Made by a program: the position numbers and the translations under genes. The notes under the pieces are model-generated. The model worked only from the letters and a program-made list of their open reading frames with translations, ran no database searches and was not told the origin of the DNA. Below, piece by piece: positions 1 through 64,000 of a stretch of DNA of 64,000 nucleotides. Numbering within the stretch: position 1 is the first letter of the stretch; the number at the start of each line of letters is the position of its first letter. The stretch comes from Arenicellales bacterium (GTDB lineage: Bacteria > Pseudomonadota > Gammaproteobacteria > Arenicellales > JAJDZL01), in contig OZ242211.1 of the NCBI GenBank assembly GCA_965206345.1, positions 2,599,078-2,663,077 on the forward strand. The letters are read 5' to 3'.

Positions 1-3000
1 TTGATCAAGTAAACCCAGTTCGAACTACGCGTTCAACTGTAGGGACCATGACCGAAATCAATGATCACCTAAAACTTCTCTTTGCTCGTATTGCCTCGCT
101 TTATTGTCCCAACTGCGGCAAACTCGTCAAGCAGCGCACAAATGATGAAATATGCGATTCAATCTTCGAGGAGTTTGAAGACGCAAACATGATTCGGGTT
201 ATGTTTCCGGTTCATGTGCCGAAAAGTCTTTCTACCGAGTTTGCACTTGAACATCTCAGAAATCAAGGGTATACGCGAATTGCGCATCGTAAGGGAGAGA
301 CCATGCTGGTCATTCAGGACCGACTTCGTCCAGTCAACGCTAGCCGCTCCCGTCTGATTGAAGCGATCGAAGTGTCTCTGTATCGAGGGTCCAATTCTGT
401 CATTGTGCAGCGATTGGATGAAAGCGGCGAGGGTGCCGGACCTGAACTAGAGTTTACTGACAAGCTTCGATGTTGCGGTTACGACTATTCAAAGTCTACA
501 TCTAACCTGTTCTCCTTCAATTCACCGATTGGCGCATGTGACTCGTGTCGCGGTTTTGGCCGGACGATTGGCATTGACTACGACCAGGTCATACCAGATA
601 AATCTCTAACATTGAGAGAAGGTGCAATTCGGGCGTTCAATTCTCCCGTTTACAGCGAGAGTTATCACGATATTTTGAGATATGGAAGCGAAAGCGGAAT
701 TCCTCTCGATACGCCTTGGTGTGATCTGGAAGACGAGCACAAACGATGGGTAATTGAAGGGGAAGGAGGATGGTACAGTGGTAAGTGGTACGGTGTCAAA
801 CTCTTTTTTGCCTGGTTAGAACGGCGAAAACACCGCATGCATGTTCGGGTTTTCCTGTCCTACTATCGATCATATACGAGATGCAAGGACTGCGGAGGAG
901 CAAGACTGAAGCCAGCAGCCTTCAATTGGCGTCTGGGAAATCGTGTCGAGGAAATAGAAAGTTACCAAAAGTATAAACATCCGGCTTTTCAAATGACGGG
1001 TTCTCAATTTGATCGTCTGCCCGGTTTGACAATTCACGATGTTGCATCCTTACCGATAACTCGCTGTGTGGAGTTTTTTACAAGAATTCAACTTCCTTCC
1101 CCATATGATGATGCAGCCGCATTGCTGCTAGATGAAATTCGCGCACGACTGGGGTATCTAAATAGTGTAGGGTTGGGATACCTCAACCTTGATCGCCAAT
1201 CTCGTACCTTAAGCGGCGGTGAAGTTCAAAGAATCAATCTGACAACTGCATTGGGAACGACTCTCGTAAATACGTTATTTGTTCTGGATGAACCGACGAT
1301 TGGTTTACACAGTCGAGATATAGGACGGGTCATCGAAATACTTCACCGTTTACGTGACACCGGCAACACGCTTCTGGTTGTCGAGCACGAGGAGCAGGTG
1401 ATTCGCGCAGCCGACCAAATTGCAGATTTAGGTCCGGGCCCTGGCTCATCAGGTGGACGTCTGGTGCATTTTGGGTCGCTTAGGGAACTACTGAATTCAA
1501 CGAAGTCTGTAACTGCTGCCTGCCTCAATAATGGCGACTATCTGACTGAAATCCGCCCAAACGGTCATCTTCAAGAGCAATCGTTACCTCTAGTCATTCG
1601 TGGTGCCGAACAGAATAATCTCAAGGGAATTGATGTGTCGATTCCACTAGGTCAACTCGTGTGCATTACTGGCGTCAGTGGCTCTGGTAAATCGACTTTG
1701 ATTGAGGAAGTTTTGTTCCGCGGCGTATGCCGCCAACTGGGTAGAAGCACGGAGGCACCGGGACATCACCAGTCAATTGATGGTGTCGAAAACATCGACG
1801 ACATGGTTATGGTGACTCAGGCGGCGATCGGCAGAACCACACGTTCCAATCCCGTGAGTTATGTCGGTGCGTTAACTCCGATTCGCGAGATTTTTGCCCG
1901 ACAGCCGCTGGCTAAATCAAAAGGCTACACTGCAGGGCACTTCAGCTTTAATTCAAAACTCGGTCGTTGCGAATCTTGTGAAGGAAGTGGATTTGAACAT
2001 ATTGAAATGCAGTTTCTAAGTGATGTGTACCTGCGTTGTACAGAGTGTGATGGAACCAGATTTCGCTCCGAAATTTGTCAGGTTAAAGTTAATCCAGACT
2101 CAAATATTGACTCAGACACATTATCAGAACCGCTCTCAATTGTTGACGTTCTGAACCTTACTGTTGCGGATGCTATCGAGTTTTTTCAAAATGAAACCAA
2201 GGTTGTTAATGCACTTGCACCTCTCGTTGATGTCGGATTGGACTACCTTACCCTAGGGCAGCCAGTTCCAACCCTGAGTGGAGGTGAAGCACAACGACTG
2301 AAACTTGCAGCCCACATTGCCAAAAATACGAGCATCAGAAGGAAGAGACGCGAGCACATCGTGTTCTTATTTGATGAGCCGACAACCGGATTGCACTTTA
2401 CAGATGTATCGAAACTGATCAGTTCACTTCGAAGACTGCTCGACAGTGGACATTCGGTTGTTGTTATTGAACACAATCTGGATCTCGTATCGAGTTCGGA
2501 CTGGTTGATTGATTTGGGGCCAGAAGGTGGGGAATTCGGCGGTGAACTTGTCGGTGAGGGAACTCCAACATCAGTTGCACATAACTATTCGACGGCTACC
2601 GCAGAAGCACTTAGAGAGTATTTCAATGGGAAAGCAAATCGAAAGCACAAGAATCTCGGCGAAGTCAGCGCGAATCAGCAAATTGATCAGCAGATCGTGA
2701 TCCAAAACGCTCGCGAACATAATTTAAAAAACATCTCTGTTTCAATACCATACAACGCGATGACGGTAATCACCGGCATGAGTGGCAGCGGCAAGAGTAC
2801 GTTGGCATTCGACATTTTATTTGCCGAGGGGCAGAAACGGTATCTTGCAACCATCAATGCCTATGCACGGCAGTTTGTTCAGCCGGCCACCAGGGCTGAT
2901 TTTGATTCAATTGCCGGGTTGCCGCCAACTGTTGCAATCTCACAGATGATTAGCCGGGGAGGGCGCCGAAGCACCGTAGCCACTCTCACAGAAATTTACC

Positions 3001-5315
3001 ACTACATTCGTTTGCTCTACGTAAGGTTTGGGATTCAATTCTGTCCGGAATGTCATGTCGAGATTCATGCTCGATCAATCGAATCCATTGTTCAACAGAT
3101 CATTCGCGAACGAATGAACACGAGGGTTAGCGTACTCGCTCCACTAGTAGTATCGCGCAAGGGGAATCATAATCCTTGGCAGCAGTGGGCCCTGAAACGT
3201 GGAGCGTCCTCTCTACTTGTGGATGGTGAACTGCATTCGACTCAGAATTGGAAGCCACTAGATCGATACCGTCTGCATAGTATTGATTTGCCAGTAGCGA
3301 CGATCGAATTGGGTCCGGATTACGCGTCTGCTAGAGCAAATCTAATAGCGGCAATTGACGAATCGTTGCAAATCAAAGATGGACATTTTCGTATTGCATA
3401 CCCCGCGCTGGATCAGGAAACCGAAGACCGTAATTTGGAACTTTTTTCTACCAGTCGATCCTGTACCAGTTGTGGGAGAGCTTTTGAAGAACTGGATCCA
3501 AGGCTGTTTTCGTACAATTCAAGTCAGGGTTGGTGTGACGCATGCCTTGGCACCGGATTGGCGATTAAGAATGCTGACAGCCAGGATAATGAGGACCCGG
3601 ACCACCTTACCGATGGTGAAATCTGTGGCACATGTGAAGGGCGAAGACTCAATCCCGAAGCGCTGGCTGTTCAGTTTCACGGAATAACCATTGATGAAAT
3701 GACTCGCTGGTCAGTGCGAGATGCCAGAATCAGGCTTTCCAAGTTGAGACTGACTGACCGTGAAAAGGTAGCAGCACAAGATATTTTGGCCGAATTGACT
3801 TCACGGCTTGCGTTTCTGGAATCAGTTGGACTATCTTATCTTTCTCTTGATCGTGCAGCACCAACGTTAAGTGGTGGCGAAGCACAGAGAATTCGTCTCG
3901 CTGCCCAATTGGGATCGAGTCTCTGCGGTGCGTGCTACGTGCTTGACGAACCGACGATTGGATTGCACAGTCGGGATAATCAGTTGCTGCTATCAGCTCT
4001 CGCATCGCTTAGGGACAAAGGAAATACGATTGTGGTGGTTGAGCATGATGAAGACACAATAGTTTCAGCTGACCACATCATTGATCTCGGGCCCGGTGGA
4101 GGCGTTCGCGGTGGTGAGGTTATTGCGACTGGGACGGTTCAAGAAATTCGCAAAAATTCTAGCTCAATTACTGGACGTATGCTGACGTCACCGTTACAGC
4201 ATCCTATGCCAAGAACCCGTGCAGCAGCGAATCCAAAAAACTCCATTGAAATTAGCGGCGTATTTCGACACAACCTACAAAAAGTCAACGTATCATTCCC
4301 GGTCCAGGCATTGATATGCGTAACTGGTGTCAGTGGCAGCGGAAAAAGTACGCTCGTTCGTGACGTGCTTTATCGAAATTTGTCAGCTGTACTATCACAA
4401 AGGCAATCTGATGAAATCGAACATGCGTGGGACTACTGTAGCAACATCACCGGTTGGAATCAGGTGCGTCGAGTGCTGGAGGTTGATCAGACGCCCATTG
4501 GCAAAACGCCAAGATCCTGCCCGGCAACATATGTCAATGTATGGCAAATTATTCGAAAGTTATTCGCAGAGACTGCGGAAGCACGACTTCGGGGGTATAC
4601 CGCATCAAGATTTTCCTTTAATGTAGCGGAAGGACGATGTCCAACTTGCGGGGGACAGGGTGAGAAGAAAATTGAAATGAACTTTTTACCTGATGTAAGG
4701 GTGCGATGCGAAAGTTGTAATGGCGCTCGATTTAATCAGGAAACGCTCAGCGTTCATTATCGAGATAAGACAATTGCTCAAGTTCTGGATTTCAGTGTCG
4801 AAGAAGCGCTGGAATTTTTCTCAGCACTGCCGTCACTGGAACGTGTTTTTGGTCTACTTGTAGATGTGGGACTTGGGTACCTGAGACTTGGTCAGCCTAG
4901 TCCGACATTGAGTGGAGGAGAGGCTCAGAGAATAAAGTTGGTTTCGGAACTCGCAAAGGCACTACCGCGTGATAATTACAAGATTCAGGCGGCTTCTCAG
5001 GCTAGACCTGTACTTGGGACTCTATACGTGTTGGATGAACCGACTGTTGGACTGCATGCAGCGGATGTCGAAAAACTGCTCAAGGTCATTCACGCCCTGG
5101 TTGATGCTGGCAATACTGTTGTTGTTATCGAGCACAATCTGGACGTGGTCTCAGAGGCTGATTGGATAGTTGATTTGGGTCCGGAAGGAGGCGATTCAGG
5201 AGGGAAGATAGTTGTAGAGGGAACTTTGGACAAATTAACGAAATCCAGACGCTCCCATACTGCCCGAGCCTTGCGAGAATTCAGACGAACTTCCCGTACC
5301 TCCGCCCGGAACTAG
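1..5315 (+). CDS. Tandem-duplicated UvrA-like ABC ATPase (two UvrA units in one polypeptide); the 5' end lies upstream of the window
   Basis: The frame is open from nt 3. The first residues DQVNPVRTTRSTVGTMTEINDHLKLLFAR match the conserved UvrA RSTVGT-TEI-D-LRLLFAR block, so the ATG at 48 is internal. Unit 1 has CPNCG, CDSCRGFG, CESCEGSG..CTECDG, Walker A GVSGSGKST and two LSGGE signatures. Unit 2 restarts near nt 2690 with NLKNISVSIPYNAMTVITGMSGSGKSTLAFDILFAEGQKRYL and repeats all modules (CPECH, CTSCG, CDACLGTG, GVSGSGKST, CPTCGGQG..CESCNG, LSGGEAQR twice). Confidence 0.85.
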   Translation, partial: DQVNPVRTTRSTVGTMTEINDHLKLLFARIASLYCPNCGKLVKQRTNDEICDSIFEEFEDANMIRVMFPVHVPKSLSTEFALEHLRNQGYTRIAHRKGETMLVIQDRLRPVNASRSRLIEAIEVSLYRGSNSVIVQRLDESGEGAGPELEFTDKLRCCGYDYSKSTSNLFSFNSPIGACDSCRGFGRTIGIDYDQVIPDKSLTLREGAIRAFNSPVYSESYHDILRYGSESGIPLDTPWCDLEDEHKRWVIEGEGGWYSGKWYGVKLFFAWLERRKHRMHVRVFLSYYRSYTRCKDCGGARLKPAAFNWRLGNRVEEIESYQKYKHPAFQMTGSQFDRLPGLTIHDVASLPITRCVEFFTRIQLPSPYDDAAALLLDEIRARLGYLNSVGLGYLNLDRQSRTLSGGEVQRINLTTALGTTLVNTLFVLDEPTIGLHSRDIGRVIEILHRLRDTGNTLLVVEHEEQVIRAADQIADLGPGPGSSGGRLVHFGSLRELLNSTKSVTAACLNNGDYLTEIRPNGHLQEQSLPLVIRGAEQNNLKGIDVSIPLGQLVCITGVSGSGKSTLIEEVLFRGVCRQLGRSTEAPGHHQSIDGVENIDDMVMVTQAAIGRTTRSNPVSYVGALTPIREIFARQPLAKSKGYTAGHFSFNSKLGRCESCEGSGFEHIEMQFLSDVYLRCTECDGTRFRSEICQVKVNPDSNIDSDTLSEPLSIVDVLNLTVADAIEFFQNETKVVNALAPLVDVGLDYLTLGQPVPTLSGGEAQRLKLAAHIAKNTSIRRKRREHIVFLFDEPTTGLHFTDVSKLISSLRRLLDSGHSVVVIEHNLDLVSSSDWLIDLGPEGGEFGGELVGEGTPTSVAHNYSTATAEALREYFNGKANRKHKNLGEVSANQQIDQQIVIQNAREHNLKNISVSIPYNAMTVITGMSGSGKSTLAFDILFAEGQKRYLATINAYARQFVQPATRADFDSIAGLPPTVAISQMISRGGRRSTVATLTEIYHYIRLLYVRFGIQFCPECHVEIHARSIESIVQQIIRERMNTRVSVLAPLVVSRKGNHNPWQQWALKRGASSLLVDGELHSTQNWKPLDRYRLHSIDLPVATIELGPDYASARANLIAAIDESLQIKDGHFRIAYPALDQETEDRNLELFSTSRSCTSCGRAFEELDPRLFSYNSSQGWCDACLGTGLAIKNADSQDNEDPDHLTDGEICGTCEGRRLNPEALAVQFHGITIDEMTRWSVRDARIRLSKLRLTDREKVAAQDILAELTSRLAFLESVGLSYLSLDRAAPTLSGGEAQRIRLAAQLGSSLCGACYVLDEPTIGLHSRDNQLLLSALASLRDKGNTIVVVEHDEDTIVSADHIIDLGPGGGVRGGEVIATGTVQEIRKNSSSITGRMLTSPLQHPMPRTRAAANPKNSIEISGVFRHNLQKVNVSFPVQALICVTGVSGSGKSTLVRDVLYRNLSAVLSQRQSDEIEHAWDYCSNITGWNQVRRVLEVDQTPIGKTPRSCPATYVNVWQIIRKLFAETAEARLRGYTASRFSFNVAEGRCPTCGGQGEKKIEMNFLPDVRVRCESCNGARFNQETLSVHYRDKTIAQVLDFSVEEALEFFSALPSLERVFGLLVDVGLGYLRLGQPSPTLSGGEAQRIKLVSELAKALPRDNYKIQAASQARPVLGTLYVLDEPTVGLHAADVEKLLKVIHALVDAGNTVVVIEHNLDVVSEADWIVDLGPEGGDSGGKIVVEGTLDKLTKSRRSHTARALREFRRTSRTSARN

Positions 5316-5981
5316 TACCTGACGTAAGTCTTCGTGCCGCTGTGCAATGTACGTTTTCATTGCAAGTTCTGCTCGGTCCGCATCGCGCTCTGCGACCGCC
5401 TTCGCAACGTCGTGGGTCATCACTTCATGCGCCTGCGCTATTGAGTGCCAGCTGCCAAGTCGCTCTGAAATGAGGAACCAAAGTCGTAGATGCAGGTTCA
5501 TGATGCGCGGGATGGTCTCAGAAATGAATGTGTTGCGCACTGAACTTGCAAGCACCTTGTAGAAGTCACGGTTGGCATCAACGTACGCGTCAATATCATC
5601 CTGCTCGGTTGCAGCGACCAGTGCATGATGGATTTCCATGAGGCTGTCTGCCTGTGCTTTTGTCGCTCGCATTGCAGCAAGCCGGCATGCAGATCCGTCG
5701 ATGATGCTGCGAAATTCGTAAATTTCCTGAATTTCCGTTATTCCGACTTCAGATACAAACATTCCGCGATTCAAGCGGTGAACTACAAGCCCTTCAATTG
5801 CCAGGCGTTGCAGAGCTTCTCTTACTGGCGTTCGGCCAATGCCTAGTTCCTCAACCAGACTTCTTTCTGCAAGAACTGAACCCGGCGATAGTTCCAGTCG
5901 CGTGATTCGTTTGACCAGCTCTTCATAGGCCAAATTGCTTAGAGATTTATCTTTATGGATAGGTTTTATGGAGATGTTCAC
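5235..5981 (-). CDS. GntR-family (FadR/FCD-type) transcriptional regulator, last gene of the corrinoid operon
   Basis: N-terminal winged HTH: LAYEELVKRITRLELSPGSVLAERSLVEELGIGRTPVREALQRLAIEGLV, followed by a helical FCD-like C-terminal domain. The GTG start overlaps the upstream stop (TAGTG). The 3' tail overlaps the convergent uvrA-like gene by 81 nt. Confidence 0.85.
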   Translation of the reverse strand: MNISIKPIHKDKSLSNLAYEELVKRITRLELSPGSVLAERSLVEELGIGRTPVREALQRLAIEGLVVHRLNRGMFVSEVGITEIQEIYEFRSIIDGSACRLAAMRATKAQADSLMEIHHALVAATEQDDIDAYVDANRDFYKVLASSVRNTFISETIPRIMNLHLRLWFLISERLGSWHSIAQAHEVMTHDVAKAVAERDADRAELAMKTYIAQRHEDLRQVLVPGGGTGSSSEFSQGSGSMGASGFR

Positions 5982-6982
5982 TAGGCTGCATCAGTAATTG
6001 GTACGCCGAACCCAGATGCAATAGATTCCGGATTGAGGTCTCGACCAATAAAAACCAGCCGATAATGCGACTTGGTTTCAGCTACAAACACTTCCAGTTG
6101 GCCGGCTGAATACTGAATCAGCGAGGGTTGGCCACTGACAATCATATGACCTTTCATCCGCCAGACATTATCGGGCAGTCGTCCGCAAGCTCTTTCCAGA
6201 TCAACTTGCGAAACGTCTTCGTGTGGCGCGATAACAAAAGACTCCATCGTTTCATGTGCATGATGATGCTCCTCATCATGATGATGGTGGTGTTCGTCAT
6301 GATCATGATGGTGATGTGAATGATCTTCGCCGTTGGAAGAATCATATCTTTCAAGCAATGCTGAAACATCATCTGAAAATACCAGGCTAGAGTCGACATC
6401 ACAAAACTCGGTGAATCGTATCTCTGCCCACGGATTAATTTCCTTAATCTGCTCAGTCACATTCTTTAGTTCCTGCTCATCCGTTCGATCAATTTTGTTA
6501 ATGATCACGATGTCCGCATTCAGAACTTGCGAGACATAAAACTCACCCAGCATCGGGCGGACTTTGTTGAAGTAAGACGCATCAACGACCACTACTATTG
6601 GTGCCACGTTCATTTTATTAGCAATAGTGGAGTCCTCTAGATCATCAAGCATGTCTTCTGGGTCAGCGACGCCAGTTGCTTCAACAACGATACGTTTGGC
6701 ACCTTTGTCGTTTGCAAGTTCTTCAATCGCGTTCATCAGTGAGCCTTTGAGGGTGCAGCAGATACAGCCTGACGCCAGCTCAACTGTGTCGATGGTATTT
6801 CCTTGAATGATATCGCCGTCGATCCCGACGTCGCCAAACTCATTAACAATGACTGCAGTTGGGTACCCAGGGTCTACCGTTTGCAGAAGATTTCTGACTA
6901 GTGTAGTCTTTCCAGCACCCAGAAATCCAAACAACAAGTGGATCTGTGGCAAGGTGCGCAATTCGCTGATATCCGATTGCAT
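5981..6982 (-). CDS. CobW/COG0523-family G3E GTPase (metallochaperone-type) with a His-rich insert
   Basis: Walker A GFLGAGKTT, metal motif GCICC, NKID G4 motif, and a His-rich stretch HSHHHHDHDEHHHHHDEEHHHAH (15 His in 23 residues, nt 6254-6322). Confidence 0.85.
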   Translation of the reverse strand: MQSDISELRTLPQIHLLFGFLGAGKTTLVRNLLQTVDPGYPTAVIVNEFGDVGIDGDIIQGNTIDTVELASGCICCTLKGSLMNAIEELANDKGAKRIVVEATGVADPEDMLDDLEDSTIANKMNVAPIVVVVDASYFNKVRPMLGEFYVSQVLNADIVIINKIDRTDEQELKNVTEQIKEINPWAEIRFTEFCDVDSSLVFSDDVSALLERYDSSNGEDHSHHHHDHDEHHHHHDEEHHHAHETMESFVIAPHEDVSQVDLERACGRLPDNVWRMKGHMIVSGQPSLIQYSAGQLEVFVAETKSHYRLVFIGRDLNPESIASGFGVPITDAA

Positions 6983-7024
6983 GCCTAATACTTGAGCAAT
7001 ATTTTGAAAATATATTACTGCATT

Positions 7025-8965
7025 TTATACGAGTTGCCGCTGTCGCCGCTCTTGTCTTCTCCGGCGGTTAGATTTGGATGAAACAGGGAATGGTGCTCCT
7101 TTAAACGCCATTGAGTCGACGAAGATATCCTGAAAGTCGGGCCGAGCAGCTAATGCGACGTGCTCAATGTTCTGAGTGATTTGATAGGCATTGATTCTTT
7201 CTGATTCTGACAGTAAAGCCATTTGTGCACCGAGTAGAGCTGCATTACCGACGTAGGCAATCCGTTCGTTCTCAAGATCTGGAAGAAGCCGAATCGTTTT
7301 TGCGCTTTGAATGTTGATGTAATTGCCGAAACCACCGCACAACATCAAAAGCTGTATTTCGTCATCGCTGATGTTCATGACGGACTGGAGCATTCGAATA
7401 CCGGAGAAAATTGCGCTTTTCGCAAGCTGCAGTTGCCTTACATCACCTTGTGTAATACCAATTCTCCGGTTTTTGCCCGAGTCTTCTTCCCATACCAAAG
7501 CAAATTCGCGAGAGCCTTTTTCTGATAGAACAAGACGCTTTTGAATTTCGGGTGATAGTTGTTCAACATCATGTTTTCTGAAATTGCCGTTACGATCCAT
7601 CACGCTCGCATCGATCATCTTGGCTGCTGCATCAATCAATCCGGAACCACAAATACCAATGGCTGGTACGTCGCCAATAGTCAAACAACTGAAATCATCA
7701 TTCACTTCGACTTTTTCGATGGCACCGATTGCGCCACGCATGCCATCTCGAATTTGTGCACCTTCGAGGGCAGGGCCGGCCGGAGCGGAACAGGCAGTCA
7801 AGCGATCGCGAGAACCCATCACCACTTCGCCATTGGTCCCAATATCGACTAGAGTCCTAGTTTCCTCGCTTTCGTGAATGCGAGTGGCTAATATGCAAGC
7901 GACGGTATCCGCACCGACAAATCCGGCGATGATCGGCAGCATACACACCTGTGCATTGGGAGCCGCTTTTAGGGGAAGATCCGATGCGGGAAAAACCAGA
8001 TTTTCTCGAACCACGGGGGCATAAGGCGCTAGACCTAAATAGCTAACATCGATTCCCAGAAAGATGTGGTGCATACAACTGTTGCCGACAATGACTATTT
8101 TGTAGACATGTTCGGAATCGACTCCTGCCTCCTCGCAGCATTCTCGGATGTACTGATTGACCTGATTAATCACTTTGGCCCGCAGTGTAGTCAGTTTTTT
8201 CTCGTCGAACTGAGCGTATGCAATTCGTGACATCAAGTCGCCACCGTATACTGCCTGCGCATTGACCCCGCCCGCAGAAGCCAACTGCTCACCGGTTCGA
8301 AGATCAAGCAGAGTGCCAACCAGACTCGTCGTTCCTATGTCAAAGGCAAAGCCATACAGTTTGTTGGTTGTGTCTCCAGCTTCTACATCGATAATTCGGC
8401 CATTGAATCGAGTGACTGTCAGTTTGCCGTTTTTTTCCCGCAGAATTGGCGGGATCTTGCGCATACACTGAATTGGAACATCGTGATGAGCAAGGTCTGA
8501 AATTGTCGCTAGAATTTCCTCAACATCTGAAGTTTGATGATGCTCTTCGACAGGTGCTTTTGCGGTAACTGTAATTTTGGTGATGCCACTATCCAGATGA
8601 AACTCATCTGTGTCCATCATTGGATCATGTGCTTCAAGAATCTTATGACCTTCTTCCGTCTTTGGTGGCATAGGTGCCACCGTGGAATCGTCAAGCATGC
8701 GGGTTTGACAGGAAAGTCGAAAGCCTTCCAGAACTTCATCATGGCCCAGCTGTACTGTGTCCTGTACAGATGGTGGGGGAATCGCGCCTTTAAGGATTTT
8801 TACCCGGCAGCTTCTGCAGCGACCGCGTACCCCGCATGTGGCTTCAATGTTGATGCCGGCGTAGCGTGCGGCATCAAGAATGGTGAGATCTCGTGGAACC
8901 TGTACGGTTTTGTCAGCATGCTTCCCGGAGGTGCTGACAAAGGTAACGGAGATCCTGTCAGACAT
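7025..8965 (-). CDS. RACo-type reductive activator of corrinoid proteins (N-terminal 2Fe-2S ferredoxin fused to an ASKHA ATPase)
   Basis: Plant-type ferredoxin cysteines CGVRGRCRSCRV...LSCQ. ASKHA phosphate and adenosine motifs FDIGTTS, VDIGTNGEV, ICGSGLID. The 646-aa length is typical of this family. Confidence 0.8.
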   Translation of the reverse strand: MSDRISVTFVSTSGKHADKTVQVPRDLTILDAARYAGINIEATCGVRGRCRSCRVKILKGAIPPPSVQDTVQLGHDEVLEGFRLSCQTRMLDDSTVAPMPPKTEEGHKILEAHDPMMDTDEFHLDSGITKITVTAKAPVEEHHQTSDVEEILATISDLAHHDVPIQCMRKIPPILREKNGKLTVTRFNGRIIDVEAGDTTNKLYGFAFDIGTTSLVGTLLDLRTGEQLASAGGVNAQAVYGGDLMSRIAYAQFDEKKLTTLRAKVINQVNQYIRECCEEAGVDSEHVYKIVIVGNSCMHHIFLGIDVSYLGLAPYAPVVRENLVFPASDLPLKAAPNAQVCMLPIIAGFVGADTVACILATRIHESEETRTLVDIGTNGEVVMGSRDRLTACSAPAGPALEGAQIRDGMRGAIGAIEKVEVNDDFSCLTIGDVPAIGICGSGLIDAAAKMIDASVMDRNGNFRKHDVEQLSPEIQKRLVLSEKGSREFALVWEEDSGKNRRIGITQGDVRQLQLAKSAIFSGIRMLQSVMNISDDEIQLLMLCGGFGNYINIQSAKTIRLLPDLENERIAYVGNAALLGAQMALLSESERINAYQITQNIEHVALAARPDFQDIFVDSMAFKGAPFPVSSKSNRRRRQERRQRQLV

Positions 8966-8967
8966 TA

Positions 8968-9705
8968 TTACGCCCAGACTTCGCGCGGGGTTTCCACCAG
9001 TTTTAACGCCAGTCTGACTGCCTGAACAGCATCTTTACCCCAACCATCTGCACCACATTCTTCGGCCCATTCAGGGGAGGTTGGGGCACCACCAATCAGA
9101 ATTTTTACTTTCTCTCGATGCCCTGCATTTTGAAATTCTTCGATTGTTACTTTCTGATAGTAAACCGTCGTCGAAAGTAGTGCTGAAAAACCGACCAGGT
9201 CTGCTTTTTCATTAAGTGCTGTCTCAATGAATTTATCAGGATGAACATCCGTGCCAAGATTAATGACATTAAAACCAGCATTTTCAAGCATGATGGTCAC
9301 AATAGATTGTCCGATGTCATGCATGTCACCGAGCACCGTGCCTATTACGAATGTACCGACAGGCTTTTCTGCCTGTGCCGCGAGAAGGGGGCGAATCAGT
9401 GCCAGACCTGCCTTCATGGCTCTGGCCGTTATCAGCATCTCCGGAATGAAAATAACCATTGCACTGAATCGGTCGGCCTGCAGATTAAATCCTGGAAACA
9501 AACCGTCATCCAGAATAACACGCGGATCAATGCCCATCTCAATGCTTTCACGCACGCGCTCGTCAGTATATATATGGTCGCCGGTTTCTACCGCCTCCCA
9601 CAGGGTCTGCCATTCCCACCCCTCTGGGGCACGGCTTTCCCAACCTTCCGGTATTTGTAGCTCGGGCTCTTCCGGACCCTCGTAATCTAAAAATTCTGTA
9701 TTCAA
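8968..9705 (-). CDS. Corrinoid (cobalamin)-binding protein: B12-binding cap plus Rossmann domain
   Basis: DxHxxG motif GDMHDIG, a helical cap segment LWEAVETGD...FIPEMLITARAMK, and GGAP near the C-terminus. The N-terminus carries a short PEGWE..PEGWE repeat. Confidence 0.85.
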   Translation of the reverse strand: MNTEFLDYEGPEEPELQIPEGWESRAPEGWEWQTLWEAVETGDHIYTDERVRESIEMGIDPRVILDDGLFPGFNLQADRFSAMVIFIPEMLITARAMKAGLALIRPLLAAQAEKPVGTFVIGTVLGDMHDIGQSIVTIMLENAGFNVINLGTDVHPDKFIETALNEKADLVGFSALLSTTVYYQKVTIEEFQNAGHREKVKILIGGAPTSPEWAEECGADGWGKDAVQAVRLALKLVETPREVWA

Positions 9706-9714
9706 TTTTTTTAC

Positions 9715-10884
9715 TCAGTTCAATGGATATTTTCCGTATGTTCCAAAATCACGCTGTGCTTCCAGCATTGCGAAAATATTCTGAATGGGTACATCTGCCA
9801 GAATGTAGTGAGACGGTGAAAAGATGTATCCGCCATCTACTGCCAGATTTTTCATGACCTCGCAAACGCCTTGGCGCACCTGCTCGACCTGACCGCGCGG
9901 TAAGAGTCGCTGCACATCGAAACCACCGATGAAAGCGATATCCTTGCCATATTTTTTCTTGAGTTCAGCCTGGTTCTTATTACCGCCAGTTGGTTGCATC
10001 AATCCAGACAGGTCAACGCCGAGTTCGATCATATCGCCAATGATGGGTGAATAGTCTCCACACGAATGAAGTTTGATGAAAATATCATTATTCGATTTAC
10101 GAAATTCATCAAACATGTACTGAAAACGAGGCTTTGCAAGCTGTCGCCATTGGAGTGGTGAAATCATCATCGATTGCTGAGCACCGACATCGTCCCCGAC
10201 CCGAATCATGTCAATGCCTAGGTCTATTACATTCTTGCCAAGTTGGGTGTAGTACTCTGTCAATCCATCAAGAACGCCATCAATCAATTCAGGCTGATCA
10301 AACATATAGAGAAAGAAGTTCTGAGTCCCAACTACGTGTGCATATGCGGCCTCTATCAAGGTTGATGAAAGATCAACAATGATGAAATATTCGTCCTGGT
10401 ACTCTTCCAAGAGCGTTCTAATTGGATCAAGCAGTTCGGGATCAGCGGGGTCAGGCCAGGTGTAGTTCTTTAAATCCTCCATCGAGGTAATCGGGTGAAA
10501 ATTGGGAAAGTTTTCTGGAACAACTTTGGCAGGCCCCCAAAATTCCTGGGTTTTTGTAAACTCTTCGTGTTCCTCGGCAGTGCGACCCTTAAGTCCGCTT
10601 TTTCCGTAACCAACACCAAAGTGGTTGTACCATGTCTCACCAATCTGGATGGGACGATGAGAAAATTGCGCATTGATTCCGATCTGGTAGATGATCGCAT
10701 CATTTCCGAGCCGAAGTTCCAATTCGGGATTGTGCTTCATGCCAGTGCCAGTCTTTGTAACGCCATATATGCGAGCTATTTTTTCTTTCGCTTCACTTTT
10801 CATTCGGTACAGCAGCGGCACCCGGTCAACTTTTTCGTGCCTGACGGCACGTGTAAATCGCTCACGCGGTAACAGTTCTTTCAT
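9715..10884 (-). CDS. URO-D/MtaA-family methyltransferase (putative substrate:corrinoid or methylcorrinoid:acceptor methyltransferase) with a zinc-type HxC...C motif
   Basis: The length and TIM-barrel-like pattern fit the uroporphyrinogen decarboxylase family (RVPLL near the N-terminus, GDDVG, FSPSH). KLHSCGD supplies H273 and C275, and C341 lies downstream, matching the Zn ligands of MtaA/MtbA-type enzymes. Confidence 0.75.
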   Translation of the reverse strand: MKELLPRERFTRAVRHEKVDRVPLLYRMKSEAKEKIARIYGVTKTGTGMKHNPELELRLGNDAIIYQIGINAQFSHRPIQIGETWYNHFGVGYGKSGLKGRTAEEHEEFTKTQEFWGPAKVVPENFPNFHPITSMEDLKNYTWPDPADPELLDPIRTLLEEYQDEYFIIVDLSSTLIEAAYAHVVGTQNFFLYMFDQPELIDGVLDGLTEYYTQLGKNVIDLGIDMIRVGDDVGAQQSMMISPLQWRQLAKPRFQYMFDEFRKSNNDIFIKLHSCGDYSPIIGDMIELGVDLSGLMQPTGGNKNQAELKKKYGKDIAFIGGFDVQRLLPRGQVEQVRQGVCEVMKNLAVDGGYIFSPSHYILADVPIQNIFAMLEAQRDFGTYGKYPLN

Positions 10885-10930
10885 TCTGAGTCTCTCTGTA
10901 GTTGCATGTATATTTGTGGGATCTTTTCAA

Positions 10931-11965
10931 TTAGCCTGACGCCACCTGTGCGGTTGCTTTTGGTTTTCTTGCTGGACGTGTCGAGCGTCGATCAAGAGAT
11001 CGGATGTACTTCAGGTAAGCCACCGAAAATTCATCCTTTGCAGTCAGTGAGTTTGCCGCAAATCGAAAATCATCAAACGGTTTAACCTGATTCATGATCG
11101 GGTCGATCATCAAAGCATCGCAGCCTGACATGATGGAGAGGACGACAAAGGCATGGTTAAGAATTTTTCGCTGCGGCAGCCCAAATGAAACGTTGCTATG
11201 TCCTCCAAAAATGTGCACCTCAGGGTAGCGAGCTCGCATTTCTCGTACGGCATCAAGGTAGTGATTGCCGAAATCGGGGCCGGCGCCAATCGGAAACACC
11301 AATGGATCCAAAAAGCGATCTTCCATCGGGATGTTACCTTCATCCATCATCTGCATGCATTTTTCCAGATTATCAATACGTTCTGTTTCGTTTTGCGGCA
11401 TGCCTCGATTGCCGCTGGCGTTAGCGAACAGAATTGCATTTCTTTCCCGAGCCATGTCAACGAGAACCTGTCTGCCGTCTTCAAGGTTAAACGAGTTGAT
11501 TGCCGGTCTGCTGATTGAGCCATCGTGTGCTTCAAGTCCTGCGTAAATCGTGTTTGAGTCCGACGAATCAATCGAGACAACGGTTGAGGTAATGCTTTGT
11601 GCGGTGGTTACCAGCCATCGCATCCAATCATAGCGTTCCTCCGGGTAGACCGACATTTCATCCACACAGAGATCGATGATATGGGCGCCTGCAACTTCCT
11701 GGGACTTGATCGCCCAGGTTATGTAATCCATATTTTTTTGTCGGCACGCTTCGGCGATATGTGGAATTGCAAACACACGTTGCTGATTCGGGTCCTCGGG
11801 TATGGTATCGGTTACATCCAGTCTGCCTTGTGAACCATCGAGCTGTGTATAAGTGACATACCAATTTCCTTCTTCACGCAGAACGCGTGGGCTAGATGCC
11901 TTGATCTTTCGGGTGGCGTTAAAGTTCTCACCGATGATGATGAGACCATTGTTGGCTACTTTCAT
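10931..11965 (-). CDS. Pterin-binding (MetH/AcsE/MtrH-like) methyltetrahydrofolate:corrinoid methyltransferase
   Basis: Pterin_bind-type blocks IIGENFNATRK, GAHIIDLCVD, VSIDSS, AINSFN and HSNVSFGLPQRKILN. An unusual ~45-aa insertion follows the first strand. Confidence 0.75.
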   Translation of the reverse strand: MKVANNGLIIIGENFNATRKIKASSPRVLREEGNWYVTYTQLDGSQGRLDVTDTIPEDPNQQRVFAIPHIAEACRQKNMDYITWAIKSQEVAGAHIIDLCVDEMSVYPEERYDWMRWLVTTAQSITSTVVSIDSSDSNTIYAGLEAHDGSISRPAINSFNLEDGRQVLVDMARERNAILFANASGNRGMPQNETERIDNLEKCMQMMDEGNIPMEDRFLDPLVFPIGAGPDFGNHYLDAVREMRARYPEVHIFGGHSNVSFGLPQRKILNHAFVVLSIMSGCDALMIDPIMNQVKPFDDFRFAANSLTAKDEFSVAYLKYIRSLDRRSTRPARKPKATAQVASG

Positions 11966-11984
11966 TGTCCAGAATTAATATTAG

Positions 11985-12650
11985 TTAAGTTGGGATCAGT
12001 CCAAATAATCCTGAGCGCGACATCTTTGGTAACATTGCGGCACTTTCTAGCAGTTTGACGGGCATATCAGGATCATCTACAAGATCAAACAGTGGTTTTT
12101 GGTCAGTCAAATCCCACATAACCTGCTTTCCATCAATGGGATAGGAGTATCCCGGACCCAATCGCCTGGTCATTCTCATCGATTGCTGCACTGCCCAACT
12201 TCGAACCATCAGGACAAATTGTTTAGTTGCATCTTCGACACCCAACCAGGCTGCAGATTCCAAAAACAGCGCTTCAACCAGTTTCTCCTCATCCATCCAC
12301 TGAATTGTCTGTTCATCGATTTCCCTGCCAACAGTGAGTACAAAAACCACCGCTTCAACTGATTGACTCAAGTATTGTTTGAATATCTCACTTTGCAGAT
12401 GAATTCCGTTGCCAAGTACTGCACCGCTATTGTCGACAGAATGTACATCGACAATTCGGTAGGAGACAACTGGTTTCGTTTTTTCGATGAATTTTTCCCG
12501 CGCTGTTAGCGCAGATGCGCGAATGACTTTTCTAACCTTCTCCAGGTTTTTGTATCCCTGAATTTTGAGTATTCCATCAATTTTCGGTTCCGGAATTTCA
12601 AGTTTCAGCGTTGTAGCCTGACCGCGAACCAGGTTCAGTGTCGTGCTCAT
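11985..12650 (-). CDS. Stand-alone protein resembling the MetH reactivation (AdoMet-binding activation) domain
   Basis: The C-terminal half aligns by eye with the E. coli MetH activation domain. VVFVLTVGREIDE..ALFLESAAWLGVEDATKQF..RRLGPGYSYP..LLESAAMLPKMSRSGLFG corresponds to YIGAFAVTGG..ALADRLAEAFAEYLH..IRPAPGYPACP..LTESFAMWPGASVSGWYF. Confidence 0.5.
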   Translation of the reverse strand: MSTTLNLVRGQATTLKLEIPEPKIDGILKIQGYKNLEKVRKVIRASALTAREKFIEKTKPVVSYRIVDVHSVDNSGAVLGNGIHLQSEIFKQYLSQSVEAVVFVLTVGREIDEQTIQWMDEEKLVEALFLESAAWLGVEDATKQFVLMVRSWAVQQSMRMTRRLGPGYSYPIDGKQVMWDLTDQKPLFDLVDDPDMPVKLLESAAMLPKMSRSGLFGLIPT

Positions 12651-12664
12651 ATTAATTGATCTAT

Positions 12665-12674
12665 TTTGGTATAT
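12665..12674. promoter_or_regulatory. TTTGGTATAT motif just upstream of the corrinoid operon start; an identical 10-mer recurs at 16306-16315
   Basis: Direct reading. The 10-mer lies 15-24 nt from the first start codon (12650) and is followed by ATATATC direct repeats. This is a candidate operator only. Confidence 0.25.
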
Positions 12675-13168
12675 CGAAAATATATCAGAAAATGGAAAGA
12701 CACTGTTCTCTATTCACTCTCCAGATTTTATTGAAACCAAAATCGTATTCGGAGTTCAACGAACAAGGGGACAGGATGTTAAATCTTCAGTATTGGGCAG
12801 TCTACGCGATATTGACAAATGCAAAGGAATGGACGCTTTCCCCGGATGGAGTCGAAAATTATCTGTAGGCAGTCGAAGTAACTGATCGATTTTATGAGTA
12901 ACGTGGAAGTACCCATGAGTGCAAACAAAATTATTGGTAATTTAAGCGTAATTAGACTGGGTCTGGCATAAACATGTTTCAGATTGGAGCGGTTGACTAG
13001 GTAGGCAAGACGGTGCTGAATAAACACTCAGACGCAGTTCGATGGAGAGTAAATTTAATCGACTGGTGTCTTGCGCCGTGGCCATGAAGTGCTGTCGCAG
13101 CGCCCACTACTGAAGACGCAAACTGCAGTTAAATTCCATTACTTTTAGTAAATTCTCCTACAATAGAA

Positions 13169-13196
13169 CTATATAATTAGTTTTATCGATATATAG
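13169..13196. promoter_or_regulatory. Inverted repeat CTATATA-N14-TATATAG directly upstream of arsR (candidate ArsR operator/promoter)
   Basis: Perfect 7-bp arms at 13169-13175 and 13190-13196, ending 2 nt before the arsR ATG. Confidence 0.3.
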
Positions 13197-13198
13197 TA

Positions 13199-13522
13199 AT
13201 GATCTGTACACCTCAAGCGTCCAAAGGATTTTCCGCAATCGGTTCTGATGCACGATTGAAAGTTTTGCGTTCGCTCGTACGTGCAGGACCTAGTGGCCTT
13301 AGCGTAGGTGAAATCCGGCATCGACTCGACATTCCTGCATCTACACTGGCACACCACCTCCGTGCACTCGCTGATGGCGGTTTGATCGATCAGCAAAAGT
13401 GTGGACGTACTGTTATCAATCGTGCCAATTACGACCATATACATGAACTAGTCAATTACTTGCTTGAGGAATGTTGTGTCGATGAACCCAATACGGCAGC
13501 AGCGTGTCTGCCGAATGAATAA
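13199..13522 (+). CDS. arsR: ArsR/SmtB-family metalloregulator
   Basis: Winged HTH: DARLKVLRSLVRAGPSGLSVGEIRHRLDIPASTLAHHLRALADGGLIDQQKCGRTV. C-terminal Cys pair EECC. First gene of an ars-like operon. Confidence 0.85.
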   Translation: MICTPQASKGFSAIGSDARLKVLRSLVRAGPSGLSVGEIRHRLDIPASTLAHHLRALADGGLIDQQKCGRTVINRANYDHIHELVNYLLEECCVDEPNTAAACLPNE

Positions 13523-13551
13523 ATTCCATTTTTAATTCAGGAGACATATTA

Positions 13552-13956
13552 ATGAAACTTCATCTATCGTTAGCTGTTAAAGACTTCGATTCCGCAGTCA
13601 CTTTCTACACCGGGCTGTTCAAAAAGGACCCAAAAGTCTTAAAGGATGGCTATGCCAAGTGGGATGTAGACAATCCTGCCGTGAATTTTGCAATCTGCAG
13701 AAACGCAAGTTTTCAGGGAGTGGATCATGTGGGAATTCAGGCTGACTGTGATGAAGAACTTGAAGATCTTGCTCACCGCGTCCGTGATTCCGGTCAACCG
13801 TATCTTGAAATGGAACGAGTAGACTGCTGTCATGCCACAATGGACAAAGCCTGGGTCAAGGGTATTGCCGATGAAAAATGGGAAGTATTTCTGACTCACC
13901 GTCACGATTTGGATCAATTTGGCATCACCCAGCAAGAACAGATTGATGCGTTATAG
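13552..13956 (+). CDS. arsI: ArsI/CadI-family VOC (glyoxalase-fold) metalloenzyme, putative C-As lyase type
   Basis: The pattern matches ArsI/CadI: KLHLSLAVKDFDSAVTFYTGLF, VDHVGIQ, the vicinal cysteines in VDCCHATMDKAWV, and EKWEVFLT. A GGAG RBS lies upstream. Confidence 0.7.
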   Translation: MKLHLSLAVKDFDSAVTFYTGLFKKDPKVLKDGYAKWDVDNPAVNFAICRNASFQGVDHVGIQADCDEELEDLAHRVRDSGQPYLEMERVDCCHATMDKAWVKGIADEKWEVFLTHRHDLDQFGITQQEQIDAL

Positions 13957-14001
13957 GCGCTTCATTACAACGCGGGTTTTTACTATTTTCGGACTCTCAT
14001 C

Positions 14002-14685
14002 ATGACCTGGACACCTTTTGCCAGAGCGCTTCTAGCCGAGTGGTTAGGCACAGCCTTGCTCCTTGCCACAGTAATCGGTTCAGGAATCATGGGCGAAACT
14101 CTAGCTGGTGGCAATGTGGCAATTGCACTTTTAGGGAACACGATCGCGACTGGTGCTATTTTGGTGGTGCTTATTACGATGCTAGGTCCCGTTTCTGGCG
14201 CTCACTTCAATCCTGCGGTGACCTTGGTTTTTGCTCTGAAAAAGGACATTTCCTGGAATCGGGCTGCCCTTTACATCTTGGTTCAGGTTTTCGGCGGTCT
14301 AGTCGGGATGCTGGTAGCTCACTACATGTTTGCGGAACCACTTTTTCAGCTTTCACAGAATGTCCGAACTGGAGACTCTCAGTGGTTCTCCGAAGGCGTT
14401 GCGACATTCGGCCTCGTGCTAACAATACTGGCCACTTTGCGTGCTAGACCTAGCGCGGTTCCTTTGGCGGTGGGTTTGTATATAACCGCTGGATACTGGT
14501 TCACAGCGTCGACATCATTCGCCAATCCTGCAGTAACAATTGCGCGCAGTTTTACAGATACCTTTTCCGGCATTTTGCCTGCGCATGCACCGATGTTCAT
14601 CATCGCACAGATTATCGGTGCTGTAATTGCTCTGTTTATTGCGAACCGACTCTACGCAAGTGAAGAGTTAGACACACGAAGTTGA
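14002..14685 (+). CDS. MIP-family channel (aquaglyceroporin-like, ars-operon associated)
   Basis: Two NPA boxes (HFNPAVT, FANPAVT) and six predicted hydrophobic helices. Confidence 0.85.
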   Translation: MTWTPFARALLAEWLGTALLLATVIGSGIMGETLAGGNVAIALLGNTIATGAILVVLITMLGPVSGAHFNPAVTLVFALKKDISWNRAALYILVQVFGGLVGMLVAHYMFAEPLFQLSQNVRTGDSQWFSEGVATFGLVLTILATLRARPSAVPLAVGLYITAGYWFTASTSFANPAVTIARSFTDTFSGILPAHAPMFIIAQIIGAVIALFIANRLYASEELDTRS

Positions 14686-14782
14686 ATGATTTCTCTGTTG
14701 TATCGAAAGCTGCAGGGTTAGGGAAGTATTCGCCAAAACCATGGCATGTTGAGAAATCTTTGAGAGGTGCGCTAGACAGAAA

Positions 14783-15667
14783 TCAGGCGACACTTTTGCT
14801 GCGAGTTTCAGCCTCCAACTGAAAACGCTCTAGCCACTCGGCAGATTTTCTTAATCCACCCAGCGGATAAACGTGCACCTTTTCTATCATTGTGTCTGAA
14901 TTCAAACTGCGGTGCTGTGCAAGGTCACACAGCAGTTGCTCAGGTGTGGAGTTTTGAAGTAACTTCTTGGCACTACGTGCCTGTTTCTTTAGAAAATTCA
15001 TGGATGGACCGATTCCACAGGCCGCAGCGTGCTTAAGAAGTGTTCCAATTGTTGCGACGCCTGGAATACCGATGTGAACGGGTAGTTTATTACCAAGTTC
15101 GGCCAGTTGCCGTTCCCATTCAACAACAGCTTTAGCCTGAAAACAGAATTGTGTCACGAGATACATCTCTGCGTCAGTTCGCTCTGCAAACTGGTTTTTC
15201 CATTTCAGAGCATCTTCCAATCCTCGAGTAGAAATGTCTGGGCTGCCTTCCGGATGCCCAGCCACTCCAATTTTGGAAATGCCCATCTGGTCAAATAGTC
15301 CGGTTTCCAGAAGCTGCATGGAGTTCTCATAGTCTCCTACAGGTTTTCTTGAACTTCCGGCAAGCACCAATACTTGAGTGCCTCCTGCTTCGTCGCAGAA
15401 TCGCTGAAGCGATGATGCAATTTTCTGCCGGTTTGAAATTTGTCGCGCTGCGTAGTGTGGAACCGGATTAAATCCTTCATTTGCCAGCCGTATGCAAACC
15501 GAAATTGTGTCGTCAATGGTTGAACCTGGAAGCAAGGTGACATACACAGTCGTGCCAGCAGGCAAAATGAGGCGGTAATCTGGGATCTTGGTTGACGCCC
15601 CGGGGGTTGTTTCGACTGAATAACCCCGAATGAGTTGATTTAACGCGAATTGGATGGAATCTGACAA
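14783..15667 (-). CDS. metF: Methylenetetrahydrofolate reductase (MetF-family)
   Basis: The N-terminal YSVETTPG block, VLVLAGS, GVAGHPEG and VTQFCF are typical of MetF-like proteins that sit next to methyl-THF-forming demethylases. Confidence 0.75.
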   Translation of the reverse strand: MSDSIQFALNQLIRGYSVETTPGASTKIPDYRLILPAGTTVYVTLLPGSTIDDTISVCIRLANEGFNPVPHYAARQISNRQKIASSLQRFCDEAGGTQVLVLAGSSRKPVGDYENSMQLLETGLFDQMGISKIGVAGHPEGSPDISTRGLEDALKWKNQFAERTDAEMYLVTQFCFQAKAVVEWERQLAELGNKLPVHIGIPGVATIGTLLKHAAACGIGPSMNFLKKQARSAKKLLQNSTPEQLLCDLAQHRSLNSDTMIEKVHVYPLGGLRKSAEWLERFQLEAETRSKSVA

Positions 15668-15718
15668 TGGACTACCGATCCCTGCAGAAAGTCAAGAAAA
15701 ATAATTTGACGGATAATT

Positions 15719-16252
15719 TTAATTCCAATCGAAGTAAATGACGGCATCGTGGAAGTCATTTATTTCGGTTTCACTTGACGATAGAATTCTATAGCCGTTG
15801 CCAGTCTCGGAAACCCAATCATTGTCCAACATGATGCGGTTTGCGATCCAGTGATCGGCGCATTGATTACCGATCAGCACAAAAACTTGTGAAGCGTTTA
15901 CGGTTATGCCGCTATCAGGACCAAATCGGGTATTCATGGGGCGGGGTGTTTTCCAATCTGCAATGACCTGGCAGTTCTCGGCATCGAGAGAGTCGAGCAT
16001 TAGTGCGCGTTGAATGGGCCAGGCGAATGAATTTCCGAAAATGTTAGCGGTGGTGTCAGGCAGGCTGCAGGCAACCGCCATTAGATGATCACCAACGAAA
16101 CTGAATCGTTCATAAAGAGCTGAATCCGCATCGACTGCAACACAAGCGTACTCGCTTAAATCAGGCCCTGATTTGATCTCAGGGGCCATCCAGTCCATGT
16201 CTTTTAATGAATGTCTGTCAAATTCAGGAACCGGAAACCTTTTTGCCCACAT
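15719..16252 (-). CDS. Hypothetical protein (177 aa), apparently co-transcribed upstream of metF
   Basis: A long ORF with ordinary composition, lying 51 nt upstream of metF on the same strand. I recognise no family. Confidence 0.5.
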   Translation of the reverse strand: MWAKRFPVPEFDRHSLKDMDWMAPEIKSGPDLSEYACVAVDADSALYERFSFVGDHLMAVACSLPDTTANIFGNSFAWPIQRALMLDSLDAENCQVIADWKTPRPMNTRFGPDSGITVNASQVFVLIGNQCADHWIANRIMLDNDWVSETGNGYRILSSSETEINDFHDAVIYFDWN

Positions 16253-16305
16253 CGGATTTACCTGTTGTGAAATAGGTGCTGAGAATTGCTAGGTATTTTA
16301 ATATA

Positions 16306-16323
16306 TTTGGTATATACGCCAAA
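16306..16323. promoter_or_regulatory. TTTGGTATATACGCCAAA inverted repeat in the divergent promoter region; shares TTTGGTATAT with 12665-12674
   Basis: Direct reading. TTTGG/CCAAA arms sit between the divergent starts at 16252 and 16403. Confidence 0.25.
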
Positions 16324-16402
16324 TTCAATTCTAGCGACTGAATTGGCATCAACGATACCCTTGATACCTGAATGTTTGAAAATTTTCTTGTGAGGTTAGA
16401 GC

Positions 16403-16693
16403 ATGGCTAAAGTTCAGATTCTGTATTGGCAAGATATTCCGTCGGTGGTCGAAGCGCGCGACGAAAATGGAGTTCACAAGGAACTTTTAAGTGAGCGCTT
16501 CCAGGAATTAATTGACTTAATCGCCATGAAAACCAAGCTTGCTGGAACCGATGAATATCTAATGCAGTGGGCTAAAGGTAAACGGTACGAGGTAGACGGT
16601 TCTGCCGAAGAAGTTGCCAAGTCGGTCAAAGATGATTTTGAGTCTCAATACAAGGAAATCCGCAAGCGAGAATTGGCCAAAGCAGTCGGTTAG
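16403..16693 (+). CDS. Small protein of the so-called 'virulence factor' family (PF13769-like), function unknown
   Basis: MAKVQILYWQDIPSVVEA...ELLSERFQELIDLIAMK..GTDEYLMQWAKG matches my memory of the YWRDIP..ERF..ID..AM..D.YL..W pattern seen beside MetF/corrinoid genes. Confidence 0.55.
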   Translation: MAKVQILYWQDIPSVVEARDENGVHKELLSERFQELIDLIAMKTKLAGTDEYLMQWAKGKRYEVDGSAEEVAKSVKDDFESQYKEIRKRELAKAVG

Positions 16694-17961
16694 TCAAGAC
16701 CAGGCACGTAGGCGATTGCGCGAAAATCATTGACATTGGTCAGGGTAGGACCAGTCATCACTAAGTCCCCGAGATTTTCAAAAAAGCTATAGGCATCATT
16801 GTTTTTCAAGTATTCGCTGACATCCATTCCTTTTGAACGGGCGCGCTTTAACGTAGACGGTGTCATCAAAGCACCAGCATTGTCTTCAGAACCATCAATT
16901 CCGTCTGTATCACAGGCAATTGCATAAATACCTGTCATGCCGTCAAACTCCTTCGCGATCGCCAATACATACTGAGAATTCGGTCCGCCTTTTCCGGAGC
17001 CGGTAACTTTCACTGTCGTTTCTCCGCCAGAAAGGATAGCAAATGGCTTGTCTTTCGAAAAATGAGTAAGCTTGTCTCGTAAGAAGGATGCATGCTGTTT
17101 CGCGACCTGGTTGGTGTCGCCCTCGACGGCATCACCGAGTGAAAAAACTTCTAAACCCAGTTTGTGTGCCTTCTCGGCACTAGCTTTAAGCGCATCCTTA
17201 GGTCTTGCCACAATCCTAATTCTGGATTGCTTAAATACAGGGTTGTCCGGCTTCGGTGTCTCGAGTTCGCCTATCTTCAACTTCATCAAAATGTATTGTG
17301 GGACATTGATGCGATATTGCGATATGACATCAAGCACTTCATCACAAGTTGATGGGTCTCCAACAGTTGGGCCTGAGCCAATGATGGAGGGATTATCACC
17401 GACGACATCTGATATACAGAGTGTCAGTGCAGAGGCAGGATAAATGTGGCTCATGAGGCGCCCACCCTTTATGGAGGATAGGTGTTTACGAACACAATTT
17501 ATCTCGTGAATCGTTGCCCCCGCCAAAAGCAGCTGCCGGGTGATTGATTGTTTATCTTCAAACGCGATTTCAGGATGCGGTCGAGATAGCAGGGAGGATG
17601 CGCCTCCAGAAATTGCGATGATTACATAGTCCATTTCATCAAGAGTCTTGGCCAAATCGATCACTCGCTTTGCTGCTCTCAACCCCAATTCATCAGGTAC
17701 TGGGTGTGCAGCTTCAACAACTTCGATGGATCTCGTTGGCACCGCATGCCCATAACGGGTGACAACTAGACCTGAAGTCTCACCTGGAACATGGTGTTCA
17801 ATAGTTTTTGCCATCGCGGCAGCGGCTTTTCCTGCACCGATCACACGAATTTTTCGATCAGGTAGGTTGTCTAGATGGGAGGGTAGACACTTTGGAGCTG
17901 AAGCTTGGTCGACAGCAGTTCTAAACAGGTCGATCAACATCGATTTCGGATCAACATTCAT
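16690..17961 (-). CDS. Glycerate 2-kinase / hydroxypyruvate reductase family (DUF4147 + MOFRL)
   Basis: VIGAGKAAAAMA, ISGGASSLL, LSGGETTVKVTGSGKGGPNSQ, CDTDGIDGSEDNAGA. Confidence 0.8.
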   Translation of the reverse strand: MNVDPKSMLIDLFRTAVDQASAPKCLPSHLDNLPDRKIRVIGAGKAAAAMAKTIEHHVPGETSGLVVTRYGHAVPTRSIEVVEAAHPVPDELGLRAAKRVIDLAKTLDEMDYVIIAISGGASSLLSRPHPEIAFEDKQSITRQLLLAGATIHEINCVRKHLSSIKGGRLMSHIYPASALTLCISDVVGDNPSIIGSGPTVGDPSTCDEVLDVISQYRINVPQYILMKLKIGELETPKPDNPVFKQSRIRIVARPKDALKASAEKAHKLGLEVFSLGDAVEGDTNQVAKQHASFLRDKLTHFSKDKPFAILSGGETTVKVTGSGKGGPNSQYVLAIAKEFDGMTGIYAIACDTDGIDGSEDNAGALMTPSTLKRARSKGMDVSEYLKNNDAYSFFENLGDLVMTGPTLTNVNDFRAIAYVPGLD

Positions 17962-18288
17962 CGTTGAGAATTCTTGAATTGGATCAGGCGTATTGTCGAT
18001 TTCGGTTTGTCATTCGGCATGAAACAGTCGCAGTAGTGAAGTTTTTCAATATCTAAATCGAAGAATCATAAACTAGACTTACCCAACGAAATTCTCCTTT
18101 CTCCATTGAGCAACTCCAAATCAGAATGCGGACACATTTCCACAGTGGAAGCAAAAGACTTCAACATCTTGCTCTGACAACCGTTCGAAATTTTACGAAG
18201 AATGGCAAGGGACAACATCAGACTGAATAGTTACTTGAAACGGAATCCTGAAGTCTCAGGTTCGATTCGTGTGTATCGAACATGCCAT

Positions 18289-18663
18289 TCAGAAAATATC
18301 GCCAAAGCTGAAACTTGTGTAGTTCGTCAAAGTACAAAGCGGAAGACTATCGGTGATTTGATTTGCACCAGTTTGCTGTGAAATTGTAAGAGGCTCTTCC
18401 ATGATGGTTACTCTGTCTGATGGATTATCCGAGATAAAGTAGTAAGATTTTTTCACTATCTCGCCAATCAACTTAGCTGCAGTCGTTTTACCTACATGTC
18501 TAGGTACTGACAAAACAGCATTTGGCAGTAACTTTGAAGGTGCCTCACAAAGTGGTTCAACGAATAGCATTGCATAACTAAACACATATGCAACTGCAAA
18601 ATGGTAATGACCAATTTGCAGTTGTATAAAAGAAAAGTCATTAAATTTGTGAATTCTGGCCAA
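18289..18663 (-). pseudogene. Probable remnant of an AAA/DUF4143-type ATPase gene
   Basis: AVLSVPRHVGKTTAAKLIGEI...YYFISDNPSDR resembles the N-terminus of the intact ATPase at 39517 (GGPRQVGKTTLSLNI..YLNWDDLEDR). The Walker B region is degenerate and the ORF stops early. Confidence 0.3.
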
Positions 18664-18965
18664 GAATTAATGCTGGTATGACAAATTGTTCATATAGATG
18701 GAAGATTTAATCGAATATATTCAACTCCATTAAATTCAGTTAATCAGACTGATCCGAGTAAAACTTTACAAAGTTTCGACAAGAACTTTCTATGTTGTAA
18801 TGTCTGAATACAAAACCGAAAAAATCGCTCTATAGTTCGGAATTTTTAAAAAGGTCCGCAGAGGGCTTCCATCAACGGGACATGCCACCACAACCCAACT
18901 TAGTGATTGACGAAAAGTTTTGAACTTGCAGTCCGAGGGAACATTAGATAGGAGATTCTGTTTGA

Positions 18966-18993
18966 TGTGACTATGGTCATGACCAAGGTCACA
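18966..18993. promoter_or_regulatory. Near-perfect 28-bp palindrome TGTGAC-N4-GGTCATGACC-N4-GTCACA upstream of the Phd/VapC pair
   Basis: Direct reading. It lies 55 nt upstream of the antitoxin ATG, with TAAAAT at 19001-19006. Confidence 0.35.
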
Positions 18994-19048
18994 ATCGTGG
19001 TAAAATGGATTGAGCAGTTCAATCTATATCAAGGTCTGGAGAACGGCA

Positions 19049-19333
19049 ATGAAATCATACGAACATTCTCGCGAACACACAATCAAGGCCTCAGAATTCA
19101 AGGTCAAGTGCCTTAAACTGATGGACGAGGTTGCGAATTCTGGAGGGGAGTTGGTCATTACAAAAAATAACCGTCCGGTCGCCCGTCTTGTGCCCTATAG
19201 ACGTAAACCTCCAACTCTGTTTGGCATTGACAGGGACAAAATTGCGATACTTGGTGACATCGTTTCACCACTCGATACGAAGTGGGAAGTCGATGTGAAT
19301 GAAGTTAGTCCACTTAAAAATGATTCTGCTTGA
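19049..19333 (+). CDS. Phd/YefM-family type II antitoxin
   Basis: IKASEFKVKCLKLMDEVANSGGELVITKNNRPVARLVPY. A GGAGAA RBS lies before the ATG at 19049. The gene overlaps the toxin gene by 14 nt. Confidence 0.8.
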   Translation: MKSYEHSREHTIKASEFKVKCLKLMDEVANSGGELVITKNNRPVARLVPYRRKPPTLFGIDRDKIAILGDIVSPLDTKWEVDVNEVSPLKNDSA

Positions 19334-19718
19334 CACACATGTTGTATTGTGGCTGCGAAGTGGTTCCAGTGAATTAGGTTCAATTGCACATAGAGAAATT
19401 AACCTCGCATGGCAGTCTGGTGAGCTTGCGATCTCGGCGATTTCATTTTGGGAAATCGCAATGCTTCAAAGTAAAAGGAGAATTACGCTTTCTGAAAATC
19501 TTGAGCACTGGCGCCTTACACAAATTGAGCAAGGTGTTGTTGAGATTCCAATTGATGGCGAAATTGGTTTAAGAGCAGTGCAGTTAGCAAATTTTCATTC
19601 TGATCCTGCTGACCGAATGATCGTTGCGACCGCGCTAGCAGGTCATCGATTGGTAACTGCGGATAGGCGCATACTCAGATGGAGTGGCGACCTTGACTCT
19701 TTAGCTGCATTTGAGTGA
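19320..19718 (+). CDS. vapC: PIN-domain VapC-type toxin
   Basis: MILLDTHVVLW (first acidic residue), FWEIAML, DPADRMIVATA. Confidence 0.85.
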   Translation: MILLDTHVVLWLRSGSSELGSIAHREINLAWQSGELAISAISFWEIAMLQSKRRITLSENLEHWRLTQIEQGVVEIPIDGEIGLRAVQLANFHSDPADRMIVATALAGHRLVTADRRILRWSGDLDSLAAFE

Positions 19719-19944
19719 TTTATCAGGTGAAACTATCGGTGAGTGATGATTTGATCATTCGATCTTTATCAGCCGCCAACTGTACACAAAAGTATGCGCC
19801 ACGATTTAGACAACGCTGAGTCTTTGTCTGCGCTACCGGTACACAGACTTGTTCAGCGGTGCGGGCGTGGTTGCGTTTGCTTCAAATCTGAAGAATTGCA
19901 GAAAAGAGTCGCACCATACGCTAGTCATCTATGCTGGACAGGGC

Positions 19945-20477
19945 TCAGTAACTTCCCATGACAATGCGTGCTTTGGAAAGAACTTTGTACTTCTTCTTGC
20001 TGGCTTTCTCCACAGCAAGAACATCAGCGACGTAGGTGTTACCTATACCTCCTGAACACGGAGGCAGATATCCCGGGCTGCGCCAGCCACCTGTCGCTCG
20101 GTTTTTCTTTACCAACCATACGCCGTCCGGCATTTTTTTGGTACCGCCGGGTACGGCTGGCAGCTGAGCTGTTCCAGCACCCATCTCAATTTCAAAACCG
20201 ATTCTTCCATGGCCACCATTTTTTGAAAGTGGCTGAAAATCAAGATCATAGAACTCAACGACTATTGCATTGGCTTGAGCGGGAATATTGTTTACTGTCA
20301 ACGGTGGAGTCGCTCCCTTGCCACCGAAATTCTTGCAGGCTGGCCTTCCGGAATGGTAACTCCGTCCCATGCTGAATCCGCGAATTCGACTGTCAATTCA
20401 TCAGCTTTGACGGTGCCTAATCCAACAATAAATACAGTCAGACAGAAATTTGGTGCAATACTTCTTTGAATATTCAC
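19945..20477 (-). pseudogene. PEBP/YbhB-YbcL-like secreted protein apparently split by a 1-nt frameshift
   Basis: The 141-aa ORF reads ACKNFGGKGATPPLTVNNIPAQANAIVVEFYDLD...YLPPCSGGIG. Upstream in another frame (GTG 20477 to stop 20298) is a clean signal peptide, MNIQRSIAPNFCLTVFIVGLGTVKA, followed by DELTVEFADSAWDGVTIPEGQ. This runs into the ORF near nt 20340. Confidence 0.45.
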
Positions 20478-21215
20478 GCCACTTCTCTCCAGATAAATTT
20501 TACGAGTGATCTTAGAATTTGGTCAAGTCACTATAAACCACGGCACAACAATGCAAAGCTGCAATGTGTGCCATAGGGTGTGCGTCAGAATCTTAGCAAT
20601 ATTCAATTGACCTCCGACTTGGCAATCTGCTCAATAACTACCGTAATTGCGGCAGCCCCATATGCCACTGGACAAGCGAAGGTGATAAGGACCATTCTAG
20701 CTGGCAACTAACGCGTCAAATCAATGCTAAATCTTTATCGCGAAATCCTCTGAGGTGGTTGCACTGTCAAATATGTCAAGTAATACAGGTGATAACAGAG
20801 GCGTGTGATAAAACATCCCCCAGAAAGTGTTCCAATACGGCCCATATTGGGGTTGCAGGCAGCGGTATTCTGAATATCCACCCCAACTGAAGCGGATTTG
20901 GCCAAGGCTTGAACAGGCGCTTGAATCGTGCCGTAGAGTTCAATAATGTCTTTTAATATCAAAGACATGATGTTGACAATGCTGCCGCCATATTACGAGC
21001 GAAACCGGAAGATCACCGATTCTGGGTGCTGAAGTCCGGTAACAGGTTTGATATTCTGCCAGCGATGATGATTTCGACCACCGGGTTTAGCGTTGCCGAT
21101 AAGATCCGTTGCGAAAAACCCTTACAGCGCAATCGTTGGTTTGCATACTTATTCTTCTGTACGCCATAATGGTGCATAATTAAACCAAATAACTGTATGC
21201 ACAGGAGACAGGATA

Positions 21216-21500
21216 GTGGCTGAAGCAGCCGAATTGAAATACGAACGTGTACATTTACGTCTAGATGCCAAGAGCAAGCGTAAGCTGGAACAGGCAGCAA
21301 GCTATGAGAAAATGACTGTCAGCCGATTCGTACTGAGTAACGCCATTCCAGCGGCCGAACGAGTCATTGAAGCACACGAGAGGATGGTACTTCCGGCGAC
21401 CGACTGGGACGCTTTCTACGAAGCCTTGCTCAATCCGCCCGAACCGAACGCAGCGTTGAAGCGGGCAGCACGGCGTTATCTCAAACGCATCGGTGGATGA
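21216..21500 (+). CDS. DUF1778 (TacA-like, RHH) type II antitoxin
   Basis: ERVHLRLDAKSKRKLEQAASYEKMTVSRFVLSNAIPAAERVIE. The gene overlaps the downstream GNAT gene by 8 nt. Confidence 0.8.
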   Translation: MAEAAELKYERVHLRLDAKSKRKLEQAASYEKMTVSRFVLSNAIPAAERVIEAHERMVLPATDWDAFYEALLNPPEPNAALKRAARRYLKRIGG

Positions 21501-22002
21501 ACTGTCGATTAGTGTCGAACCTCTCGGCAAGCAACACGATCGCGCTACTTTCTCGTGCGGTGAACCGGACCTTGACGGCTACCTGCGACATCAAGCCTCT
21601 CAAGACGTCCGACGGCGCGCGACGCAGGTTTTTGTTGTTACGGGAGATACGTCTCAAAAGATCGCCGGGTACTACACCTTAAGTGCGATGAGTTTTGAAA
21701 AAGACATGTTGCCGGATGAGCTGGCGAAAAAGTTGCCACACTATCCGGTTCCAGCAGCTTTGATAGGACGTCTAGCCGTCGACAACACTTGTCAAGGAAG
21801 CGGGTTAGGTGAATTTTTGCTGCTTGACGCAATTCGCAGGATTATCTGTGCGAGCTTGACGATTGCAGTGTACGCAGTCGTTGTTGATGCCAAGAACGAC
21901 AATATCCAAGCCTTCTATGAGAAATATGGTTTTACGGCTTTTGCCTCCCTTCCTCGCCGCCTTTACATGCCTTTGCGGACATTTGAAGAACTTGGTTTGT
22001 AG
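21493..22002 (+). CDS. GNAT-family acetyltransferase toxin (TacT-like)
   Basis: FSCGEPDLDGYLRHQASQD, RLAVDNTCQGSGLGEFLL, FYEKYGF. Paired with the DUF1778 antitoxin. Confidence 0.8.
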   Translation: MDELSISVEPLGKQHDRATFSCGEPDLDGYLRHQASQDVRRRATQVFVVTGDTSQKIAGYYTLSAMSFEKDMLPDELAKKLPHYPVPAALIGRLAVDNTCQGSGLGEFLLLDAIRRIICASLTIAVYAVVVDAKNDNIQAFYEKYGFTAFASLPRRLYMPLRTFEELGL

Positions 22003-22935
22003 TTTCGGGAAATTGATTCGTTCGAACCTGCCATGTTATTGCAGAGGTTTTACCAATTTTATTGACCGAGCCAATAACCCGGAATGAATTGGTATCCATA
22101 CAATCATAATCTATCATTTAGACACACTTAACAATCACGTGATAGTGTTGGTTACTGTAACGCATGTATATCGGTATGCGGCAATTCAGCAACGAGACAA
22201 TCAAGTGGTTCAATGAGGCGTTTGCCGCTAGCTATTACAGCCGTTACGGGTTGGCGAAAGAGTTGTGCGTTCAGGCTGACCAGCGCAGAGGCGGGAGATG
22301 ACTGGCGATGTCGTATGGGATATCGCCAGTAGACCCCGGTCGACGTGAGTGAGACCTGCCCGATCCGATGCTCTTCAAGCTACTGCACCACATCCTAGGT
22401 GAATCCGCCAAACATCCGCACCGACTGTTCGCCGCTGCCATCCGCCGACAAGGCCACCGCATGTCTCGGAAAAAATTGATTTGTGCGTTGTATTCCTTAA
22501 AAATCAATCGCGCGTCTGAGGTGAGTCGCCAAGCGTCTCGCCTTAGGGTTCTAAGCCCTAAATGCTTAGTCGTTATTTTTGTTCAAAATTAGCGGTCATG
22601 AATCTTTGCTATGTTGACGAATCCGGAATTCTTGATATTCCAGATTACACCTCTCATTTCGTCCTCGCTGCGCTCAGTTCCGAAAATCCGTTACCTGTCC
22701 CCGACACTGCACATTTGAGAAGATTTATTTGCTCATATACTGAGCGAAAATACACGGGCACAACTGTCCCTCAATCGCTTTAGGATCAGCCGCAGACTGT
22801 GTCCGGCACAGCTTAGCAGTACATTTACGCTGTCGCCTCTGGATTAGAAATGAATGCCATTGGCTGAGTCATATCTATAATTTCCAGATTCAGGCTATTT
22901 TTCAAAAAGTTTACAGTGAAGCACTACGAGTAGCA

Positions 22936-24720
22936 ATGTCAGAGTACCACGCACCCATTGAAGATATGCAGTTCGTCTTGCATAACGTCGCCGGTCTTGA
23001 TCAAATATTGGAACTAGATGAATTTCAAGGCATGGACCGGGAACTTATCACGGCAATTCTGGATGAATCTTCCAAATTCTCCTCCAATGTTCTGGACCCT
23101 CTGAATAAAGTTGGTGATGAACATGGGTCCATATGCGAAAACAGCGAGGTGACCACACCGCCTGGTTGGAAGGAAGCATATCGTCAATTTGTTGATGGAG
23201 GGTGGAATGGCCTGTCATTTGATGTGGAGCGTGGTGGACAAGGCCTGCCGTGGCTTGTTGCAACAGCGGTGCAGGAAATGTGGCACTCGTCAAACATGTC
23301 CTTCGGACTGTGTCCATTACTGACACAGGGTGCAATTAGAGCTTTGGAATTGCATGGATCCAAGGAACAGCAGGAACGTTATCTGGAACAACTGATTACT
23401 GGAGAGTGGACTGGCACCATGAACTTGACTGAGTCGCAGGCTGGGTCCGATCTTGCTGCCATTCGCACCCGAGCCGTTGCAGAAAATGGCTATTATCGAA
23501 TCAAAGGCCAAAAAATATTCATCACTTACGGTGAGCATGATCTGACTGAAAACATCATCCATTTTGTACTGGCAAGATGTTCGGATTCACCCGCTGGTGT
23601 GAGAGGCATTTCGATGTTTGTTGTTCCGAAATTCCTAGTCAATGAAGATGGTAGTTTAGGGGAGCGCAACGACTTGAGATGTGTTTCGCTGGAGCATAAG
23701 CTCGGCATTCATGCGAGCCCGACCGCGGTTATGTCGTATGGCGATAACGGGGGTGCAATCGGTTATTTGATTGGCGAAAAAAACCGCGGGCTTGAGTACA
23801 TGTTTACGATGATGAATCTGGCTCGACATGCAGTTGGAGTTGAAGGGTTGGCAGTAGCTGAACGCGCTTATCAGCATGCGATCGAATATGCCAGACAGCG
23901 AGTGCAGGGCACTGCAATCGGTACTCGAGAGCGGGTTGCGATTGTAGAGCATCCAGATGTCAGACGAATGCTAATGACGATGAAGTCGCTGATTGATGGA
24001 ATGCGTTGCCTTGCTTACTTCACCGCTGGAGTATTTGATTTTTCAATCAAGCATCCAGATGAAATCGCCCGACAGAATTATGGTGAATTACAAGCCTTGC
24101 TGATTCCGCTGGTCAAAGGTTGGTGTGCGGAATCTGGAAATGAAGTTGCATACATAGGGGTACAGATTCACGGTGGAATGGGTTTTATTGAGGAAACCGG
24201 TGCCGCACAGTATTTGCGCGATGTGAGAATCACCCCAATATATGAGGGCACCACCGGTATCCAGGCAAATGACTTGATTGGAAGAAAAATTCTGCGAGGT
24301 GATCGCGAAGTTCTGGAACGTTTGGTCGAAAAAATTCGTCAGTCGATTTCTCATAACGACCAGGAAGATGAGGCCGTCGCTTTGATCTCAACTGCGGTAA
24401 AGACTGCTCTTAATCACTTCAACAGAGCAACAGAATGGGTTTATCAAACGGGTGAAGCTCAACCGCAGGTAACCGCAGCAGCCAGTGTTGGTTACATGAA
24501 TGTTTTTGCCTTAACTGTTGCTGGTTGGCTGATGTTGGATATGGCTTCCGTTGCAGCAACTGAACTTCGTGCAGGTTCGGGCCACACAGAGCACTTGCAA
24601 GAAAAACTGATTTCTGCAAAATATTTTGCAACCCATATTCTGCCCAGGGCTCAAGCGCATGCCGATGCAGTAATCCAGTCTTCGGCTGTCGCTCTAGAAT
24701 TGGCCGAAAGTCAGTTCTAG
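22936..24720 (+). CDS. Long (594 aa) acyl-CoA dehydrogenase of the FadE/DmdC-like class with extra N- and C-terminal domains
   Basis: N-terminal MSEYHAPIEDMQFVL.., TGTMNLTESQAGSDL, IYEGTTGIQANDLIGRK, and a ~150-aa C-terminal extension. Confidence 0.85.
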   Translation: MSEYHAPIEDMQFVLHNVAGLDQILELDEFQGMDRELITAILDESSKFSSNVLDPLNKVGDEHGSICENSEVTTPPGWKEAYRQFVDGGWNGLSFDVERGGQGLPWLVATAVQEMWHSSNMSFGLCPLLTQGAIRALELHGSKEQQERYLEQLITGEWTGTMNLTESQAGSDLAAIRTRAVAENGYYRIKGQKIFITYGEHDLTENIIHFVLARCSDSPAGVRGISMFVVPKFLVNEDGSLGERNDLRCVSLEHKLGIHASPTAVMSYGDNGGAIGYLIGEKNRGLEYMFTMMNLARHAVGVEGLAVAERAYQHAIEYARQRVQGTAIGTRERVAIVEHPDVRRMLMTMKSLIDGMRCLAYFTAGVFDFSIKHPDEIARQNYGELQALLIPLVKGWCAESGNEVAYIGVQIHGGMGFIEETGAAQYLRDVRITPIYEGTTGIQANDLIGRKILRGDREVLERLVEKIRQSISHNDQEDEAVALISTAVKTALNHFNRATEWVYQTGEAQPQVTAAASVGYMNVFALTVAGWLMLDMASVAATELRAGSGHTEHLQEKLISAKYFATHILPRAQAHADAVIQSSAVALELAESQF

Positions 24721-24727
24721 TCCTTCT

Positions 24728-25066
24728 TCAGGCCAGCTTTGCACCGTTGTTTACGCGGCGCTCTGGTTTTGCGATAACAACACTTCCGTCATTTTGAACA
24801 AATCCGGTTAACAGAAACTGCGACATAAACGGACCGATTTGTTTGTCCGGGAAGTTCACAACACCGACGATTTGACTGCCGATCAGGTCTTCAGGTGAAT
24901 AAAGATCGGTGATTTGTGCGCTAGATTTAAGCGTACCAATTTCTTCACCGAAATCGGCGGTAACCTTGTAGGCAGGCTTACGCGCTTCGGGAAATTCCTG
25001 CACTGTCAAAATAGTTCCGACTCGAAGTTCAACCTGTTCGAATTCGCTCCAGTTTATCTGCTTCAC
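24728..25066 (-). CDS. CsaA/EMAP-type tRNA-binding domain protein
   Basis: [55 protein letters not shown] is close to B. subtilis CsaA. I prefer the GTG at 25066, which has AAGGAG 9 nt upstream, over the ATG at 25117. Confidence 0.8.
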
Positions 25067-25949
25067 AGAAATATTCTCCTTGAGAATAAGAATTAAAGGG
25101 TTTGAGAGGTTGATCAATGCGGAAGTTTAGTCGATTCCGAATAAAGCAACTTACGTGTGAGAGAAAGCGAAATTTTACAGTGAAAAATTATTCTGATGTG
25201 TAGTTGGTCGATTCGGTAATCCGAGCTTGATACTCAACAAATCACTTTAACGCGTTATTTCTAACAGCTGTCAAACAATCATTTCTAATACCTGACGTTG
25301 AACTTCTCAAGTCGGCGATACTAAACGCTATTCGGATTGACTCAGTTTTGAGCAAGTTTGACAGGCGTCTAACTTGCGAGAATACTAGTAGTATTCTGAA
25401 GCGGTGGCCATTCACAATTGTGAGTCAGCTATTTTTGACCTTAGTTGCGTATTAACCGTAGCGACTAGTGAAACTCACCCTTGCGAACCGATTTGAACTT
25501 CAGTGTCCACTGACTCTTTTTACAATAAAACTGTCCGGCCAAGGTATAAGGTCGAGGACGATACATGGTGGCGCACTACTGCCATTTCGCGGAAGAAGTT
25601 AGCACGTTAGTACCAGCCAATTCAAACTCTACCTGTTAACATGAAATTACGAACAATAGTTCTCTCAATCAGGCGTTTGAACGCAACAGCAACGACACAC
25701 CACAAACGCCCGCGTCGGACACGCGAACTACTTACTCCCTTGAAACCATAGTCAGATTCTCAACCAGTCTGGACTCACAGCCTAATCGTCTTATGGGAGC
25801 CGGTTAGGACAAAATATTTTTTTATTTACCTTATGGCATAATCTATCGATTCTAGGAGCCCTTGCGGGTTCTGCGGAAATAATTTGCTTTGATAATCGGT
25901 GAGATACAGGTGTTTCTGCCTGTATGGCACTGCAATATGAGGAAATCAA

Positions 25950-27263
25950 ATGAAAAAAACGTTAATTGCAGCTATTGCCTTGCTTGGTTCAATGGCATAC
26001 ACAACTGCGAAAGCAGCGGATTTAACCTTGTGCTGGGCCGCATGGGATCCGGCAAATGCCTTGATTGAACTTTCCAAGGACTTTGAAGCTCAAAGTGGAC
26101 ACAACATGAGTTTTGAGTTTGTTCCGTGGCCCAACTTTGCCGATCGGATGCTTAATGAGCTAAATTCGGGAGGCAAGCTGTGTGACTTGATGATTGGTGA
26201 CAGTCAGTGGATTGGTGGATCGGCAGAAGCTGGGCACTATGTGAAGCTGAATGACTTTTTTGATGCGGAAGGCATTTCCATGGGCGATTTCATTCCTGCT
26301 ACAGTGACTGGCTATGCCGAATGGCCTAAGGGCACACCAAACTACTGGGCACTTCCAGCATTTGGAGATGTTGTCGGATGGACCTATCGAAAGGACTGGT
26401 TTGAACGTCCAGAACTACAGGCAGAATATAAGAAAAAATATGGCCGCGATCTTGATGTACCGCAGAGTCTTGCTGAACTTAAGGACATCGCAGAGTTTTT
26501 CCAAGGTCGAGATATTGATGGAAAAACCGTCTATGGCGCGGCGATTTACACCGAACGCGGTTCCGAAGGCATCACCATGGGTGTGACCAATGCGCTGTAC
26601 AACTACGGTTTCGAGTATGGAAATCCTGACTCACCCTACGAACTCGAAGGGTTTGTCAATTCCGATGGTGCCGCTGCAGGTCTGGAATACTACAAAGCTC
26701 TATATGATTGCTGTACACCACCAGGTTCATCCGATTGGTACATGAGCGAATCAATTGATGCCTTCAAGTCCGGCTTAGTCGCTTTGCAAATGAACTTCGC
26801 TTTCATTTGGCCGGGTGTGCATGCCGATTCCAATGTCGGTGGCGACCGTTCTGGTTATTTCCCAAATCCCGCTGGACCAGGCGGACACTTTGCCCAATTG
26901 GGTGGACAGGGAATTTCAGTTGTGTCTTACTCTGATCAGCAGGATGCAGCTCTTGAATATATCAAATGGTTTGCGCAACCTAAAATTCAGAAACAATGGT
27001 GGGAACTTGGTGGCTATTCCGCTTTGAGAGCTGTTGTGGAGGATCCAGGGTTTGCAACGAGCCAACCCTATGCCCAGACCTTTCTCGACTCAATGGCAAT
27101 TGTGAAGGACTTCTGGGCTGAGCCGGCATATGCGTCGTTACTGCTAGCGATGCAGGACCATGTTCACAAATATGTCATTGCCGGTCAGGGCACCGCTCAA
27201 GAAGCACTCGACAACCTAGTTAAAGACTGGATTGAAGTCTTCGAGGATGAAGGCAAGCTCTGA
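25950..27263 (+). CDS. ABC transporter periplasmic substrate-binding protein (family 1, sugar/polyol type)
   Basis: Signal peptide MKKTLIAAIALLGSMAYTTAKA and a 437-aa SBP-like composition. First gene of an SBP-permease-permease-ATPase-ATPase operon. Confidence 0.85.
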   Translation: MKKTLIAAIALLGSMAYTTAKAADLTLCWAAWDPANALIELSKDFEAQSGHNMSFEFVPWPNFADRMLNELNSGGKLCDLMIGDSQWIGGSAEAGHYVKLNDFFDAEGISMGDFIPATVTGYAEWPKGTPNYWALPAFGDVVGWTYRKDWFERPELQAEYKKKYGRDLDVPQSLAELKDIAEFFQGRDIDGKTVYGAAIYTERGSEGITMGVTNALYNYGFEYGNPDSPYELEGFVNSDGAAAGLEYYKALYDCCTPPGSSDWYMSESIDAFKSGLVALQMNFAFIWPGVHADSNVGGDRSGYFPNPAGPGGHFAQLGGQGISVVSYSDQQDAALEYIKWFAQPKIQKQWWELGGYSALRAVVEDPGFATSQPYAQTFLDSMAIVKDFWAEPAYASLLLAMQDHVHKYVIAGQGTAQEALDNLVKDWIEVFEDEGKL

Positions 27264-27298
27264 GTCTTGCGGACTTCTATTAAGTAATGCGATTTAGA

Positions 27299-27329
27299 CA
27301 AGTGACCGCTCTTTGTGAGCGGTCACTTG
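27299..27329 (+). promoter_or_regulatory. Perfect 13-bp stem-loop between the SBP and permease genes (intercistronic stabiliser/attenuator type)
   Basis: CAAGTGACCGCTC-tttgt-GAGCGGTCACTTG. There is no downstream T-run. Confidence 0.5.
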
Positions 27330-27355
27330 TGGGCTTGAGATAAATTCGAGCAATC

Positions 27356-28303
27356 ATGGGAAAATCACCCATTGACCGTGCAGCAGAGGCAACTCCGACG
27401 GGATTGAGACGCAGAATTCGAGGACTGTCTGACCGTGCAATTGCCTGGGTTTTTGTTGGTCCAACCATTGTTCTCCTGCTATTGATCAACATTTTCCCGC
27501 TGATCTGGACAATCAGATTAAGCTTCACCAACTATCGAGCCAATCGTCCAAATGCAGATGTCAAATTTATTGGTCTGCGGAACTATGAACGCATTCTGAC
27601 AGACAGCGATATCTGGCAGACAATGCAGGCGACCGCACACTTTCTGTGCTGGACGCTGCTGTTGCAGGTCATTCTCGGTTTTGCGCTAGCCTGGCTCATC
27701 AACAAAAAATTCAAGGGCAATGATTTGTGGACCACAATCATTGTGTTACCCATGATGTTATCACCTGCTGTCGTGGGCAACTTTTGGACCTTTCTCTACC
27801 AGCCTCAAATCGGCTTGTTCAATTACATCATCTCGTTTCTGACTGGCGTCGATCCAAGCAGTTTTACCATGATTGGTGAGGTCAGTCTTGCACCTTGGGC
27901 CATTGTTATCGTCGATACATGGATGTGGACGCCATTTGTGATGCTCATCTGTTTGGCTGGGCTACGATCCATCCCTGACTATATCTACGAGGCGGCTGAG
28001 TGTGATCGTGCATCGAAATGGCGTCAGTTTTGGACTATCACAATCCCCATGGTTTTACCATTTCTAATGCTAGCTGTTTTATTTCGGGGCATTGAAAATT
28101 TCAAGATGTTTGATTTGGTCGTCCTTCTCACGGGTGGTGGACCCGGATCCACGACTGAACTGACGTCTATCAACTTGAAGCGGGAAGCCTTTGAAAAGTG
28201 GCGAACAGGCTATGCATCAGCGTACGCCGTCATCTTGTTCGTAACAATTTTTGGTTTGGCCTCGATTTATGTTAAGGCGCTAAACAAGGTGAAGGATCGA
28301 TGA
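27356..28303 (+). CDS. ABC transporter permease (MalF/UgpA-like)
   Basis: Multi-TM protein with EAA loop EAAECDRASKWRQFWTITIP. Confidence 0.85.
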   Translation: MGKSPIDRAAEATPTGLRRRIRGLSDRAIAWVFVGPTIVLLLLINIFPLIWTIRLSFTNYRANRPNADVKFIGLRNYERILTDSDIWQTMQATAHFLCWTLLLQVILGFALAWLINKKFKGNDLWTTIIVLPMMLSPAVVGNFWTFLYQPQIGLFNYIISFLTGVDPSSFTMIGEVSLAPWAIVIVDTWMWTPFVMLICLAGLRSIPDYIYEAAECDRASKWRQFWTITIPMVLPFLMLAVLFRGIENFKMFDLVVLLTGGGPGSTTELTSINLKREAFEKWRTGYASAYAVILFVTIFGLASIYVKALNKVKDR

Positions 28304-29238
28304 GCAGCTGGTCGTTGACTGGACCAAATAGAGTTCAAAAGTGGCTTGCTGGAACGCTGGTTATCGTCTATGCTCTCGTCACACTACTACCGCTCCTTTG
28401 GATCATCTCGACTGGATTTAAGTCTTCGCCTGACTCGATCGCCTACCCGCCGAAAGTGGTATTTGAGCCGACGCTGGAAGGATATGTCAATCTGTTCACC
28501 ACTCAGACAAGGCAGACAGAAGAGTATCTCGCCAACAATCCCCCCGAAACCTGGTACGAGAAGCTGGTCCGTGATAAGGGTATGGTAATTGCAGGTCCGT
28601 CGCGATTTGGTGAGCGATTCTTTAATTCCATAATAATTGGGTTCGGATCAACTTTCCTGTCAGTATTTCTGGGAACATTGGCCGCATATGCGTTTTCCCG
28701 TTTCAGAGTTCCACTGAAAGATGATTTGTTGTTTTTCATTCTTTCAACTCGTATGATGCCACCGATCGCAGTAGCAATTCCAATCTTCTTGATGTTCCGA
28801 ACGCTGGGCCTATCAGATACGCATGCGGGCATGATCCTCCTGTATACAGCAGTTAATTTGTCACTTGCAGTCTGGCTCTTGAAGGGATTCATCGACGAAA
28901 TTCCTGTCGAATATGAAGAGGCGGCACTGATTGACGGGTATACCCGCTTCCAGGCTTTCGTCAAAGTGGTTTTGCCACAGTCAGCAACAGGCATTGCCTC
29001 CACTGCAATTTTTTGCCTAATATTTGCTTGGAACGAATATGCATTCGCTGTTCTACTGACATCTGGTACCGCCCAAACAGCGCCACCGTTCATTCCAACG
29101 ATTATTGGGGTCGGCGGACAGGATTGGCCGGCGGTGGCAGCTGGCGTAACGCTTTTTCTGGTTCCAGTAATGGTTTTTACCATAGTACTGCGGCGACACC
29201 TGCTGCGCGGCATAACTTTTGGCGCAGTTCGTAAATGA
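28300..29238 (+). CDS. ABC transporter permease (MalG/UgpE-like)
   Basis: EAA loop EEAALIDGYTRFQAFVKVVLP. ATGA overlap with the upstream gene. Confidence 0.85.
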   Translation: MSSWSLTGPNRVQKWLAGTLVIVYALVTLLPLLWIISTGFKSSPDSIAYPPKVVFEPTLEGYVNLFTTQTRQTEEYLANNPPETWYEKLVRDKGMVIAGPSRFGERFFNSIIIGFGSTFLSVFLGTLAAYAFSRFRVPLKDDLLFFILSTRMMPPIAVAIPIFLMFRTLGLSDTHAGMILLYTAVNLSLAVWLLKGFIDEIPVEYEEAALIDGYTRFQAFVKVVLPQSATGIASTAIFCLIFAWNEYAFAVLLTSGTAQTAPPFIPTIIGVGGQDWPAVAAGVTLFLVPVMVFTIVLRRHLLRGITFGAVRK

Positions 29239-29423
29239 TTCGTCTGCTTCAGGCATTGATGCACTTTCGCAGAGGGGCGTGGGAGCTCGTGGCTTCTGTC
29301 ATTATTGCCGTTGGCGTCATCATGCTAATGCAGCCACTTCAGTTATGGGCATACACATGGTCATTTCTGGTTACTCTGATTGGGACAGTACTGTTCATCA
29401 TTGTTAGTCACTTTCCAGAGTAA
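29235..29423 (+). CDS. Small (62 aa) two-helix membrane protein encoded inside the ABC operon
   Basis: ATGA start/stop overlap with the permease gene. Two hydrophobic segments: ELVASVIIAVGVIMLM and SFLVTLIGTVLFIIV. Confidence 0.5.
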   Translation: MIRLLQALMHFRRGAWELVASVIIAVGVIMLMQPLQLWAYTWSFLVTLIGTVLFIIVSHFPE

Positions 29424-29576
29424 GCTGATGCAGCAAAGCGAAAAGAAGTCATACAAACACACGATTACCGCTTATCTAGACAAGCTCGTCAATTTCGATG
29501 TGCGAAATTCTATCAATGTAAAGTGGCAGGCTGACAGTAGCCGGTATCGGACCTGAACTGAAGAAGATTAGGTTAA

Positions 29577-30674
29577 GTGGCAGAAGTAATCGTCAAAAAT
29601 CTTCGCAAGCAGTTTGGCAACTTCACGGCTGTCGAATCATCCTCTTTTACTGTTGCGGATGGCGAGTTTTTCATGCTTCTTGGTCCTTCAGGATGTGGGA
29701 AAACAACCACCCTAAGAATGATAGCGGGATTGGAGTTGCCGACCTCTGGGGAAATACTTATTGATGGTGAGGAAGTCGCTCAGAGACCAGCAGGCCAGCG
29801 AGACATCGCTTTTGTCTTTCAGATGTTCGCTTTGTATCCGCACATGAATGTACGCAAGAATATCAGTTACCCTCTTGTCAGCCAAGGCATGAAAAAAGAT
29901 GAAAGAAACAAGCGGGTTCAAGAGGTTTCTCGAATACTGGGAATTGAGGATATTCTTGATCGACCTGTAAGTGGTCTTTCGGGCGGAGACAGGCAGCGGG
30001 TTGCTTTGGGAAGAGCGATTGTAAGGAATCCAAAGTGCTTTCTTATGGACGAACCTTTGGGCGCACTGGATGCAGAATTTCGCGAACATATGGCAGGTGA
30101 ATTGCGCGGATTGCACGATCGCATGGGAGCAACGACCGTTTACGTTACTCATGACCAACGGGAAGCGATGCAAATGGGGGACCGGATTGTGGTCATGAAT
30201 CATGGCATTGTCGAACAGATGGGCACTCCTCAGGAAATCTATGATTATCCCGCAACCATGTTCGTGGCTGATTTTATCGGATCGCCATCCATGAATTTCC
30301 TGGAGTTTGAAGGTCGTTTGGCGGCAGGCTGTCGCACGGTTAGTCTTGAAGGGCAGCCAATTGGGATGTGCCCGATAGAAGAACCCGCCGAAGGCTCATT
30401 GGCACTGGGAATTCGTCCGGAACATGTACATATTGATGACAAATCCCGTTACCGAGGCATTGTTCAGTCAGCAGAATATCTTGGAACGACGCAGATTGTG
30501 ACCCTGTCGACACCCAATGGTGTTGTCAAGGCCCGACTGTCTTCCAGCATGTCATTCAGCGAAGGAGAAACAGTAGGCCTCAATTTTCGGGAAGAGTTGG
30601 TCACGCTATTTGACCGCAAATCTAGAATGGCAATCTTGTCAGAAAGGCAGAGAAGTAAGAGCAACAATGGCTGA
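29577..30674 (+). CDS. ABC transporter ATP-binding protein (MalK/UgpC-like) 1
   Basis: GPSGCGKTT, LSGGDRQR, FLMDEPL. C-terminal TOBE-like domain. Confidence 0.9.
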   Translation: MAEVIVKNLRKQFGNFTAVESSSFTVADGEFFMLLGPSGCGKTTTLRMIAGLELPTSGEILIDGEEVAQRPAGQRDIAFVFQMFALYPHMNVRKNISYPLVSQGMKKDERNKRVQEVSRILGIEDILDRPVSGLSGGDRQRVALGRAIVRNPKCFLMDEPLGALDAEFREHMAGELRGLHDRMGATTVYVTHDQREAMQMGDRIVVMNHGIVEQMGTPQEIYDYPATMFVADFIGSPSMNFLEFEGRLAAGCRTVSLEGQPIGMCPIEEPAEGSLALGIRPEHVHIDDKSRYRGIVQSAEYLGTTQIVTLSTPNGVVKARLSSSMSFSEGETVGLNFREELVTLFDRKSRMAILSERQRSKSNNG

Positions 30675-31662
30675 CGTTGAACTCCAGAACATTTCGAAAT
30701 CCTTTGGTCAAATCGAAGCAGTCAAAGAGGTTTCTCTAGCAATCGCAGATGGTGAATTTCTCGTGCTGTTGGGTCCTACAGGAGCAGGAAAGACAACGAC
30801 ATTACGTCTTATAGCAGGCCTTGAGAAACCGGATAGCGGTTTGATACACATCGCTGGTAAGAACATGACCGCGGAAATACCCGCTATGCGCAATGTAGCG
30901 ATGGTTTACCAGCAGTACTCTCTTTATCCCCACATGACAGTGTTTGAAAACATGGCCTTTCCGCTACGCTCACCGTTGCTAAAGACCCCTGAAGACATTA
31001 TTCGTCGCAAGGTCGCGGAGGTTGCAGAAGTTCTGCAAATCAGCCACAAGCTTGAAAATCGAACAACGCAGTTGTCAGGTGGTGAGATGCAGCGAGTCTC
31101 AATCGGTCGTGCACTGGTTCGTAGCCCGGCTATTTATTTGATGGATGAACCTTTAAGTTCTCTTGACGCTAAACTACGTGCCGACCTGCGCGTCGAACTC
31201 AAGCGCATTCAAACGCAACTTGGGGCGACACTTTTATACGTTACTCATGATCAAATTGAGGCGATGACCATGGCAGATAGGATTGGCGTTCTGGAAGCTG
31301 GGCGGTTGGTGCAAACTGGAAGGCCGCGCGACATCTACGAAGATCCAGTCAGTCTATATGTTGGCGGCAGACTGGGATTGCCGCGAATCAATGCCATACC
31401 CGCCGATCTGTTTGGTGGGGCACCGAACGGTGCACACAAGATGGGATTGCGACCTGAGCATATTAAACAAGGCGCTGGCAAACCAGCCAAAGTCTTGCGG
31501 CTGGAACATCTTGGAGACCAGACGCAATTGCACTTGGATCTTGAGGGTCACAAGATTGTCACATTGACGGATATTCATTCTGAGCTCCGACCTGGAGACA
31601 CAGTTCACATTCAACCGCTCAATCCTTTATATTTTGATTCTTCCGGAAATCGTATACGCTAA
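30667..31662 (+). CDS. ABC transporter ATP-binding protein (MalK/UgpC-like) 2
   Basis: GPTGAGKTT, LSGGEMQR, YLMDEPL. The start ATGGCTGA overlaps the previous stop. Confidence 0.9.
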   Translation: MADVELQNISKSFGQIEAVKEVSLAIADGEFLVLLGPTGAGKTTTLRLIAGLEKPDSGLIHIAGKNMTAEIPAMRNVAMVYQQYSLYPHMTVFENMAFPLRSPLLKTPEDIIRRKVAEVAEVLQISHKLENRTTQLSGGEMQRVSIGRALVRSPAIYLMDEPLSSLDAKLRADLRVELKRIQTQLGATLLYVTHDQIEAMTMADRIGVLEAGRLVQTGRPRDIYEDPVSLYVGGRLGLPRINAIPADLFGGAPNGAHKMGLRPEHIKQGAGKPAKVLRLEHLGDQTQLHLDLEGHKIVTLTDIHSELRPGDTVHIQPLNPLYFDSSGNRIR

Positions 31663-31674
31663 ATTTACTAAGGT

Positions 31675-33306
31675 TTGAACCTCATGAGCCAATTTATCAA
31701 CAATCGAGACACAGTTGTTACCGATGCCATTGATGGCATTCTTCGATTATCACCCACACATCTCGCCAGGCTTGACGGGTATCCACATATCAAGGTTGTC
31801 ATTCGCACGGATTTTGACAAATCGCGCGTAGCGCTGGTTTCAGGCGGTGGTTCAGGCCACGAACCGAGCCATGCTGGTTTTGTCGGTGAAGGGATGCTAA
31901 GTGCCGCGGTTTGTGGTGATGTCTTTGCATCTCCGTCAGTCGATGCTGTTCTCTCAGGTATCCTAGCCGTCACAGGCGAGGCAGGTTGCCTCCTGATCGT
32001 CAAGAATTACACAGGCGATCGTTTGAATTTTGGATTGGCTGCGGAGCGTGCGCGAGCGTTGGGGTACAACATTCGGATGGTTATCGTCGGTGATGATGTC
32101 GCCTTGCCGGATCTTCCACAACCGAGGGGCGTAGCCGGAACGCTTTTCGTACACAAAATTGCTGGAGCACTGGCTGCCTCTGGGGCAAGTCTTGATAATG
32201 TAGCGGACTGCGCCCAACGCGTTGCAGGTCAAATTGCATCCATGGGGTTGTCGCTCGATACCTGCACGATTCCGGGCTCCTCCAAAGAAAACCGGATCGA
32301 TCCGGGTATGGCCGAACTCGGCTTAGGCATTCACGGGGAACCAGGAGTTGATCGTGTCGCGTACTCAACGGCTGAAGCAGCCATGAACCTAGTCATTGAC
32401 CGATTGGAGCGGCATACAGCCAAAGGTTCACTGGTTGCTTTGCTCAACAATCTTGGTGGCTGCACAGATTTAGAAATGGGTATCCTTGCTGACGCGCTGA
32501 TGCGGTCGCGTATCGGTGCGCGAATCCAAGGTGTGATTGGCCCCGCAGCCCTCATGACTTCACTTGATATGAAAGGTTTTTCGGTTTCCTTATTTGCCCC
32601 AGATGAACATGACCTCGATGCTCTCATGTCTCCGGTAAGTCCGCAGGCTTGGCCTGCGTACCGGGCTACAGCACAGCCTGATGTTGTCAGTCTACCGGCA
32701 GACCTGCGACCGGCAAAACCAGAACCAACAAAAAATACGGCAGTGAAAGAGCTACTCACAACGTGCTGTAATGTCTTGGTCGAAGCAAAAGCAAAACTGA
32801 ACGCTTTGGATGCCAAGTCAGGTGATGGTGATACAGGCAGTACTGTGAATGCTGCTGCAAAGTCCATTCTCTCCAAAATTGATCAACTTCCGCAGGCGCA
32901 AACGTCTCTACTGTTCCGCTCTCTCGGTCAGGAACTCAGTGAATCAATGGGTGGATCACTCGGCGTTCTAATGGCAATATTTTTTACCGCTGCCGCAGAT
33001 GCAGCTGCAAAAGGTGGTGACATTCCGCAGTCTCTCCAAGCCGGTCTGCAGCGTATCAAGCAAGTTGGTGGTGCACATCTCGGCGATCGCACTATGATTG
33101 ACGCACTCGAACCGGCATTGAACCTTTTGGGTCAGGGAATTCGGCCCGCGGCAGACGCTGCTCGCGAGGGTGCCAATTCAACTGCATTAATCACCCAAGC
33201 CAAGGCCGGGCGCGCAAGCTATGTCTCGGCGGACAATCTTTCCGGTCACAATGACCCTGGTGCTGAAGCAGTTGCAATTGTTTTTGAAAAACTGGCTTCC
33301 TCGTGA
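31675..33306 (+). CDS. Fused DhaK-DhaL dihydroxyacetone (glycerone) kinase, ATP-dependent type
   Basis: Dak1 motif GGGSGHEPSHAGFVGEGML and Dak2 motif KSGDGDTGST. The start may be the ATG at 31684 (MSQFINNRD). Confidence 0.85.
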   Translation: MNLMSQFINNRDTVVTDAIDGILRLSPTHLARLDGYPHIKVVIRTDFDKSRVALVSGGGSGHEPSHAGFVGEGMLSAAVCGDVFASPSVDAVLSGILAVTGEAGCLLIVKNYTGDRLNFGLAAERARALGYNIRMVIVGDDVALPDLPQPRGVAGTLFVHKIAGALAASGASLDNVADCAQRVAGQIASMGLSLDTCTIPGSSKENRIDPGMAELGLGIHGEPGVDRVAYSTAEAAMNLVIDRLERHTAKGSLVALLNNLGGCTDLEMGILADALMRSRIGARIQGVIGPAALMTSLDMKGFSVSLFAPDEHDLDALMSPVSPQAWPAYRATAQPDVVSLPADLRPAKPEPTKNTAVKELLTTCCNVLVEAKAKLNALDAKSGDGDTGSTVNAAAKSILSKIDQLPQAQTSLLFRSLGQELSESMGGSLGVLMAIFFTAAADAAAKGGDIPQSLQAGLQRIKQVGGAHLGDRTMIDALEPALNLLGQGIRPAADAAREGANSTALITQAKAGRASYVSADNLSGHNDPGAEAVAIVFEKLASS

Positions 33307-33846
33307 TCGCTGCAAATTAAGTATGAAGGTGCTTTTTGCTTACAACCACGGCGTGCAGATAGCTCGCCACCTGTTCGTACTGTCTTTCCGCGGCATCTTT
33401 TTGAAACTAAGGCGACTATTGTGATTCTGAAATGGCTCTCATCGACTGTTTCAGTCCAAAATTTGTTCTAGTGCAAATGGCATGTCCAATTCCGTTAGCC
33501 TCACAGTCATTGGTAATATCAGCCTCCTAGTAAGATCAGCATTAGTTTTCAGAATGCTCACAGAAATTCGCTCTGACAGTGCATGAGTGCACTGTTTTCT
33601 GAACTTAAAGCTATCTTTGCCTGCCAGCACATCGTCCTTTTGATTGTCGACCTCCACCATCAAAAACTTTGTGAAGCCAGAGCGCAATCTGAGGAGGGAT
33701 TCCGTTGCGATGCATCGCATTTTTAAAAGTTGTTTCAGACTGACACTAGATTGCCTCTCAACTTCGCGATTCGGAAATATCCGTATTTTCTATACTTCAG
33801 CCACGGGCTTATAATGACTCGCCCTATATCGCAGTAGGAGGTCTAG

Positions 33847-35274
33847 GTGAAAAACTTGGAATTTATCAGCGTTGAAGGCATTGTTGAATCGCTTATTCAA
33901 CGCTCACGGCAAGCGTTTAATGAGTTTCGAAACGCCGACCAGCAATCTGTGGACGACGCGGTAACGGCAGTTGCCTGGTCGTTGTACAAGCCAAACAATG
34001 CTAGGAAACTGGCAGAATTAGCGGTGCAGGATACCGAACTTGGGAATGTCAACGACAAGATCACCAAGAATCAACGCAAAACCTTTGGCACCTTACGCGA
34101 CCTATTGCGCGCACGTACAGTAGGCATCATCGAAGAAGACAAGGATCGTGGTATTGTCAAGTACGCAAAGCCAGTTGGTATCGTTGGTGCAGTTACGCCT
34201 TCAACCAACCCGGCAGCGACACCTGTCAACAAGTGTATGATGGCGATCAAGGGACGTAATGCGATTATCATTGCGCCTTCACCAGCCGGTTGGAAAACAA
34301 CGAATCATGCAGTGGAACTGATGCGTGAGGGCCTGAATACTGTCGGTGCTCCGCAAGATCTGATTCAAATTCTTCCGGCACCAGTCAATCGGGAAATGAC
34401 CCAGCAACTGATGCGGTTTGTTGACTTGGTTTTGGTTACCGGCTCACAAAACAATGTAAAAGGTGGTTATTCAAGCGGTACACCAGCAATTGGTGTTGGT
34501 GTCGGTAATGTGCCGGTAATCGTGGATGAATCAGCCGACTTACAGCGTGCCGCCAAATTGATTGGCATGTCAAAAACCTTTGACAATGGCACCTCCTGTT
34601 CATCCGAAAATTCTGTCATTGTGCTTGATTCAGTTTATGAAGATATGATGAACGCTTTTGCCGATACCGGAGGATATCTGGCGACTGCAGAAGAGAAAGA
34701 ACGAATTGTAAATACACTGTGGACTTCTCCTGGGAAGTTGAACCGATCACTCATCGCCAAGGACGCAGACGTTCTTATCAGGCACTGCGAATTGGCTGCA
34801 CCTGTTGAGACAACAAAATTCATCATTGTTGAGGAATCGGGAACTGGTCCCGAATACCCGTTATCGGGCGAAAAACTTTCACTTTTCATGACCGCATATC
34901 GAGTTTCGAATTTCGATGAAGCGGTTGCCAAAGTGCGCGCTATTCTTGATTATCAGGGGGCAGGGCATTCCTGCGGTATTCACACTGCAGATCACAGCAA
35001 AACCAGGTATCTTGCAGAGGAACTTGATGTCGTTCGGGTGCTGGTCAACCAAGCTCACACGTTTGGGAATGGTGGAGGATTTACCAGCGGCTTTCCGTTT
35101 ACCTTGAGTATGGGATGTGGTACCTGGGGCGGAAACAGCATCACTGAAAATCTGAATTACCGACACTTCATCAACATCACACATTTGTCCACAGAAATAC
35201 CTGAGGACAAACCTAGTGAGGAGAGCTTATTCGGAGAATTTCTCCGAAAGTATCATCCCGACTATTCGCTCTGA
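33847..35274 (+). CDS. CoA-acylating aldehyde dehydrogenase (EutE/PduP/SucD-like)
   Basis: VTPSTNPAATPVNK and catalytic Cys in FDNGTSCSSENSVIV. GTG start with an AGGAGG RBS. Confidence 0.8.
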   Translation: MKNLEFISVEGIVESLIQRSRQAFNEFRNADQQSVDDAVTAVAWSLYKPNNARKLAELAVQDTELGNVNDKITKNQRKTFGTLRDLLRARTVGIIEEDKDRGIVKYAKPVGIVGAVTPSTNPAATPVNKCMMAIKGRNAIIIAPSPAGWKTTNHAVELMREGLNTVGAPQDLIQILPAPVNREMTQQLMRFVDLVLVTGSQNNVKGGYSSGTPAIGVGVGNVPVIVDESADLQRAAKLIGMSKTFDNGTSCSSENSVIVLDSVYEDMMNAFADTGGYLATAEEKERIVNTLWTSPGKLNRSLIAKDADVLIRHCELAAPVETTKFIIVEESGTGPEYPLSGEKLSLFMTAYRVSNFDEAVAKVRAILDYQGAGHSCGIHTADHSKTRYLAEELDVVRVLVNQAHTFGNGGGFTSGFPFTLSMGCGTWGGNSITENLNYRHFINITHLSTEIPEDKPSEESLFGEFLRKYHPDYSL

Positions 35275-35285
35275 GGCTCACCCCC

Positions 35286-36824
35286 TTGTCTGAATCTTTT
35301 CGATCATTGATCGATCATCGCACTGTTGAAGTTCCTGATCGTATTTTTCTAGTTGATCCGGATTCTGCTCTTAAGATGAGCCATTTGGAACTAAAAGAAA
35401 ATGCTGCTCGATTTGGCAACATGCTAAATCAGTTAGGCGCATCGTCTGCAAGTAATGTTGGATTCTTGATGGACAACGGCTACTGGACAGTCATAGTGAT
35501 GCTGGGAACGATGTATCACGGTTCGATGACAGTACCACTCAACGCAGTTGCGAGCCATCGAAATTTAAGGTTTGCTGTTGAAAATGCCAAGTTGGATTTA
35601 ATTTTCGTGAGCACTGCACACCGTTCCTTACTGGACAAAGTATTGTCTGACATTGATAGATTCATACAGGTCATTGAAGTGGATATGGAGCATGGGTTTG
35701 ATCTTGAGTTTTTGGAATTCTCTACTGAGTATGATTCAGAAATTGATTTGACCAAAGACACTCCTGCGATGATTTTGCATACTTCAGGAACGGTCGGTGT
35801 ACCTAAGGGTGCTGTATTGACTCACGGAAACTTAATCGCAGGTGGAAAGAATGTTGTATTGGCACAGAACCTGAATGAAGATGACGTTGCATTTTGTATT
35901 CTTCCGCTGTACCACATCAATGGTCAAGTTGTGACTGTAGTTGCGCCGTTAGTCAGTAGCTCCCAGGTCGTGATGCCGAGAAAGTTCAGTTTGTCGAAGT
36001 TTTGGTCGACGCTGACGGACAATCGGTGTACATGGTTCAGTACTGTGCCGACCATTACCAAATATTTGCTGGATGATGTGCATACTAAAGGCGGTGAACA
36101 AAACCTTCGGGACACATCTTGTTTAAGATTTGCCCGTTCGGCTTCGTCGGCCATGCCAGCGTCGATGCTAGTGGACTTTGAAGAGACTTTTGGTATTCCA
36201 ATGTTGGAATCGATGGGATTGACGGAGGCGGCAGCGCCAATTTTGGCCAATCCGATGCCACCCGCTACACGGAAGCCGGGATCAGTAGGAATCCCGTTCG
36301 GCAACAAAGTCAAGATCATTGATCATTCTGGTGATGATCTAGGACGCGGAGAAATTGGTGAGATTGTAGTACGTGGTGACAACGTCATTTCGGAGTACTA
36401 CAATGCGCGGGAGGCGACTGAATCCGCCTTCACAGCGGATGGATGGTTTCGAACCGGAGATCTCGGTTACCAGGATGATGATGGTTATTTCTTCGTGACA
36501 GGACGAATTAAGGAGCTAATTATCAAAGGTGGAGAAAATATTTCACCCAGAGAGATCGATGATGTGCTTTACAGGAACAAGGCAATTCTAGAAGTAGCGA
36601 CCTTTGGTTATCCGGACCCAGCATATGGACAAGTTGTTGCTATAGCGGTAGTTTTGAAAACGGGTCAATCGTACAGTGAAGAAGAACTGATGGAATATTG
36701 TCGGACAGAACTAGGTTCATTTCTATGTCCCAGTCGAATATTCTTTGTCGATGACCTGCCAAAAGGACCATCAGGAAAGATCCAACGATTGCAGGTCGCT
36801 AATAGCCTGATCCCGAAAGACTGA
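35286..36824 (+). CDS. AMP-forming acyl-CoA synthetase/ligase
   Basis: ILHTSGTVGVPKGAVLTH, WFRTGDLG, GRIKELIIKGGENISPREID, PKGPSGKIQR. Confidence 0.85.
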   Translation: MSESFRSLIDHRTVEVPDRIFLVDPDSALKMSHLELKENAARFGNMLNQLGASSASNVGFLMDNGYWTVIVMLGTMYHGSMTVPLNAVASHRNLRFAVENAKLDLIFVSTAHRSLLDKVLSDIDRFIQVIEVDMEHGFDLEFLEFSTEYDSEIDLTKDTPAMILHTSGTVGVPKGAVLTHGNLIAGGKNVVLAQNLNEDDVAFCILPLYHINGQVVTVVAPLVSSSQVVMPRKFSLSKFWSTLTDNRCTWFSTVPTITKYLLDDVHTKGGEQNLRDTSCLRFARSASSAMPASMLVDFEETFGIPMLESMGLTEAAAPILANPMPPATRKPGSVGIPFGNKVKIIDHSGDDLGRGEIGEIVVRGDNVISEYYNAREATESAFTADGWFRTGDLGYQDDDGYFFVTGRIKELIIKGGENISPREIDDVLYRNKAILEVATFGYPDPAYGQVVAIAVVLKTGQSYSEEELMEYCRTELGSFLCPSRIFFVDDLPKGPSGKIQRLQVANSLIPKD

Positions 36825-36839
36825 TATCTGGACAATGCC

Positions 36840-37637
36840 ATGAATGTTGATCGCAGTTTAGCGGGCAAGAATGCGTTTATCACTGGTTCAACTTCAGGTA
36901 TTGGGCTGGCAGTTGCAGAGCAATTGGCGGCTGGTGGCTGTAATATCGGTTTGAATGGATTTGCGACCTCTGAACAAATTCAGGAAATTTCATCTAAGTT
37001 TCAATCAGAGTATGAAGTTGAGGTTGCTTACTGTGGATTTGACTTGCGCGAGGTTGGCGAAATCAATGACGGGTTGACGAACTTCGCCAAGGAATATGGA
37101 CAAGTGGAAATTCTAGTCAATAACGCTGGCGTTCAATTTGTTTCCCGGATTGAGGATTTTCCAACAGAAAAATGGAATGAAATCATAGCAGTCAACCTGT
37201 CTGCGGTATTCCACTGCTCTAAGGCAGTCATTCCCAGAATGATTGCTAATCAGTGGGGACGAATCATCAATATTGCATCCGTACATGGACTGGTTGGAAG
37301 TGTTAACAAGTCAGCTTATATAGCCGCCAAGCATGGTGTAGTCGGGTTAACCAAGGTTATTGCACTCGAAAATGCGAAGTCTGGAATAACCTGTAATGCA
37401 ATCTGTCCTGGTTATGTAGACACGGATATTATTCGCAATCAAATTCAAGATCGATCTGCTTCTGAAAACATATCTGCAGATCAAGTTGTTTACGAGATGC
37501 TGCACGACAAGCATCCGACTGAACAGTTTATTGAGCCAGGTGAAATTGGTGCATTGGCTGCCTATCTTTGCAGCGATCAAGCCAGTGGCATAAACGGTTC
37601 GACATTGTCGATTGACGGCGGTTGGTCAGCTCACTGA
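36840..37637 (+). CDS. bdhA: 3-hydroxybutyrate dehydrogenase-type SDR
   Basis: ITGSTSGIGLAVAEQLAAGGCNIGLNGF, NNAGVQ, SAYIAAKHG (YxxxK). Confidence 0.75.
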   Translation: MNVDRSLAGKNAFITGSTSGIGLAVAEQLAAGGCNIGLNGFATSEQIQEISSKFQSEYEVEVAYCGFDLREVGEINDGLTNFAKEYGQVEILVNNAGVQFVSRIEDFPTEKWNEIIAVNLSAVFHCSKAVIPRMIANQWGRIINIASVHGLVGSVNKSAYIAAKHGVVGLTKVIALENAKSGITCNAICPGYVDTDIIRNQIQDRSASENISADQVVYEMLHDKHPTEQFIEPGEIGALAAYLCSDQASGINGSTLSIDGGWSAH

Positions 37638-37657
37638 ATAATAAATCTAAATCAAGG

Positions 37658-39079
37658 CTACTCCGCGGCCTTGACAAACTCCGCCCAAGCTGCATTAATG
37701 TGCCGCATTTCAGTTTGAATCGCGCCCGGTACAAATCGCATTACGTACACATCGTCAAGAATCGTGTGAGTTAAGAAGATTATTCCTTCGGAATTAATCT
37801 TCTCAAGAATCTGTTTGGTTTTCTCGTTTCCGTTCTTATGTCGGAAGCACACCAGATTTAATACCCTAGGTTGAAATATCTCATAACTTGAGTTCTCTTC
37901 AACCAGCGATTCAAAATGTTCTGCGAGTTCGATATGTTTACGTATATGTGCGCGCAATCCCTCCACGCCGTAGTGACGAATCACAAACCAGAGCTTTAGC
38001 GAACGAAAGCGCCGACCAAGCGAAATCTGCCAGCCGCTGTAGTCAAAAACCTGACCAGATTCGGTTGCTTTGTTTCGCAGGTACTCGGGAGTGATTGTTA
38101 AGGCATTAACCAAGTCGGGTTTGTTTGCCACATAGAAAAGGTCGCTGTCGAAATTAGTCAGCAGCCATTTGTGTGGATTAAAGCAGTAGCTATCGACTAA
38201 CTCGACACCGTCTAGCACATCGCGAAATTCAGGACACACCGTAGCGGAACCCGCATAGGCTGCATCAACATGTACCCAAATTTGGTTCTTGTTTGCAATT
38301 TCACAAATTTCACGTACTGGGTCAATCGCTAGTGATGAGGTAGTGCCGATTGTTGCGCAAATGAATGCTGGAATGAGATCATTATCAGTGTCAATTTTGA
38401 CTTGTGTGGCAAAATCATCAGCTCTAATCGCAAAGCTGCCATCAACGTCAAGGCGTCGAATCTGCCCTTCTCGAAATCCCGCAATTCTCAGGCTCTTTTC
38501 TGCTGAGGAATGAGTGTGTCCTGAAATATAGGCGGTCAGATTTGTAATGTTCCGTTTGGGATTGGAAGTCAGTGCCTTCTCCCTTGCCGCTACCGCAGCG
38601 CAAAGAGCCGCGCTTGATGCAGAGTCCTGAATAACGCCGCCGCCTGACTGACTTGAATGAAAATGCTCTGGTAACCCGGCAATATCAACCATCCAGTCTA
38701 GTACCAGAGTTTCCAACTCTGTACAGGCCGGACTGGTTGACCACAACATTCCTTGAATGCCAAATCCAGATGACAGAAAGTCGCCCAAGATTGATGGGCC
38801 GGATGCGTGCGAAGGAAAATATCCGTAGAAGTTTGGAGATTGCCAGTGAGTGAGTCCTGGAATAATTTTTGAATCAACGTCGTTTAGAACATTCTGAAAT
38901 GGCTCGCCCTGTTCTGGAGGACGGGCGGGCAGACTACTATAGACTTCGCCTGGTTCAACTTGAGACAGCACTGGATATTGCTCAATGTTGCGCATATAGT
39001 CAGCAATCAGGTCAACCATTTGGTAACCTTTTTGACGAAATTGTTCAGGATTCAGGTGATTTGGATTTTGTTGCGACAT
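37658..39079 (-). CDS. Group II PLP-dependent (aromatic-L-amino-acid/DDC-like) decarboxylase
   Basis: HWQSPNFYGYFPS, VHVDAAYAGSA, PLP-lysine block FNPHKWLL. Confidence 0.85.
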   Translation of the reverse strand: MSQQNPNHLNPEQFRQKGYQMVDLIADYMRNIEQYPVLSQVEPGEVYSSLPARPPEQGEPFQNVLNDVDSKIIPGLTHWQSPNFYGYFPSHASGPSILGDFLSSGFGIQGMLWSTSPACTELETLVLDWMVDIAGLPEHFHSSQSGGGVIQDSASSAALCAAVAAREKALTSNPKRNITNLTAYISGHTHSSAEKSLRIAGFREGQIRRLDVDGSFAIRADDFATQVKIDTDNDLIPAFICATIGTTSSLAIDPVREICEIANKNQIWVHVDAAYAGSATVCPEFRDVLDGVELVDSYCFNPHKWLLTNFDSDLFYVANKPDLVNALTITPEYLRNKATESGQVFDYSGWQISLGRRFRSLKLWFVIRHYGVEGLRAHIRKHIELAEHFESLVEENSSYEIFQPRVLNLVCFRHKNGNEKTKQILEKINSEGIIFLTHTILDDVYVMRFVPGAIQTEMRHINAAWAEFVKAAE

Positions 39080-39516
39080 AAGTGAACAGGTACTCTGACA
39101 TTTTGTTGATCTGAATTAATGAAAATAGTTTAAAGAAATTCTAGATTCTGTGAGTGATTGATTCGACCCGAGTCATTACATCAAATAAACCGATCAAATA
39201 ATCACATATTGTCACGTTCGGGAAAAATGTGATAGTAACCAAAATTGAGAAGAGCGAATTTTATGAGCGGTACGATATTCCCAGAAGTTATGTGAAAAGG
39301 AAGCTGTTTGGATCGATTACTTCCATAGCTCTCTCCAATAACTCTCTAATTCAATTCGTTGAATGAAGATTTATTGTTCGCTATCAGGTGATAGTCAATG
39401 TGAGAATCCATCTACAATTTGTCAAAATACCAAAAAAACGCTAGTATATTAGACTGTTGTCAAAGAATATTACGATTAATTTAGACTTATATAGAAAATA
39501 CTTGTAAAATTGAGAC

Positions 39517-40662
39517 ATGCAACGTTATTTAGAACCCAATGTGATTGAGGACCTAAATCGAAAAATGGTTTTTGTTGGTGGTCCTCGACAAGTTGGAAAA
39601 ACAACCCTTTCCCTCAATATTGCACCCAATGGGTATCGGTACCTGAACTGGGATGACCTGGAAGATCGAGAATTTATGTTGAGAGAAAAATATCCCGTTG
39701 AATCATTCGTAATATTTGATGAAATTCATAAATTCGGAAATTGGCGAAACTACATCAAGGGTTTTTATGATAAGCACTCTAGTGGAAAGAAAATCTTAGT
39801 AACTGGCAGTGCGAGGCTTGACTACTATCGCCATTCTGGTGACTCTTTACAGGGCCGTTATCACTATTACCGATTGCATCCATTGACTGTGGACGAACTC
39901 GAAATTCGATCACAAACCGAATTAGAATTCCTATTGATATTGGGTGGATTCCCAGAACCATTTCTATCTGGATCGCAAAAGCAGGCTCGTCGTTGGATGC
40001 GTGAATTCCGAACTAGGGTAGTGAATGAGGATATTAGAGACCTGGAATTGACGCAAAAGTTATCTTCCATGGAATTGCTGTTGTTGCGATTACCTGAACT
40101 AGTCGGTAGTCCTTTATCAATCAACGCGCTTCGAGAAGATCTGGACTGTGCCCACAAGACAGTCTCTAGCTGGTTGAGTATTTTCGAAAGAATGTACTTG
40201 ATTTATAGACTTTCCCCACTAGGTTCGCCAAAGATTAGAGCTGTAAAAAAAGAGCAGAAGCATTATCACTACAATTGGGCAGAAGTGGAAGATGAAGGGC
40301 TACGATTCGAAAATTTGGTCGCAAGTCACATACTAAAGTGGGTTCACTTTATTCAGGACTGGGAGGGTCGTGATGTCGACCTGGTTTATTTTCGGGATGT
40401 TGACGGGCGGGAAGTAGATTTGATCATTACGGAAAACAATCAACCTGTTTGTGCGGTCGAATGTAAACTTCGCTTTAGAGGCATCTCCAAGAATTTGAAG
40501 TACTTCAAGTCAAAATTTCCTGAATGCGATGCAGTTCAAGTTCATCAATATGATCTTCAGGAATTCATTTCAATAGATGGAATTCATGTAATTGGATGGA
40601 GGAGGCTGCTATTAGATTATGGGATTCAAATCGCTCAAACCAACTCATTAAGGTTCTCTTAA
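39517..40662 (+). CDS. AAA ATPase with DUF4143-type C-terminal domain
   Basis: GGPRQVGKTT, Walker B FVIFDEIHK, and a C-terminal block REVDLIITENNQPVCAVECK. AT-rich spacers flank it on both sides. Confidence 0.8.
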   Translation: MQRYLEPNVIEDLNRKMVFVGGPRQVGKTTLSLNIAPNGYRYLNWDDLEDREFMLREKYPVESFVIFDEIHKFGNWRNYIKGFYDKHSSGKKILVTGSARLDYYRHSGDSLQGRYHYYRLHPLTVDELEIRSQTELEFLLILGGFPEPFLSGSQKQARRWMREFRTRVVNEDIRDLELTQKLSSMELLLLRLPELVGSPLSINALREDLDCAHKTVSSWLSIFERMYLIYRLSPLGSPKIRAVKKEQKHYHYNWAEVEDEGLRFENLVASHILKWVHFIQDWEGRDVDLVYFRDVDGREVDLIITENNQPVCAVECKLRFRGISKNLKYFKSKFPECDAVQVHQYDLQEFISIDGIHVIGWRRLLLDYGIQIAQTNSLRFS

Positions 40663-40899
40663 TGTGACGGGGGACATTGATTCTGTAGCCAGATTTATCC
40701 ATCGCTACGCTTCCAATTGCTGAGACTAATCAAGAATATATTCCCCGAATTATCAATCGAGTGCAGAATTAGAGTGAATGATTGTGATTGTGAGATCACG
40801 AACTAGCCCTTCAAGTAAATACTGAAAAATGCTTCCATATCAACTTGTTTCCTGGCATAGTAAATTTAGCAGCACTTAGTGAAGCAACCTGAAACTTGT

Positions 40900-41622
40900 T
40901 CAATCCAGATCATTGACTCTCCCCTTACCAGTCACCTTGACAGCATTTTCTGTTGTAGTTCCGTAGTAGTCAAGGGTCGAGTTACCAGTCAAAGAACCAG
41001 AAAGTTTGCCGCCATCCATGGAAAGAACGGTTTTCGATTTTCCAGTATTATTGACATAAGCGTTCTTTGTTGGTACTGATTCCAGATCGACATAGTTGTT
41101 TCCAAGCGCGCTTAGAACTAGTGTGTCAAATCGTCCTCCTTTACCTTTGATGACATTTCTTCCCGTAATTGACAAATCAATTCTTTCTCCTTCAAATTTG
41201 TTGATGTTCAAAGAATTTCTCCCAGTTAATGCCAGTGCCGTCAGTGTGGGAATGGAAATGACCGCTACAGAATATTTTCTAGAGCCAAAGCCTGGTGGAT
41301 CGTACTCCAATTTAAAGCGCTTGTTTCGCTGACCATGTTTCAATAAGTGTTCAGTGTTTTTCGGAAAGGAAATTTCCACTTTCCATTCTTCACTCTGTTT
41401 AAGATCAATGATCCATCTGCCCTCAATTTCAATTTCTTCAATTTCTCGTAAGCTCAAATTTTTTACTACCCTATGCTCATCATCCAAAACATGAGACGCA
41501 TTTGATTGGTGTGCAAGTAAATTCCCCTTGAGAATTGAAATGGACAAAATAATTGTCAAAAGTATCAGAAATCCAAGCACCGAATATAAGACGATTTGAC
41601 TGGTTCTAAATTTTCGTTTCAT
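40900..41622 (-). CDS. Membrane-anchored DUF2807/GIN-like beta-helix repeat protein
   Basis: N-terminal TM anchor IVLYSVLGFLILLTIILSISIL after MKRKFRT, then repeated ..TG.N...... strands (LALTGRNSLNI, LSITGRNVIKG, GSLTGNSTLDY, VKVTGKGRV). Confidence 0.5.
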   Translation of the reverse strand: MKRKFRTSQIVLYSVLGFLILLTIILSISILKGNLLAHQSNASHVLDDEHRVVKNLSLREIEEIEIEGRWIIDLKQSEEWKVEISFPKNTEHLLKHGQRNKRFKLEYDPPGFGSRKYSVAVISIPTLTALALTGRNSLNINKFEGERIDLSITGRNVIKGKGGRFDTLVLSALGNNYVDLESVPTKNAYVNNTGKSKTVLSMDGGKLSGSLTGNSTLDYYGTTTENAVKVTGKGRVNDLD

Positions 41623-41998
41623 CGGAATCCTCTCCAGAATTGGTTTCATTGTCACGAAAGTGCATCGCAATTTCTTCAGGTCTTATATCGAGCAATCGCA
41701 TAGTATTGATAATCTTAGGAAGATCCTTTTCCAAGAATTCATTTCTCAAAGTGTGAACAATGCTTGAAACGGCTTCCTCAGTTACAAAAAATCCTCTCCC
41801 TCGCTGGTTTGCCAGAATTCTTCGCTCTACCAATGCTTGATAGCTTCGGGCAACTGTATTTGGATTGACACCCAACTCCACTGCCATCTCCCTTACGGAT
41901 GGAATCTGGTCGCCTGCGATCCAGACGCCTTGCAAAATCTGTTCTTGAACCCGATCTGCAATTTGTTGATAAATTCCTTTGGGATCACTGAACTCCAT
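41606..41998 (-). CDS. GntR-family regulator, YtrA subfamily
   Basis: IYQQIADRVQEQILQGVWIAGDQIPSVREMAVELGVNPNTVARSYQALVERRILANQRGRGFFV. The short C-terminal domain is typical of YtrA. Confidence 0.85.
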   Translation of the reverse strand: MEFSDPKGIYQQIADRVQEQILQGVWIAGDQIPSVREMAVELGVNPNTVARSYQALVERRILANQRGRGFFVTEEAVSSIVHTLRNEFLEKDLPKIINTMRLLDIRPEEIAMHFRDNETNSGEDSDETKI

Positions 41999-42821
41999 GA
42001 TCTACCTGAACCTCTTTTAGTCGGAGCCACGCGATCCACCATAGAACAGGCGGAAGTAGTGCAATCACTATCCAGAAGACCGTTGCAAGAAAACTCCAGT
42101 TGGCAGCTAACAGTTGATGGAAAAAGTCGTGCGCTATCCCGAAGTGGAAGAAATCAAGTTGATTGTAAGTTCCTGTGTCCGGACCTTGTTGAAAATTCTG
42201 TCCGTGCAGATGCTGCCATTCGGTGGCACCAATGGTGATGCGAGCAGTGATCAGAATCGCTGTAGCCAATATTAAATAAAACAGAATGATAGCGAAACTC
42301 GTGATGAGAAAATTAAATCGTCTGAACCAGATCGCACCAAGGAAAAATGGTGCCTGAATGATGATGTAGTATCCGAATATCTTCCAGATTTCTATGTCTA
42401 AGGGATTGAACAGTGGACGATTGGTTCCAAAAATGATCGTGCTGAATGTTTCAATGATGGCAGACAGAGCTAAAAGAAAAATGGGCAGAAAAAGTCCGAT
42501 TCCTACGGTAACAGGTAGAAGTCGTGCGAAAAATTTTTCGAGAGACGAAGCGGGCAGTAACAGATACGCTTCATTGCGAGTTGGATCATGTACAACACGG
42601 AAAGATCGGCTGGTTGCGAAAATACCCCAAATAAAGAGGGCATAGCCATACAGTTCTTGATGCATTGAATGGTCCACATGTCCCCAATGGATTTGTTGTA
42701 GAGACAACAGTAGAACGGCAAATATCGCTGTTCCTGCAGCCCAGGTGAGAGCACGCCTTTCTTCAAGAAAGTCAGCGCGCATCAGTGACCAGAGTCTATA
42801 CGCTGAAAATGAAGATGTCAT
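41985..42821 (-). CDS. Polytopic membrane protein (putative permease partner of the adjacent ABC ATPase)
   Basis: About six hydrophobic segments. It overlaps both neighbours (4 nt and 14 nt). Confidence 0.6.
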   Translation of the reverse strand: MTSSFSAYRLWSLMRADFLEERRALTWAAGTAIFAVLLLSLQQIHWGHVDHSMHQELYGYALFIWGIFATSRSFRVVHDPTRNEAYLLLPASSLEKFFARLLPVTVGIGLFLPIFLLALSAIIETFSTIIFGTNRPLFNPLDIEIWKIFGYYIIIQAPFFLGAIWFRRFNFLITSFAIILFYLILATAILITARITIGATEWQHLHGQNFQQGPDTGTYNQLDFFHFGIAHDFFHQLLAANWSFLATVFWIVIALLPPVLWWIAWLRLKEVQVDHGVQ

Positions 42822-43669
42822 AAATTATGGACTCCGCTAGTGAACTGTGTAAATTTCTCAGGGTTTGTAATGGCAGTCTTAAACAAAAGTTCTAAGTCTT
42901 GGTGTTCGTCATTTGTTTCGGTATCAGCCCATACAGCTGCATAACCACCCAAACTTGGCTCTGTGTACAAGAGTTTCTCAGAGTTTGAGTCCGGTCGGCT
43001 TGACTCCTGGCTGATGCGAAGAGCTGATGAAATTTGAGAGAGGCTTTGATTACAAATAAAGTTGCCTTCGTGCAGGATTAGAACGTTATCGATTAAGAGT
43101 TCGATGTCTTTCACTTGATGAGTGGCAATAATCAATATCCTGTCCTCAGTCAGAGCCTCAGCAACAATTTTCCGAAACTGCCCTTTTGAAGGTATGTCCA
43201 AGCCGTTGGTTGGCTCATCCAGAATCATGATGGATGGTCTGCAGGCGAGTCCAAATGCCAGATGAAATTTCTTTTTTTCACCAAGCGACAGACTAGTCAG
43301 TATTTGCCCACGAGGTACAGACATCTCTTCAAGTAGACTTTCCAGATAGCTGAAATCAAAATTCGGATAGAGACGAGCCATTCGTGAAACAAATTTCTTA
43401 TCCGTGATTGTGGGTAAGTGAAGTGTTTCTGGGAGCATGTAGATTTCGGAGAGCATACTCGGATTCCGTTGAACAGGGTCATAACCGAGTACACGGATAC
43501 CGCCTTCGTGAGGGAATAACAACCCACTGAGTAATCGCAGTAAAGTTGACTTGCCCGCACCGTTGAGTCCCAGTAGGCCGTAAATTTGGCCTGATTCAAG
43601 TGCAAAACTCATCCCATTAAATAGATTTTGCTTTTTGTAACCGAACTGTATGTTTTCTAATTCAATCAT
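42818..43669 (-). CDS. ABC transporter ATP-binding protein (YtrB-like)
   Basis: GLNGAGKST, LSLGEKKK, MILDEPTNGLD. Confidence 0.9.
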   Translation of the reverse strand: MIELENIQFGYKKQNLFNGMSFALESGQIYGLLGLNGAGKSTLLRLLSGLLFPHEGGIRVLGYDPVQRNPSMLSEIYMLPETLHLPTITDKKFVSRMARLYPNFDFSYLESLLEEMSVPRGQILTSLSLGEKKKFHLAFGLACRPSIMILDEPTNGLDIPSKGQFRKIVAEALTEDRILIIATHQVKDIELLIDNVLILHEGNFICNQSLSQISSALRISQESSRPDSNSEKLLYTEPSLGGYAAVWADTETNDEHQDLELLFKTAITNPEKFTQFTSGVHNL

Positions 43670-44107
43670 TATTCCGATCTTGTTTGAGGTGATGATTGCT
43701 TCTACTGTATTAGTGTAATAATACAGTAGACAATAAAAAAGTCAAGTCTAAATTTGAAAAAATTCAAAATTTAGTTTGCCACCCGAATTCAATTCAGGAT
43801 GTGAAAGAAAGATTAGGTACAGAAACCGAGATTCTGAAATAGAATCAATTAGATGGTAACGTTCAATGATTCAACCCAGGACACTAGGTCGAAGCTACGC
43901 AGGGGAGACTGATGATCAGTTGATGAGAGAATGAAATTGAGGAATGGGTTGAATATCGCAAGAGATTCCGAGTGAAATCGATTGGATATCCAAGAGCATG
44001 GAATCTGAAAGAGAGCGTTCAGCCTTCCAAACTATTGCACCTTGTGGTGAGGGCAGACAAAGCTACATCCGTATCAAAATTTCCCAATTAACCGCAAGAA
44101 TTCAAAA

Positions 44108-44269
44108 CTACTTTGCTCTACGAGTTGTGACTTCACCGCAACGTTCACACTCGACAGTTTCGACCTTTCCGGCCGTACCGAAGCCAAACTTGACCTCGAC
44201 TATTCGATACTTGTGAAATCCGATTCGACACAGCCACAATCCGAGCTTGGTTGACAGATTGTCATTCAT
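44108..44269 (-). CDS. Small (53 aa) Cys-pair protein missed by the 60-aa ORF cut-off
   Basis: My own translation: MNDNLSTKLGLWLCRIGFHKYRIVEVKFGFGTAGKVETVECERCGEVTTRRAK. The C-R-x-G-F-H-K ... C-x-R-C-G pattern is reminiscent of small DUF1660-like proteins. The RBS is weak. Confidence 0.35.
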   Translation of the reverse strand: MNDNLSTKLGLWLCRIGFHKYRIVEVKFGFGTAGKVETVECERCGEVTTRRAK

Positions 44270-44349
44270 AACAGTGGCCTGTTCACTCGGGTTTTAATGA
44301 GTTGATTTCGGCAATAAACACACTCCAGGTCGGTCGCAATAACTGAGTT

Positions 44350-45981
44350 CTACATATTCGGGTAGTTCGGGCCACCGCCGCCTTCGGGCACAACCCAGTT
44401 GATGTTTTGAGTTATATCCTTGATGTCGCATGTTTTACAGTGCACACAATTTTGCGCATTAATCACAAGTCGAGGTTCTTCATCCTGATCTCGGATGATC
44501 TCATAAACTCCGGCTGGGCAGTAGTGCTGCTCAGGTGCGTCATAGTCCTTTAAATTAATCTCAATCGGCACCTGATCATTCTTGAGAGTCAGGTGAACGG
44601 GCTGGTTTTCCTCGTGATTCGTGTTCGACAAGAATACTGAAGAATTCCGGTCGAAGCTGATCTCACCATCGGGTTTTAGATATTCAATTTGCTTGCACTC
44701 GCTGGCTTTCTTGAGGCTCTTGTGGTCTTCATGATGATGAAAAGTCCAAGGAGCTCGTCCGCGGAACAAGTAAGTGTCAATTCCAGAGTACATCAGCCCC
44801 GCCCACATTCCTTTTTGAAACGATGGTCGAATATTTCTCGCTCTGTAAAGTTCATCCCAAAGCCATGTATTCTTGAGCCTATCCTCATAATCGGGCTGTT
44901 CACCAGGTGATTCTGACGTCAAGAATTCAAAGGTTGCTTCAGCAGCAGTCATGGCAGATTTCATTGCCGTGTGAGTGCCTTTAATTTTCGGAGTGTTCAA
45001 AAACCCGGCGCAATCGCCAATCAATGCACCACCTGGAAACGTTAATTTAGGTATGGATTGAAATCCACCTTCATTTAGTGCGCGTGCACCATAAGCAATA
45101 CGCCGTCCACCCTCTAGAATCGATTTGACTGTCGGATGATGTTTGAATCGCTGAAACTCTTCGAAAGGACTCAAGTGGGGATTCTGATAGTCGAGTCCGA
45201 CGACAAATCCGATTGCAACCTGATTGTCTTCCAGGTGGTACAAGAATGAGCCGCCGTACGTGCTACGATCCAAAGGCCACCCAATACTGTGCCAGACTGT
45301 ACCCTGTTTGTGCTTGCTTTCGTCGACTTCCCACAATTCCTTAATTCCGATCCCGAAAGTTTGCGGGTCAACATTTTCCCGAAGAGAGTAGCGTTCGAAT
45401 ATCGTTTTCGTTAGAGAACCTCGGCAACCCTCCGCAAAAAGAGTGTACTTTGCATGAAGTTCTGCACCTGGCATATACATTGCGGTGGGCTCGCCATCCC
45501 GACCAACACCCATGTCCCCAGATGCAACTCCCTTGACTTTTTCTCCATCGTACAAAACTTCCGATGCGGCATATCCAGGGAAAATATCAACTCCAATCTG
45601 CTCGGCTTGTTCCCCAAGCCAACGGCACAAATTGCCCAAGGAAATGATGTAATTCCCATGATTATTCATTTGTGGCGGAGTCGGCATACGAATGGCAGAC
45701 TTTTTTGTCAGTAAAACAAATTTGTCATCCGTTACCGGTGTGTTCAGAGGCGCACCCTTGTCTTTCCAGTCCGGAATAAGTTCATTGAGGGTGGTCGGCT
45801 GCAAAACCGCACCTGACAGGATATGTGCGCCAACTTCGGAACCCTTTTCAAGAATACAGACACTCAGATCCTTGCCATGTTCTTCACACAACTGACGAAG
45901 CCTGATACCTGCGGTCAAACCAGCTGGTCCAGCTCCAACAATGACAACGTCATATTCAAGTGAATCCCTTTCTACAGTCAT
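44350..45981 (-). CDS. Electron-transfer flavoprotein:ubiquinone oxidoreductase (ETF-QO)
   Basis: [17 protein letters not shown] fold and C-terminal 4Fe-4S region CPAGVYE...[15 protein letters not shown]. Confidence 0.9.
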
Positions 45982-46119
45982 TTGGGTAAACTCATCAGGA
46001 AGTATGGAATAGGGCGGGTGGGTAGTGAATTGAATACAGATTCGATCATCTCAGTCGTAATGATTAAGCTAAATTCAATCCACCAAAAGTCGCGTGTATT
46101 TTATTCAAGATCAGTCAAT

Positions 46120-46743
46120 TTAATGCGGTGAAAAGACTTGAACCCGAATCTGTGTCGGATTGCCACTATTGCACGGATTGTTCACCTGAGGGCAATTGGA
46201 AATGACTGCCAAAACATTGGTTTCGGCGCGTAATTCTATATAGTCGCCCGCAACAGAGTTGCCGTCGACAAAAACTGATTGTTCTGTACTGCCATCTTCG
46301 TGAACAGGGACTGAACAGAAAAAGTTTATGTTTGGCACAATATCAGTCCAGCCCAACCCATGCTTAGATAGTGCGTCAAGAAAATTTTCCCGGCAGCCTG
46401 GAGCACTTGATACGCCGTACAACATCTCATTACTCCAACTTGAGCAGCAGCCAGCAATCGTATCGTGTCCACCGGGAGTGGTGTCCTCTACCACTGTCAT
46501 CAATGGATTGGCGTAATCCGAATAAAGGACAGATCCCTTGGTGATATGTATGCTTTGTGCGGCTTTGATTGTATTTGGTGCGTGATATCGCTCTTGTGGA
46601 TTATCAGCGTTGTAGCACAGGAAATCGACACCCTGCTGTCCTTCCAAGTCGGTTATCCTCAAAATTTGTAAGGGTCGAATGACCTTTTCCCAACCTTCGC
46701 CGGGCTTGACCAATTCATCTGTTAGAGGATCCAATTCCTGCAT
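46120..46743 (-). CDS. DUF1989 (urea-carboxylase-associated) family protein
   Basis: ILRITDLEGQQGVDFLCYNADNPQERY, GHDTIAGCCS, GDYIELRAETNVLAVISNCPQ. Confidence 0.8.
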   Translation of the reverse strand: MQELDPLTDELVKPGEGWEKVIRPLQILRITDLEGQQGVDFLCYNADNPQERYHAPNTIKAAQSIHITKGSVLYSDYANPLMTVVEDTTPGGHDTIAGCCSSWSNEMLYGVSSAPGCRENFLDALSKHGLGWTDIVPNINFFCSVPVHEDGSTEQSVFVDGNSVAGDYIELRAETNVLAVISNCPQVNNPCNSGNPTQIRVQVFSPH

Positions 46744-46971
46744 ACCGAACCTCTAAGTAGGTGTTTTGAACTAGCAACATGCATTATTATCAGCCTTCAA
46801 TTCAAGTATACACAAAATGAAGAATTTCAAATTTTTTACAGGTCAGATTGTCGCACGTTGAACAAAGAATCGGCTCAACTTCGAACTGTTTCGCGCGTGA
46901 AACTAATGCTTGTGCTGTATAAATCCCGTGTTCACCATTTTTGATTCCAAATTTCAACTGATGCGAGGTCA

Positions 46972-47739
46972 TTGATGAAAATTGAAGGTCATCCGGTTCT
47001 GGTGACCGGAGCAGCATCCGGGATGGGTGAAGCGACTGCACGCTTACTGGCGAGTCTCGGTGCGAAAGTCAGTATGCTGGATATCGATGAAGCGAAGATT
47101 CAATGGATTGCTGATCAAATTGGCGCATTGGCACTTCCGTGCGATGTAACGCAGGCAAGGAGTATGGAAGATGCTGTTGCCGAAGCAGAATCAACCCATG
47201 GAATTGCCAGAATATTAGTGAACTGTGCTGGAATCGCACCTGCTAAACGCATCGTCGGCCGCGATGGAGCAATGCCTCTGGAAGATTTTAAGCGGGTTAT
47301 TAATGTGAATCTCATTGGCACTTTCAATGCGATTCGAGTGATGGCCGCTGCACTAAGGAATGAAGCACCGCTCGATGAAGCAGGGGAGCGCGGGGTAATC
47401 GTAAACGTTGCTTCGGTTTCTGCATTTGAGGGTCAGATCGGGCAGGCAGCTTACAGTTCATCAAAAGGTGCCATCGTCGCACTAACTATCCAGGCAGCCA
47501 GAGAATTGTCGAGTGCCGGTATTCGCGTGATGACCATTGCTCCGGGTCTGATCGCTACACCAATGCTATTTGGGATGCCAGATGAGGTTCAACAGAGCCT
47601 AGCCAATCAGGTGCCGTTTCCTAAACGACTTGGAAGTCCGGATGAATTCGCGCAGCTTGTCAAACACATACTGGAAAACCAACTTCTAAACGGCGAAGTT
47701 ATTCGATTGGATGGTGCGATTCGCATGCAGCCTCGTTAA
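46972..47739 (+). CDS. SDR of the 3-hydroxyacyl-CoA dehydrogenase type II class
   Basis: VLVTGAASGMGEATARLL, NCAGIA, YSSSKGAIVALT. Confidence 0.8.
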   Translation: MMKIEGHPVLVTGAASGMGEATARLLASLGAKVSMLDIDEAKIQWIADQIGALALPCDVTQARSMEDAVAEAESTHGIARILVNCAGIAPAKRIVGRDGAMPLEDFKRVINVNLIGTFNAIRVMAAALRNEAPLDEAGERGVIVNVASVSAFEGQIGQAAYSSSKGAIVALTIQAARELSSAGIRVMTIAPGLIATPMLFGMPDEVQQSLANQVPFPKRLGSPDEFAQLVKHILENQLLNGEVIRLDGAIRMQPR

Positions 47740-47997
47740 TTGGAAAGATCCGATGCAAATCAATTGGCATGCCTTCCTACCAAATTATCATATGTGTGTG
47801 GATTAGATCGACAAACGATAATTTATTCATGAACCCTAAATGTTTTAACTGAGTCCAATACCGAATGAAAGTCTACTTAACCTGTATGTTCCATTCTAGC
47901 CAATAAAGGAATTAGCGCTGTCTGGTAGGCGATGCTTGTTTCACTTAGCAATTTGTATTAAATTCATACTAAATTAACCTCTACTGGGAACGACCTA

Positions 47998-49458
47998 ATG
48001 GCTAATACAACCCCAATCGCTGATAAAAATTCTGAAAATACTTCACCACTGAGCATGACTCGCGAAGAAATGCTCAATCTGTCAAATAAGGCGTCAGAAA
48101 TTTTGGTAGACCACAACCTGAACTATGCGTCGCAAGATGCCTGGGATGGTGAATTCAGTGATGGTTTAGCTAAAATTTTTATGACCGATCCTCCTGAAGA
48201 TGGTCAAATCATCGATGTAGTATTGGAACAGGCGATCCAAAATATTTTTCCTAACGAATTGAATCTTGCCCATCCAAAGTGTTTTGGGTTTGTTTCTTCT
48301 TCACCAACTTGGCCAAGTGTAATCGCTGACTTCTTGGCTTCAGGGATGAACTCGAATGTTTGTACGTGGCTAGTAGCTAGCGGTCCGAGTCAAATCGAGC
48401 TGACTGTAATTGAATGGATCAGACAGTGGCTTGGTTATCCAGACACGGCAGGTGGGCTTCTGACCAGCGGAAGTTCTGCAGCAACCGTCGAAGCATTCGT
48501 TGCTGCTAGAGAATATGCCGATAATCCGTCGCGGGCAACTGTTTATATGAGTGATCAAACTCATCAATCAATCATTCGCGCGGCTCGTGTGATTGGAATC
48601 TCAGCTGAGAACATCAAGAAAATTCCCAGCGATGATAAACAAACGATCGATATTGACAAGTTGGCCGAGACGGTTGCTGCAGATGTCGAAAACGGATTTC
48701 AGCCTGTGCTAGTAAGTGCCAATGCAGGTACTACATCGACGGGTGCAATCGATTCATTAGATTGGATTGCCGACTTTTGCGAGTCACAGAATTTATGGTT
48801 TCATGTTGATGCCGCGTATGGAGGTTTCGCCTGTATTACAAAGCGAGGCAAAGAGCTCCTGAAAGGGATTGAACGCGCTGATTCAATCACGCTGGATGCT
48901 CACAAATGGTTGTTCCAGCCTTATGAAGTTGGATGCCTGATTGTCAAGGACTTACAGAGTCTGGAAAGTGTTTACAGCATGCGTTCTGATGTTCTCCAGG
49001 ATACGGTTTGGGGTAAAGATCACCCGAATTTAGCCAACCGCGGTGTACAGTTAAGTCGAACGTTTCGAGCGTTCAAGATTTGGATGTCGGTTCAATTTTT
49101 TGGGATGAAAGCGTTTAGAGACTCAATTGAGCAATGTTTCGCACTAGCAGAAAAAGCACAGCATTGCGTTCAAAGTAGTTCCAGCCTGCAGCTCCTCAGC
49201 CCCGTTGTATTGAGTGTTGTGTGTTTTCGATTCAATCCTGAGAATTTAAACTTAAGTGAATCTGAAATTGAAAAAATTAACCGTAGTATTCTGGTTCGTG
49301 TGTTCTGGGACGATCATGCATTTATGTCGTCGACGATGGTAGGCGGAAAGTTCGCCTTACGAATTTGCATTGTTAACTTCACTACCGCATGGGAAGATGT
49401 AAAGGAAACCTTGGATGCAGTCGAAGCGTTTGGAACGGAAGTGCTGGAGTCAAATTGA
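47998..49458 (+). CDS. Second group II PLP-dependent decarboxylase (divergent paralogue type)
   Basis: HPKCFGFVSSSPT, FHVDAAYGGFA, PLP-lysine block LDAHKWLFQPYEVG. Confidence 0.8.
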   Translation: MANTTPIADKNSENTSPLSMTREEMLNLSNKASEILVDHNLNYASQDAWDGEFSDGLAKIFMTDPPEDGQIIDVVLEQAIQNIFPNELNLAHPKCFGFVSSSPTWPSVIADFLASGMNSNVCTWLVASGPSQIELTVIEWIRQWLGYPDTAGGLLTSGSSAATVEAFVAAREYADNPSRATVYMSDQTHQSIIRAARVIGISAENIKKIPSDDKQTIDIDKLAETVAADVENGFQPVLVSANAGTTSTGAIDSLDWIADFCESQNLWFHVDAAYGGFACITKRGKELLKGIERADSITLDAHKWLFQPYEVGCLIVKDLQSLESVYSMRSDVLQDTVWGKDHPNLANRGVQLSRTFRAFKIWMSVQFFGMKAFRDSIEQCFALAEKAQHCVQSSSSLQLLSPVVLSVVCFRFNPENLNLSESEIEKINRSILVRVFWDDHAFMSSTMVGGKFALRICIVNFTTAWEDVKETLDAVEAFGTEVLESN

Positions 49459-49696
49459 TTCGTTGGCAACAGTAAAATATTTCGTGGTTCAGATCCACTG
49501 GTTTGTTGCCAGGCGAAAAATATGTTGAGTTATGCTGACGAATCTGAACCTGTTATCTGCAAGAGTCCATCGATGAGTTCGTGTTCTGTTTCAATCGCCG
49601 AATTTGGGAATATCAGTTGCTAGTAAGGAAGAATCAGGTAACCATAGACCACGTTCCTATTCGACATCCCTAAACTCAATCAAATTTAGAGTAATG

Positions 49697-50308
49697 TCAA
49701 TTGATTTGCTTCAGGCGGGCCATTGAGGCGCTGTCGAATAAGTCTGGATTTTCAAGGTAATCCAGCAAAATCTCGAAAGAGTCCAGCCCCCAGAACATCT
49801 CACCGTTGACGGAAATTGAAGGCACACCAAAAATACCTTGTTCGGTAGCCTTTTGAGTGTTAGAGATTAGTGCTGACTTGACTTCAGCATCATTGATCAA
49901 ATCATCTGCATCAGGAATTCCAATCGAACGCCAAATTGCCTGTCGCCCAGTATCGGTCGCCGGATTATCCTCGCTGGTCCAAATGGCTCGAAATATTGAT
50001 GTGACTAACTCGGGGTTATTGTCTTTCGCGATTGAGAGACGCAGATAAGGTAAAGGATTGAAAGGGTGTGTATCCGGTATCCTGAAGGGCAATTCGAGTT
50101 TATTCGCCAGCCAGGTGGTGTGACGATAAGTGAATATTTTCTTTTGGTCGATTTCAACGGGTCCCAAATTCCCCCAGTGCTTGAGCAGCCCGGCAAAAAG
50201 AACTGGAATGTAGTTCAACTCAACCGTTTTTGGAAGCCGATGAAGCTGTTCGTGTAGCAGGTAGGAAAACGGCGAGATGAAGTCGTAATAGTAATCCAAC
50301 TTTGTCAT
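49697..50308 (-). CDS. DsbA-fold 2-hydroxychromene-2-carboxylate isomerase family protein
   Basis: N-terminal LDYYYDFISPFSY, GIFGVPSISVNGEMFWG. Confidence 0.8.
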   Translation of the reverse strand: MTKLDYYYDFISPFSYLLHEQLHRLPKTVELNYIPVLFAGLLKHWGNLGPVEIDQKKIFTYRHTTWLANKLELPFRIPDTHPFNPLPYLRLSIAKDNNPELVTSIFRAIWTSEDNPATDTGRQAIWRSIGIPDADDLINDAEVKSALISNTQKATEQGIFGVPSISVNGEMFWGLDSFEILLDYLENPDLFDSASMARLKQIN

Positions 50309-51960
50309 GACGCATTGTTCCTAGCGAGTAGTTCTGCACGTTCGCGCAAGCGGAATTTTTGAACCTTTCCGGTCGAGGTTTTCGGAAGTTGGCCGAACAC
50401 GATCTTTTTTGGTGCCTTATAGCGAGCCATATTTTCCTTGCAAAACTGAATTAAGTCAGCTTCACTTGGCTGCGGCGAGTGTTGTGGTTTCAAGCTTACA
50501 AACGCGCACGGGATTTCACCCCATTTTTCGTCAGCCTGCGCCACCACTGCTGCTTCCATCACCGCTGGATGTCGAAACAGGGTATCTTCGACCTCAATTG
50601 ATGAAATGTTTTCACCACCAGAAATGATGATGTCCTTTGATCGGTCCTTGAGTTGAATGTAGTGATCCGGATGCATCACGCCAAGATCTCCGGAATGAAA
50701 CCAGCCGCCTTCAAATGCTTCTTTCGTTGCATTCGGGTTTTTCAGATAGCCTTTCATTACGATATTGCCGCGAAACATGGTTTCTCCCATAGTGGCGCCA
50801 TCCGCTTTTACCGCTGACATCGAATTTGGGTCCATGATGTCAAGACCGGCTAGCGCTAGGTAAGGTACACCTTGGCGAGATTTGAGCTCTGCCCGTTTTG
50901 CACTGTCGTGCTCATCCCACTCCCGGTGCCACTCGCAAATTACCGCAGGCCCATAGGTCTCAGTCAGACCATAAACATGCGTCATGAAAAATCCGTTTTG
51001 CTCCATCTTTTCGAGAACGACCGCAGGTGGTGGGGCGGCTGCGGTCATGACTTCAACAGGATGATCGAATGACTTGCGCTCGTTCTCACTGGCGTTGACG
51101 ACCATGTTGAGCACAACTGGTGCACCGCAAAAGTGAGAGACCTTGTATTCAGCTATCGCATCAAAGATTGTTTTCGCCTCAACTCGACGCAGACAGACAT
51201 TGGTACCGCCAAGTAACGCGATGGTCCAGGGAAAACACCAGCCATTGCAATGAAACATTGGCAGCGTCCAAAGATAGATTGGGTGCGGTCGCATCTTCCA
51301 ATTAAGTGCATTGCTTAGTGCATTCAGATATGCACCTCGGTAGTGATAAACAACACCCTTGGGGTTGCCCGTTGTTCCGGAGGTGTAGTTGAGTGAGATT
51401 GCATCCCACTCTGATTCGGGATGCTGAACAGGAATAAAATCAGATTTGGCTTGACTTATGAAGGTCTCATAGTCCATACTACCCACTTTTGAGCCATGTT
51501 GCACCGCATCATCAAGAATGTCGATTGCTGTAATATCCCGATTGAGTTTACTTAGTGCGGCACCAACAACATCTGAAAATTCGCTGTCTGCAATCAGTAC
51601 TTTTGATTCTGCATGTTCAAGGATAAATGCGATCGTGTCTGCGTCCAGACGTACATTGATTGTGTTCAGCACCGCACCCGTCATTGGCACACCGAAGTGG
51701 GCTTCATACATCGGGGGTATATTCGGTGCAATAATGGAAACTGTATCGTTGCGTTTTACCCCTAACTCAGTTAATGCGGATGCCAGCTGCTGACAGCGCC
51801 TGTAAGTATCCTTCCACTTATAGTGTTGATCACCGTGAATCAGCGAGATGCGGTCGGGAAATATGCGCGCACTTCTTTCCAGAAAACCCAATGGGGACAA
51901 CGGCACGTAGTTTGCCAGGTTTTTATCTAAACCAGATTCGTATGGATTATTGCTTTGCAT
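50305..51960 (-). CDS. Medium/short-chain acyl-CoA synthetase (AAE7/DmdB-like class)
   Basis: NYVPLSPLGFLERSA, YTSGTTGNPKGVVYHYRG, WFHSGDLG, LKDRSKDIIISGGENISS, PKTSTGKVQK. 4-nt overlap with the downstream isomerase gene. Confidence 0.85.
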   Translation of the reverse strand: MQSNNPYESGLDKNLANYVPLSPLGFLERSARIFPDRISLIHGDQHYKWKDTYRRCQQLASALTELGVKRNDTVSIIAPNIPPMYEAHFGVPMTGAVLNTINVRLDADTIAFILEHAESKVLIADSEFSDVVGAALSKLNRDITAIDILDDAVQHGSKVGSMDYETFISQAKSDFIPVQHPESEWDAISLNYTSGTTGNPKGVVYHYRGAYLNALSNALNWKMRPHPIYLWTLPMFHCNGWCFPWTIALLGGTNVCLRRVEAKTIFDAIAEYKVSHFCGAPVVLNMVVNASENERKSFDHPVEVMTAAAPPPAVVLEKMEQNGFFMTHVYGLTETYGPAVICEWHREWDEHDSAKRAELKSRQGVPYLALAGLDIMDPNSMSAVKADGATMGETMFRGNIVMKGYLKNPNATKEAFEGGWFHSGDLGVMHPDHYIQLKDRSKDIIISGGENISSIEVEDTLFRHPAVMEAAVVAQADEKWGEIPCAFVSLKPQHSPQPSEADLIQFCKENMARYKAPKKIVFGQLPKTSTGKVQKFRLRERAELLARNNAS

Positions 51961-52071
51961 CGGTTGTTCAAGGCACTGTTTTTTGAATGAATTTGAATTA
52001 TATTCAATTGGAATACCTGACTACTTTAACAGGATAAAATATAATATTTATAAATAGTTACGAGGAATCAA

Positions 52072-52542
52072 ATGAGTGAATCACGCAAAGACGTTGAACT
52101 GCATGGGTATTACTTTGAGGATTTGAAAATCGGAATGACTGCAGCTTATGGTAAGACTTTAACCGATGCCGATGTATTGATGTTTACCGGAGTGTCTGGC
52201 GATACGAATCCTTTGCATCAGAATCGCGAGTTTGCCAGTAAAACTGCATTCGGTGAACCAATTGTTCACGGAATGCTGACCGCGAGCTTGATCTCGACAT
52301 TGATTGGCACTCGTCTTCCAGGCCCTGGTTGTATTTACATGGATCAAAGTCTTAAGTTTACGGTTCCAGTAAGAGTAGGTGATACCGTAACCGCAAATGT
52401 AGTGGTTGTAGAATTAGACAGTGAACGACCATATGCCATACTTGATACGACCTGTACCGTTGATGGGGAAGTGGTACTGATTGGTCAGGCCAAAGTCAAA
52501 GTGCCAAGGAGAACGAATGGCTCTGCTAACGGATCTGCCTGA
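52072..52542 (+). CDS. MaoC-like (R)-specific enoyl-CoA hydratase (PhaJ-type)
   Basis: FTGVSGDTNPLHQN, IVHGMLTASL. Hot-dog fold length (156 aa). Confidence 0.8.
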   Translation: MSESRKDVELHGYYFEDLKIGMTAAYGKTLTDADVLMFTGVSGDTNPLHQNREFASKTAFGEPIVHGMLTASLISTLIGTRLPGPGCIYMDQSLKFTVPVRVGDTVTANVVVVELDSERPYAILDTTCTVDGEVVLIGQAKVKVPRRTNGSANGSA

Positions 52543-52618
52543 GAGACTTCCATCGAAATCACACATGATGTAGAAGCGTCATTTGATAATGCAGTGCAAT
52601 AAAATAAGAGACTAGTTT

Positions 52619-54421
52619 ATGCAGGAACAACTTTCAGAAAAGAATACTGACTTCAGCCCCGCACATTTGCTGTCGGAGTTCAATCAACAGTATTCTCGGG
52701 TCATGAATTCGTTGATGATCACTCCGCCGTCCGCTGATGTTTCTCAATTTTCAATTCGTCTCGGCACATTATTTGCAAAAGTTGCATTAAATAATGCGAA
52801 TGACCTGAATAACCTGTTGCAGGTGCAGTTGAAAGCACTTTCAAAGTACGCTGCGCTGGGTGACTACATCATCAAAAAGACGCAAGGTATAGATGTAGTT
52901 CCTGCGATTCAACCTAAATCTGATGACGGCCGATTCAGGTCATCAGAGTGGCATGCCGATGTGAACAATCCAGAAACGTCTAATACGACTCTATGGTTTG
53001 ATGCGTTAAAACAATCCTATCTCATTGGCTCGGAATATCTGCAAGGCTTTTTCCAACAAACCGATGGATTGACCAGTGAGGAAAAGAGAAAGCTTGATTT
53101 TTATTCCGACCAGGTTGTGAATGCTTTCGCCCCGACCAATTTCTTGCAGACCAATCCCGATGTGCTGAAAGCCACGCGTGAATCGAAGGGCGAAAATCTG
53201 CTGAACGGGCTTCGAAATCTGGCAGATGATTTGGAAGCTGGAAAAAGCGTCAAAATGGTTGATGATGACGCGTTCGAACTCGGGCGCAACATCGCAGTCA
53301 CTCCCGGTAAAGTAATTGCCCGCAACCGCATGGCCGAACTCATTCAGTATGCACCATCCACTGAGACGGTGTACTCAAGACCGGTCATGATCATTCCGCC
53401 GTGGATTAACAAGTTTTACATTCTCGATTTATCCCCGAAAAATTCTTATATCAATTGGCTTGTAGGGCAGGGTTACACAGTCTTTGTTATTTCCTGGGTG
53501 AATCCTGACGAAAGCTATAGTGAAACTACATTTGACGATTACTTGAAAGATGGTCCGCTTTGGGCGATGGATGTGATTCAGTCCATCACAGGCCAGAACA
53601 AGATTAATGCGATTGGTTATTGCCTGGGTGGTACTTTATTGGCAACACTGCTCGGATACCTGGCAAGTCAGTCTGAAATGTCCGTTGACATTTGCAGTGC
53701 AACTTTTTTCACCACTATGATTGACTTCGGGGACCCAGGTGATCTTGGTGTGTTCGTTGACGAAGAAAGTGTCAGTAAACTTGAGACGAAAATGCAGGCT
53801 ACCGGTTTTCTGGATGGCAAGTCAATGGCCTCGACATTTAACATGATGCGTTCCAATGATCTGATCTGGCATTTTGTTATCAATAACTACCTTCTTGGCA
53901 AACCACCGGCACAGTTTGATCTCTTGTACTGGAATTCCGATTCGACTCGATTACCGTCCGCAATGCACAGCTACTATCTGAGAAAGATGTATCTGGAAAA
54001 CAGACTAGCACAGCCTGATGGTATCAGCGTCCTGAATACGCCAATCGATCTTTCGAAAGTAAATCTACCAACGACTTTCGTTTCCACCGAACTCGATCAC
54101 ATCGCACCATGGCGTTCGACGTACAGCGGAGCAAATTTGTTTTCAGGCAAGGTTCAGTTCATTCTCGGACAATCCGGACACATTGCCGGTATCATCAATC
54201 CACCGTCGAAAAACAAATACGGTTTCTGGACCAGTACCAAAGAACTACCGGTTTCAGTCGACGAATGGCTTGAATCGGCGACCTCGAACGATGGCTCGTG
54301 GTGGCCAAAGTGGGAAAAGTGGATCAAGCGCTATAGCGGTAAGAAAGTTCCTGCTCGTGAACCCGGAAGTGATTTGTACACGCCACTGGCAGATGCACCT
54401 GGCACGTATGTCAACTTGTGA
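52619..54421 (+). CDS. phaC: Class I poly(3-hydroxyalkanoate) synthase
   Basis: 600 aa, with PPWINKFYILDL, lipase box GYCLGG and DHIAPW. Confidence 0.9.
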   Translation: MQEQLSEKNTDFSPAHLLSEFNQQYSRVMNSLMITPPSADVSQFSIRLGTLFAKVALNNANDLNNLLQVQLKALSKYAALGDYIIKKTQGIDVVPAIQPKSDDGRFRSSEWHADVNNPETSNTTLWFDALKQSYLIGSEYLQGFFQQTDGLTSEEKRKLDFYSDQVVNAFAPTNFLQTNPDVLKATRESKGENLLNGLRNLADDLEAGKSVKMVDDDAFELGRNIAVTPGKVIARNRMAELIQYAPSTETVYSRPVMIIPPWINKFYILDLSPKNSYINWLVGQGYTVFVISWVNPDESYSETTFDDYLKDGPLWAMDVIQSITGQNKINAIGYCLGGTLLATLLGYLASQSEMSVDICSATFFTTMIDFGDPGDLGVFVDEESVSKLETKMQATGFLDGKSMASTFNMMRSNDLIWHFVINNYLLGKPPAQFDLLYWNSDSTRLPSAMHSYYLRKMYLENRLAQPDGISVLNTPIDLSKVNLPTTFVSTELDHIAPWRSTYSGANLFSGKVQFILGQSGHIAGIINPPSKNKYGFWTSTKELPVSVDEWLESATSNDGSWWPKWEKWIKRYSGKKVPAREPGSDLYTPLADAPGTYVNL

Positions 54422-54448
54422 GTCGGTCGTACAATTAGTTAGGGAAGA

Positions 54449-55252
54449 TCAGGACCAGTCAGGCTTGCGTTTTTCGACAAATGCGCTTATGCCTTCTGCG
54501 GCTGACGGAAAGCCCAGATTGCAGACCATGCGCTCGCTGGCAACTTTATAGGCATCTTCCAGTTGTTGGTCAATTTGATCGTAGAATAGCCGTTTTCCGA
54601 GCGCAATCACTTCTCTGGGTTTGACTGCGATGCTTTGGGCAAATTTCAATGCTGCATCTTCCAATTCTTTGGATTCGGCCAGTCGGTTGACTAGACCCTT
54701 TTCCAAAGCGGTCTGTGCGTCAATAAAGTCGCCGGTTAAAAGCATTTCCAGGGCAGTCTTGCGGGAAACATTTCGGCTTAGCGCGACTCCAGGGGTAGAA
54801 CAGAAAAGTCCAAGATTGATGCCGGATACGGCAAACTTGGATTCTGTCGATGCAATTGCGAGGTCACAGTTTGCAACCAGCTGACAGCCTGCAGCGGTGG
54901 CAATTCCCTGTACCTGAGCAATCACCGGTTGCGGCAGCCGATTAATGGTAACCATCATCCGACTGCATTCAGCCAGCAGAGTTTCGGCGAATTCAGAATC
55001 TGAGTGACTGAGCATTTCATTGAGGTCATGTCCTGCGGAAAAGGCTTTTCCTTTTGCTGCGAGTATGACGACCCGAATGGACTCATCGCTGGCGATCTCG
55101 TCAAAAGTTGACTGCAGCTGAGCGATCATGTCCCGCGACAGGGGGTTATATTTCTGAGGTCGGTTAAGCGTGATTCGGGTGACCGATTCAAAATCTTCGC
55201 GATATAGTAGCGGTTCAATTGATGTGGAAAGGTCTGTCGCTAATTGACTCAT
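54449..55252 (-). CDS. Enoyl-CoA hydratase/isomerase (crotonase) family protein
   Basis: VVILAAKGKAFSAGHDLNEM, QGIATAAGCQLVANCDLAIAS. Confidence 0.85.
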   Translation of the reverse strand: MSQLATDLSTSIEPLLYREDFESVTRITLNRPQKYNPLSRDMIAQLQSTFDEIASDESIRVVILAAKGKAFSAGHDLNEMLSHSDSEFAETLLAECSRMMVTINRLPQPVIAQVQGIATAAGCQLVANCDLAIASTESKFAVSGINLGLFCSTPGVALSRNVSRKTALEMLLTGDFIDAQTALEKGLVNRLAESKELEDAALKFAQSIAVKPREVIALGKRLFYDQIDQQLEDAYKVASERMVCNLGFPSAAEGISAFVEKRKPDWS

Positions 55253-55328
55253 GACTTGTTCTCGGTTGAGACGACGATTTCTATAATTTTAAGCCCAATT
55301 GGTTTTTCACTGCAAGTTTGAAAGTTCG

Positions 55329-55757
55329 ATGTCTACAATCACGCTAGAAGAGTTTAGCCGCATCGCTCACAAGGAGCTGCCGTTGTTGGACGTGCTTGGC
55401 TTTAGTGTGGAACGTTTTGAGCATGGAGAATGCACGGTTCGCGCGAATTACAAAGAGGACTTTCTGCGTCCTGGTGGTACTGTATCTGGACCAATTATGA
55501 TGGCCTTGGCCGATTTTGCCATGTGGGGTGCAATCATGAGTCGTGCGGGACGAGTTCAGATGGCAGTAACTTCAAACCTTAACATCAATTTTCTGGTTCG
55601 ACCGGAACCGGGCGACATTGTTGCAGAAGCGAAGGTTATCAAGCTGGGCAAACGTCTTGCAGTCGGTGCTGTTGAGCTCTTTGGCAACGACCAGCAGAGT
55701 GCTTTGGTTGCCCATGTAACCTGCACTTATTCTTTGCCCCCACAACTCAACAACTAA
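55329..55757 (+). CDS. PaaI/4HBT-type hot-dog thioesterase
   Basis: ECTVRANYKEDFLRPGGTVSGPIMMALAD...VIKLGKRLAVG. The ATG at 55329 is preferred over the TTG at 55299. Confidence 0.7.
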   Translation: MSTITLEEFSRIAHKELPLLDVLGFSVERFEHGECTVRANYKEDFLRPGGTVSGPIMMALADFAMWGAIMSRAGRVQMAVTSNLNINFLVRPEPGDIVAEAKVIKLGKRLAVGAVELFGNDQQSALVAHVTCTYSLPPQLNN

Positions 55758-55771
55758 GGAGGAGATTCAGA

Positions 55772-56458
55772 ATGTCTCAGTCGTTTTCCAATATTCGCGT
55801 CTGTGTATTCGATGCTTATGGAACACTATTGGATGTCCATTCGGCAGCGGCTCAGCACAGTGCTGCACTTGGTGAACTGGAACAACCAGTATCGGAGATG
55901 TGGCGAAGCAAACAGCTGCAATACACGTGGCTTCGAAGCCTGATGGGTGCTTATGATGATTTTTGGCAGGTAACCGGTGAATCGCTGGATTACGCTTTGG
56001 CGTCTCACGGTGTTGTTAACCCGGAACTTCGAGAAAATCTAATGAATGCGTACTTGACACTCGGTTGCTTCCGGGAAGTGCCTGAGGTTTTGAAAATACT
56101 CAAGGAAAATGGATTGGAGACAGCCATTCTGTCGAACGGCTCCCCAAACATGCTTTTGCCTGTCGTGGAAAACTCTGGATTTTCAGACTTTATGGATGTA
56201 TGTCTTTCAGTTGATGAAGTTGGAATCTTCAAACCTACTGCGCAGGTCTATCAAATGCCCTGCGATCACTTCGATGTTAAGCCGGAAGAGATTGCATTTT
56301 TGTCGTCCAACTGCTGGGATGCCATTGGCGGGGCACATTTCGGATACCAAGTGGCTTGGTGTAATCGCTACAATCAGCAGCTTGATCGATTGCCAGCCAA
56401 ACCGCGTGCTGAAATTAAGGACCTGACCGAACTTCTGCCACTACTCGGTATCAGTTAG
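55772..56458 (+). CDS. Type II haloacid dehalogenase (HAD superfamily)
   Basis: VCVFDAYGTLLDVHSAA (nucleophilic Asp), LSNGSP, FKPTAQVY. Confidence 0.8.
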   Translation: MSQSFSNIRVCVFDAYGTLLDVHSAAAQHSAALGELEQPVSEMWRSKQLQYTWLRSLMGAYDDFWQVTGESLDYALASHGVVNPELRENLMNAYLTLGCFREVPEVLKILKENGLETAILSNGSPNMLLPVVENSGFSDFMDVCLSVDEVGIFKPTAQVYQMPCDHFDVKPEEIAFLSSNCWDAIGGAHFGYQVAWCNRYNQQLDRLPAKPRAEIKDLTELLPLLGIS

Positions 56459-56495
56459 CTTCAGTAAAGAGCTTACGCAGTACAGGCGCTGCAGG

Positions 56496-57035
56496 TCATT
56501 GATTTCGAGATTGCTTTCGCCTCGCGCAAACGCTGCATAGCAGATCCAGATAAGGGTTAAACGCACTATCAGGGTATTGCCGCCATGTTTCAGGCGGTGA
56601 AAACTCATCACGCCAGATTCCGGATTGAGTTCGCTTAGCTTCCTGTTCGGCCTGTCTGTACTCCGATTCCATCCCCACAGTCAGTGCCCATCCTTCTTCG
56701 ACTAGCTGTCTGCCAAGGTCGGCTTCACCAACACTACAGCGAGCGAGTGACATACCGTCATTTTTTTGTATGATGGTACACCTAAACGACGGACTTTTAA
56801 TCAGTTCGTTGAGCCTCAGTGTTGCCTTGGCACCACACGGCCAAGATTTGCCTTCACCCTGACACTTTGCAGTGGCCTGCGGAACAGAAATGTCAGCGAG
56901 CGCAATCTTATCACCTTGATATTTAAGAGTATTGTCAGCCAGTAGCTTGACCTCATCGGCACTTGTCGGGGCGGAGTAAACAAAAACAAACGATGCTGTC
57001 AACAGTACTAGGCAGAACATACGGGCTATTTGCAT
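56496..57035 (-). CDS. Secreted thermonuclease (SNase)-like protein
   Basis: Signal peptide MQIARMFCLVLLTASFVFVYSAPTSA when started at 57035. SNase-like blocks: LADISVPQ, KSWPCGAKATLRLNELI, LGRQLVEEGWAL. Confidence 0.55.
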   Translation of the reverse strand: MQIARMFCLVLLTASFVFVYSAPTSADEVKLLADNTLKYQGDKIALADISVPQATAKCQGEGKSWPCGAKATLRLNELIKSPSFRCTIIQKNDGMSLARCSVGEADLGRQLVEEGWALTVGMESEYRQAEQEAKRTQSGIWRDEFSPPETWRQYPDSAFNPYLDLLCSVCARRKQSRNQ

Positions 57036-57120
57036 TGTCGGATACAGATATCCTGAAGTTACTGTGCGCACAATCGACGTAAAATCCATGATGTCAAGAC
57101 TATTTCTAGAGGTTGGGACT

Positions 57121-57936
57121 ATGAAATTGAAACTGTTCAAGAACTTGATCCGGTTGACACTGCTGTTTATTTTATTGCCTCTGGCAGCCTCTGTACATGC
57201 AGCAGACCTGACCATTTTTCACGCTGAACCGCCTGAATCGAGTTCAAGAACCCTTGATCATTCAGATTGGACGGACATTCTGTCAAAGTACATTAATCAA
57301 CGGGATGGCTTGAATTATTTTCGCTACGGTCAGGTTACTGAAGATGATTTTGAACGACTTGAAGATTACATTGAAGACCTAGAATCTGTAACCGTGACGC
57401 AGTTGGATGCTGATCAGCAGTTTGCCTACTGGGTCAATCTCTATAACGCGTTGACCGTTTGGGTCATTCTCGAGCACTATCCAGTTGATACGATTCGAGA
57501 CATTTCCTTCAGTCTGTTGACACGCGGTCCCTGGAAAGAGGAGTTTGTATCAGTGCAAGATGTCGATTTGACTCTTGATAACATCGAACACGATATCTTG
57601 CGTCCGGTTTATGCAGACAACAGAATTCACTACGCCGTCAATTGCGCTTCGATTGGCTGTCCAAACCTGCAGACTGTTGCATTCACCGCTGACAATCTGG
57701 AAGAGCAACTAGAGAAGGCTGCCAGAGAATATGTCAATCACCCACGTGGGGCCAGAATCGAAGACGATGAAATAATTGTCTCAAGCATTTTTGACTGGTA
57801 TCGTGAGGATTTTGGTGATTCAGAAATAGGTGTTATTGAACATTTGCTGGAATATGCCTCAAGTGAACTCGCGGAGGAACTGCAAGAGTTTGATGAGATT
57901 GATGACTACGAATACGACTGGAGGCTGAACGAGTAA
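57121..57936 (+). CDS. DUF547 domain protein with signal peptide
   Basis: MKLKLFKNLIRLTLLFILLPLAASVHA, then FAYWVNLYNALTV, TLDNIEHDILRP, IHYAVNCASIGCPNL. Confidence 0.8.
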   Translation: MKLKLFKNLIRLTLLFILLPLAASVHAADLTIFHAEPPESSSRTLDHSDWTDILSKYINQRDGLNYFRYGQVTEDDFERLEDYIEDLESVTVTQLDADQQFAYWVNLYNALTVWVILEHYPVDTIRDISFSLLTRGPWKEEFVSVQDVDLTLDNIEHDILRPVYADNRIHYAVNCASIGCPNLQTVAFTADNLEEQLEKAAREYVNHPRGARIEDDEIIVSSIFDWYREDFGDSEIGVIEHLLEYASSELAEELQEFDEIDDYEYDWRLNE

Positions 57937-57940
57937 GGGC

Positions 57941-58648
57941 ATGATAAGCCAGAAGCACATCACAGTCATCATTCCCGCGTTGAATGAAGAAGCTTCGATT
58001 GGCAGAGTTATTAGGGAAATTCCAGAATTCGTTGATCAGGTCGTAGTCGTTGACAATGATTCCACGGATGCCACAAGGGATGTTGCAGAAAAGGTCGGTG
58101 CCCGCGTCATTCAAGAGCCACGAAAGGGGTATGGTCGGGCCTGTCTGACCGGTATTGAGGCAGCAGGCAAAACAGACATATTTGCATTCATCAACGGGAG
58201 CTACAGTGACTATCCGGATGATTTGAATCCTTTAGTCAAATCCGTTGCAACGGAACAGTGTGATCTCGCGATTGGTTGTCGACAGGAGAACCCGAATGAG
58301 GCGAGAGGTTTGTTCAGGCACCAAAAGTGGGGTACTCAACTGGCTTGCCTCACGATTTGGCTGCTCCACCGTTACCGGTTCAAGGATTTAGGTCCTCTTC
58401 GTTGCATTTCAGTACCTGCTCTACAGCATTTGAAAATGCAAGATGAAGATTTTGGCTGGACTGCTGAGATGCAGGTAAAAGCGGTCAAGGCCCGTCAGAC
58501 TGTTCTTCAGATACCCGTCCGCTATCGAAAGAGAATTGGTAAATCTAAAATTTCTGGCACCATGAAAGGATCGCTGATGGCGGGGTATAAGATTTTTTAC
58601 TGGATAATTCGGCTAGCTATTTCATCCAAACTACCGGCTTATCGCTAG
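57941..58648 (+). CDS. Family 2 glycosyltransferase (Dpm1/GtrB-like)
   Basis: VIIPALNEE, VVVDNDSTD, GYGRA. Confidence 0.85.
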   Translation: MISQKHITVIIPALNEEASIGRVIREIPEFVDQVVVVDNDSTDATRDVAEKVGARVIQEPRKGYGRACLTGIEAAGKTDIFAFINGSYSDYPDDLNPLVKSVATEQCDLAIGCRQENPNEARGLFRHQKWGTQLACLTIWLLHRYRFKDLGPLRCISVPALQHLKMQDEDFGWTAEMQVKAVKARQTVLQIPVRYRKRIGKSKISGTMKGSLMAGYKIFYWIIRLAISSKLPAYR

Positions 58649-60003
58649 TCAGAATGGGACATTCTGAACCGATTTTGGCGATAGTCAAAAATAAGGGCGA
58701 CGGCAACACTCAATAGTTGAATAACCTGTGCAGAGAGCGCGACCTGATAGTTGCCAAGCTCCGATCCGGAAGTATTCAGGCCAACAATGTAGGAAAGTAA
58801 GATTGTGACAGACACCGTCCATGCCCAAGCGCTAGGCCAAAGAACAGCAAATGGTAAAACCCAGACCCAATACCAGGCATTCAGAACGGGTGAAAGCAGA
58901 AAAAACACACCAAATACCCAGTCCATTCGGGGTATGTCACAAGGCTGGTATAGCGTGGTGTGTCGTCTGAAAAAATAACCAAACCAAATCAAGAAAGTTG
59001 CGAGACAGATGTACCGAGCAAGTTCATCAGTTGTCAGATTACTCAGCAGATTGAAAATTGGGGCGTTGAATTGCCAGTTTGCCGCAAAGTGAGCGAGAAT
59101 GGTTAGGTCAGTCTGCTGCTGTCCAACTAGGAACGGTAAATACACAATTACTACGGTCGCCGGAATAAGAAGCCAGTAACGAACAGGCTGCCGGAATAGA
59201 AAAAACGGCAATGCCACAACTGCAACAATTTTTGTACAAATGGCTAATCCAAGCAGAATGCAACCTAGAGCCGTTTGATTGTGCTTCCTGAATATGAAAG
59301 CCGCCAGCAACAGACATACACCAATGACATCAGGATGTGCGGTAAATGCAAACTCCTTGATGACGAGAGGACACCAGGCATAAAGCAGAACCATTCTTGC
59401 GGGGGCCAGTTTGCCAAGCATGTAGACAACTGCCAGGTCAAACAGAACAATGATGAACTGCAGTAAATCGAGATTAACTGGGGAAAGAAGATGTGTTAAA
59501 ACAAAAACATATTGGAGCACCGGTGCATAAATCGTAGACAGATGAGGGTTATTTACCCCAGTGAGCATCTCCACACACGCCGGGCTTAAAGAATTTTCAG
59601 TAAAGAGAGATTCGGGTGGAATTCCGTAGGGAGACCCGTAACTGATAAAGAGACAGGCATCTAGCAGGTAACGAAAATAGTCGTCTTCCAGAATGGGTTC
59701 CCCCCAAACACCGATCAATCTGAATACACAGGCCCAGAAAAAAACAATTCCAAAACTGACGTGGTGATCTCCCTTGATTAGCCACAGCCAAAGTCCGAAG
59801 ACAATAGCAGCGGCAATTCCAATTCCACTCAGAAATGTGATCAGATCATATCCGGACGTATCTCGGGACAGAATTGCCTGGAGTACGAATACACCCGCCA
59901 GTAATGCTCCGGCGATGTTGAATGTCAATTGAACTCTGCTTGGTGCTTGCAATTTTACTTTGGCAACTTCGGCTATGACTTGAGTTAGATGATCAAGGCG
60001 CAC
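58645..60003 (-). CDS. Polytopic GT-C-like membrane protein (putative lipid-linked-sugar glycosyltransferase)
   Basis: At least ten hydrophobic segments and an early loop motif ILEDDYFRY that resembles the acidic GT-C loop. GTG start. The 3' end overlaps the GT2 gene by 4 nt (convergent). Confidence 0.55.
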   Translation of the reverse strand: MRLDHLTQVIAEVAKVKLQAPSRVQLTFNIAGALLAGVFVLQAILSRDTSGYDLITFLSGIGIAAAIVFGLWLWLIKGDHHVSFGIVFFWACVFRLIGVWGEPILEDDYFRYLLDACLFISYGSPYGIPPESLFTENSLSPACVEMLTGVNNPHLSTIYAPVLQYVFVLTHLLSPVNLDLLQFIIVLFDLAVVYMLGKLAPARMVLLYAWCPLVIKEFAFTAHPDVIGVCLLLAAFIFRKHNQTALGCILLGLAICTKIVAVVALPFFLFRQPVRYWLLIPATVVIVYLPFLVGQQQTDLTILAHFAANWQFNAPIFNLLSNLTTDELARYICLATFLIWFGYFFRRHTTLYQPCDIPRMDWVFGVFFLLSPVLNAWYWVWVLPFAVLWPSAWAWTVSVTILLSYIVGLNTSGSELGNYQVALSAQVIQLLSVAVALIFDYRQNRFRMSHSD

Positions 60004-60289
60004 TCAAATGTACATTTGTCCATTTATCTGATATGTTTTATCCTGTTTTTCTTGTTGCGTGGATGTACCAATTTATACTATGGCGTTGATGATAGAGACA
60101 GCAGGTGCGACCTTGATCGTGACACTGGGTTGACAATCTGATATGCGTGGGTTGGATACTACATGACTCTGCTGCGTCACGGATCTGCCTCGGTCTAGTA
60201 TCGTGGATCATCGCCAGCCATGGTTCGGCGAGCCGACATAGTCAAATCGAGGATTTTCCCACAAGGTCTGCACCTGCCATCGATTTCGG

Positions 60290-60685
60290 TCACTGTTCGG
60301 TTGCTTTCTGCAGATGGTTGAGATCGTGACAGCCGATGTCCCAGATGAAGCCGTCCAGTTCACGGGCGATTGCGGTTACGACGGTCTTGGAGCTCTTTCC
60401 TTTGCGACACATGGCGTGATATCTGGTGCACAGTCGTTTTTGCGCAGCCCAGACGCGCTCAGTTGTATACTCGGAGGCCTGTTGTGCTTTTCGCTGCAGG
60501 TGTCGGGTGTTGCGCGGCGGATGCCGATAGGCCCAGGCGCTTACGGTGAGGATGCGTCGCTCTGCGGCATTGCCGGTCCTGGTGATGGCACTGGTATGAC
60601 GCCGTGTGCCGCTGCTGAATTCACTGGGCACCAGGCCGAGGTTGGCTGGCGCTGTCAACAGTGGTTTAAATTCCACACTTTGTAA
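60290..60685 (-). mobile_element. 3' fragment of an IS110-family transposase gene (N-terminal catalytic domain missing)
   Basis: LGLVPSEFSSGTRRHTSAITRTGNAAERRILTVSAWAY..AQKRLCTRYHAMCRKGKSSKTVVTAIARELDGFIW matches the conserved GLVPSE.SSG....G.I.K.GN...R C-terminal domain. The region is visibly more GC-rich than its flanks. Confidence 0.7.
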
Positions 60686-60758
60686 AGGCGGAAAGACAAA
60701 ACCGGTTTTTGTCCTATGATTTGGATTTTTGCGGATTCAACTCAACAGGACGCCATCC

Positions 60759-60965
60759 ATGGTATTGCAACGGGAGTTTTTCATGATTCACCAACTGATG
60801 GCCGAAGGGCTGAACCACTCGCAGATTGCCAGAAGGCTCGGTGTCGACCGCAAGACGGTGCGCATGTACCTGCAGTGCGATCGCAACGATCTTGAGGCTT
60901 TGCGCAGGCAACCGAGGCCCAGCAATCTAGATCCGTATCGTCCGTATCTGTGCAGGCACCTGCGG
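60759..60965 (+). mobile_element. 5' fragment of an IS21-family istA transposase gene (HTH region only)
   Basis: MVLQREFFMIHQLMAEGLNHSQIARRLGVDRKTVRMYLQ...RPSNLDPYRPYL matches the IstA N-terminus. Similarity is lost after ~70 aa. Confidence 0.6.
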
Positions 60966-61189
60966 TGTCTCCTCAGTCGGGTTCGACGGGGAGATGTGCT
61001 GCTCTGTATAATGCCTCATGCCTGTTCCTACTATTGTCAATTACTGAATATAAGCCTATGTTAAATAGGCGTATACCCGATAATTTGTGGAGAACAGGTT
61101 AAAACATAGTGTCAAGTAATATCCCGACGAAGCGGCAAGATCAATCTGTAATTTAGAATAAATATTTTGAAACACTACTGTTGGGAAAT

Positions 61190-61615
61190 ATGATGTCATT
61201 CAATTCTTCTTCAAGCAGATCGTCCTCCCTGCGCATTGCAATGTTATTGCTTAGCAGTGTCTTTGCAATATCTTTGGTATTCGCTTCAAGTAATGGGAGC
61301 GGCGACAATGGCGGTTCATCAAGTGGTGGCAGTGGCGGTTCATCAAGTGGCGGCAGTGGCGGTAATGGCGGCGGTGATGCATTAGGCTACACTGTCTCTA
61401 AATCGACGTACGAGTTGGGAAAGAAAGTTTTCTATGAGCATGTCATTTGCGATAGTTGTCCTTACGCTGATCTTGAACACACTTCCGAAAGCGTTGGTTC
61501 CGTCTGGGGTCAATTGAAGAAAGACCTGAAAAAACGTGGTGCAATTGGTGAAAATCTGGAGCGTAAAGAACGTCGGTCGGTTAAAGCGTTTATTCGCAAA
61601 CGATTCGATCTTTAG
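61190..61615 (+). CDS. Small secreted protein, copy 1 (signal peptide, Gly/Ser linker, conserved 76-aa Cys-motif domain)
   Basis: RSSSLRIAMLLLSSVFAISLVFA signal, then the SGGSGGSSSGGSGGNGGG linker, then GYTVSKSTYELGKKVFYEHVICDSCPYADLEH...ERRSVKAFIRKRFDL. It is 70/76 identical to copy 2 in the C-terminal domain. Confidence 0.65.
   Translation: MMSFNSSSSRSSSLRIAMLLLSSVFAISLVFASSNGSGDNGGSSSGGSGGSSSGGSGGNGGGDALGYTVSKSTYELGKKVFYEHVICDSCPYADLEHTSESVGSVWGQLKKDLKKRGAIGENLERKERRSVKAFIRKRFDL
61310..61376 (+). repeat. 24-nt in-frame tandem repeat (about 2.3 copies) encoding the Gly/Ser linker of copy 1
   Basis: GGCGGTTCATCAAGTGGTGGCAGT / GGCGGTTCATCAAGTGGCGGCAGT / GGCGGTAATGGCGGCGGTG. Copy 2 lacks the expansion. 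Confidence 0.8.
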
Positions 61616-61690
61616 TATTCAATCAATGACCAACTGACTGAATCATCGTTCAGACATGCCTTTGTGTTTCTATAAGCAGATTCACAAAAG

Positions 61691-61730
61691 GAAAACGGCA
61701 AGTAATTAACGTCTTTGCCGTTTTCTGTTT
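61691..61730 (+). terminator. Rho-independent terminator after small-protein copy 1
   Basis: GAAAACGGCAAG-taattaacgt-CTTTGCCGTTTTC followed by TGTTT. Confidence 0.6.
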
Positions 61731-61866
61731 CAGGGTATAGAGTCATTTCCAATCTGCGCTGTGACTCGATTCTCTTTTCGAAAGCAGCAACCTTTGTTTC
61801 GAACCAGTTGGTGTGAAGGCCACCTAGCGATCGTCAAGTTGAGCGCACGCGTGTATCGATTGGCTG

Positions 61867-62066
61867 ATGTTTGAAGTGATTTCGCACAACGAATACGCAG
61901 TATTCGTATTCATCGCCGTTTCGCTGGATTTGTACATGGCTCATTCGGCTTTGGGTTTCCTTTACTGCCGACAGCCATGTTCTCCACTTGTATTGATCTT
62001 CGGATAGCCATGCTCATCACACTGATTCCGACTGTTACCGTCAATTTGTTCAGCATGGCCAAAGGC
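61867..62066 (+). pseudogene. Truncated, frameshifted 5' copy of the TauE/SafE gene
   Basis: ATGTTTGAAGTGATTTCG.. parallels 62996 onward. A 1-nt deletion relative to the intact copy gives MFEVISHNEYAVFVFIAVSLDLYMAHSALGF..stop. Homology ends at the duplication junction ~62066. Confidence 0.75.
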
Positions 62067-62272
62067 CAAGACAATCGCAGCGAAAATTCCAATTCCACTC
62101 AGAAATGTGATCAGATAATATCCGGACGTATCTCGGGAGAGAATTGCCTGCAGTACGAATACACCCGCCAGTTATGCTCCAGCGATGTTGAATGTCAATT
62201 GAACTATGCTCGGTGCTTTCAATTTTCTTTGGCAACTTCGGCTATGGCTGGAAGCGGAAGATCAAGATGCAC
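62067..62272 (-). pseudogene. Duplicated 5' fragment of the GT-C-like membrane protein gene
   Basis: Aligns with 59797-60003. Translation from the equivalent GTG gives VHLDLPLPAIAEVAKEN-stop. Confidence 0.75.
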
Positions 62273-62373
62273 TCAAATATACTTTTTTCAGTTTATCTGG
62301 TAAAATTGTCGACGAAGCTGCTAGATCAATCTATATTTAAAATAAAATTTTAGAAACACTACAGTTGGGAATT

Positions 62374-62745
62374 ATGATGTCATTCATTTCTTCTTTAGGT
62401 AGATCTTCCTCCCTGCGTATTGCTATGTTATTGCTTTGCAGTGTCTTTGCAACTTCTGTGGCATTTGCTTCAGGTGATGGGGGTGGGGGTTCATCAGGCG
62501 GCGGTAACGGGTCAGGCTACACTGTCTCAAATTCGACGTACGAGTTGGGAAAGAAAGTTTTCCAAGAGCATGTCATTTGCGAAAGTTGCCCTTACGCCGA
62601 TCTTGAACACACTTCCGAAAGCGTTGGTTCCGTCTGGAATCAATTGAAAAAAGATCTGAAAAGACGTGGTACGATTGGTGAAAATCTAGAGCGTAAAGAA
62701 CGTCGTTCGGTTAAAGCGTTTATTCGCAAACGATTCGACCTTTAG
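62374..62745 (+). CDS. Small secreted protein, copy 2
   Basis: RSSSLRIAMLLLCSVFATSVAFA signal, a short GDGGGGSSGGGNGS linker, then GYTVSNSTYELGKKVFQEHVICESCPYADLEH...ERRSVKAFIRKRFDL. Confidence 0.65.
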   Translation: MMSFISSLGRSSSLRIAMLLLCSVFATSVAFASGDGGGGSSGGGNGSGYTVSNSTYELGKKVFQEHVICESCPYADLEHTSESVGSVWNQLKKDLKRRGTIGENLERKERRSVKAFIRKRFDL

Positions 62746-62816
62746 TATTCAATCAATGACCACCTAACTGGACGTACAGACCTACCTTTGTGTTTCTATA
62801 AGCAGATTCACAAAAG

Positions 62817-62856
62817 GAAAACGGCAAGGATTTAACGTCTTTGCCGTTTTCTGTTT
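62817..62856 (+). terminator. Rho-independent terminator after small-protein copy 2
   Basis: GAAAACGGCAAG-gatttaacgt-CTTTGCCGTTTTC followed by TGTTT. Confidence 0.6.
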
Positions 62857-62995
62857 CAGGGTGTAGCGCCATATTCAATCTGCTGCGCTTTGAACCGATC
62901 CTCTTCTCGAAAGCAGCAATCGTTGTTTCGAACCATCTGGCGTGAAAACCACACGGCGATCGGTAAGTTGAACGCATGCGTGTATCGATTGACTG

Positions 62996-63766
62996 ATGTT
63001 TGAAGTGATTTCGCTCAACGAATACGCAGTATTCGTGCTCATCGCTGTATTCGCAGGATTTGTGCATGGTTCAATTGGCTTGGGGTTTCCTTTGCTGTCG
63101 ACAGCCATGCTCTCCACTTTTATTGATCTTCGGATTGCCATCCTCATCACCCTGATTCCGACTGTTACTGTCAATGTGTTCAGCATTGCCAAAGGCGGTA
63201 ATTGGCGAGAAAGTCTGGGACAGTTTTGGCCGCTGGCAGTGTGGTGTTTGATCGGGTCAGTCATTGGTGCTTGGGTCATTGTCTATACCGACCCAACGCC
63301 ATACAAGTTATTGTTAGCACTACTGATTTTTCTATATCTTGTGGCAGATCGAACCAGTCGGAGGTTATTAAGCAAAGCTTTGCAATTTCCGAGAGTCTCA
63401 CAGTTTGGTTTTGGAATGACAGCCGGATTTTCAGCGGGATCGACCAATACCATGGTACCAATTCTTGTAATTTACTCGCTCGAATCTGGTTGGGCAAAGA
63501 CTGTGATGGTACAGGTTTTCAATATGTGCTTTTTCTCAGGAAAAGCTGCCCAGTTGGCCGTATTCGGCACGTCGGGAATATTTACGCTTCAGATATTTTT
63601 GACTACACTCCCCATTGCGGGCATCGCCGCTGGTTCACTGTACTTGGGCCAGTTACTACAGGATCGAATTGACATCCATCTCTTTCGCCGAATCATCAAA
63701 ATGGTATTGTTGATTCTTGGCATCATATTGACAGCACAGGTTTTGCTTTCTTTGTTCGGAATGTAA
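62996..63766 (+). CDS. TauE/SafE (DUF81) family membrane transporter
   Basis: FAGFVHGSIGLGFPLLSTAML, GFSAGSTNTMVPILVIY. About eight TM segments. Confidence 0.85.
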   Translation: MFEVISLNEYAVFVLIAVFAGFVHGSIGLGFPLLSTAMLSTFIDLRIAILITLIPTVTVNVFSIAKGGNWRESLGQFWPLAVWCLIGSVIGAWVIVYTDPTPYKLLLALLIFLYLVADRTSRRLLSKALQFPRVSQFGFGMTAGFSAGSTNTMVPILVIYSLESGWAKTVMVQVFNMCFFSGKAAQLAVFGTSGIFTLQIFLTTLPIAGIAAGSLYLGQLLQDRIDIHLFRRIIKMVLLILGIILTAQVLLSLFGM

Positions 63767-63821
63767 TACGATAGAAATGCTATCGCCGACTTTCTGAAGT
63801 CGATTAGTTTGAATTAACGCT

Positions 63822-64000
63822 ATGAATAAATTTACTCGTCGAAAATTTATGGGAACAGGGCTTGCTCTGCTCTTACCCCAATCCGCCTTTGGAGTGACGT
63901 CATCAGATTATGATGTGGTTGTAGTCGGTGCTGGTGCTGCAGGATTGGCTGCAGCCCGCAGTTTGATCAAAAAAGGAAAGAATGTGATCCTAGTTGAAGC
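63822..64000 (+). CDS. Tat-signal FAD-dependent (amine oxidase-like) oxidoreductase, 3' end beyond the window
   Basis: My translation: MNKFTRRKFMGTGLALLLPQSAFGVTSSDYDVVVVGAGAAGLAAARSLIKKGKNVILVEA. It has a twin-arginine motif and a GxGxxG dinucleotide fold. Confidence 0.75.
   Translation, partial: MNKFTRRKFMGTGLALLLPQSAFGVTSSDYDVVVVGAGAAGLAAARSLIKKGKNVILVE

Follow-up and report, generated by a model that had tools for sequence, protein, structure and literature searches.

A homolog of the MetH activation domain and a RACo-type ATP-dependent reductive activase are encoded in one operon in a window of 64,000 nucleotides (the whole stretch of DNA that was analysed) from an Arenicellales bacterium. 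Our favoured reading, which we hold with about even confidence, is that the two reactivation genes specify one composite reductive-methylation repair unit for the operon's corrinoid protein. Two paradigms for the rescue of oxidised B12, flavodoxin plus AdoMet in MetH versus the ATP-driven RACo/RamA proteins of anaerobic methyltransferases, are usually treated separately. A composite unit would be a variant on known kinds of module. The seven genes of the operon and two conserved neighbours are as follows.

11985..12650, minus strand: 221-aa stand-alone MetH-activation-domain-like protein of the TM0269 type, first gene of the operon (1j6r match, AF2/Foldseek, hhalign, motifs)
10931..11965, minus strand: pterin-binding methyltransferase of the methyl-corrinoid:tetrahydrofolate type, MeTr/CmuB-like (PF00809, 57.6 bits; NCBIfam PRK07535, 180 bits, below its cut-off)
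9715..10884, minus strand: URO-D / MtaA-CmuA family methyltransferase with an H273-x-C275...C341 zinc-type motif (PF01208, 114 bits; TIGR01463, 81 bits; MtaA 4ay7, E 2e-11)
8968..9705, minus strand: free-standing corrinoid protein of the His-on type, B12 cap and Rossmann domain (PF02607 and PF02310; D127-x-H129-x-x-G and SxL motifs)
7025..8965, minus strand: RACo-type ATP-dependent reductive activase with an N-terminal [2Fe-2S] ferredoxin domain (Pfam domains, 3zyy)
5981..6982, minus strand: COG0523/CobW-family G3E GTPase with a CxCC motif and a His-rich stretch (PF02492 and PF07683; P-loop, CICC and HHHHDHDEHHHHH stretch)
5235..5981, minus strand: GntR/FCD transcriptional regulator, last gene of the operon (PF00392 and PF07729; syntenic; 1-nt overlap with the GTPase gene)
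14783..15667, minus strand: divergent MTHFR-like protein, conserved neighbour of the activation-like gene (PF02219, 25.1 bits, just over the cut-off)
15719..16252, minus strand: 177-aa conserved neighbour with a LecB-like beta-sandwich fold (AF2 pLDDT 93; Foldseek LecB E 4e-5, TMt 0.74)

The operon is tightly packed and runs from the activation-like protein through the pterin methyltransferase, the Zn-type URO-D methyltransferase, the His-on corrinoid protein, RACo and the COG0523 GTPase to the GntR regulator, with gaps of 19, 46, 9, 2, 42 and -1 nt in that order; the 19-nt gap lies between the activation-like and pterin methyltransferase genes. The ORF positions thus confirm that the two reactivation genes are, as the first-pass annotation had described them, the first and fifth genes of one minus-strand operon. 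By ORF and domain reading, RACo is the sole reductase gene of the operon, which contains no flavodoxin or other reductase gene. The gene order is identical around P0001, a close relative of the 221-aa protein, for which no identical sequence is on record. A search for RNA families between positions 4500 and 18000 gave neither a cobalamin riboswitch nor anything else that was credible, and promoter and terminator scans returned fewer sites than did shuffled sequences.

The 221-aa protein, which stands alone, is a divergent homolog of the activation domain of MetH and comes closest to Thermotoga TM0269. A resemblance to the AdoMet reactivation domain of MetH had been proposed from the strings RRLGPGYSYP and LLESAAMLPKMSRSGLFG, both of which are present in the translation, and our comparisons agree with it. 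The best sequence match in the PDB is TM0269 (1j6r, E 2.9e-7 in phmmer), which a profile of the family recovers at E 6.9e-11; this profile (A1) recovers 1j6r alone among PDB sequences and does not match MetH directly. An AF2 model with a pLDDT of 96 gives 19 Foldseek matches in the PDB at E<=1e-3, exclusively TM0269 and MetH activation domains, and the first match outside this group has E>0.1. In hhalign, A1 aligned to E. coli MetH over just the C-terminal 26 residues, and a broadened profile was required for an alignment to residues 971-1185 of E. coli MetH (Prob 96.5 %, E 1e-9). The proposed kinship with PF02965 is thus borne out by the fold but not by the Pfam score, which at 14.4 bits (E 0.026) remains below the 25-bit cut-off. 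Similar sub-threshold matches are found in 48/51 family members, and more distant relatives within the same profile family pass the cut-off with 26-42 bits. The family profile recovers ~3,300 representative clusters, mostly unannotated and invisible to Pfam; homologs were absent from the plasmid collection.

In MetH, AdoMet is contacted by Glu1101 (amino acid moiety), Asp946, Arg1134, Tyr1139, the adenine-stacking Tyr1189 and the backbone of Tyr1190 (PMC1282579). The R163-L-G-P-G167-Y168 segment (RxxxGY) of the 221-aa protein aligns to R1134...Y1139 of E. coli MetH and is invariant in 51 homologs, as are the C-terminal motif E202-S203..M206.P208..S211.S213-G214 (ES..M.P..S.SG) and the rest of the PF02965 signature in all 51 aligned members of the window subfamily. 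The invariant E139 pairs with E1097 in hhalign or with E1101 via an 'EY' bridge through TM0269, positions that are one helical turn apart, and N35, an Asp in most members, is aligned to D946 with low confidence. The chain ends near the counterpart of E. coli MetH residue 1186, and equivalents of Tyr1189 and Tyr1190 are absent. The expected AdoMet-contacting residues are thus retained in RxxxGY but missing at the C-terminal tyrosines. The 221-aa protein is predicted to bind AdoMet and to transfer its methyl group.

The fifth gene encodes a RACo-type activase, as had been suggested: its Fer2, RACo_linker, Raco_middle and RACo_C_ter domains each score above their Pfam cut-offs, and 3zyy matches at full length (residues 18-618, E 2.3e-106). 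Four cysteines, Cys44/50/53/86, provide the [2Fe-2S] cluster ligands. The protein belongs to the family but is not an ortholog of the acetyl-CoA-pathway protein AcsV, whose model (NCBIfam NF040756) scores 437 bits, under the 800-bit cut-off. Judged by its domains, it probably reduces Co(II) to Co(I) at the expense of ATP. A counterpoint to a composite unit is that RACo alone is enough in the CoFeSP and O-demethylase systems.

The operon is best explained as a three-component, Cmu/Mta-style corrinoid methyl-transfer system, with a URO-D protein (HxC...C), a B12-binding_2 plus B12-binding protein (D127xH129xxG) and a Pterin_bind protein all encoded in it; the pterin-binding methyltransferase links the system to tetrahydrofolate. 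C275 and C341 are the only two cysteines of the URO-D protein, which retains 75-92 % identity across bacterial classes. The COG0523 GTPase, whose synteny is kept in 40+ loci, is probably a metallochaperone, and its metal may be Zn for the URO-D enzyme, or Co. The MTHFR-like gene adjoins the activation-like gene even in loci without the remainder of the operon. The 177-aa neighbour has no Pfam or NCBIfam matches and just 54 homologs, and co-occurs in Arenicellales and Alphaproteobacteria loci; we considered it as an electron donor and rejected it because of its LecB-like beta-sandwich fold. An ArsR-ArsI/CadI-aquaporin cassette was likewise discarded as a clue to the substrate, since it is confined to the closest relatives.

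We compared gene neighbourhoods in the 66 genome loci with enough flanking sequence to be informative. RACo accompanies the activation-like gene in 47 of them, with carriers of the pair in Arenicellales, Rhodospirillaceae, Magnetovibrio, Hyphomicrobiales and Usitatibacter. The pairing, which the first-pass annotation had considered unusual and had suggested examining across genomes, is therefore the rule. A full split operon is present in 42 loci, and in 3 there is a CmuA-like fused methyltransferase-corrinoid protein; in the relatives L067 and L059, the activation-like and RACo genes are accompanied by a CmuA-like protein that unites URO-D and B12 modules. The operon is highly conserved across Arenicellales, Rhodospirillaceae, Magnetovibrio and Hyphomicrobiales, and gene order is constant across several bacterial classes. 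The Arenicellales include sponge-associated lineages and, like most of the other carriers, are marine Proteobacteria with an aerobic lifestyle. In the remaining 19/66 loci the activation-like gene has no RACo nearby and is found with metF-metH, with cobT and B12 biosynthesis genes, or with MTHFR only. As counterpoints to a composite unit we note these 19 loci, the absent Tyr1189/1190 equivalents and the ambiguous register of the Glu1101 helix.

In anaerobic Bacillota the activation-like and RACo modules are fused in one polypeptide, in at least 38 protein clusters. Among the fusions found with P0222, 38/38 proteins of 789-839 aa match the family profile in their N-terminal domain, at E 3e-35 to 4e-4, and carry Fer2 and then the RACo domains after it. 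Their genes are flanked by URO-D or MtmB-like methyltransferases and corrinoid proteins and do not lie in MetH clusters; the setting is strictly anaerobic, with, for example, 2-hydroxyacyl-CoA dehydratase genes on the same contig. These fusions contradict the idea that the pair is a speciality of oxic life. The fused N-terminal domains have Asp or Gln at the Tyr1139 equivalent, and thus the domain, at least in the fusions, may not use AdoMet. Our literature searches returned no report of a pairing or fusion of RACo with an activation domain.

Together, fusion and co-occurrence point to cooperation, with one module supplying the electron and the other the methyl group, rather than to redundancy. 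Reductive methylation of the MetH type always requires an external electron donor, and since RACo is the sole reductase of the operon, the two proteins are not independent alternatives. In the composite unit that we favour, oxidation of the corrinoid from Co(I) to Co(II) would be answered by the RACo-type activase, which would take up an electron via its [2Fe-2S] domain and use ATP to drive it uphill to cobalt. The TM0269-like protein would dock on the uncapped corrinoid domain and methylate the nascent Co(I) from AdoMet. The corrinoid protein would then re-enter the cycle as stable CH3-Co(III), and its methyl group would pass to tetrahydrofolate. We infer the order of these events, the substrate and the direction in which methyl groups flow.

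The 221-aa protein could instead work independently of AdoMet and without methyl transfer, as a docking or chaperone module. By keeping the corrinoid protein open, it would either help RACo through a higher Co(II)/Co(I) potential or assist cofactor loading. We regard such a role as unlikely but worth considering. The MetH activation domain stabilises the His-off reactivation conformation via Glu1069 and Asp1093, and in this reading the 221-aa protein would keep the surface with which that domain binds the uncapped, His-off corrinoid domain. This role would also be consistent with the loss of the Tyr1139 equivalent from the fused N-terminal domains, with the lack of a Tyr1189/1190 segment in the window protein and with the location of some family members among B12 biosynthesis genes, next to cobT and a tetrapyrrole methylase. 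However, the invariance of R163, G167, Y168 and the remaining PF02965 signature in 51/51 homologs is hard to explain without ligand binding, and TM0269, the closest solved relative, is said to need AdoMet.

Two further readings separate the genes functionally, and both appear improbable. Independent double insurance in an aerobe, as the first-pass annotation had envisaged, would have AdoMet-dependent reductive methylation and ATP-driven reduction as redundant routes. It draws on the aerobic marine lifestyle of most carriers and on the fact that each type of module, given an electron source, suffices in its classical system (MetH; CoFeSP/RACo), but an activation domain alone cannot reduce Co(II), the operon provides no reductase other than RACo, and pairing is regular and extends to fusions in strict anaerobes. 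That the same pair is fused in anaerobes makes one repair unit most likely, rather than two back-ups. It is no less improbable that the 221-aa protein is a mere neighbour that serves a corrinoid enzyme encoded elsewhere, such as a MetH without an activation domain. Intact copies in two Arenicellales loci (L011 and L033) in which the six downstream genes are missing would fit this reading, as would a Hyphomicrobiales homolog beside metF, a stand-alone homocysteine S-methyltransferase and metH; yet the product of this metH already bears its own PF02965 domain, the RACo fusions sit outside MetH clusters, and both the shortness of the gap before the pterin methyltransferase gene and a gene order shared by several bacterial classes argue against a chance neighbourhood.

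We compared the composite unit that we prefer to known systems. TM0269 from Thermotoga maritima, a stand-alone protein of ~215 aa that reactivates the split methionine synthase TM0268, is the best structural match (Foldseek E 5e-14, TM 0.75/0.83) and shares with the 221-aa protein the RxxxGY motif, a D/E...E helix motif and a short form that lacks the long segment at the C-terminus of E. coli MetH. Huang and co-workers reportedly found in 2007 that TM0269 and AdoMet are both required to reactivate the Co(II) form of TM0268. In contrast to TM0269, to which it is only 22 % identical, the window protein belongs to a family with an 8-residue insertion after GY, is co-encoded with RACo and has as its partner, in place of a MetH with its homocysteine-binding domain, a free corrinoid protein accompanied on its flank by methyltransferases of the URO-D and pterin types. 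MetH activation domains (PF02965; E. coli 1msk/1k7y, human 2o2k, Thermus 8ssd) have the same unique fold (Foldseek E 2e-7 to 1e-4, TM ~0.6), and R1134, G1138, Y1139 and the LTESFAMWPGASVSG motif are conserved; the 221-aa protein is ~110 residues shorter, however, lacks a fused B12 domain and would have its electrons supplied by RACo, not by flavodoxin or MSR. The activase has the same four-domain architecture as Carboxydothermus hydrogenoformans RACo (3zyy) and RACE/RamA-type activases but differs from the former in being found in an aerobic proteobacterium with an activation-like companion, where it would serve a methyltransferase corrinoid protein.

A parallel in lifestyle is offered by the aerobic marine split MetH / MtgBCD systems of Phaeobacter and Ruegeria, which contain RamA-like and DUF1638 proteins (PMC5764234, PMC12478193). 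As in the window, they have, besides a free corrinoid protein and a pterin methyltransferase, both a RamA/RACo-like activase and another small 'reactivation' protein, so that the presence of two such proteins in an aerobic marine system has a precedent. In the window, however, the methyltransferase is of the URO-D rather than the MttB/homocysteine type, and the second protein is MetH-activation-like rather than DUF1638, for which a Pfam domain search gave no match at E<=0.1. A URO-D-type methyltransferase and a corrinoid module also occur in chloromethane utilisation by CmuA/CmuB, again together with a pterin methyltransferase and a metF-like gene, but the methyltransferase and corrinoid modules united in CmuA are separate genes in the window. 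In the plasmid collection the URO-D protein had no cmuA match, just a weak 29 % match to CmuC.

More tentatively, we propose a widespread third, hybrid mode of corrinoid repair, in which a RACo-type reductase and a MetH-type AdoMet methylase would act jointly on the free-standing corrinoid proteins of non-MetH systems. The two would be split in aerobic Proteobacteria and fused in anaerobic Bacillota, and in the marine carriers they would service a Zn/URO-D-type methyl-X:tetrahydrofolate methyltransferase. We speculate that this enzyme could act on small methylated sulfur or halide compounds and so provide the cobalamin-dependent aerobic route long sought for them. Our findings highlight an uncharacterised, highly conserved methyl-transfer operon. 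If its paired or fused modules do cooperate, the activation-domain family would be far broader than MetH, repair in many corrinoid methyltransferase systems may require AdoMet beside ATP, and in vitro reconstitutions that contain only the activase may miss one component.

Seven ORFs on the minus strand form a tight operon, with successive intergenic gaps of 19, 46, 9, 2, 42 and -1 nt.

Genes of the operon in transcriptional order, with the domain matches that identify them
12650-11985 (-): activation-like protein, 221 aa, first gene
11965-10931 (-): Pterin_bind methyltransferase, 344 aa (Pfam domain match)
10884-9715 (-): URO-D / MtaA-CmuA family protein, 389 aa (Pfam and NCBIfam matches)
9705-8968 (-): corrinoid protein with B12-binding_2 and B12-binding, 245 aa (Pfam)
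8965-7025 (-): RACo with Fer2, RACo_linker, Raco_middle and RACo_C_ter, 646 aa (Pfam)
6982-5981 (-): CobW/COG0523 GTPase, 333 aa (Pfam)
5981-5235 (-): GntR/FCD regulator, 248 aa (Pfam)

The first-pass annotation had likened the 221-aa protein to the MetH activation domain, and both sequence strings it quoted are found in the translation. Pfam alone does not suffice for this assignment: PF02965, the MetH activation domain, matches at 14.4 bits (E 0.026; cut-off 25 bits), and sub-threshold matches recur in 48 of the 51 family members, with no other family recurrent. The likeness is borne out by three other comparisons. With phmmer, the sole meaningful match among PDB sequences is 1j6r, Thermotoga maritima TM0269, titled 'activation (AdoMet binding) domain of methionine synthase' (E 2.9e-7; E 6.9e-11 with the family profile). 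An AlphaFold2 model built with 51 homologs (pLDDT 96, pTM 0.90) again finds 1j6r as its top Foldseek hit in the PDB (E 4.6e-14, TM 0.75/0.83). Below it come only activation domains of MetH, those of Thermus, E. coli and human, at E 2e-7 to 1e-4, before any other fold appears at E>0.1. Once 58 stand-alone relatives of greater distance were added, the family profile could be aligned to the activation domains of four MetH proteins (probability 96.5 %, E 1e-9), pairing residues 38-220 with E. coli MetH 971-1185. By sequence and predicted structure, the 221-aa protein is a MetH activation-domain relative. An exhaustive profile search returned 3,322 representative clusters, nearly all of them stand-alone proteins of 200-250 aa; 945 clusters reach E<=1e-10. 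Distant clusters pass the PF02965 threshold and the window protein falls below it, which places the latter in a divergent, unannotated wing of the superfamily; its close relatives are labelled 'hypothetical' in all sources.

AdoMet is contacted in E. coli MetH by Asp946, Glu1101, Tyr1130, Arg1134, Tyr1139, Tyr1189 and Tyr1190 (PMC1282579), a numbering we verified against the K-12 sequence. The C-terminal motif LLESAAMLPKMSRSG of the 221-aa protein aligns with LTESFAMWPGASVSG of MetH in hhalign, and Arg1134, Gly1138 and Tyr1139 correspond to R163, G167 and Y168, invariant in 51 homologs. Glu-139 is also invariant; its hhalign partner is Glu1097, and the TM0269 bridge (FFIDGIASEMVEY to ALADRLAEAFAEY) leads to Glu1101, leaving the register ambiguous by one helical turn. 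The expected conservation of AdoMet contacts holds at Arg1134 and Tyr1139. Tyr1130 is replaced by Arg159, and the C-terminus falls short of the Tyr1189/1190 equivalents. Judged from these alignments, the core motif is kept and part of the adenine pocket is absent. This agrees with what Huang et al. reportedly described in 2007, namely that AdoMet binding by TM0269 may differ somewhat.

The remaining operon products carry recognizable functional motifs. The corrinoid protein contains D127-x-H129-x-x-G, and the URO-D protein has two cysteines only, in an MtaA-type zinc motif (H273-x-C275...C341). RACo has Cys44/50/53/86 and is similar along its full length to 3zyy, the structure of RACo from Carboxydothermus (E 2.3e-106). 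The COG0523 GTPase, syntenic with the operon at >40 loci, combines a CxCC motif with an unusually long His/Asp/Glu-rich stretch (SHHHHDHDEHHHHHDEEHHHAHE) and is likely to serve as a metallochaperone, either of the Zn-type URO-D enzyme or of cobalt. We found no riboswitch around the operon, no significant signal in a promoter and terminator scan, and no second MetH activation domain in the window outside the 221-aa protein.

A genome scan for homologs returned 80 loci. Those with 95-97 % identity belong to Arenicellales (Gammaproteobacteria) MAGs, and other carriers are Rhodospirillaceae, Magnetovibrio, Hyphomicrobiales, Geminicoccaceae, Acidiferrobacterales, Usitatibacter and Thioalkalivibrio sp. 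HK1. Counting the 66 loci with >=6 kb downstream of the activation-like gene, we confirmed its co-occurrence with RACo in 47: the full order (activation-like, pterin methyltransferase, URO-D, corrinoid protein, RACo, then GTPase and GntR) in 42, a CmuA-like fused URO-D and B12 protein with activation-like, pterin methyltransferase and RACo genes in 3, and an otherwise complete set without the adjacent pterin gene in 2. Between classes, the URO-D protein retains 75-92 % identity. The other 19 loci fall into four contexts: the gene adjoins metF, a complete MetH with its own PF02965 domain and a stand-alone homocysteine S-methyltransferase; it adjoins cobT and a tetrapyrrole methylase; it adjoins the MTHFR-like gene alone; or the operon is broken by a helicase gene. 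In two Arenicellales loci (L011, 9947-10651, and L033) an intact homolog with all motifs abuts the UvrA-like gene, and none of the six downstream genes is present at the site; the protein may act there without the operon, or the operon may lie elsewhere in the genome. Two loci of the Hyphomicrobiales / Acidiferrobacterales set, L067 (542-2428) and L059 (13199-15070), encode CmuA-like fused URO-D and B12-binding proteins of 623-628 aa and also carry the activation-like gene. L067 further encodes RACo, MTHFR, the pterin methyltransferase and an ABC binding protein of phosphonate type. Neither RACo nor a pterin gene occurs within the L059 locus, where a CobW-family gene lies downstream of the fused protein.

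Both modules also occur in one polypeptide. Protein cluster P0222 (839 aa) joins PF02965 (41.8 bits) to Fer2, RACo_linker, Raco_middle and RACo_C_ter, and a search with it gave at least 38 clusters of 789-839 aa. In all 38 fusions listed, residues ~8-200 align with positions ~18-219 of the window family's profile, at E 3e-35 to 4e-4. The hosts are anaerobic Bacillota, e.g. Anaerovoracaceae and Clostridium sp. HMP27, and one fusion shares its contig with 2-hydroxyacyl-CoA dehydratase and activator genes. Some fusions are flanked by a URO-D methyltransferase on one side and a corrinoid protein on the other; elsewhere the fusion immediately follows genes for a corrinoid protein and an MtmB-like methyltransferase.

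Fused activation-domain, Fer2 and RACo proteins in anaerobic Bacillota
L083, 8001-10490
L084, 8001-10481
L086, 6001-8370

The first-pass annotation had read the two modules as double insurance against corrinoid oxidation under oxic conditions. Three observations count against this reading: the pairing is common, the modules are fused in strict-anaerobe contexts, and MetH-type reductive methylation is not self-sufficient, requiring an electron donor, which in E. coli is flavodoxin. RACo is the only reductase encoded in the operon. Together, these points make one composite repair unit the most economical reading, which we hold with about even confidence. RACo would supply an ATP-driven electron, and the TM0269-like protein would capture Co(I) as CH3-Co(III) with a methyl group from AdoMet.

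A less probable but serious alternative is that the activation-like domain only docks on the corrinoid domain in its open, His-off state, or acts as its chaperone. The Tyr1139 equivalent, the Tyr of RxxxGY, is Asp or Gln in the fused domains, the C-terminal tyrosines are absent from the 221-aa protein, and some family members sit in B12-biosynthesis contexts, all in favor of docking; however, RxxxGY is strictly invariant in the window's subfamily. Less likely than either are two redundant repair routes, which we regard as improbable given the points raised against double insurance, and a 221-aa gene that is a mere neighbor of the operon, likewise improbable.

The operon architecture is that of a Cmu/Mta-style methyl-X:tetrahydrofolate system, or the reverse. 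The GntR regulator and the divergent MTHFR-like gene next to the operon (14783-15667) suggest a catabolic demethylation route that supplies C1-THF oxidation, and the zinc motif with the co-encoded COG0523 GTPase suggests a leaving group of thiol, halide or alcohol type. Among solved structures, only MtaA is a close relative of the URO-D protein. Cmu membership is not demonstrable: the URO-D protein has no cmuA match in the plasmid collection, and its CmuC match is weak.

Several other genes were noted in the surroundings. Inserted between the MTHFR-like gene and the operon, 13199-14685 (+) encodes an ArsR-family regulator, a MIP channel and a VOC metalloenzyme of ArsI/CadI type with a vicinal Cys pair; this gene set occurs only in the closest relatives (L001-L005), so it is probably an unrelated, lineage-specific arsenic or metalloid cassette. 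A 177-aa protein (15719-16252, (-)) has 54 homologs only, all 'hypothetical', no Pfam or NCBIfam match, and a model (pLDDT 93) resembling the LecB/PA-IIL-type lectin beta-sandwich (Foldseek E 4e-5, TMt 0.74); its gene accompanies the operon in both Arenicellales and Alphaproteobacteria. A glycerate 2-kinase (16690-17961, (-); DUF4147 and MOFRL), upstream of the cluster throughout Arenicellales, may indicate a link to serine-cycle-type C1 assimilation or be coincidentally placed. A UvrA-like ORF of 1755 aa (48-5315, (+)), about double the canonical length, contains ABC and zinc-finger modules in repeated form and adjoins the operon across Arenicellales. A small PF13769 'Virulence_fact' protein (L037, 9501-9929; L001, 5730-6020) recurs in different lineages, where it neighbors the MTHFR-like, activation-like and metH genes.

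Modular corrinoid methyltransferases with a RamA-like activase and a small DUF1638 protein are already known from aerobic marine Proteobacteria, as in the Phaeobacter split MetH and the Ruegeria MtgBCD system (PMC5764234, PMC12478193). In the literature library that we searched, no account turned up of RACo being paired with, or fused to, a MetH-activation-like protein. The pairing apparently represents an undescribed combination of known kinds of module.

Follow-up and report, generated by a model that had tools for sequence, protein, structure and literature searches.

Most bacterial tandem duplications that form through microhomology are unstable and disappear through homologous recombination of one copy with the other. 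Here we describe a duplication in a marine Arenicellales bacterium, within a window of 64,000 nucleotides (the whole stretch of DNA analyzed), which resembles such events in that its copies lie head to tail with one new junction in a 7–9-bp motif present at both parental sites, and in that intact genes flank it and truncated gene ends lie within it. It is unlike most of them in being old, with copies that differ by ~12% and are common to three diverged lineages, and in that one copy is interrupted by insertion sequence (IS) debris. The event is of a known kind, i.e., a textbook microhomology-mediated tandem duplication with decay of the redundant ends and IS insertion, and the window offers a clean, datable example of it, since three diverged carriers can be compared with unduplicated relatives and the microhomology is available at both parental sites.

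The genes at this locus recall a second class of described systems. Three-component periplasmic glycosylation modules contain a GT2 polyprenyl-phosphate-sugar synthase and a GT-C transferase, for example GtrB/Gtr, ArnC/ArnT, and Ppm1 with the actinobacterial Pmt or MptA/B. Similarly, the gene here for a ~450-aa polytopic membrane protein (GT-C-like), whose orthologues have weak MptA_B_family or GT87 matches, neighbors a GT2 gene (Pfam Glycos_transf_2, E = 1e-19), and a gene for a small secreted protein with a Ser/Gly linker adjoins the GT2/GT-C-like pair in most Arenicellales loci. Unlike the three-component modules, this locus is one in which a flippase gene was not identified. The small protein itself resembles a class I c-type cytochrome in having three predicted helices with Cys-x-x-Cys after helix 1, and differs from cytochrome c in that the haem-ligand His of CxxCH is replaced by Pro, Ile, Leu or Thr, followed by Tyr or Phe, in 24 of 24 aligned sequences.

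Structure of the duplication and its junction

Alignment with blastn demonstrated two collinear copies, A and B, at 86–88.5% identity (E-values from 5e-50 to 0), and a repeat search returned these same blocks. The first block pairs 59787–60030 with 62058–62299 (88.5% identity, E = 8e-83), the second 61125–61297 with 62310–62481 (86.2%, E = 5e-50), and the third 61367–62066 with 62497–63196 (88.2%, E = 0). Since the copies have identical order and strand and abut at 62066/62067, we class the locus as a tandem segmental duplication. A first-pass annotation, made by reading the sequence, had proposed such a duplication with these contents and with a by-eye identity of roughly 80–90%, and the alignments bear this out.

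The duplicated unit begins within the GT-C-like gene (codon 72), ends within tauE (codon 67), and comprises 217 nt of the GT-C-like 5′ end, a divergent intergenic region, the small gene, a hairpin with a U-tract, a spacer, and 200–201 nt of tauE. Copy A (59787..62066; 2,280 bp) contains the GT-C 5′ end, IS debris, small gene A, a terminator, the spacer and a tauE stub, and copy B (62058..63196; 1,139 bp) contains a GT-C stub, small gene B, a terminator, the spacer and the 5′ end of the intact tauE gene. The earlier description of one unit occurring twice therefore holds for collinearity and fails for size, the units being unequal and the 1,094 bp of IS debris in copy A having been overlooked.

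There is a single new junction, with truncated gene ends inside the duplication and an intact gene on either side. To the left lies the GT-C-like gene (58645..60003, reverse strand, 452 aa; GTG start at 60003 and an alternative TTG at 59928, from the open reading frame list), whose first 72 codons (59787–60003) form the left end of copy A. To the right lies an intact tauE/safE-family membrane protein gene (62996..63766, forward strand, 256 aa; Pfam TauE, E = 1e-19), whose first 67 codons form the right end of copy B, and whose product matches PF01925 over residues 14–243 at 71.4 bits, compared with a gathering cut-off of 32.6. At the junction (62058..62066), GCCAAAGGC is followed by CAAGACAAT, so that codon 67 of tauE is joined to the antisense of GT-C codon 72; this is the head-to-tail fusion that the first-pass annotation had placed at ~62066/62067. 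The junction falls within an 8/9-base microhomology, GCCAAAGNC, a motif found at both parental sites. The left parental copy, GCCAAAGTC (59787..59795), lies within the GT-C-like gene at a site where the single-copy relatives L002, L004, L005 and L006 keep the motif, and the right, GCCAAAGGC (63188..63196), lies within tauE. Both parental sites contain the core GCCAAAG, in the window as in every single-copy relative examined.

Relatives and age of the duplication

The annotation had called for comparison with related genomes, and this comparison showed that five close relatives (L002, L004, L005, L006 and L007, with L005 being the same contig as L001) carry a single unit in matching gene order and place; copy B is collinear with the single unit of L002. 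Two assemblies from other samples, L003 and L034 (ERZ25069412 and ERZ25069355), contain both copies and a junction identical to that of the window, and differ from the window at 3–8% of sites. The junction in these three assemblies is of common ancestry.

The distance between the copies at neutral sites (~0.2) is about the distance between lineages, and the duplication is therefore old. A plain in-lineage duplication must on this basis be as old as the radiation of the lineages, in which case either a copy has been lost in several relatives or the duplicated allele later spread by recombination, a point that weighs against such an origin. Identity between our window and L003 is a mosaic, ranging from 83 to 99% in 200-bp windows, and recombination of this kind blurs the dating of the duplication.

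Truncated genes and IS debris

The GT-C stub (62067..62272, reverse strand) retains its GTG at 62272. The loss of a T in AAAGTAAAA after codon 15 puts it out of frame, and a stop follows two codons further on. This frameshift is common to the window, L003 and L034; the window alone also has a TAA, in frame with the original gene, and a further 1-nt deletion lies at the junction. The earlier reading of this stub as dead through an early stop is thus confirmed. The tauE stub (61867..62066, forward strand), consisting of the first 67 tauE codons, had likewise been called dead, in this case by a 1-nt deletion. That deletion is present at codon 18 in the window only, where it shortens a T4 homopolymer to T3, and the claim stands for the window sequence and not for L003 and L034, in which the stub is an open reading frame of 79 codons.

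The insert found only in copy A (60031..61124, 1,094 bp), where copy B has 10 bp (62300–62309), is degraded IS DNA with remnants of an IS110-family and an IS21-family element. The first is the C-terminal fragment of an IS110-family transposase (60290..60676, reverse strand, 128 codons; Pfam Transposase_20, E = 4e-6; NCBIfam transpos_IS110, E = 2e-13), and the second is the N-terminal helix-turn-helix fragment of an IS21-family IstA (60783..61064, forward strand; Pfam HTH_29; NCBIfam transpos_IS21, E = 3e-11). We rejected a functional element of either family, as the transposases are partial, matching profile positions 256–338 of 343 and 1–61 of 294, respectively. The GC content of the core of the insert is 0.54–0.61 (60100–60700 and 60800–61000), compared with 0.35–0.51 in the flanks, and no second copy of the insert is present within the window. 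The insert is also present in L034, and L003 is without 60113–60871, a missing segment with the short direct repeat CAG(G)TGCGAyC on either side.

Origin of the two copies

We consider it likely that the locus arose in place, by a microhomology-joined tandem duplication followed by decay of the stubs, IS insertion and retention of the small genes, and we infer the molecular mechanism of the join and the order of events as follows. A unit of ~1.14 kb would have been duplicated head to tail in an ancestral member of this Arenicellales lineage; two copies of GCCAAAGNC, one in each flanking gene, would have been joined through illegitimate recombination or replication slippage. The outcome would have been two intact flanking genes on the outside, two truncated gene ends on the inside, and a doubled small secreted-protein gene, with an upstream region and a terminator for each copy. 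The GT-C stub would afterwards have decayed as a pseudogene, and IS110-family and IS21-family elements would have entered just upstream of small gene A and later been degraded to the present 1,094 bp, while the small genes would have stayed under purifying selection and their Gly/Ser linkers changed in length.

Neighbor-joining trees bear on a different origin, which we regard as unlikely, namely that copy A is DNA from a related Arenicellales (GT-C gene, small gene and 5′ end of tauE) imported by homologous recombination within the GT-C gene, with the other end joined illegitimately at GCCAAAG (homology-facilitated illegitimate recombination), such that the divergence of the copies would predate the event. 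In these trees copies A and B do not group together; copy B groups with the single-copy L002 and L004 (distance ~0.09), and copy A is 0.113–0.130 from everything, i.e., approximately equidistant from copy B and every single-copy relative, which favors import. However, the excess distance of copy A is small (~83 vs 66 differences in 700 bp), L006 is as far from the other lineages as copy A is, and no donor-like lineage was found. Copy A also includes the tauE stub, in which relaxed selection could add differences, although few non-synonymous ones are seen. This stub differs from the intact, resident tauE mostly synonymously (8–10 non-synonymous changes, dN/dS ~0.2), as if the two had diverged while both worked. 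It looks constrained, since a pseudogene of that age should carry more non-synonymous changes (~20 by a neutral decay estimate with a stub branch of 0.13 per site and an intact branch 0.05 times that), which argues against in-place duplication. The GT-C stub points the other way, since its dN/dS against the intact gene (0.40–0.55) fits one neutral and one constrained branch, as in plain decay after in-place duplication. The mosaic identity described above shows frequent recombination between lineages, a further point in favor of import. Both histories lead to an identical final structure, and so sequence alone cannot separate them; duplication in place is the origin that we prefer.

Retention of the small genes

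Small gene A (61193..61615, forward strand, 140 aa; P0015) encodes a signal peptide ending in VFA before S, a 32-aa Gly/Ser linker and a 76-aa CxxCP domain, with part of the linker encoded by a 24-nt tandem repeat of 2.6 copies (61301..61363, forward strand). Small gene B (62377..62745, forward strand) encodes 122 aa (P0001, 100% identity). The conserved region upstream of small gene A (61125..61192, forward strand) is 91% identical to 62310–62376, and promoter-like hexamers within it are no commoner than chance. Each gene is followed by a terminator-like hairpin on the forward strand: hairpin A (61690..61726) has a 13-bp stem and then UUUUCUGUUU (−15.8 kcal/mol, z = −3.1), and hairpin B (62816..62852) also has a 13-bp stem (−22.4 kcal/mol, z = −5.3). 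The first-pass annotation was therefore correct that both small reading frames are open and keep their terminators, and our analysis of substitution rates agrees with its view of an old event in which these genes stayed intact. Between the two genes dN/dS is 0.30 overall and 0.23 in the domain, with dS of 0.20–0.34; the spacer shows a divergence of 0.19 and a distance of 0.22.

These values are relevant to whether one small-gene copy is simply a redundant duplicate that is decaying and has yet to be disabled, with nothing kept by selection. The copies differ at just 17 positions between the 231-nt domain sequences, which limits the power to detect selection, and IS debris directly upstream of copy A may have severed its promoter. 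Nevertheless, we find this explanation improbable: in the time that indels or stops arose in both stubs and the spacer came to differ by 19%, divergence of the small genes and their surroundings reached only 7–9% (0.074 in the folded domain, 0.069 in the 3′UTR and terminator, and 0.091 in the 67–68-bp upstream regions). In addition, domain dN/dS between the copies is 0.23–0.35 across all three genomes, no frame-breaking change occurs in the small genes in any of the three lineages, and independent two-copy arrangements exist in other Arenicellales. Orthologous pairs of each small gene show 0–3 synonymous and 0–3 non-synonymous differences over 76 codons. This pattern of constraint is indicative of purifying selection on both small genes, with upstream region, frame and terminator kept. 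Both copies are probably expressed.

An assembly artefact in a metagenome-assembled genome (MAG), with a repeat wrongly joined or expanded, is highly improbable even though the source is probably metagenome-assembled, the identical protein is on record from one contig only, related records are all MAGs and the sole window-specific frameshift sits in a homopolymer, because copies ~12% different with a 1,094-bp insert are no mis-expanded identical repeat, and because L003 and L034 share the junction and both copies despite their 3–8% divergence.

The small-protein family and its gene neighborhood

Neither Pfam nor NCBIfam has a model for the family of the small protein, which is undescribed; its members combine a signal peptide and a Gly/Ser linker with a CxxCP domain of three helices. 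A search of 1.84 billion representatives yielded 78 clusters (50% identity), and all taxonomically placed members are from Arenicellales or related Gammaproteobacteria, several of them from sponge metagenomes. Three helices are predicted for the 76-aa domain (pLDDT 95), with the Cys-x-x-Cys directly after helix 1 and preceded by a GKK-x-F motif. A Foldseek search of the PDB gave cytochrome c domains as ten of its best 11 matches, and all matches have E > 1, with TM-scores of 0.38–0.59. We rejected assignment to class I cytochrome c by the CxxCH motif, which is absent from the 24 aligned and the 34 distant sequences (CxxCP in 34 of 34 read). The alignment contains no conserved His or Met as an axial ligand, and there is no significant Pfam cytochrome match.

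The GT-C-like protein of the window matches no Pfam family at E ≤ 0.1 by hmmscan (best GT87, E = 1.4), and a search for a PDB sequence match found none. Its orthologues have weak precomputed matches to Pfam MptA_B_family, with that for L036, a locus in which the GT-C-like gene alone could be checked, lacking the weak mark. The protein contains an acidic EDD motif in an early loop.

The small gene is nearly always found beside the GT-C-like gene, usually with the GT2 gene alongside, and 26 distinct loci of Arenicellales show the small and GT-C-like genes as neighbors (L005 and L001 being one contig). The pairing extends to distant family members whose GT-C-like protein is 33–46% identical to that of the window, for example in L035, where the small gene lies beside a GT2 and GT-C-like pair. 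Segmental duplication of the small gene has occurred independently at least twice (in the window and in L019/L022), and older paralogue pairs also exist.

Based on this gene neighborhood, we tentatively propose the small CxxCP protein as a possible periplasmic partner of the GT2 and GT-C-like module, either as an acceptor glycosylated on its linker or as an accessory subunit. The neighborhood rule is a more useful by-product than the duplication itself, as its linkage to the GT-C-like gene makes the small gene a candidate, open to testing, for encoding an acceptor or partner of periplasmic glycosylation in uncultured symbionts. If this proposal is true, host-associated Arenicellales would be repeatedly amplifying and varying the small gene, through tandem duplication, linker length and paralogue divergence, and the reason for this amplification would be that dosage or diversity of the protein matters at the cell surface.

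Structure of the duplication

Using blastn to align the region with itself, we observe three collinear blocks on the same strand, which pair 59787-60030 with 62058-62299 (88.5% identity, E 8e-83), 61125-61297 with 62310-62481 (86.2%, E 5e-50) and 61367-62066 with 62497-63196 (88.2%, E 0), and which define copy A (59787-62066) and copy B (62058-63196); a find_repeats-type search returned the same repeat families. This pairwise alignment confirmed the tandem duplication described in the first-pass annotation, where identity had been put by eye at 80-90% (measured in the blocks at 86.2-88.5%), and every part of the unit listed there was found. Each unit comprises 217 nt (72 codons) from the 5′ end of the minus-strand GT-C-like gene, which encodes a 452-aa membrane protein, followed by a divergent intergenic region and the plus-strand gene for a small secreted protein; after a hairpin, its U-tract and a spacer, the unit closes with the 5′-terminal 67 codons of a tauE/safE-family gene (Pfam TauE, E 1e-19). 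Of the two parental sites, the one in tauE reads ...CAGCATTGCCAAAGGCGGTAATTGG and the one in the GT-C-like gene ...CCACAGCCAAAGTCCGAAGACAAT; the duplication junction reads ...CAGCATGGCCAAAGGCCAAGACAAT, and on the basis of these sequences we place the crossover in GCCAAAGNC, a motif with 8/9 microhomology, with one base missing directly 3′ of it. L002, L004, L005 and L006, which have a single copy, also contain the motif at both parental sites, so that a locus without the duplication already offers the substrate for the event.

Relatives were identified by looking up genomic context and by scanning a single genome for each species, the small proteins having only 38 database clusters of relatives. 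Comparison with genomes carrying a single unit had been proposed as a check, and such loci were found in L002 (clean), L001/L005 (one contig), L004, L006 and L007 (whose contig stops before tauE), with the gene order HAD hydrolase, 197-aa gene, DUF547, GT2, GT-C-like gene, small gene, tauE and amine oxidase. The duplication is also present in two other assemblies, L003 (ERZ25069412, 5,992 bp) and L034 (ERZ25069355, 458.9 kb), with a junction identical to that of the window despite 3-8% site differences.

IS debris and an insertion hot spot

Copy A has twice the length of copy B, with 1,094 bp at 60031-61124 versus 10 bp at 62300-62309 in copy B. This insert, overlooked in the first-pass annotation, has a core GC of 0.54-0.61, versus 0.35-0.51 in the flanking DNA, and contains a C-terminal fragment of an IS110-family transposase (60290-60676, minus strand; Pfam Transposase_20, E 4e-6; NCBIfam IS110, E 2e-13, profile positions 256-338 of 343) and the N-terminal helix-turn-helix fragment of an IS21-family IstA (60783-61064, plus strand; NCBIfam E 3e-11, positions 1-61 of 294). 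We class the insert as debris, since both elements are incomplete and neither has a second copy within the window; for the latter reason we rejected the idea that a live IS at another site in the window was its source. The debris is complete in L034, and L003 is without 60113-60871, a stretch with the short direct repeat CAG(G)TGCGAyC on either side, which makes a later microhomology deletion the simplest explanation of this gap.

Among close relatives, the short stretch that separates the divergent GT-C-like and small genes has received three different, independent IS insertions, i.e., the one shared by the window, L034 and L003, a 474-aa DUF772-type transposase in L001 (4226-5650; same contig as L005), and a 339-aa transposase in L004 (6850-7869); this makes the interval a hot spot of both rearrangement and IS insertion. 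The debris starts 27 bp upstream of the GTG of the GT-C-like gene (60007-60035, minus strand) and its other end corresponds to the position of a weak -35-like hexamer of the small gene in copy B (61124-61152, plus strand); because of these end positions, it may have changed the promoter of each of the two divergent genes. Promoter predictions in this region are no better than chance (9 sites versus a chance expectation of 5.0 ± 2.6), and were not used as evidence.

State of the two stubs

The GT-C stub (62067-62272, minus strand) retains its GTG start and is dead, as the first reading had it: a T is missing from AAAGTAAAA, a frameshift common to all three assemblies, and there is a TAA in the window only, plus the junction deletion. 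Compared in frame with the 5′ part of the intact gene, it gives a dN/dS of 0.40-0.55, the value expected from one neutral and one constrained branch.

The tauE stub (61867-62066) had been called dead on account of a 1-nt deletion. This is correct for the window, where a T4 to T3 homopolymer change, at about 61919, falls in codon 18, and not for L003 (4605-4841) and L034 (6613-6849), where the deletion is absent and the stub forms an open reading frame of 79 codons, 67 from TauE and 12 from the junction; in all cases it is a truncated gene. Comparison with intact tauE gave a dN/dS of ~0.2 (8-10 non-synonymous versus 11-14 synonymous differences); by our rough estimate neutral decay would have produced ~20 non-synonymous changes, so there are fewer than expected of a pseudogene of such age. 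Residual constraint, an imported origin or chance may account for this low value. The interpretation of the region as a segmental duplication is supported once two points are amended: copy A contains IS debris, and the tauE frameshift is restricted to the window.

Both small genes are open and appear to be under constraint

The statement that both small genes remain open and keep their terminators was upheld: they encode 140 aa and 122 aa, and folding confirmed a 13-bp-stem hairpin with a U-tract 3′ of each (-15.8 and -22.4 kcal/mol; z -3.1 and -5.3). A simple terminator scan detected neither hairpin; the 11-nt loop of hairpin A exceeds the limit of the scanner, an explanation that does not extend to hairpin B, with its 5-nt loop. 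An Rfam search returned nothing above the gathering score, and a match to NrrF (20-24 bits versus a 60-bit threshold) was put down to chance similarity arising from the shared hairpin.

Divergence between copies A and B varies by segment, from p 0.19 in the spacer and 0.185 in the 27 bp upstream of the GT-C-like gene, through 0.16 (plus 54 gap columns) in the signal peptide and linker and 0.10 in the two stubs, to 0.091 in the region upstream of the small gene, 0.074 in the folded domain and 0.069 in the 3′UTR and terminator. By the Nei-Gojobori method, dN/dS is 0.30 for the whole small gene (dS 0.34) and 0.23 for its domain (dS 0.20), and the domain value lies at 0.23-0.35 between copies across all three carriers. 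The earlier suggestion to set dN/dS of the small ORFs against non-coding divergence thus yields 0.23-0.30 versus a spacer p of 0.19. Judged by these segment divergences and dN/dS values, expression signals and coding sequence are conserved in both copies, while the neighbouring sequence drifts.

Age and origin of the duplication

Between the window and single-copy relatives, orthologous flanking genes (DUF547, GT2 and tauE; GT-C comparisons were excluded as out of frame) have a dS of 0.18-0.38, and by comparison with the dS between copies, the divergence of A from B is about that between these lineages, in agreement with one of the two options given in the first-pass annotation, that the event is old. 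Neighbour-joining trees place copy B with L002 and L004 and leave copy A alone, at 0.113-0.130 from everything; measured on the neutral spacer, the distances are all similar. The identity of the window to L003 ranges from 83% to 99% when read in 200-bp windows: across 56536-63256, long stretches are at 88-92%, whereas 57436-58435 and most of the two small-gene regions reach 95-99%, and the GT-C stub stands at 83.5%. This mosaic suggests frequent homologous recombination among these lineages, which limits any dating.

Our favored reading, which we consider probable, is an old tandem duplication, an event of a well-known kind, that would have been made in place at the GCCAAAGNC microhomology and retained because both small genes are useful. 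Alternatively, although we regard this as unlikely, copy A may be an import from a related lineage, joined at this microhomology by homology-facilitated illegitimate recombination. An import would explain why copy A stands isolated in the trees and why the tauE stub has diverged mostly at synonymous sites, and since it leads to the same end structure as duplication in place, sequence alone does not separate the two. Neutral persistence of one of the small-gene copies is a doubtful explanation, disfavored by the constraint pattern. A mis-assembled repeat can be set aside with near certainty, since the copies differ by 12% and there are three independent carriers.

A family of small secreted proteins

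The small protein begins with a hydrophobic, signal-like segment ending in (A/V)FA|S, followed by a Gly/Ser linker encoded by GGN-rich repeats (61289-61384 and 62473-62514), which varies from ~5 to ~50 residues among relatives and in copy A includes a part specified by a 24-nt tandem repeat. In some metagenome sequences of this gene (P0032, P0038) the frame is shifted within the linker stretch, which could be sequencing error or slippage-prone variation. A lipoprotein was rejected: the sole candidate Cys, in copy B, is replaced by Ser in copy A, and the preceding residues form no lipobox. The 76-aa domain contains 26 invariant positions, including Y-x-x-G-K-x-x-F, C-x-x-C-x-Y and a basic FIRKRF-x-L tail, and is predicted by AlphaFold2 to form three helices (pLDDT 95). 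Copies A and B are distinguished by their linkers and by six residues of this domain. Foldseek searches of PDB with full-length and domain models gave only non-significant cytochrome c matches, the best for the domain being almost all class I (E > 1, TM-scores 0.38-0.59). Unlike class I cytochrome c, the small-protein family is without the haem His throughout, and this resemblance between a predicted model and known folds is a lead and not a sign of membership.

Exact-sequence look-ups of the two small proteins returned no record, a PDB profile search matched artificial Gly/Ser linkers only, and no family model in Pfam or NCBIfam matched either protein or the distant members. A profile search of 1.84 billion representatives gave a family of 78 clusters, ~75-210 aa in size apart from one 837-aa match, with CxxCP in all 34 members read.

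The small gene divergently adjoins the GT-C-like gene in 26 distinct Arenicellales loci (L001-L026 and L033, with L005 counted with L001 and the second pairs L014-L016 included). These second pairs are unlinked and lie in genomes that have the main locus, with a GT-C-like paralogue at 62% identity; they contain the small CxxC protein gene and are without GT2, DUF547 and tauE, i.e., the pairing itself is duplicated as a unit. The distant members in L035 (918-4198) and L036 (498-2183; profile E 3e-4 and 5e-16, respectively) adjoin a 449-aa GT-C-like homologue, 33% and 46% identical to that of the window, and L035 also has a GT2 gene and a gene for a predicted outer-membrane barrel (Phenol_MetA_deg). 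More distant Arenicellales have independently duplicated a segment with the small gene and its upstream region; the copies are 77-85% identical and lie in L019 (7591-8390 and 9191-10026) and L022 (7583-8390 and 13122-13878), with a transposase and unrelated genes between the copies in L022. Two old paralogues of the small gene are present in each of L021, L023 and L024, and L027 and L028 also have two copies.

From this association we infer that the small protein may work with the membrane protein, itself tentatively assigned to GT-C, and could serve either as an accessory subunit or as an acceptor whose linker is glycosylated. An undescribed small-protein family constantly paired with a GT-C-like gene, usually with GT2 alongside, is worth following.
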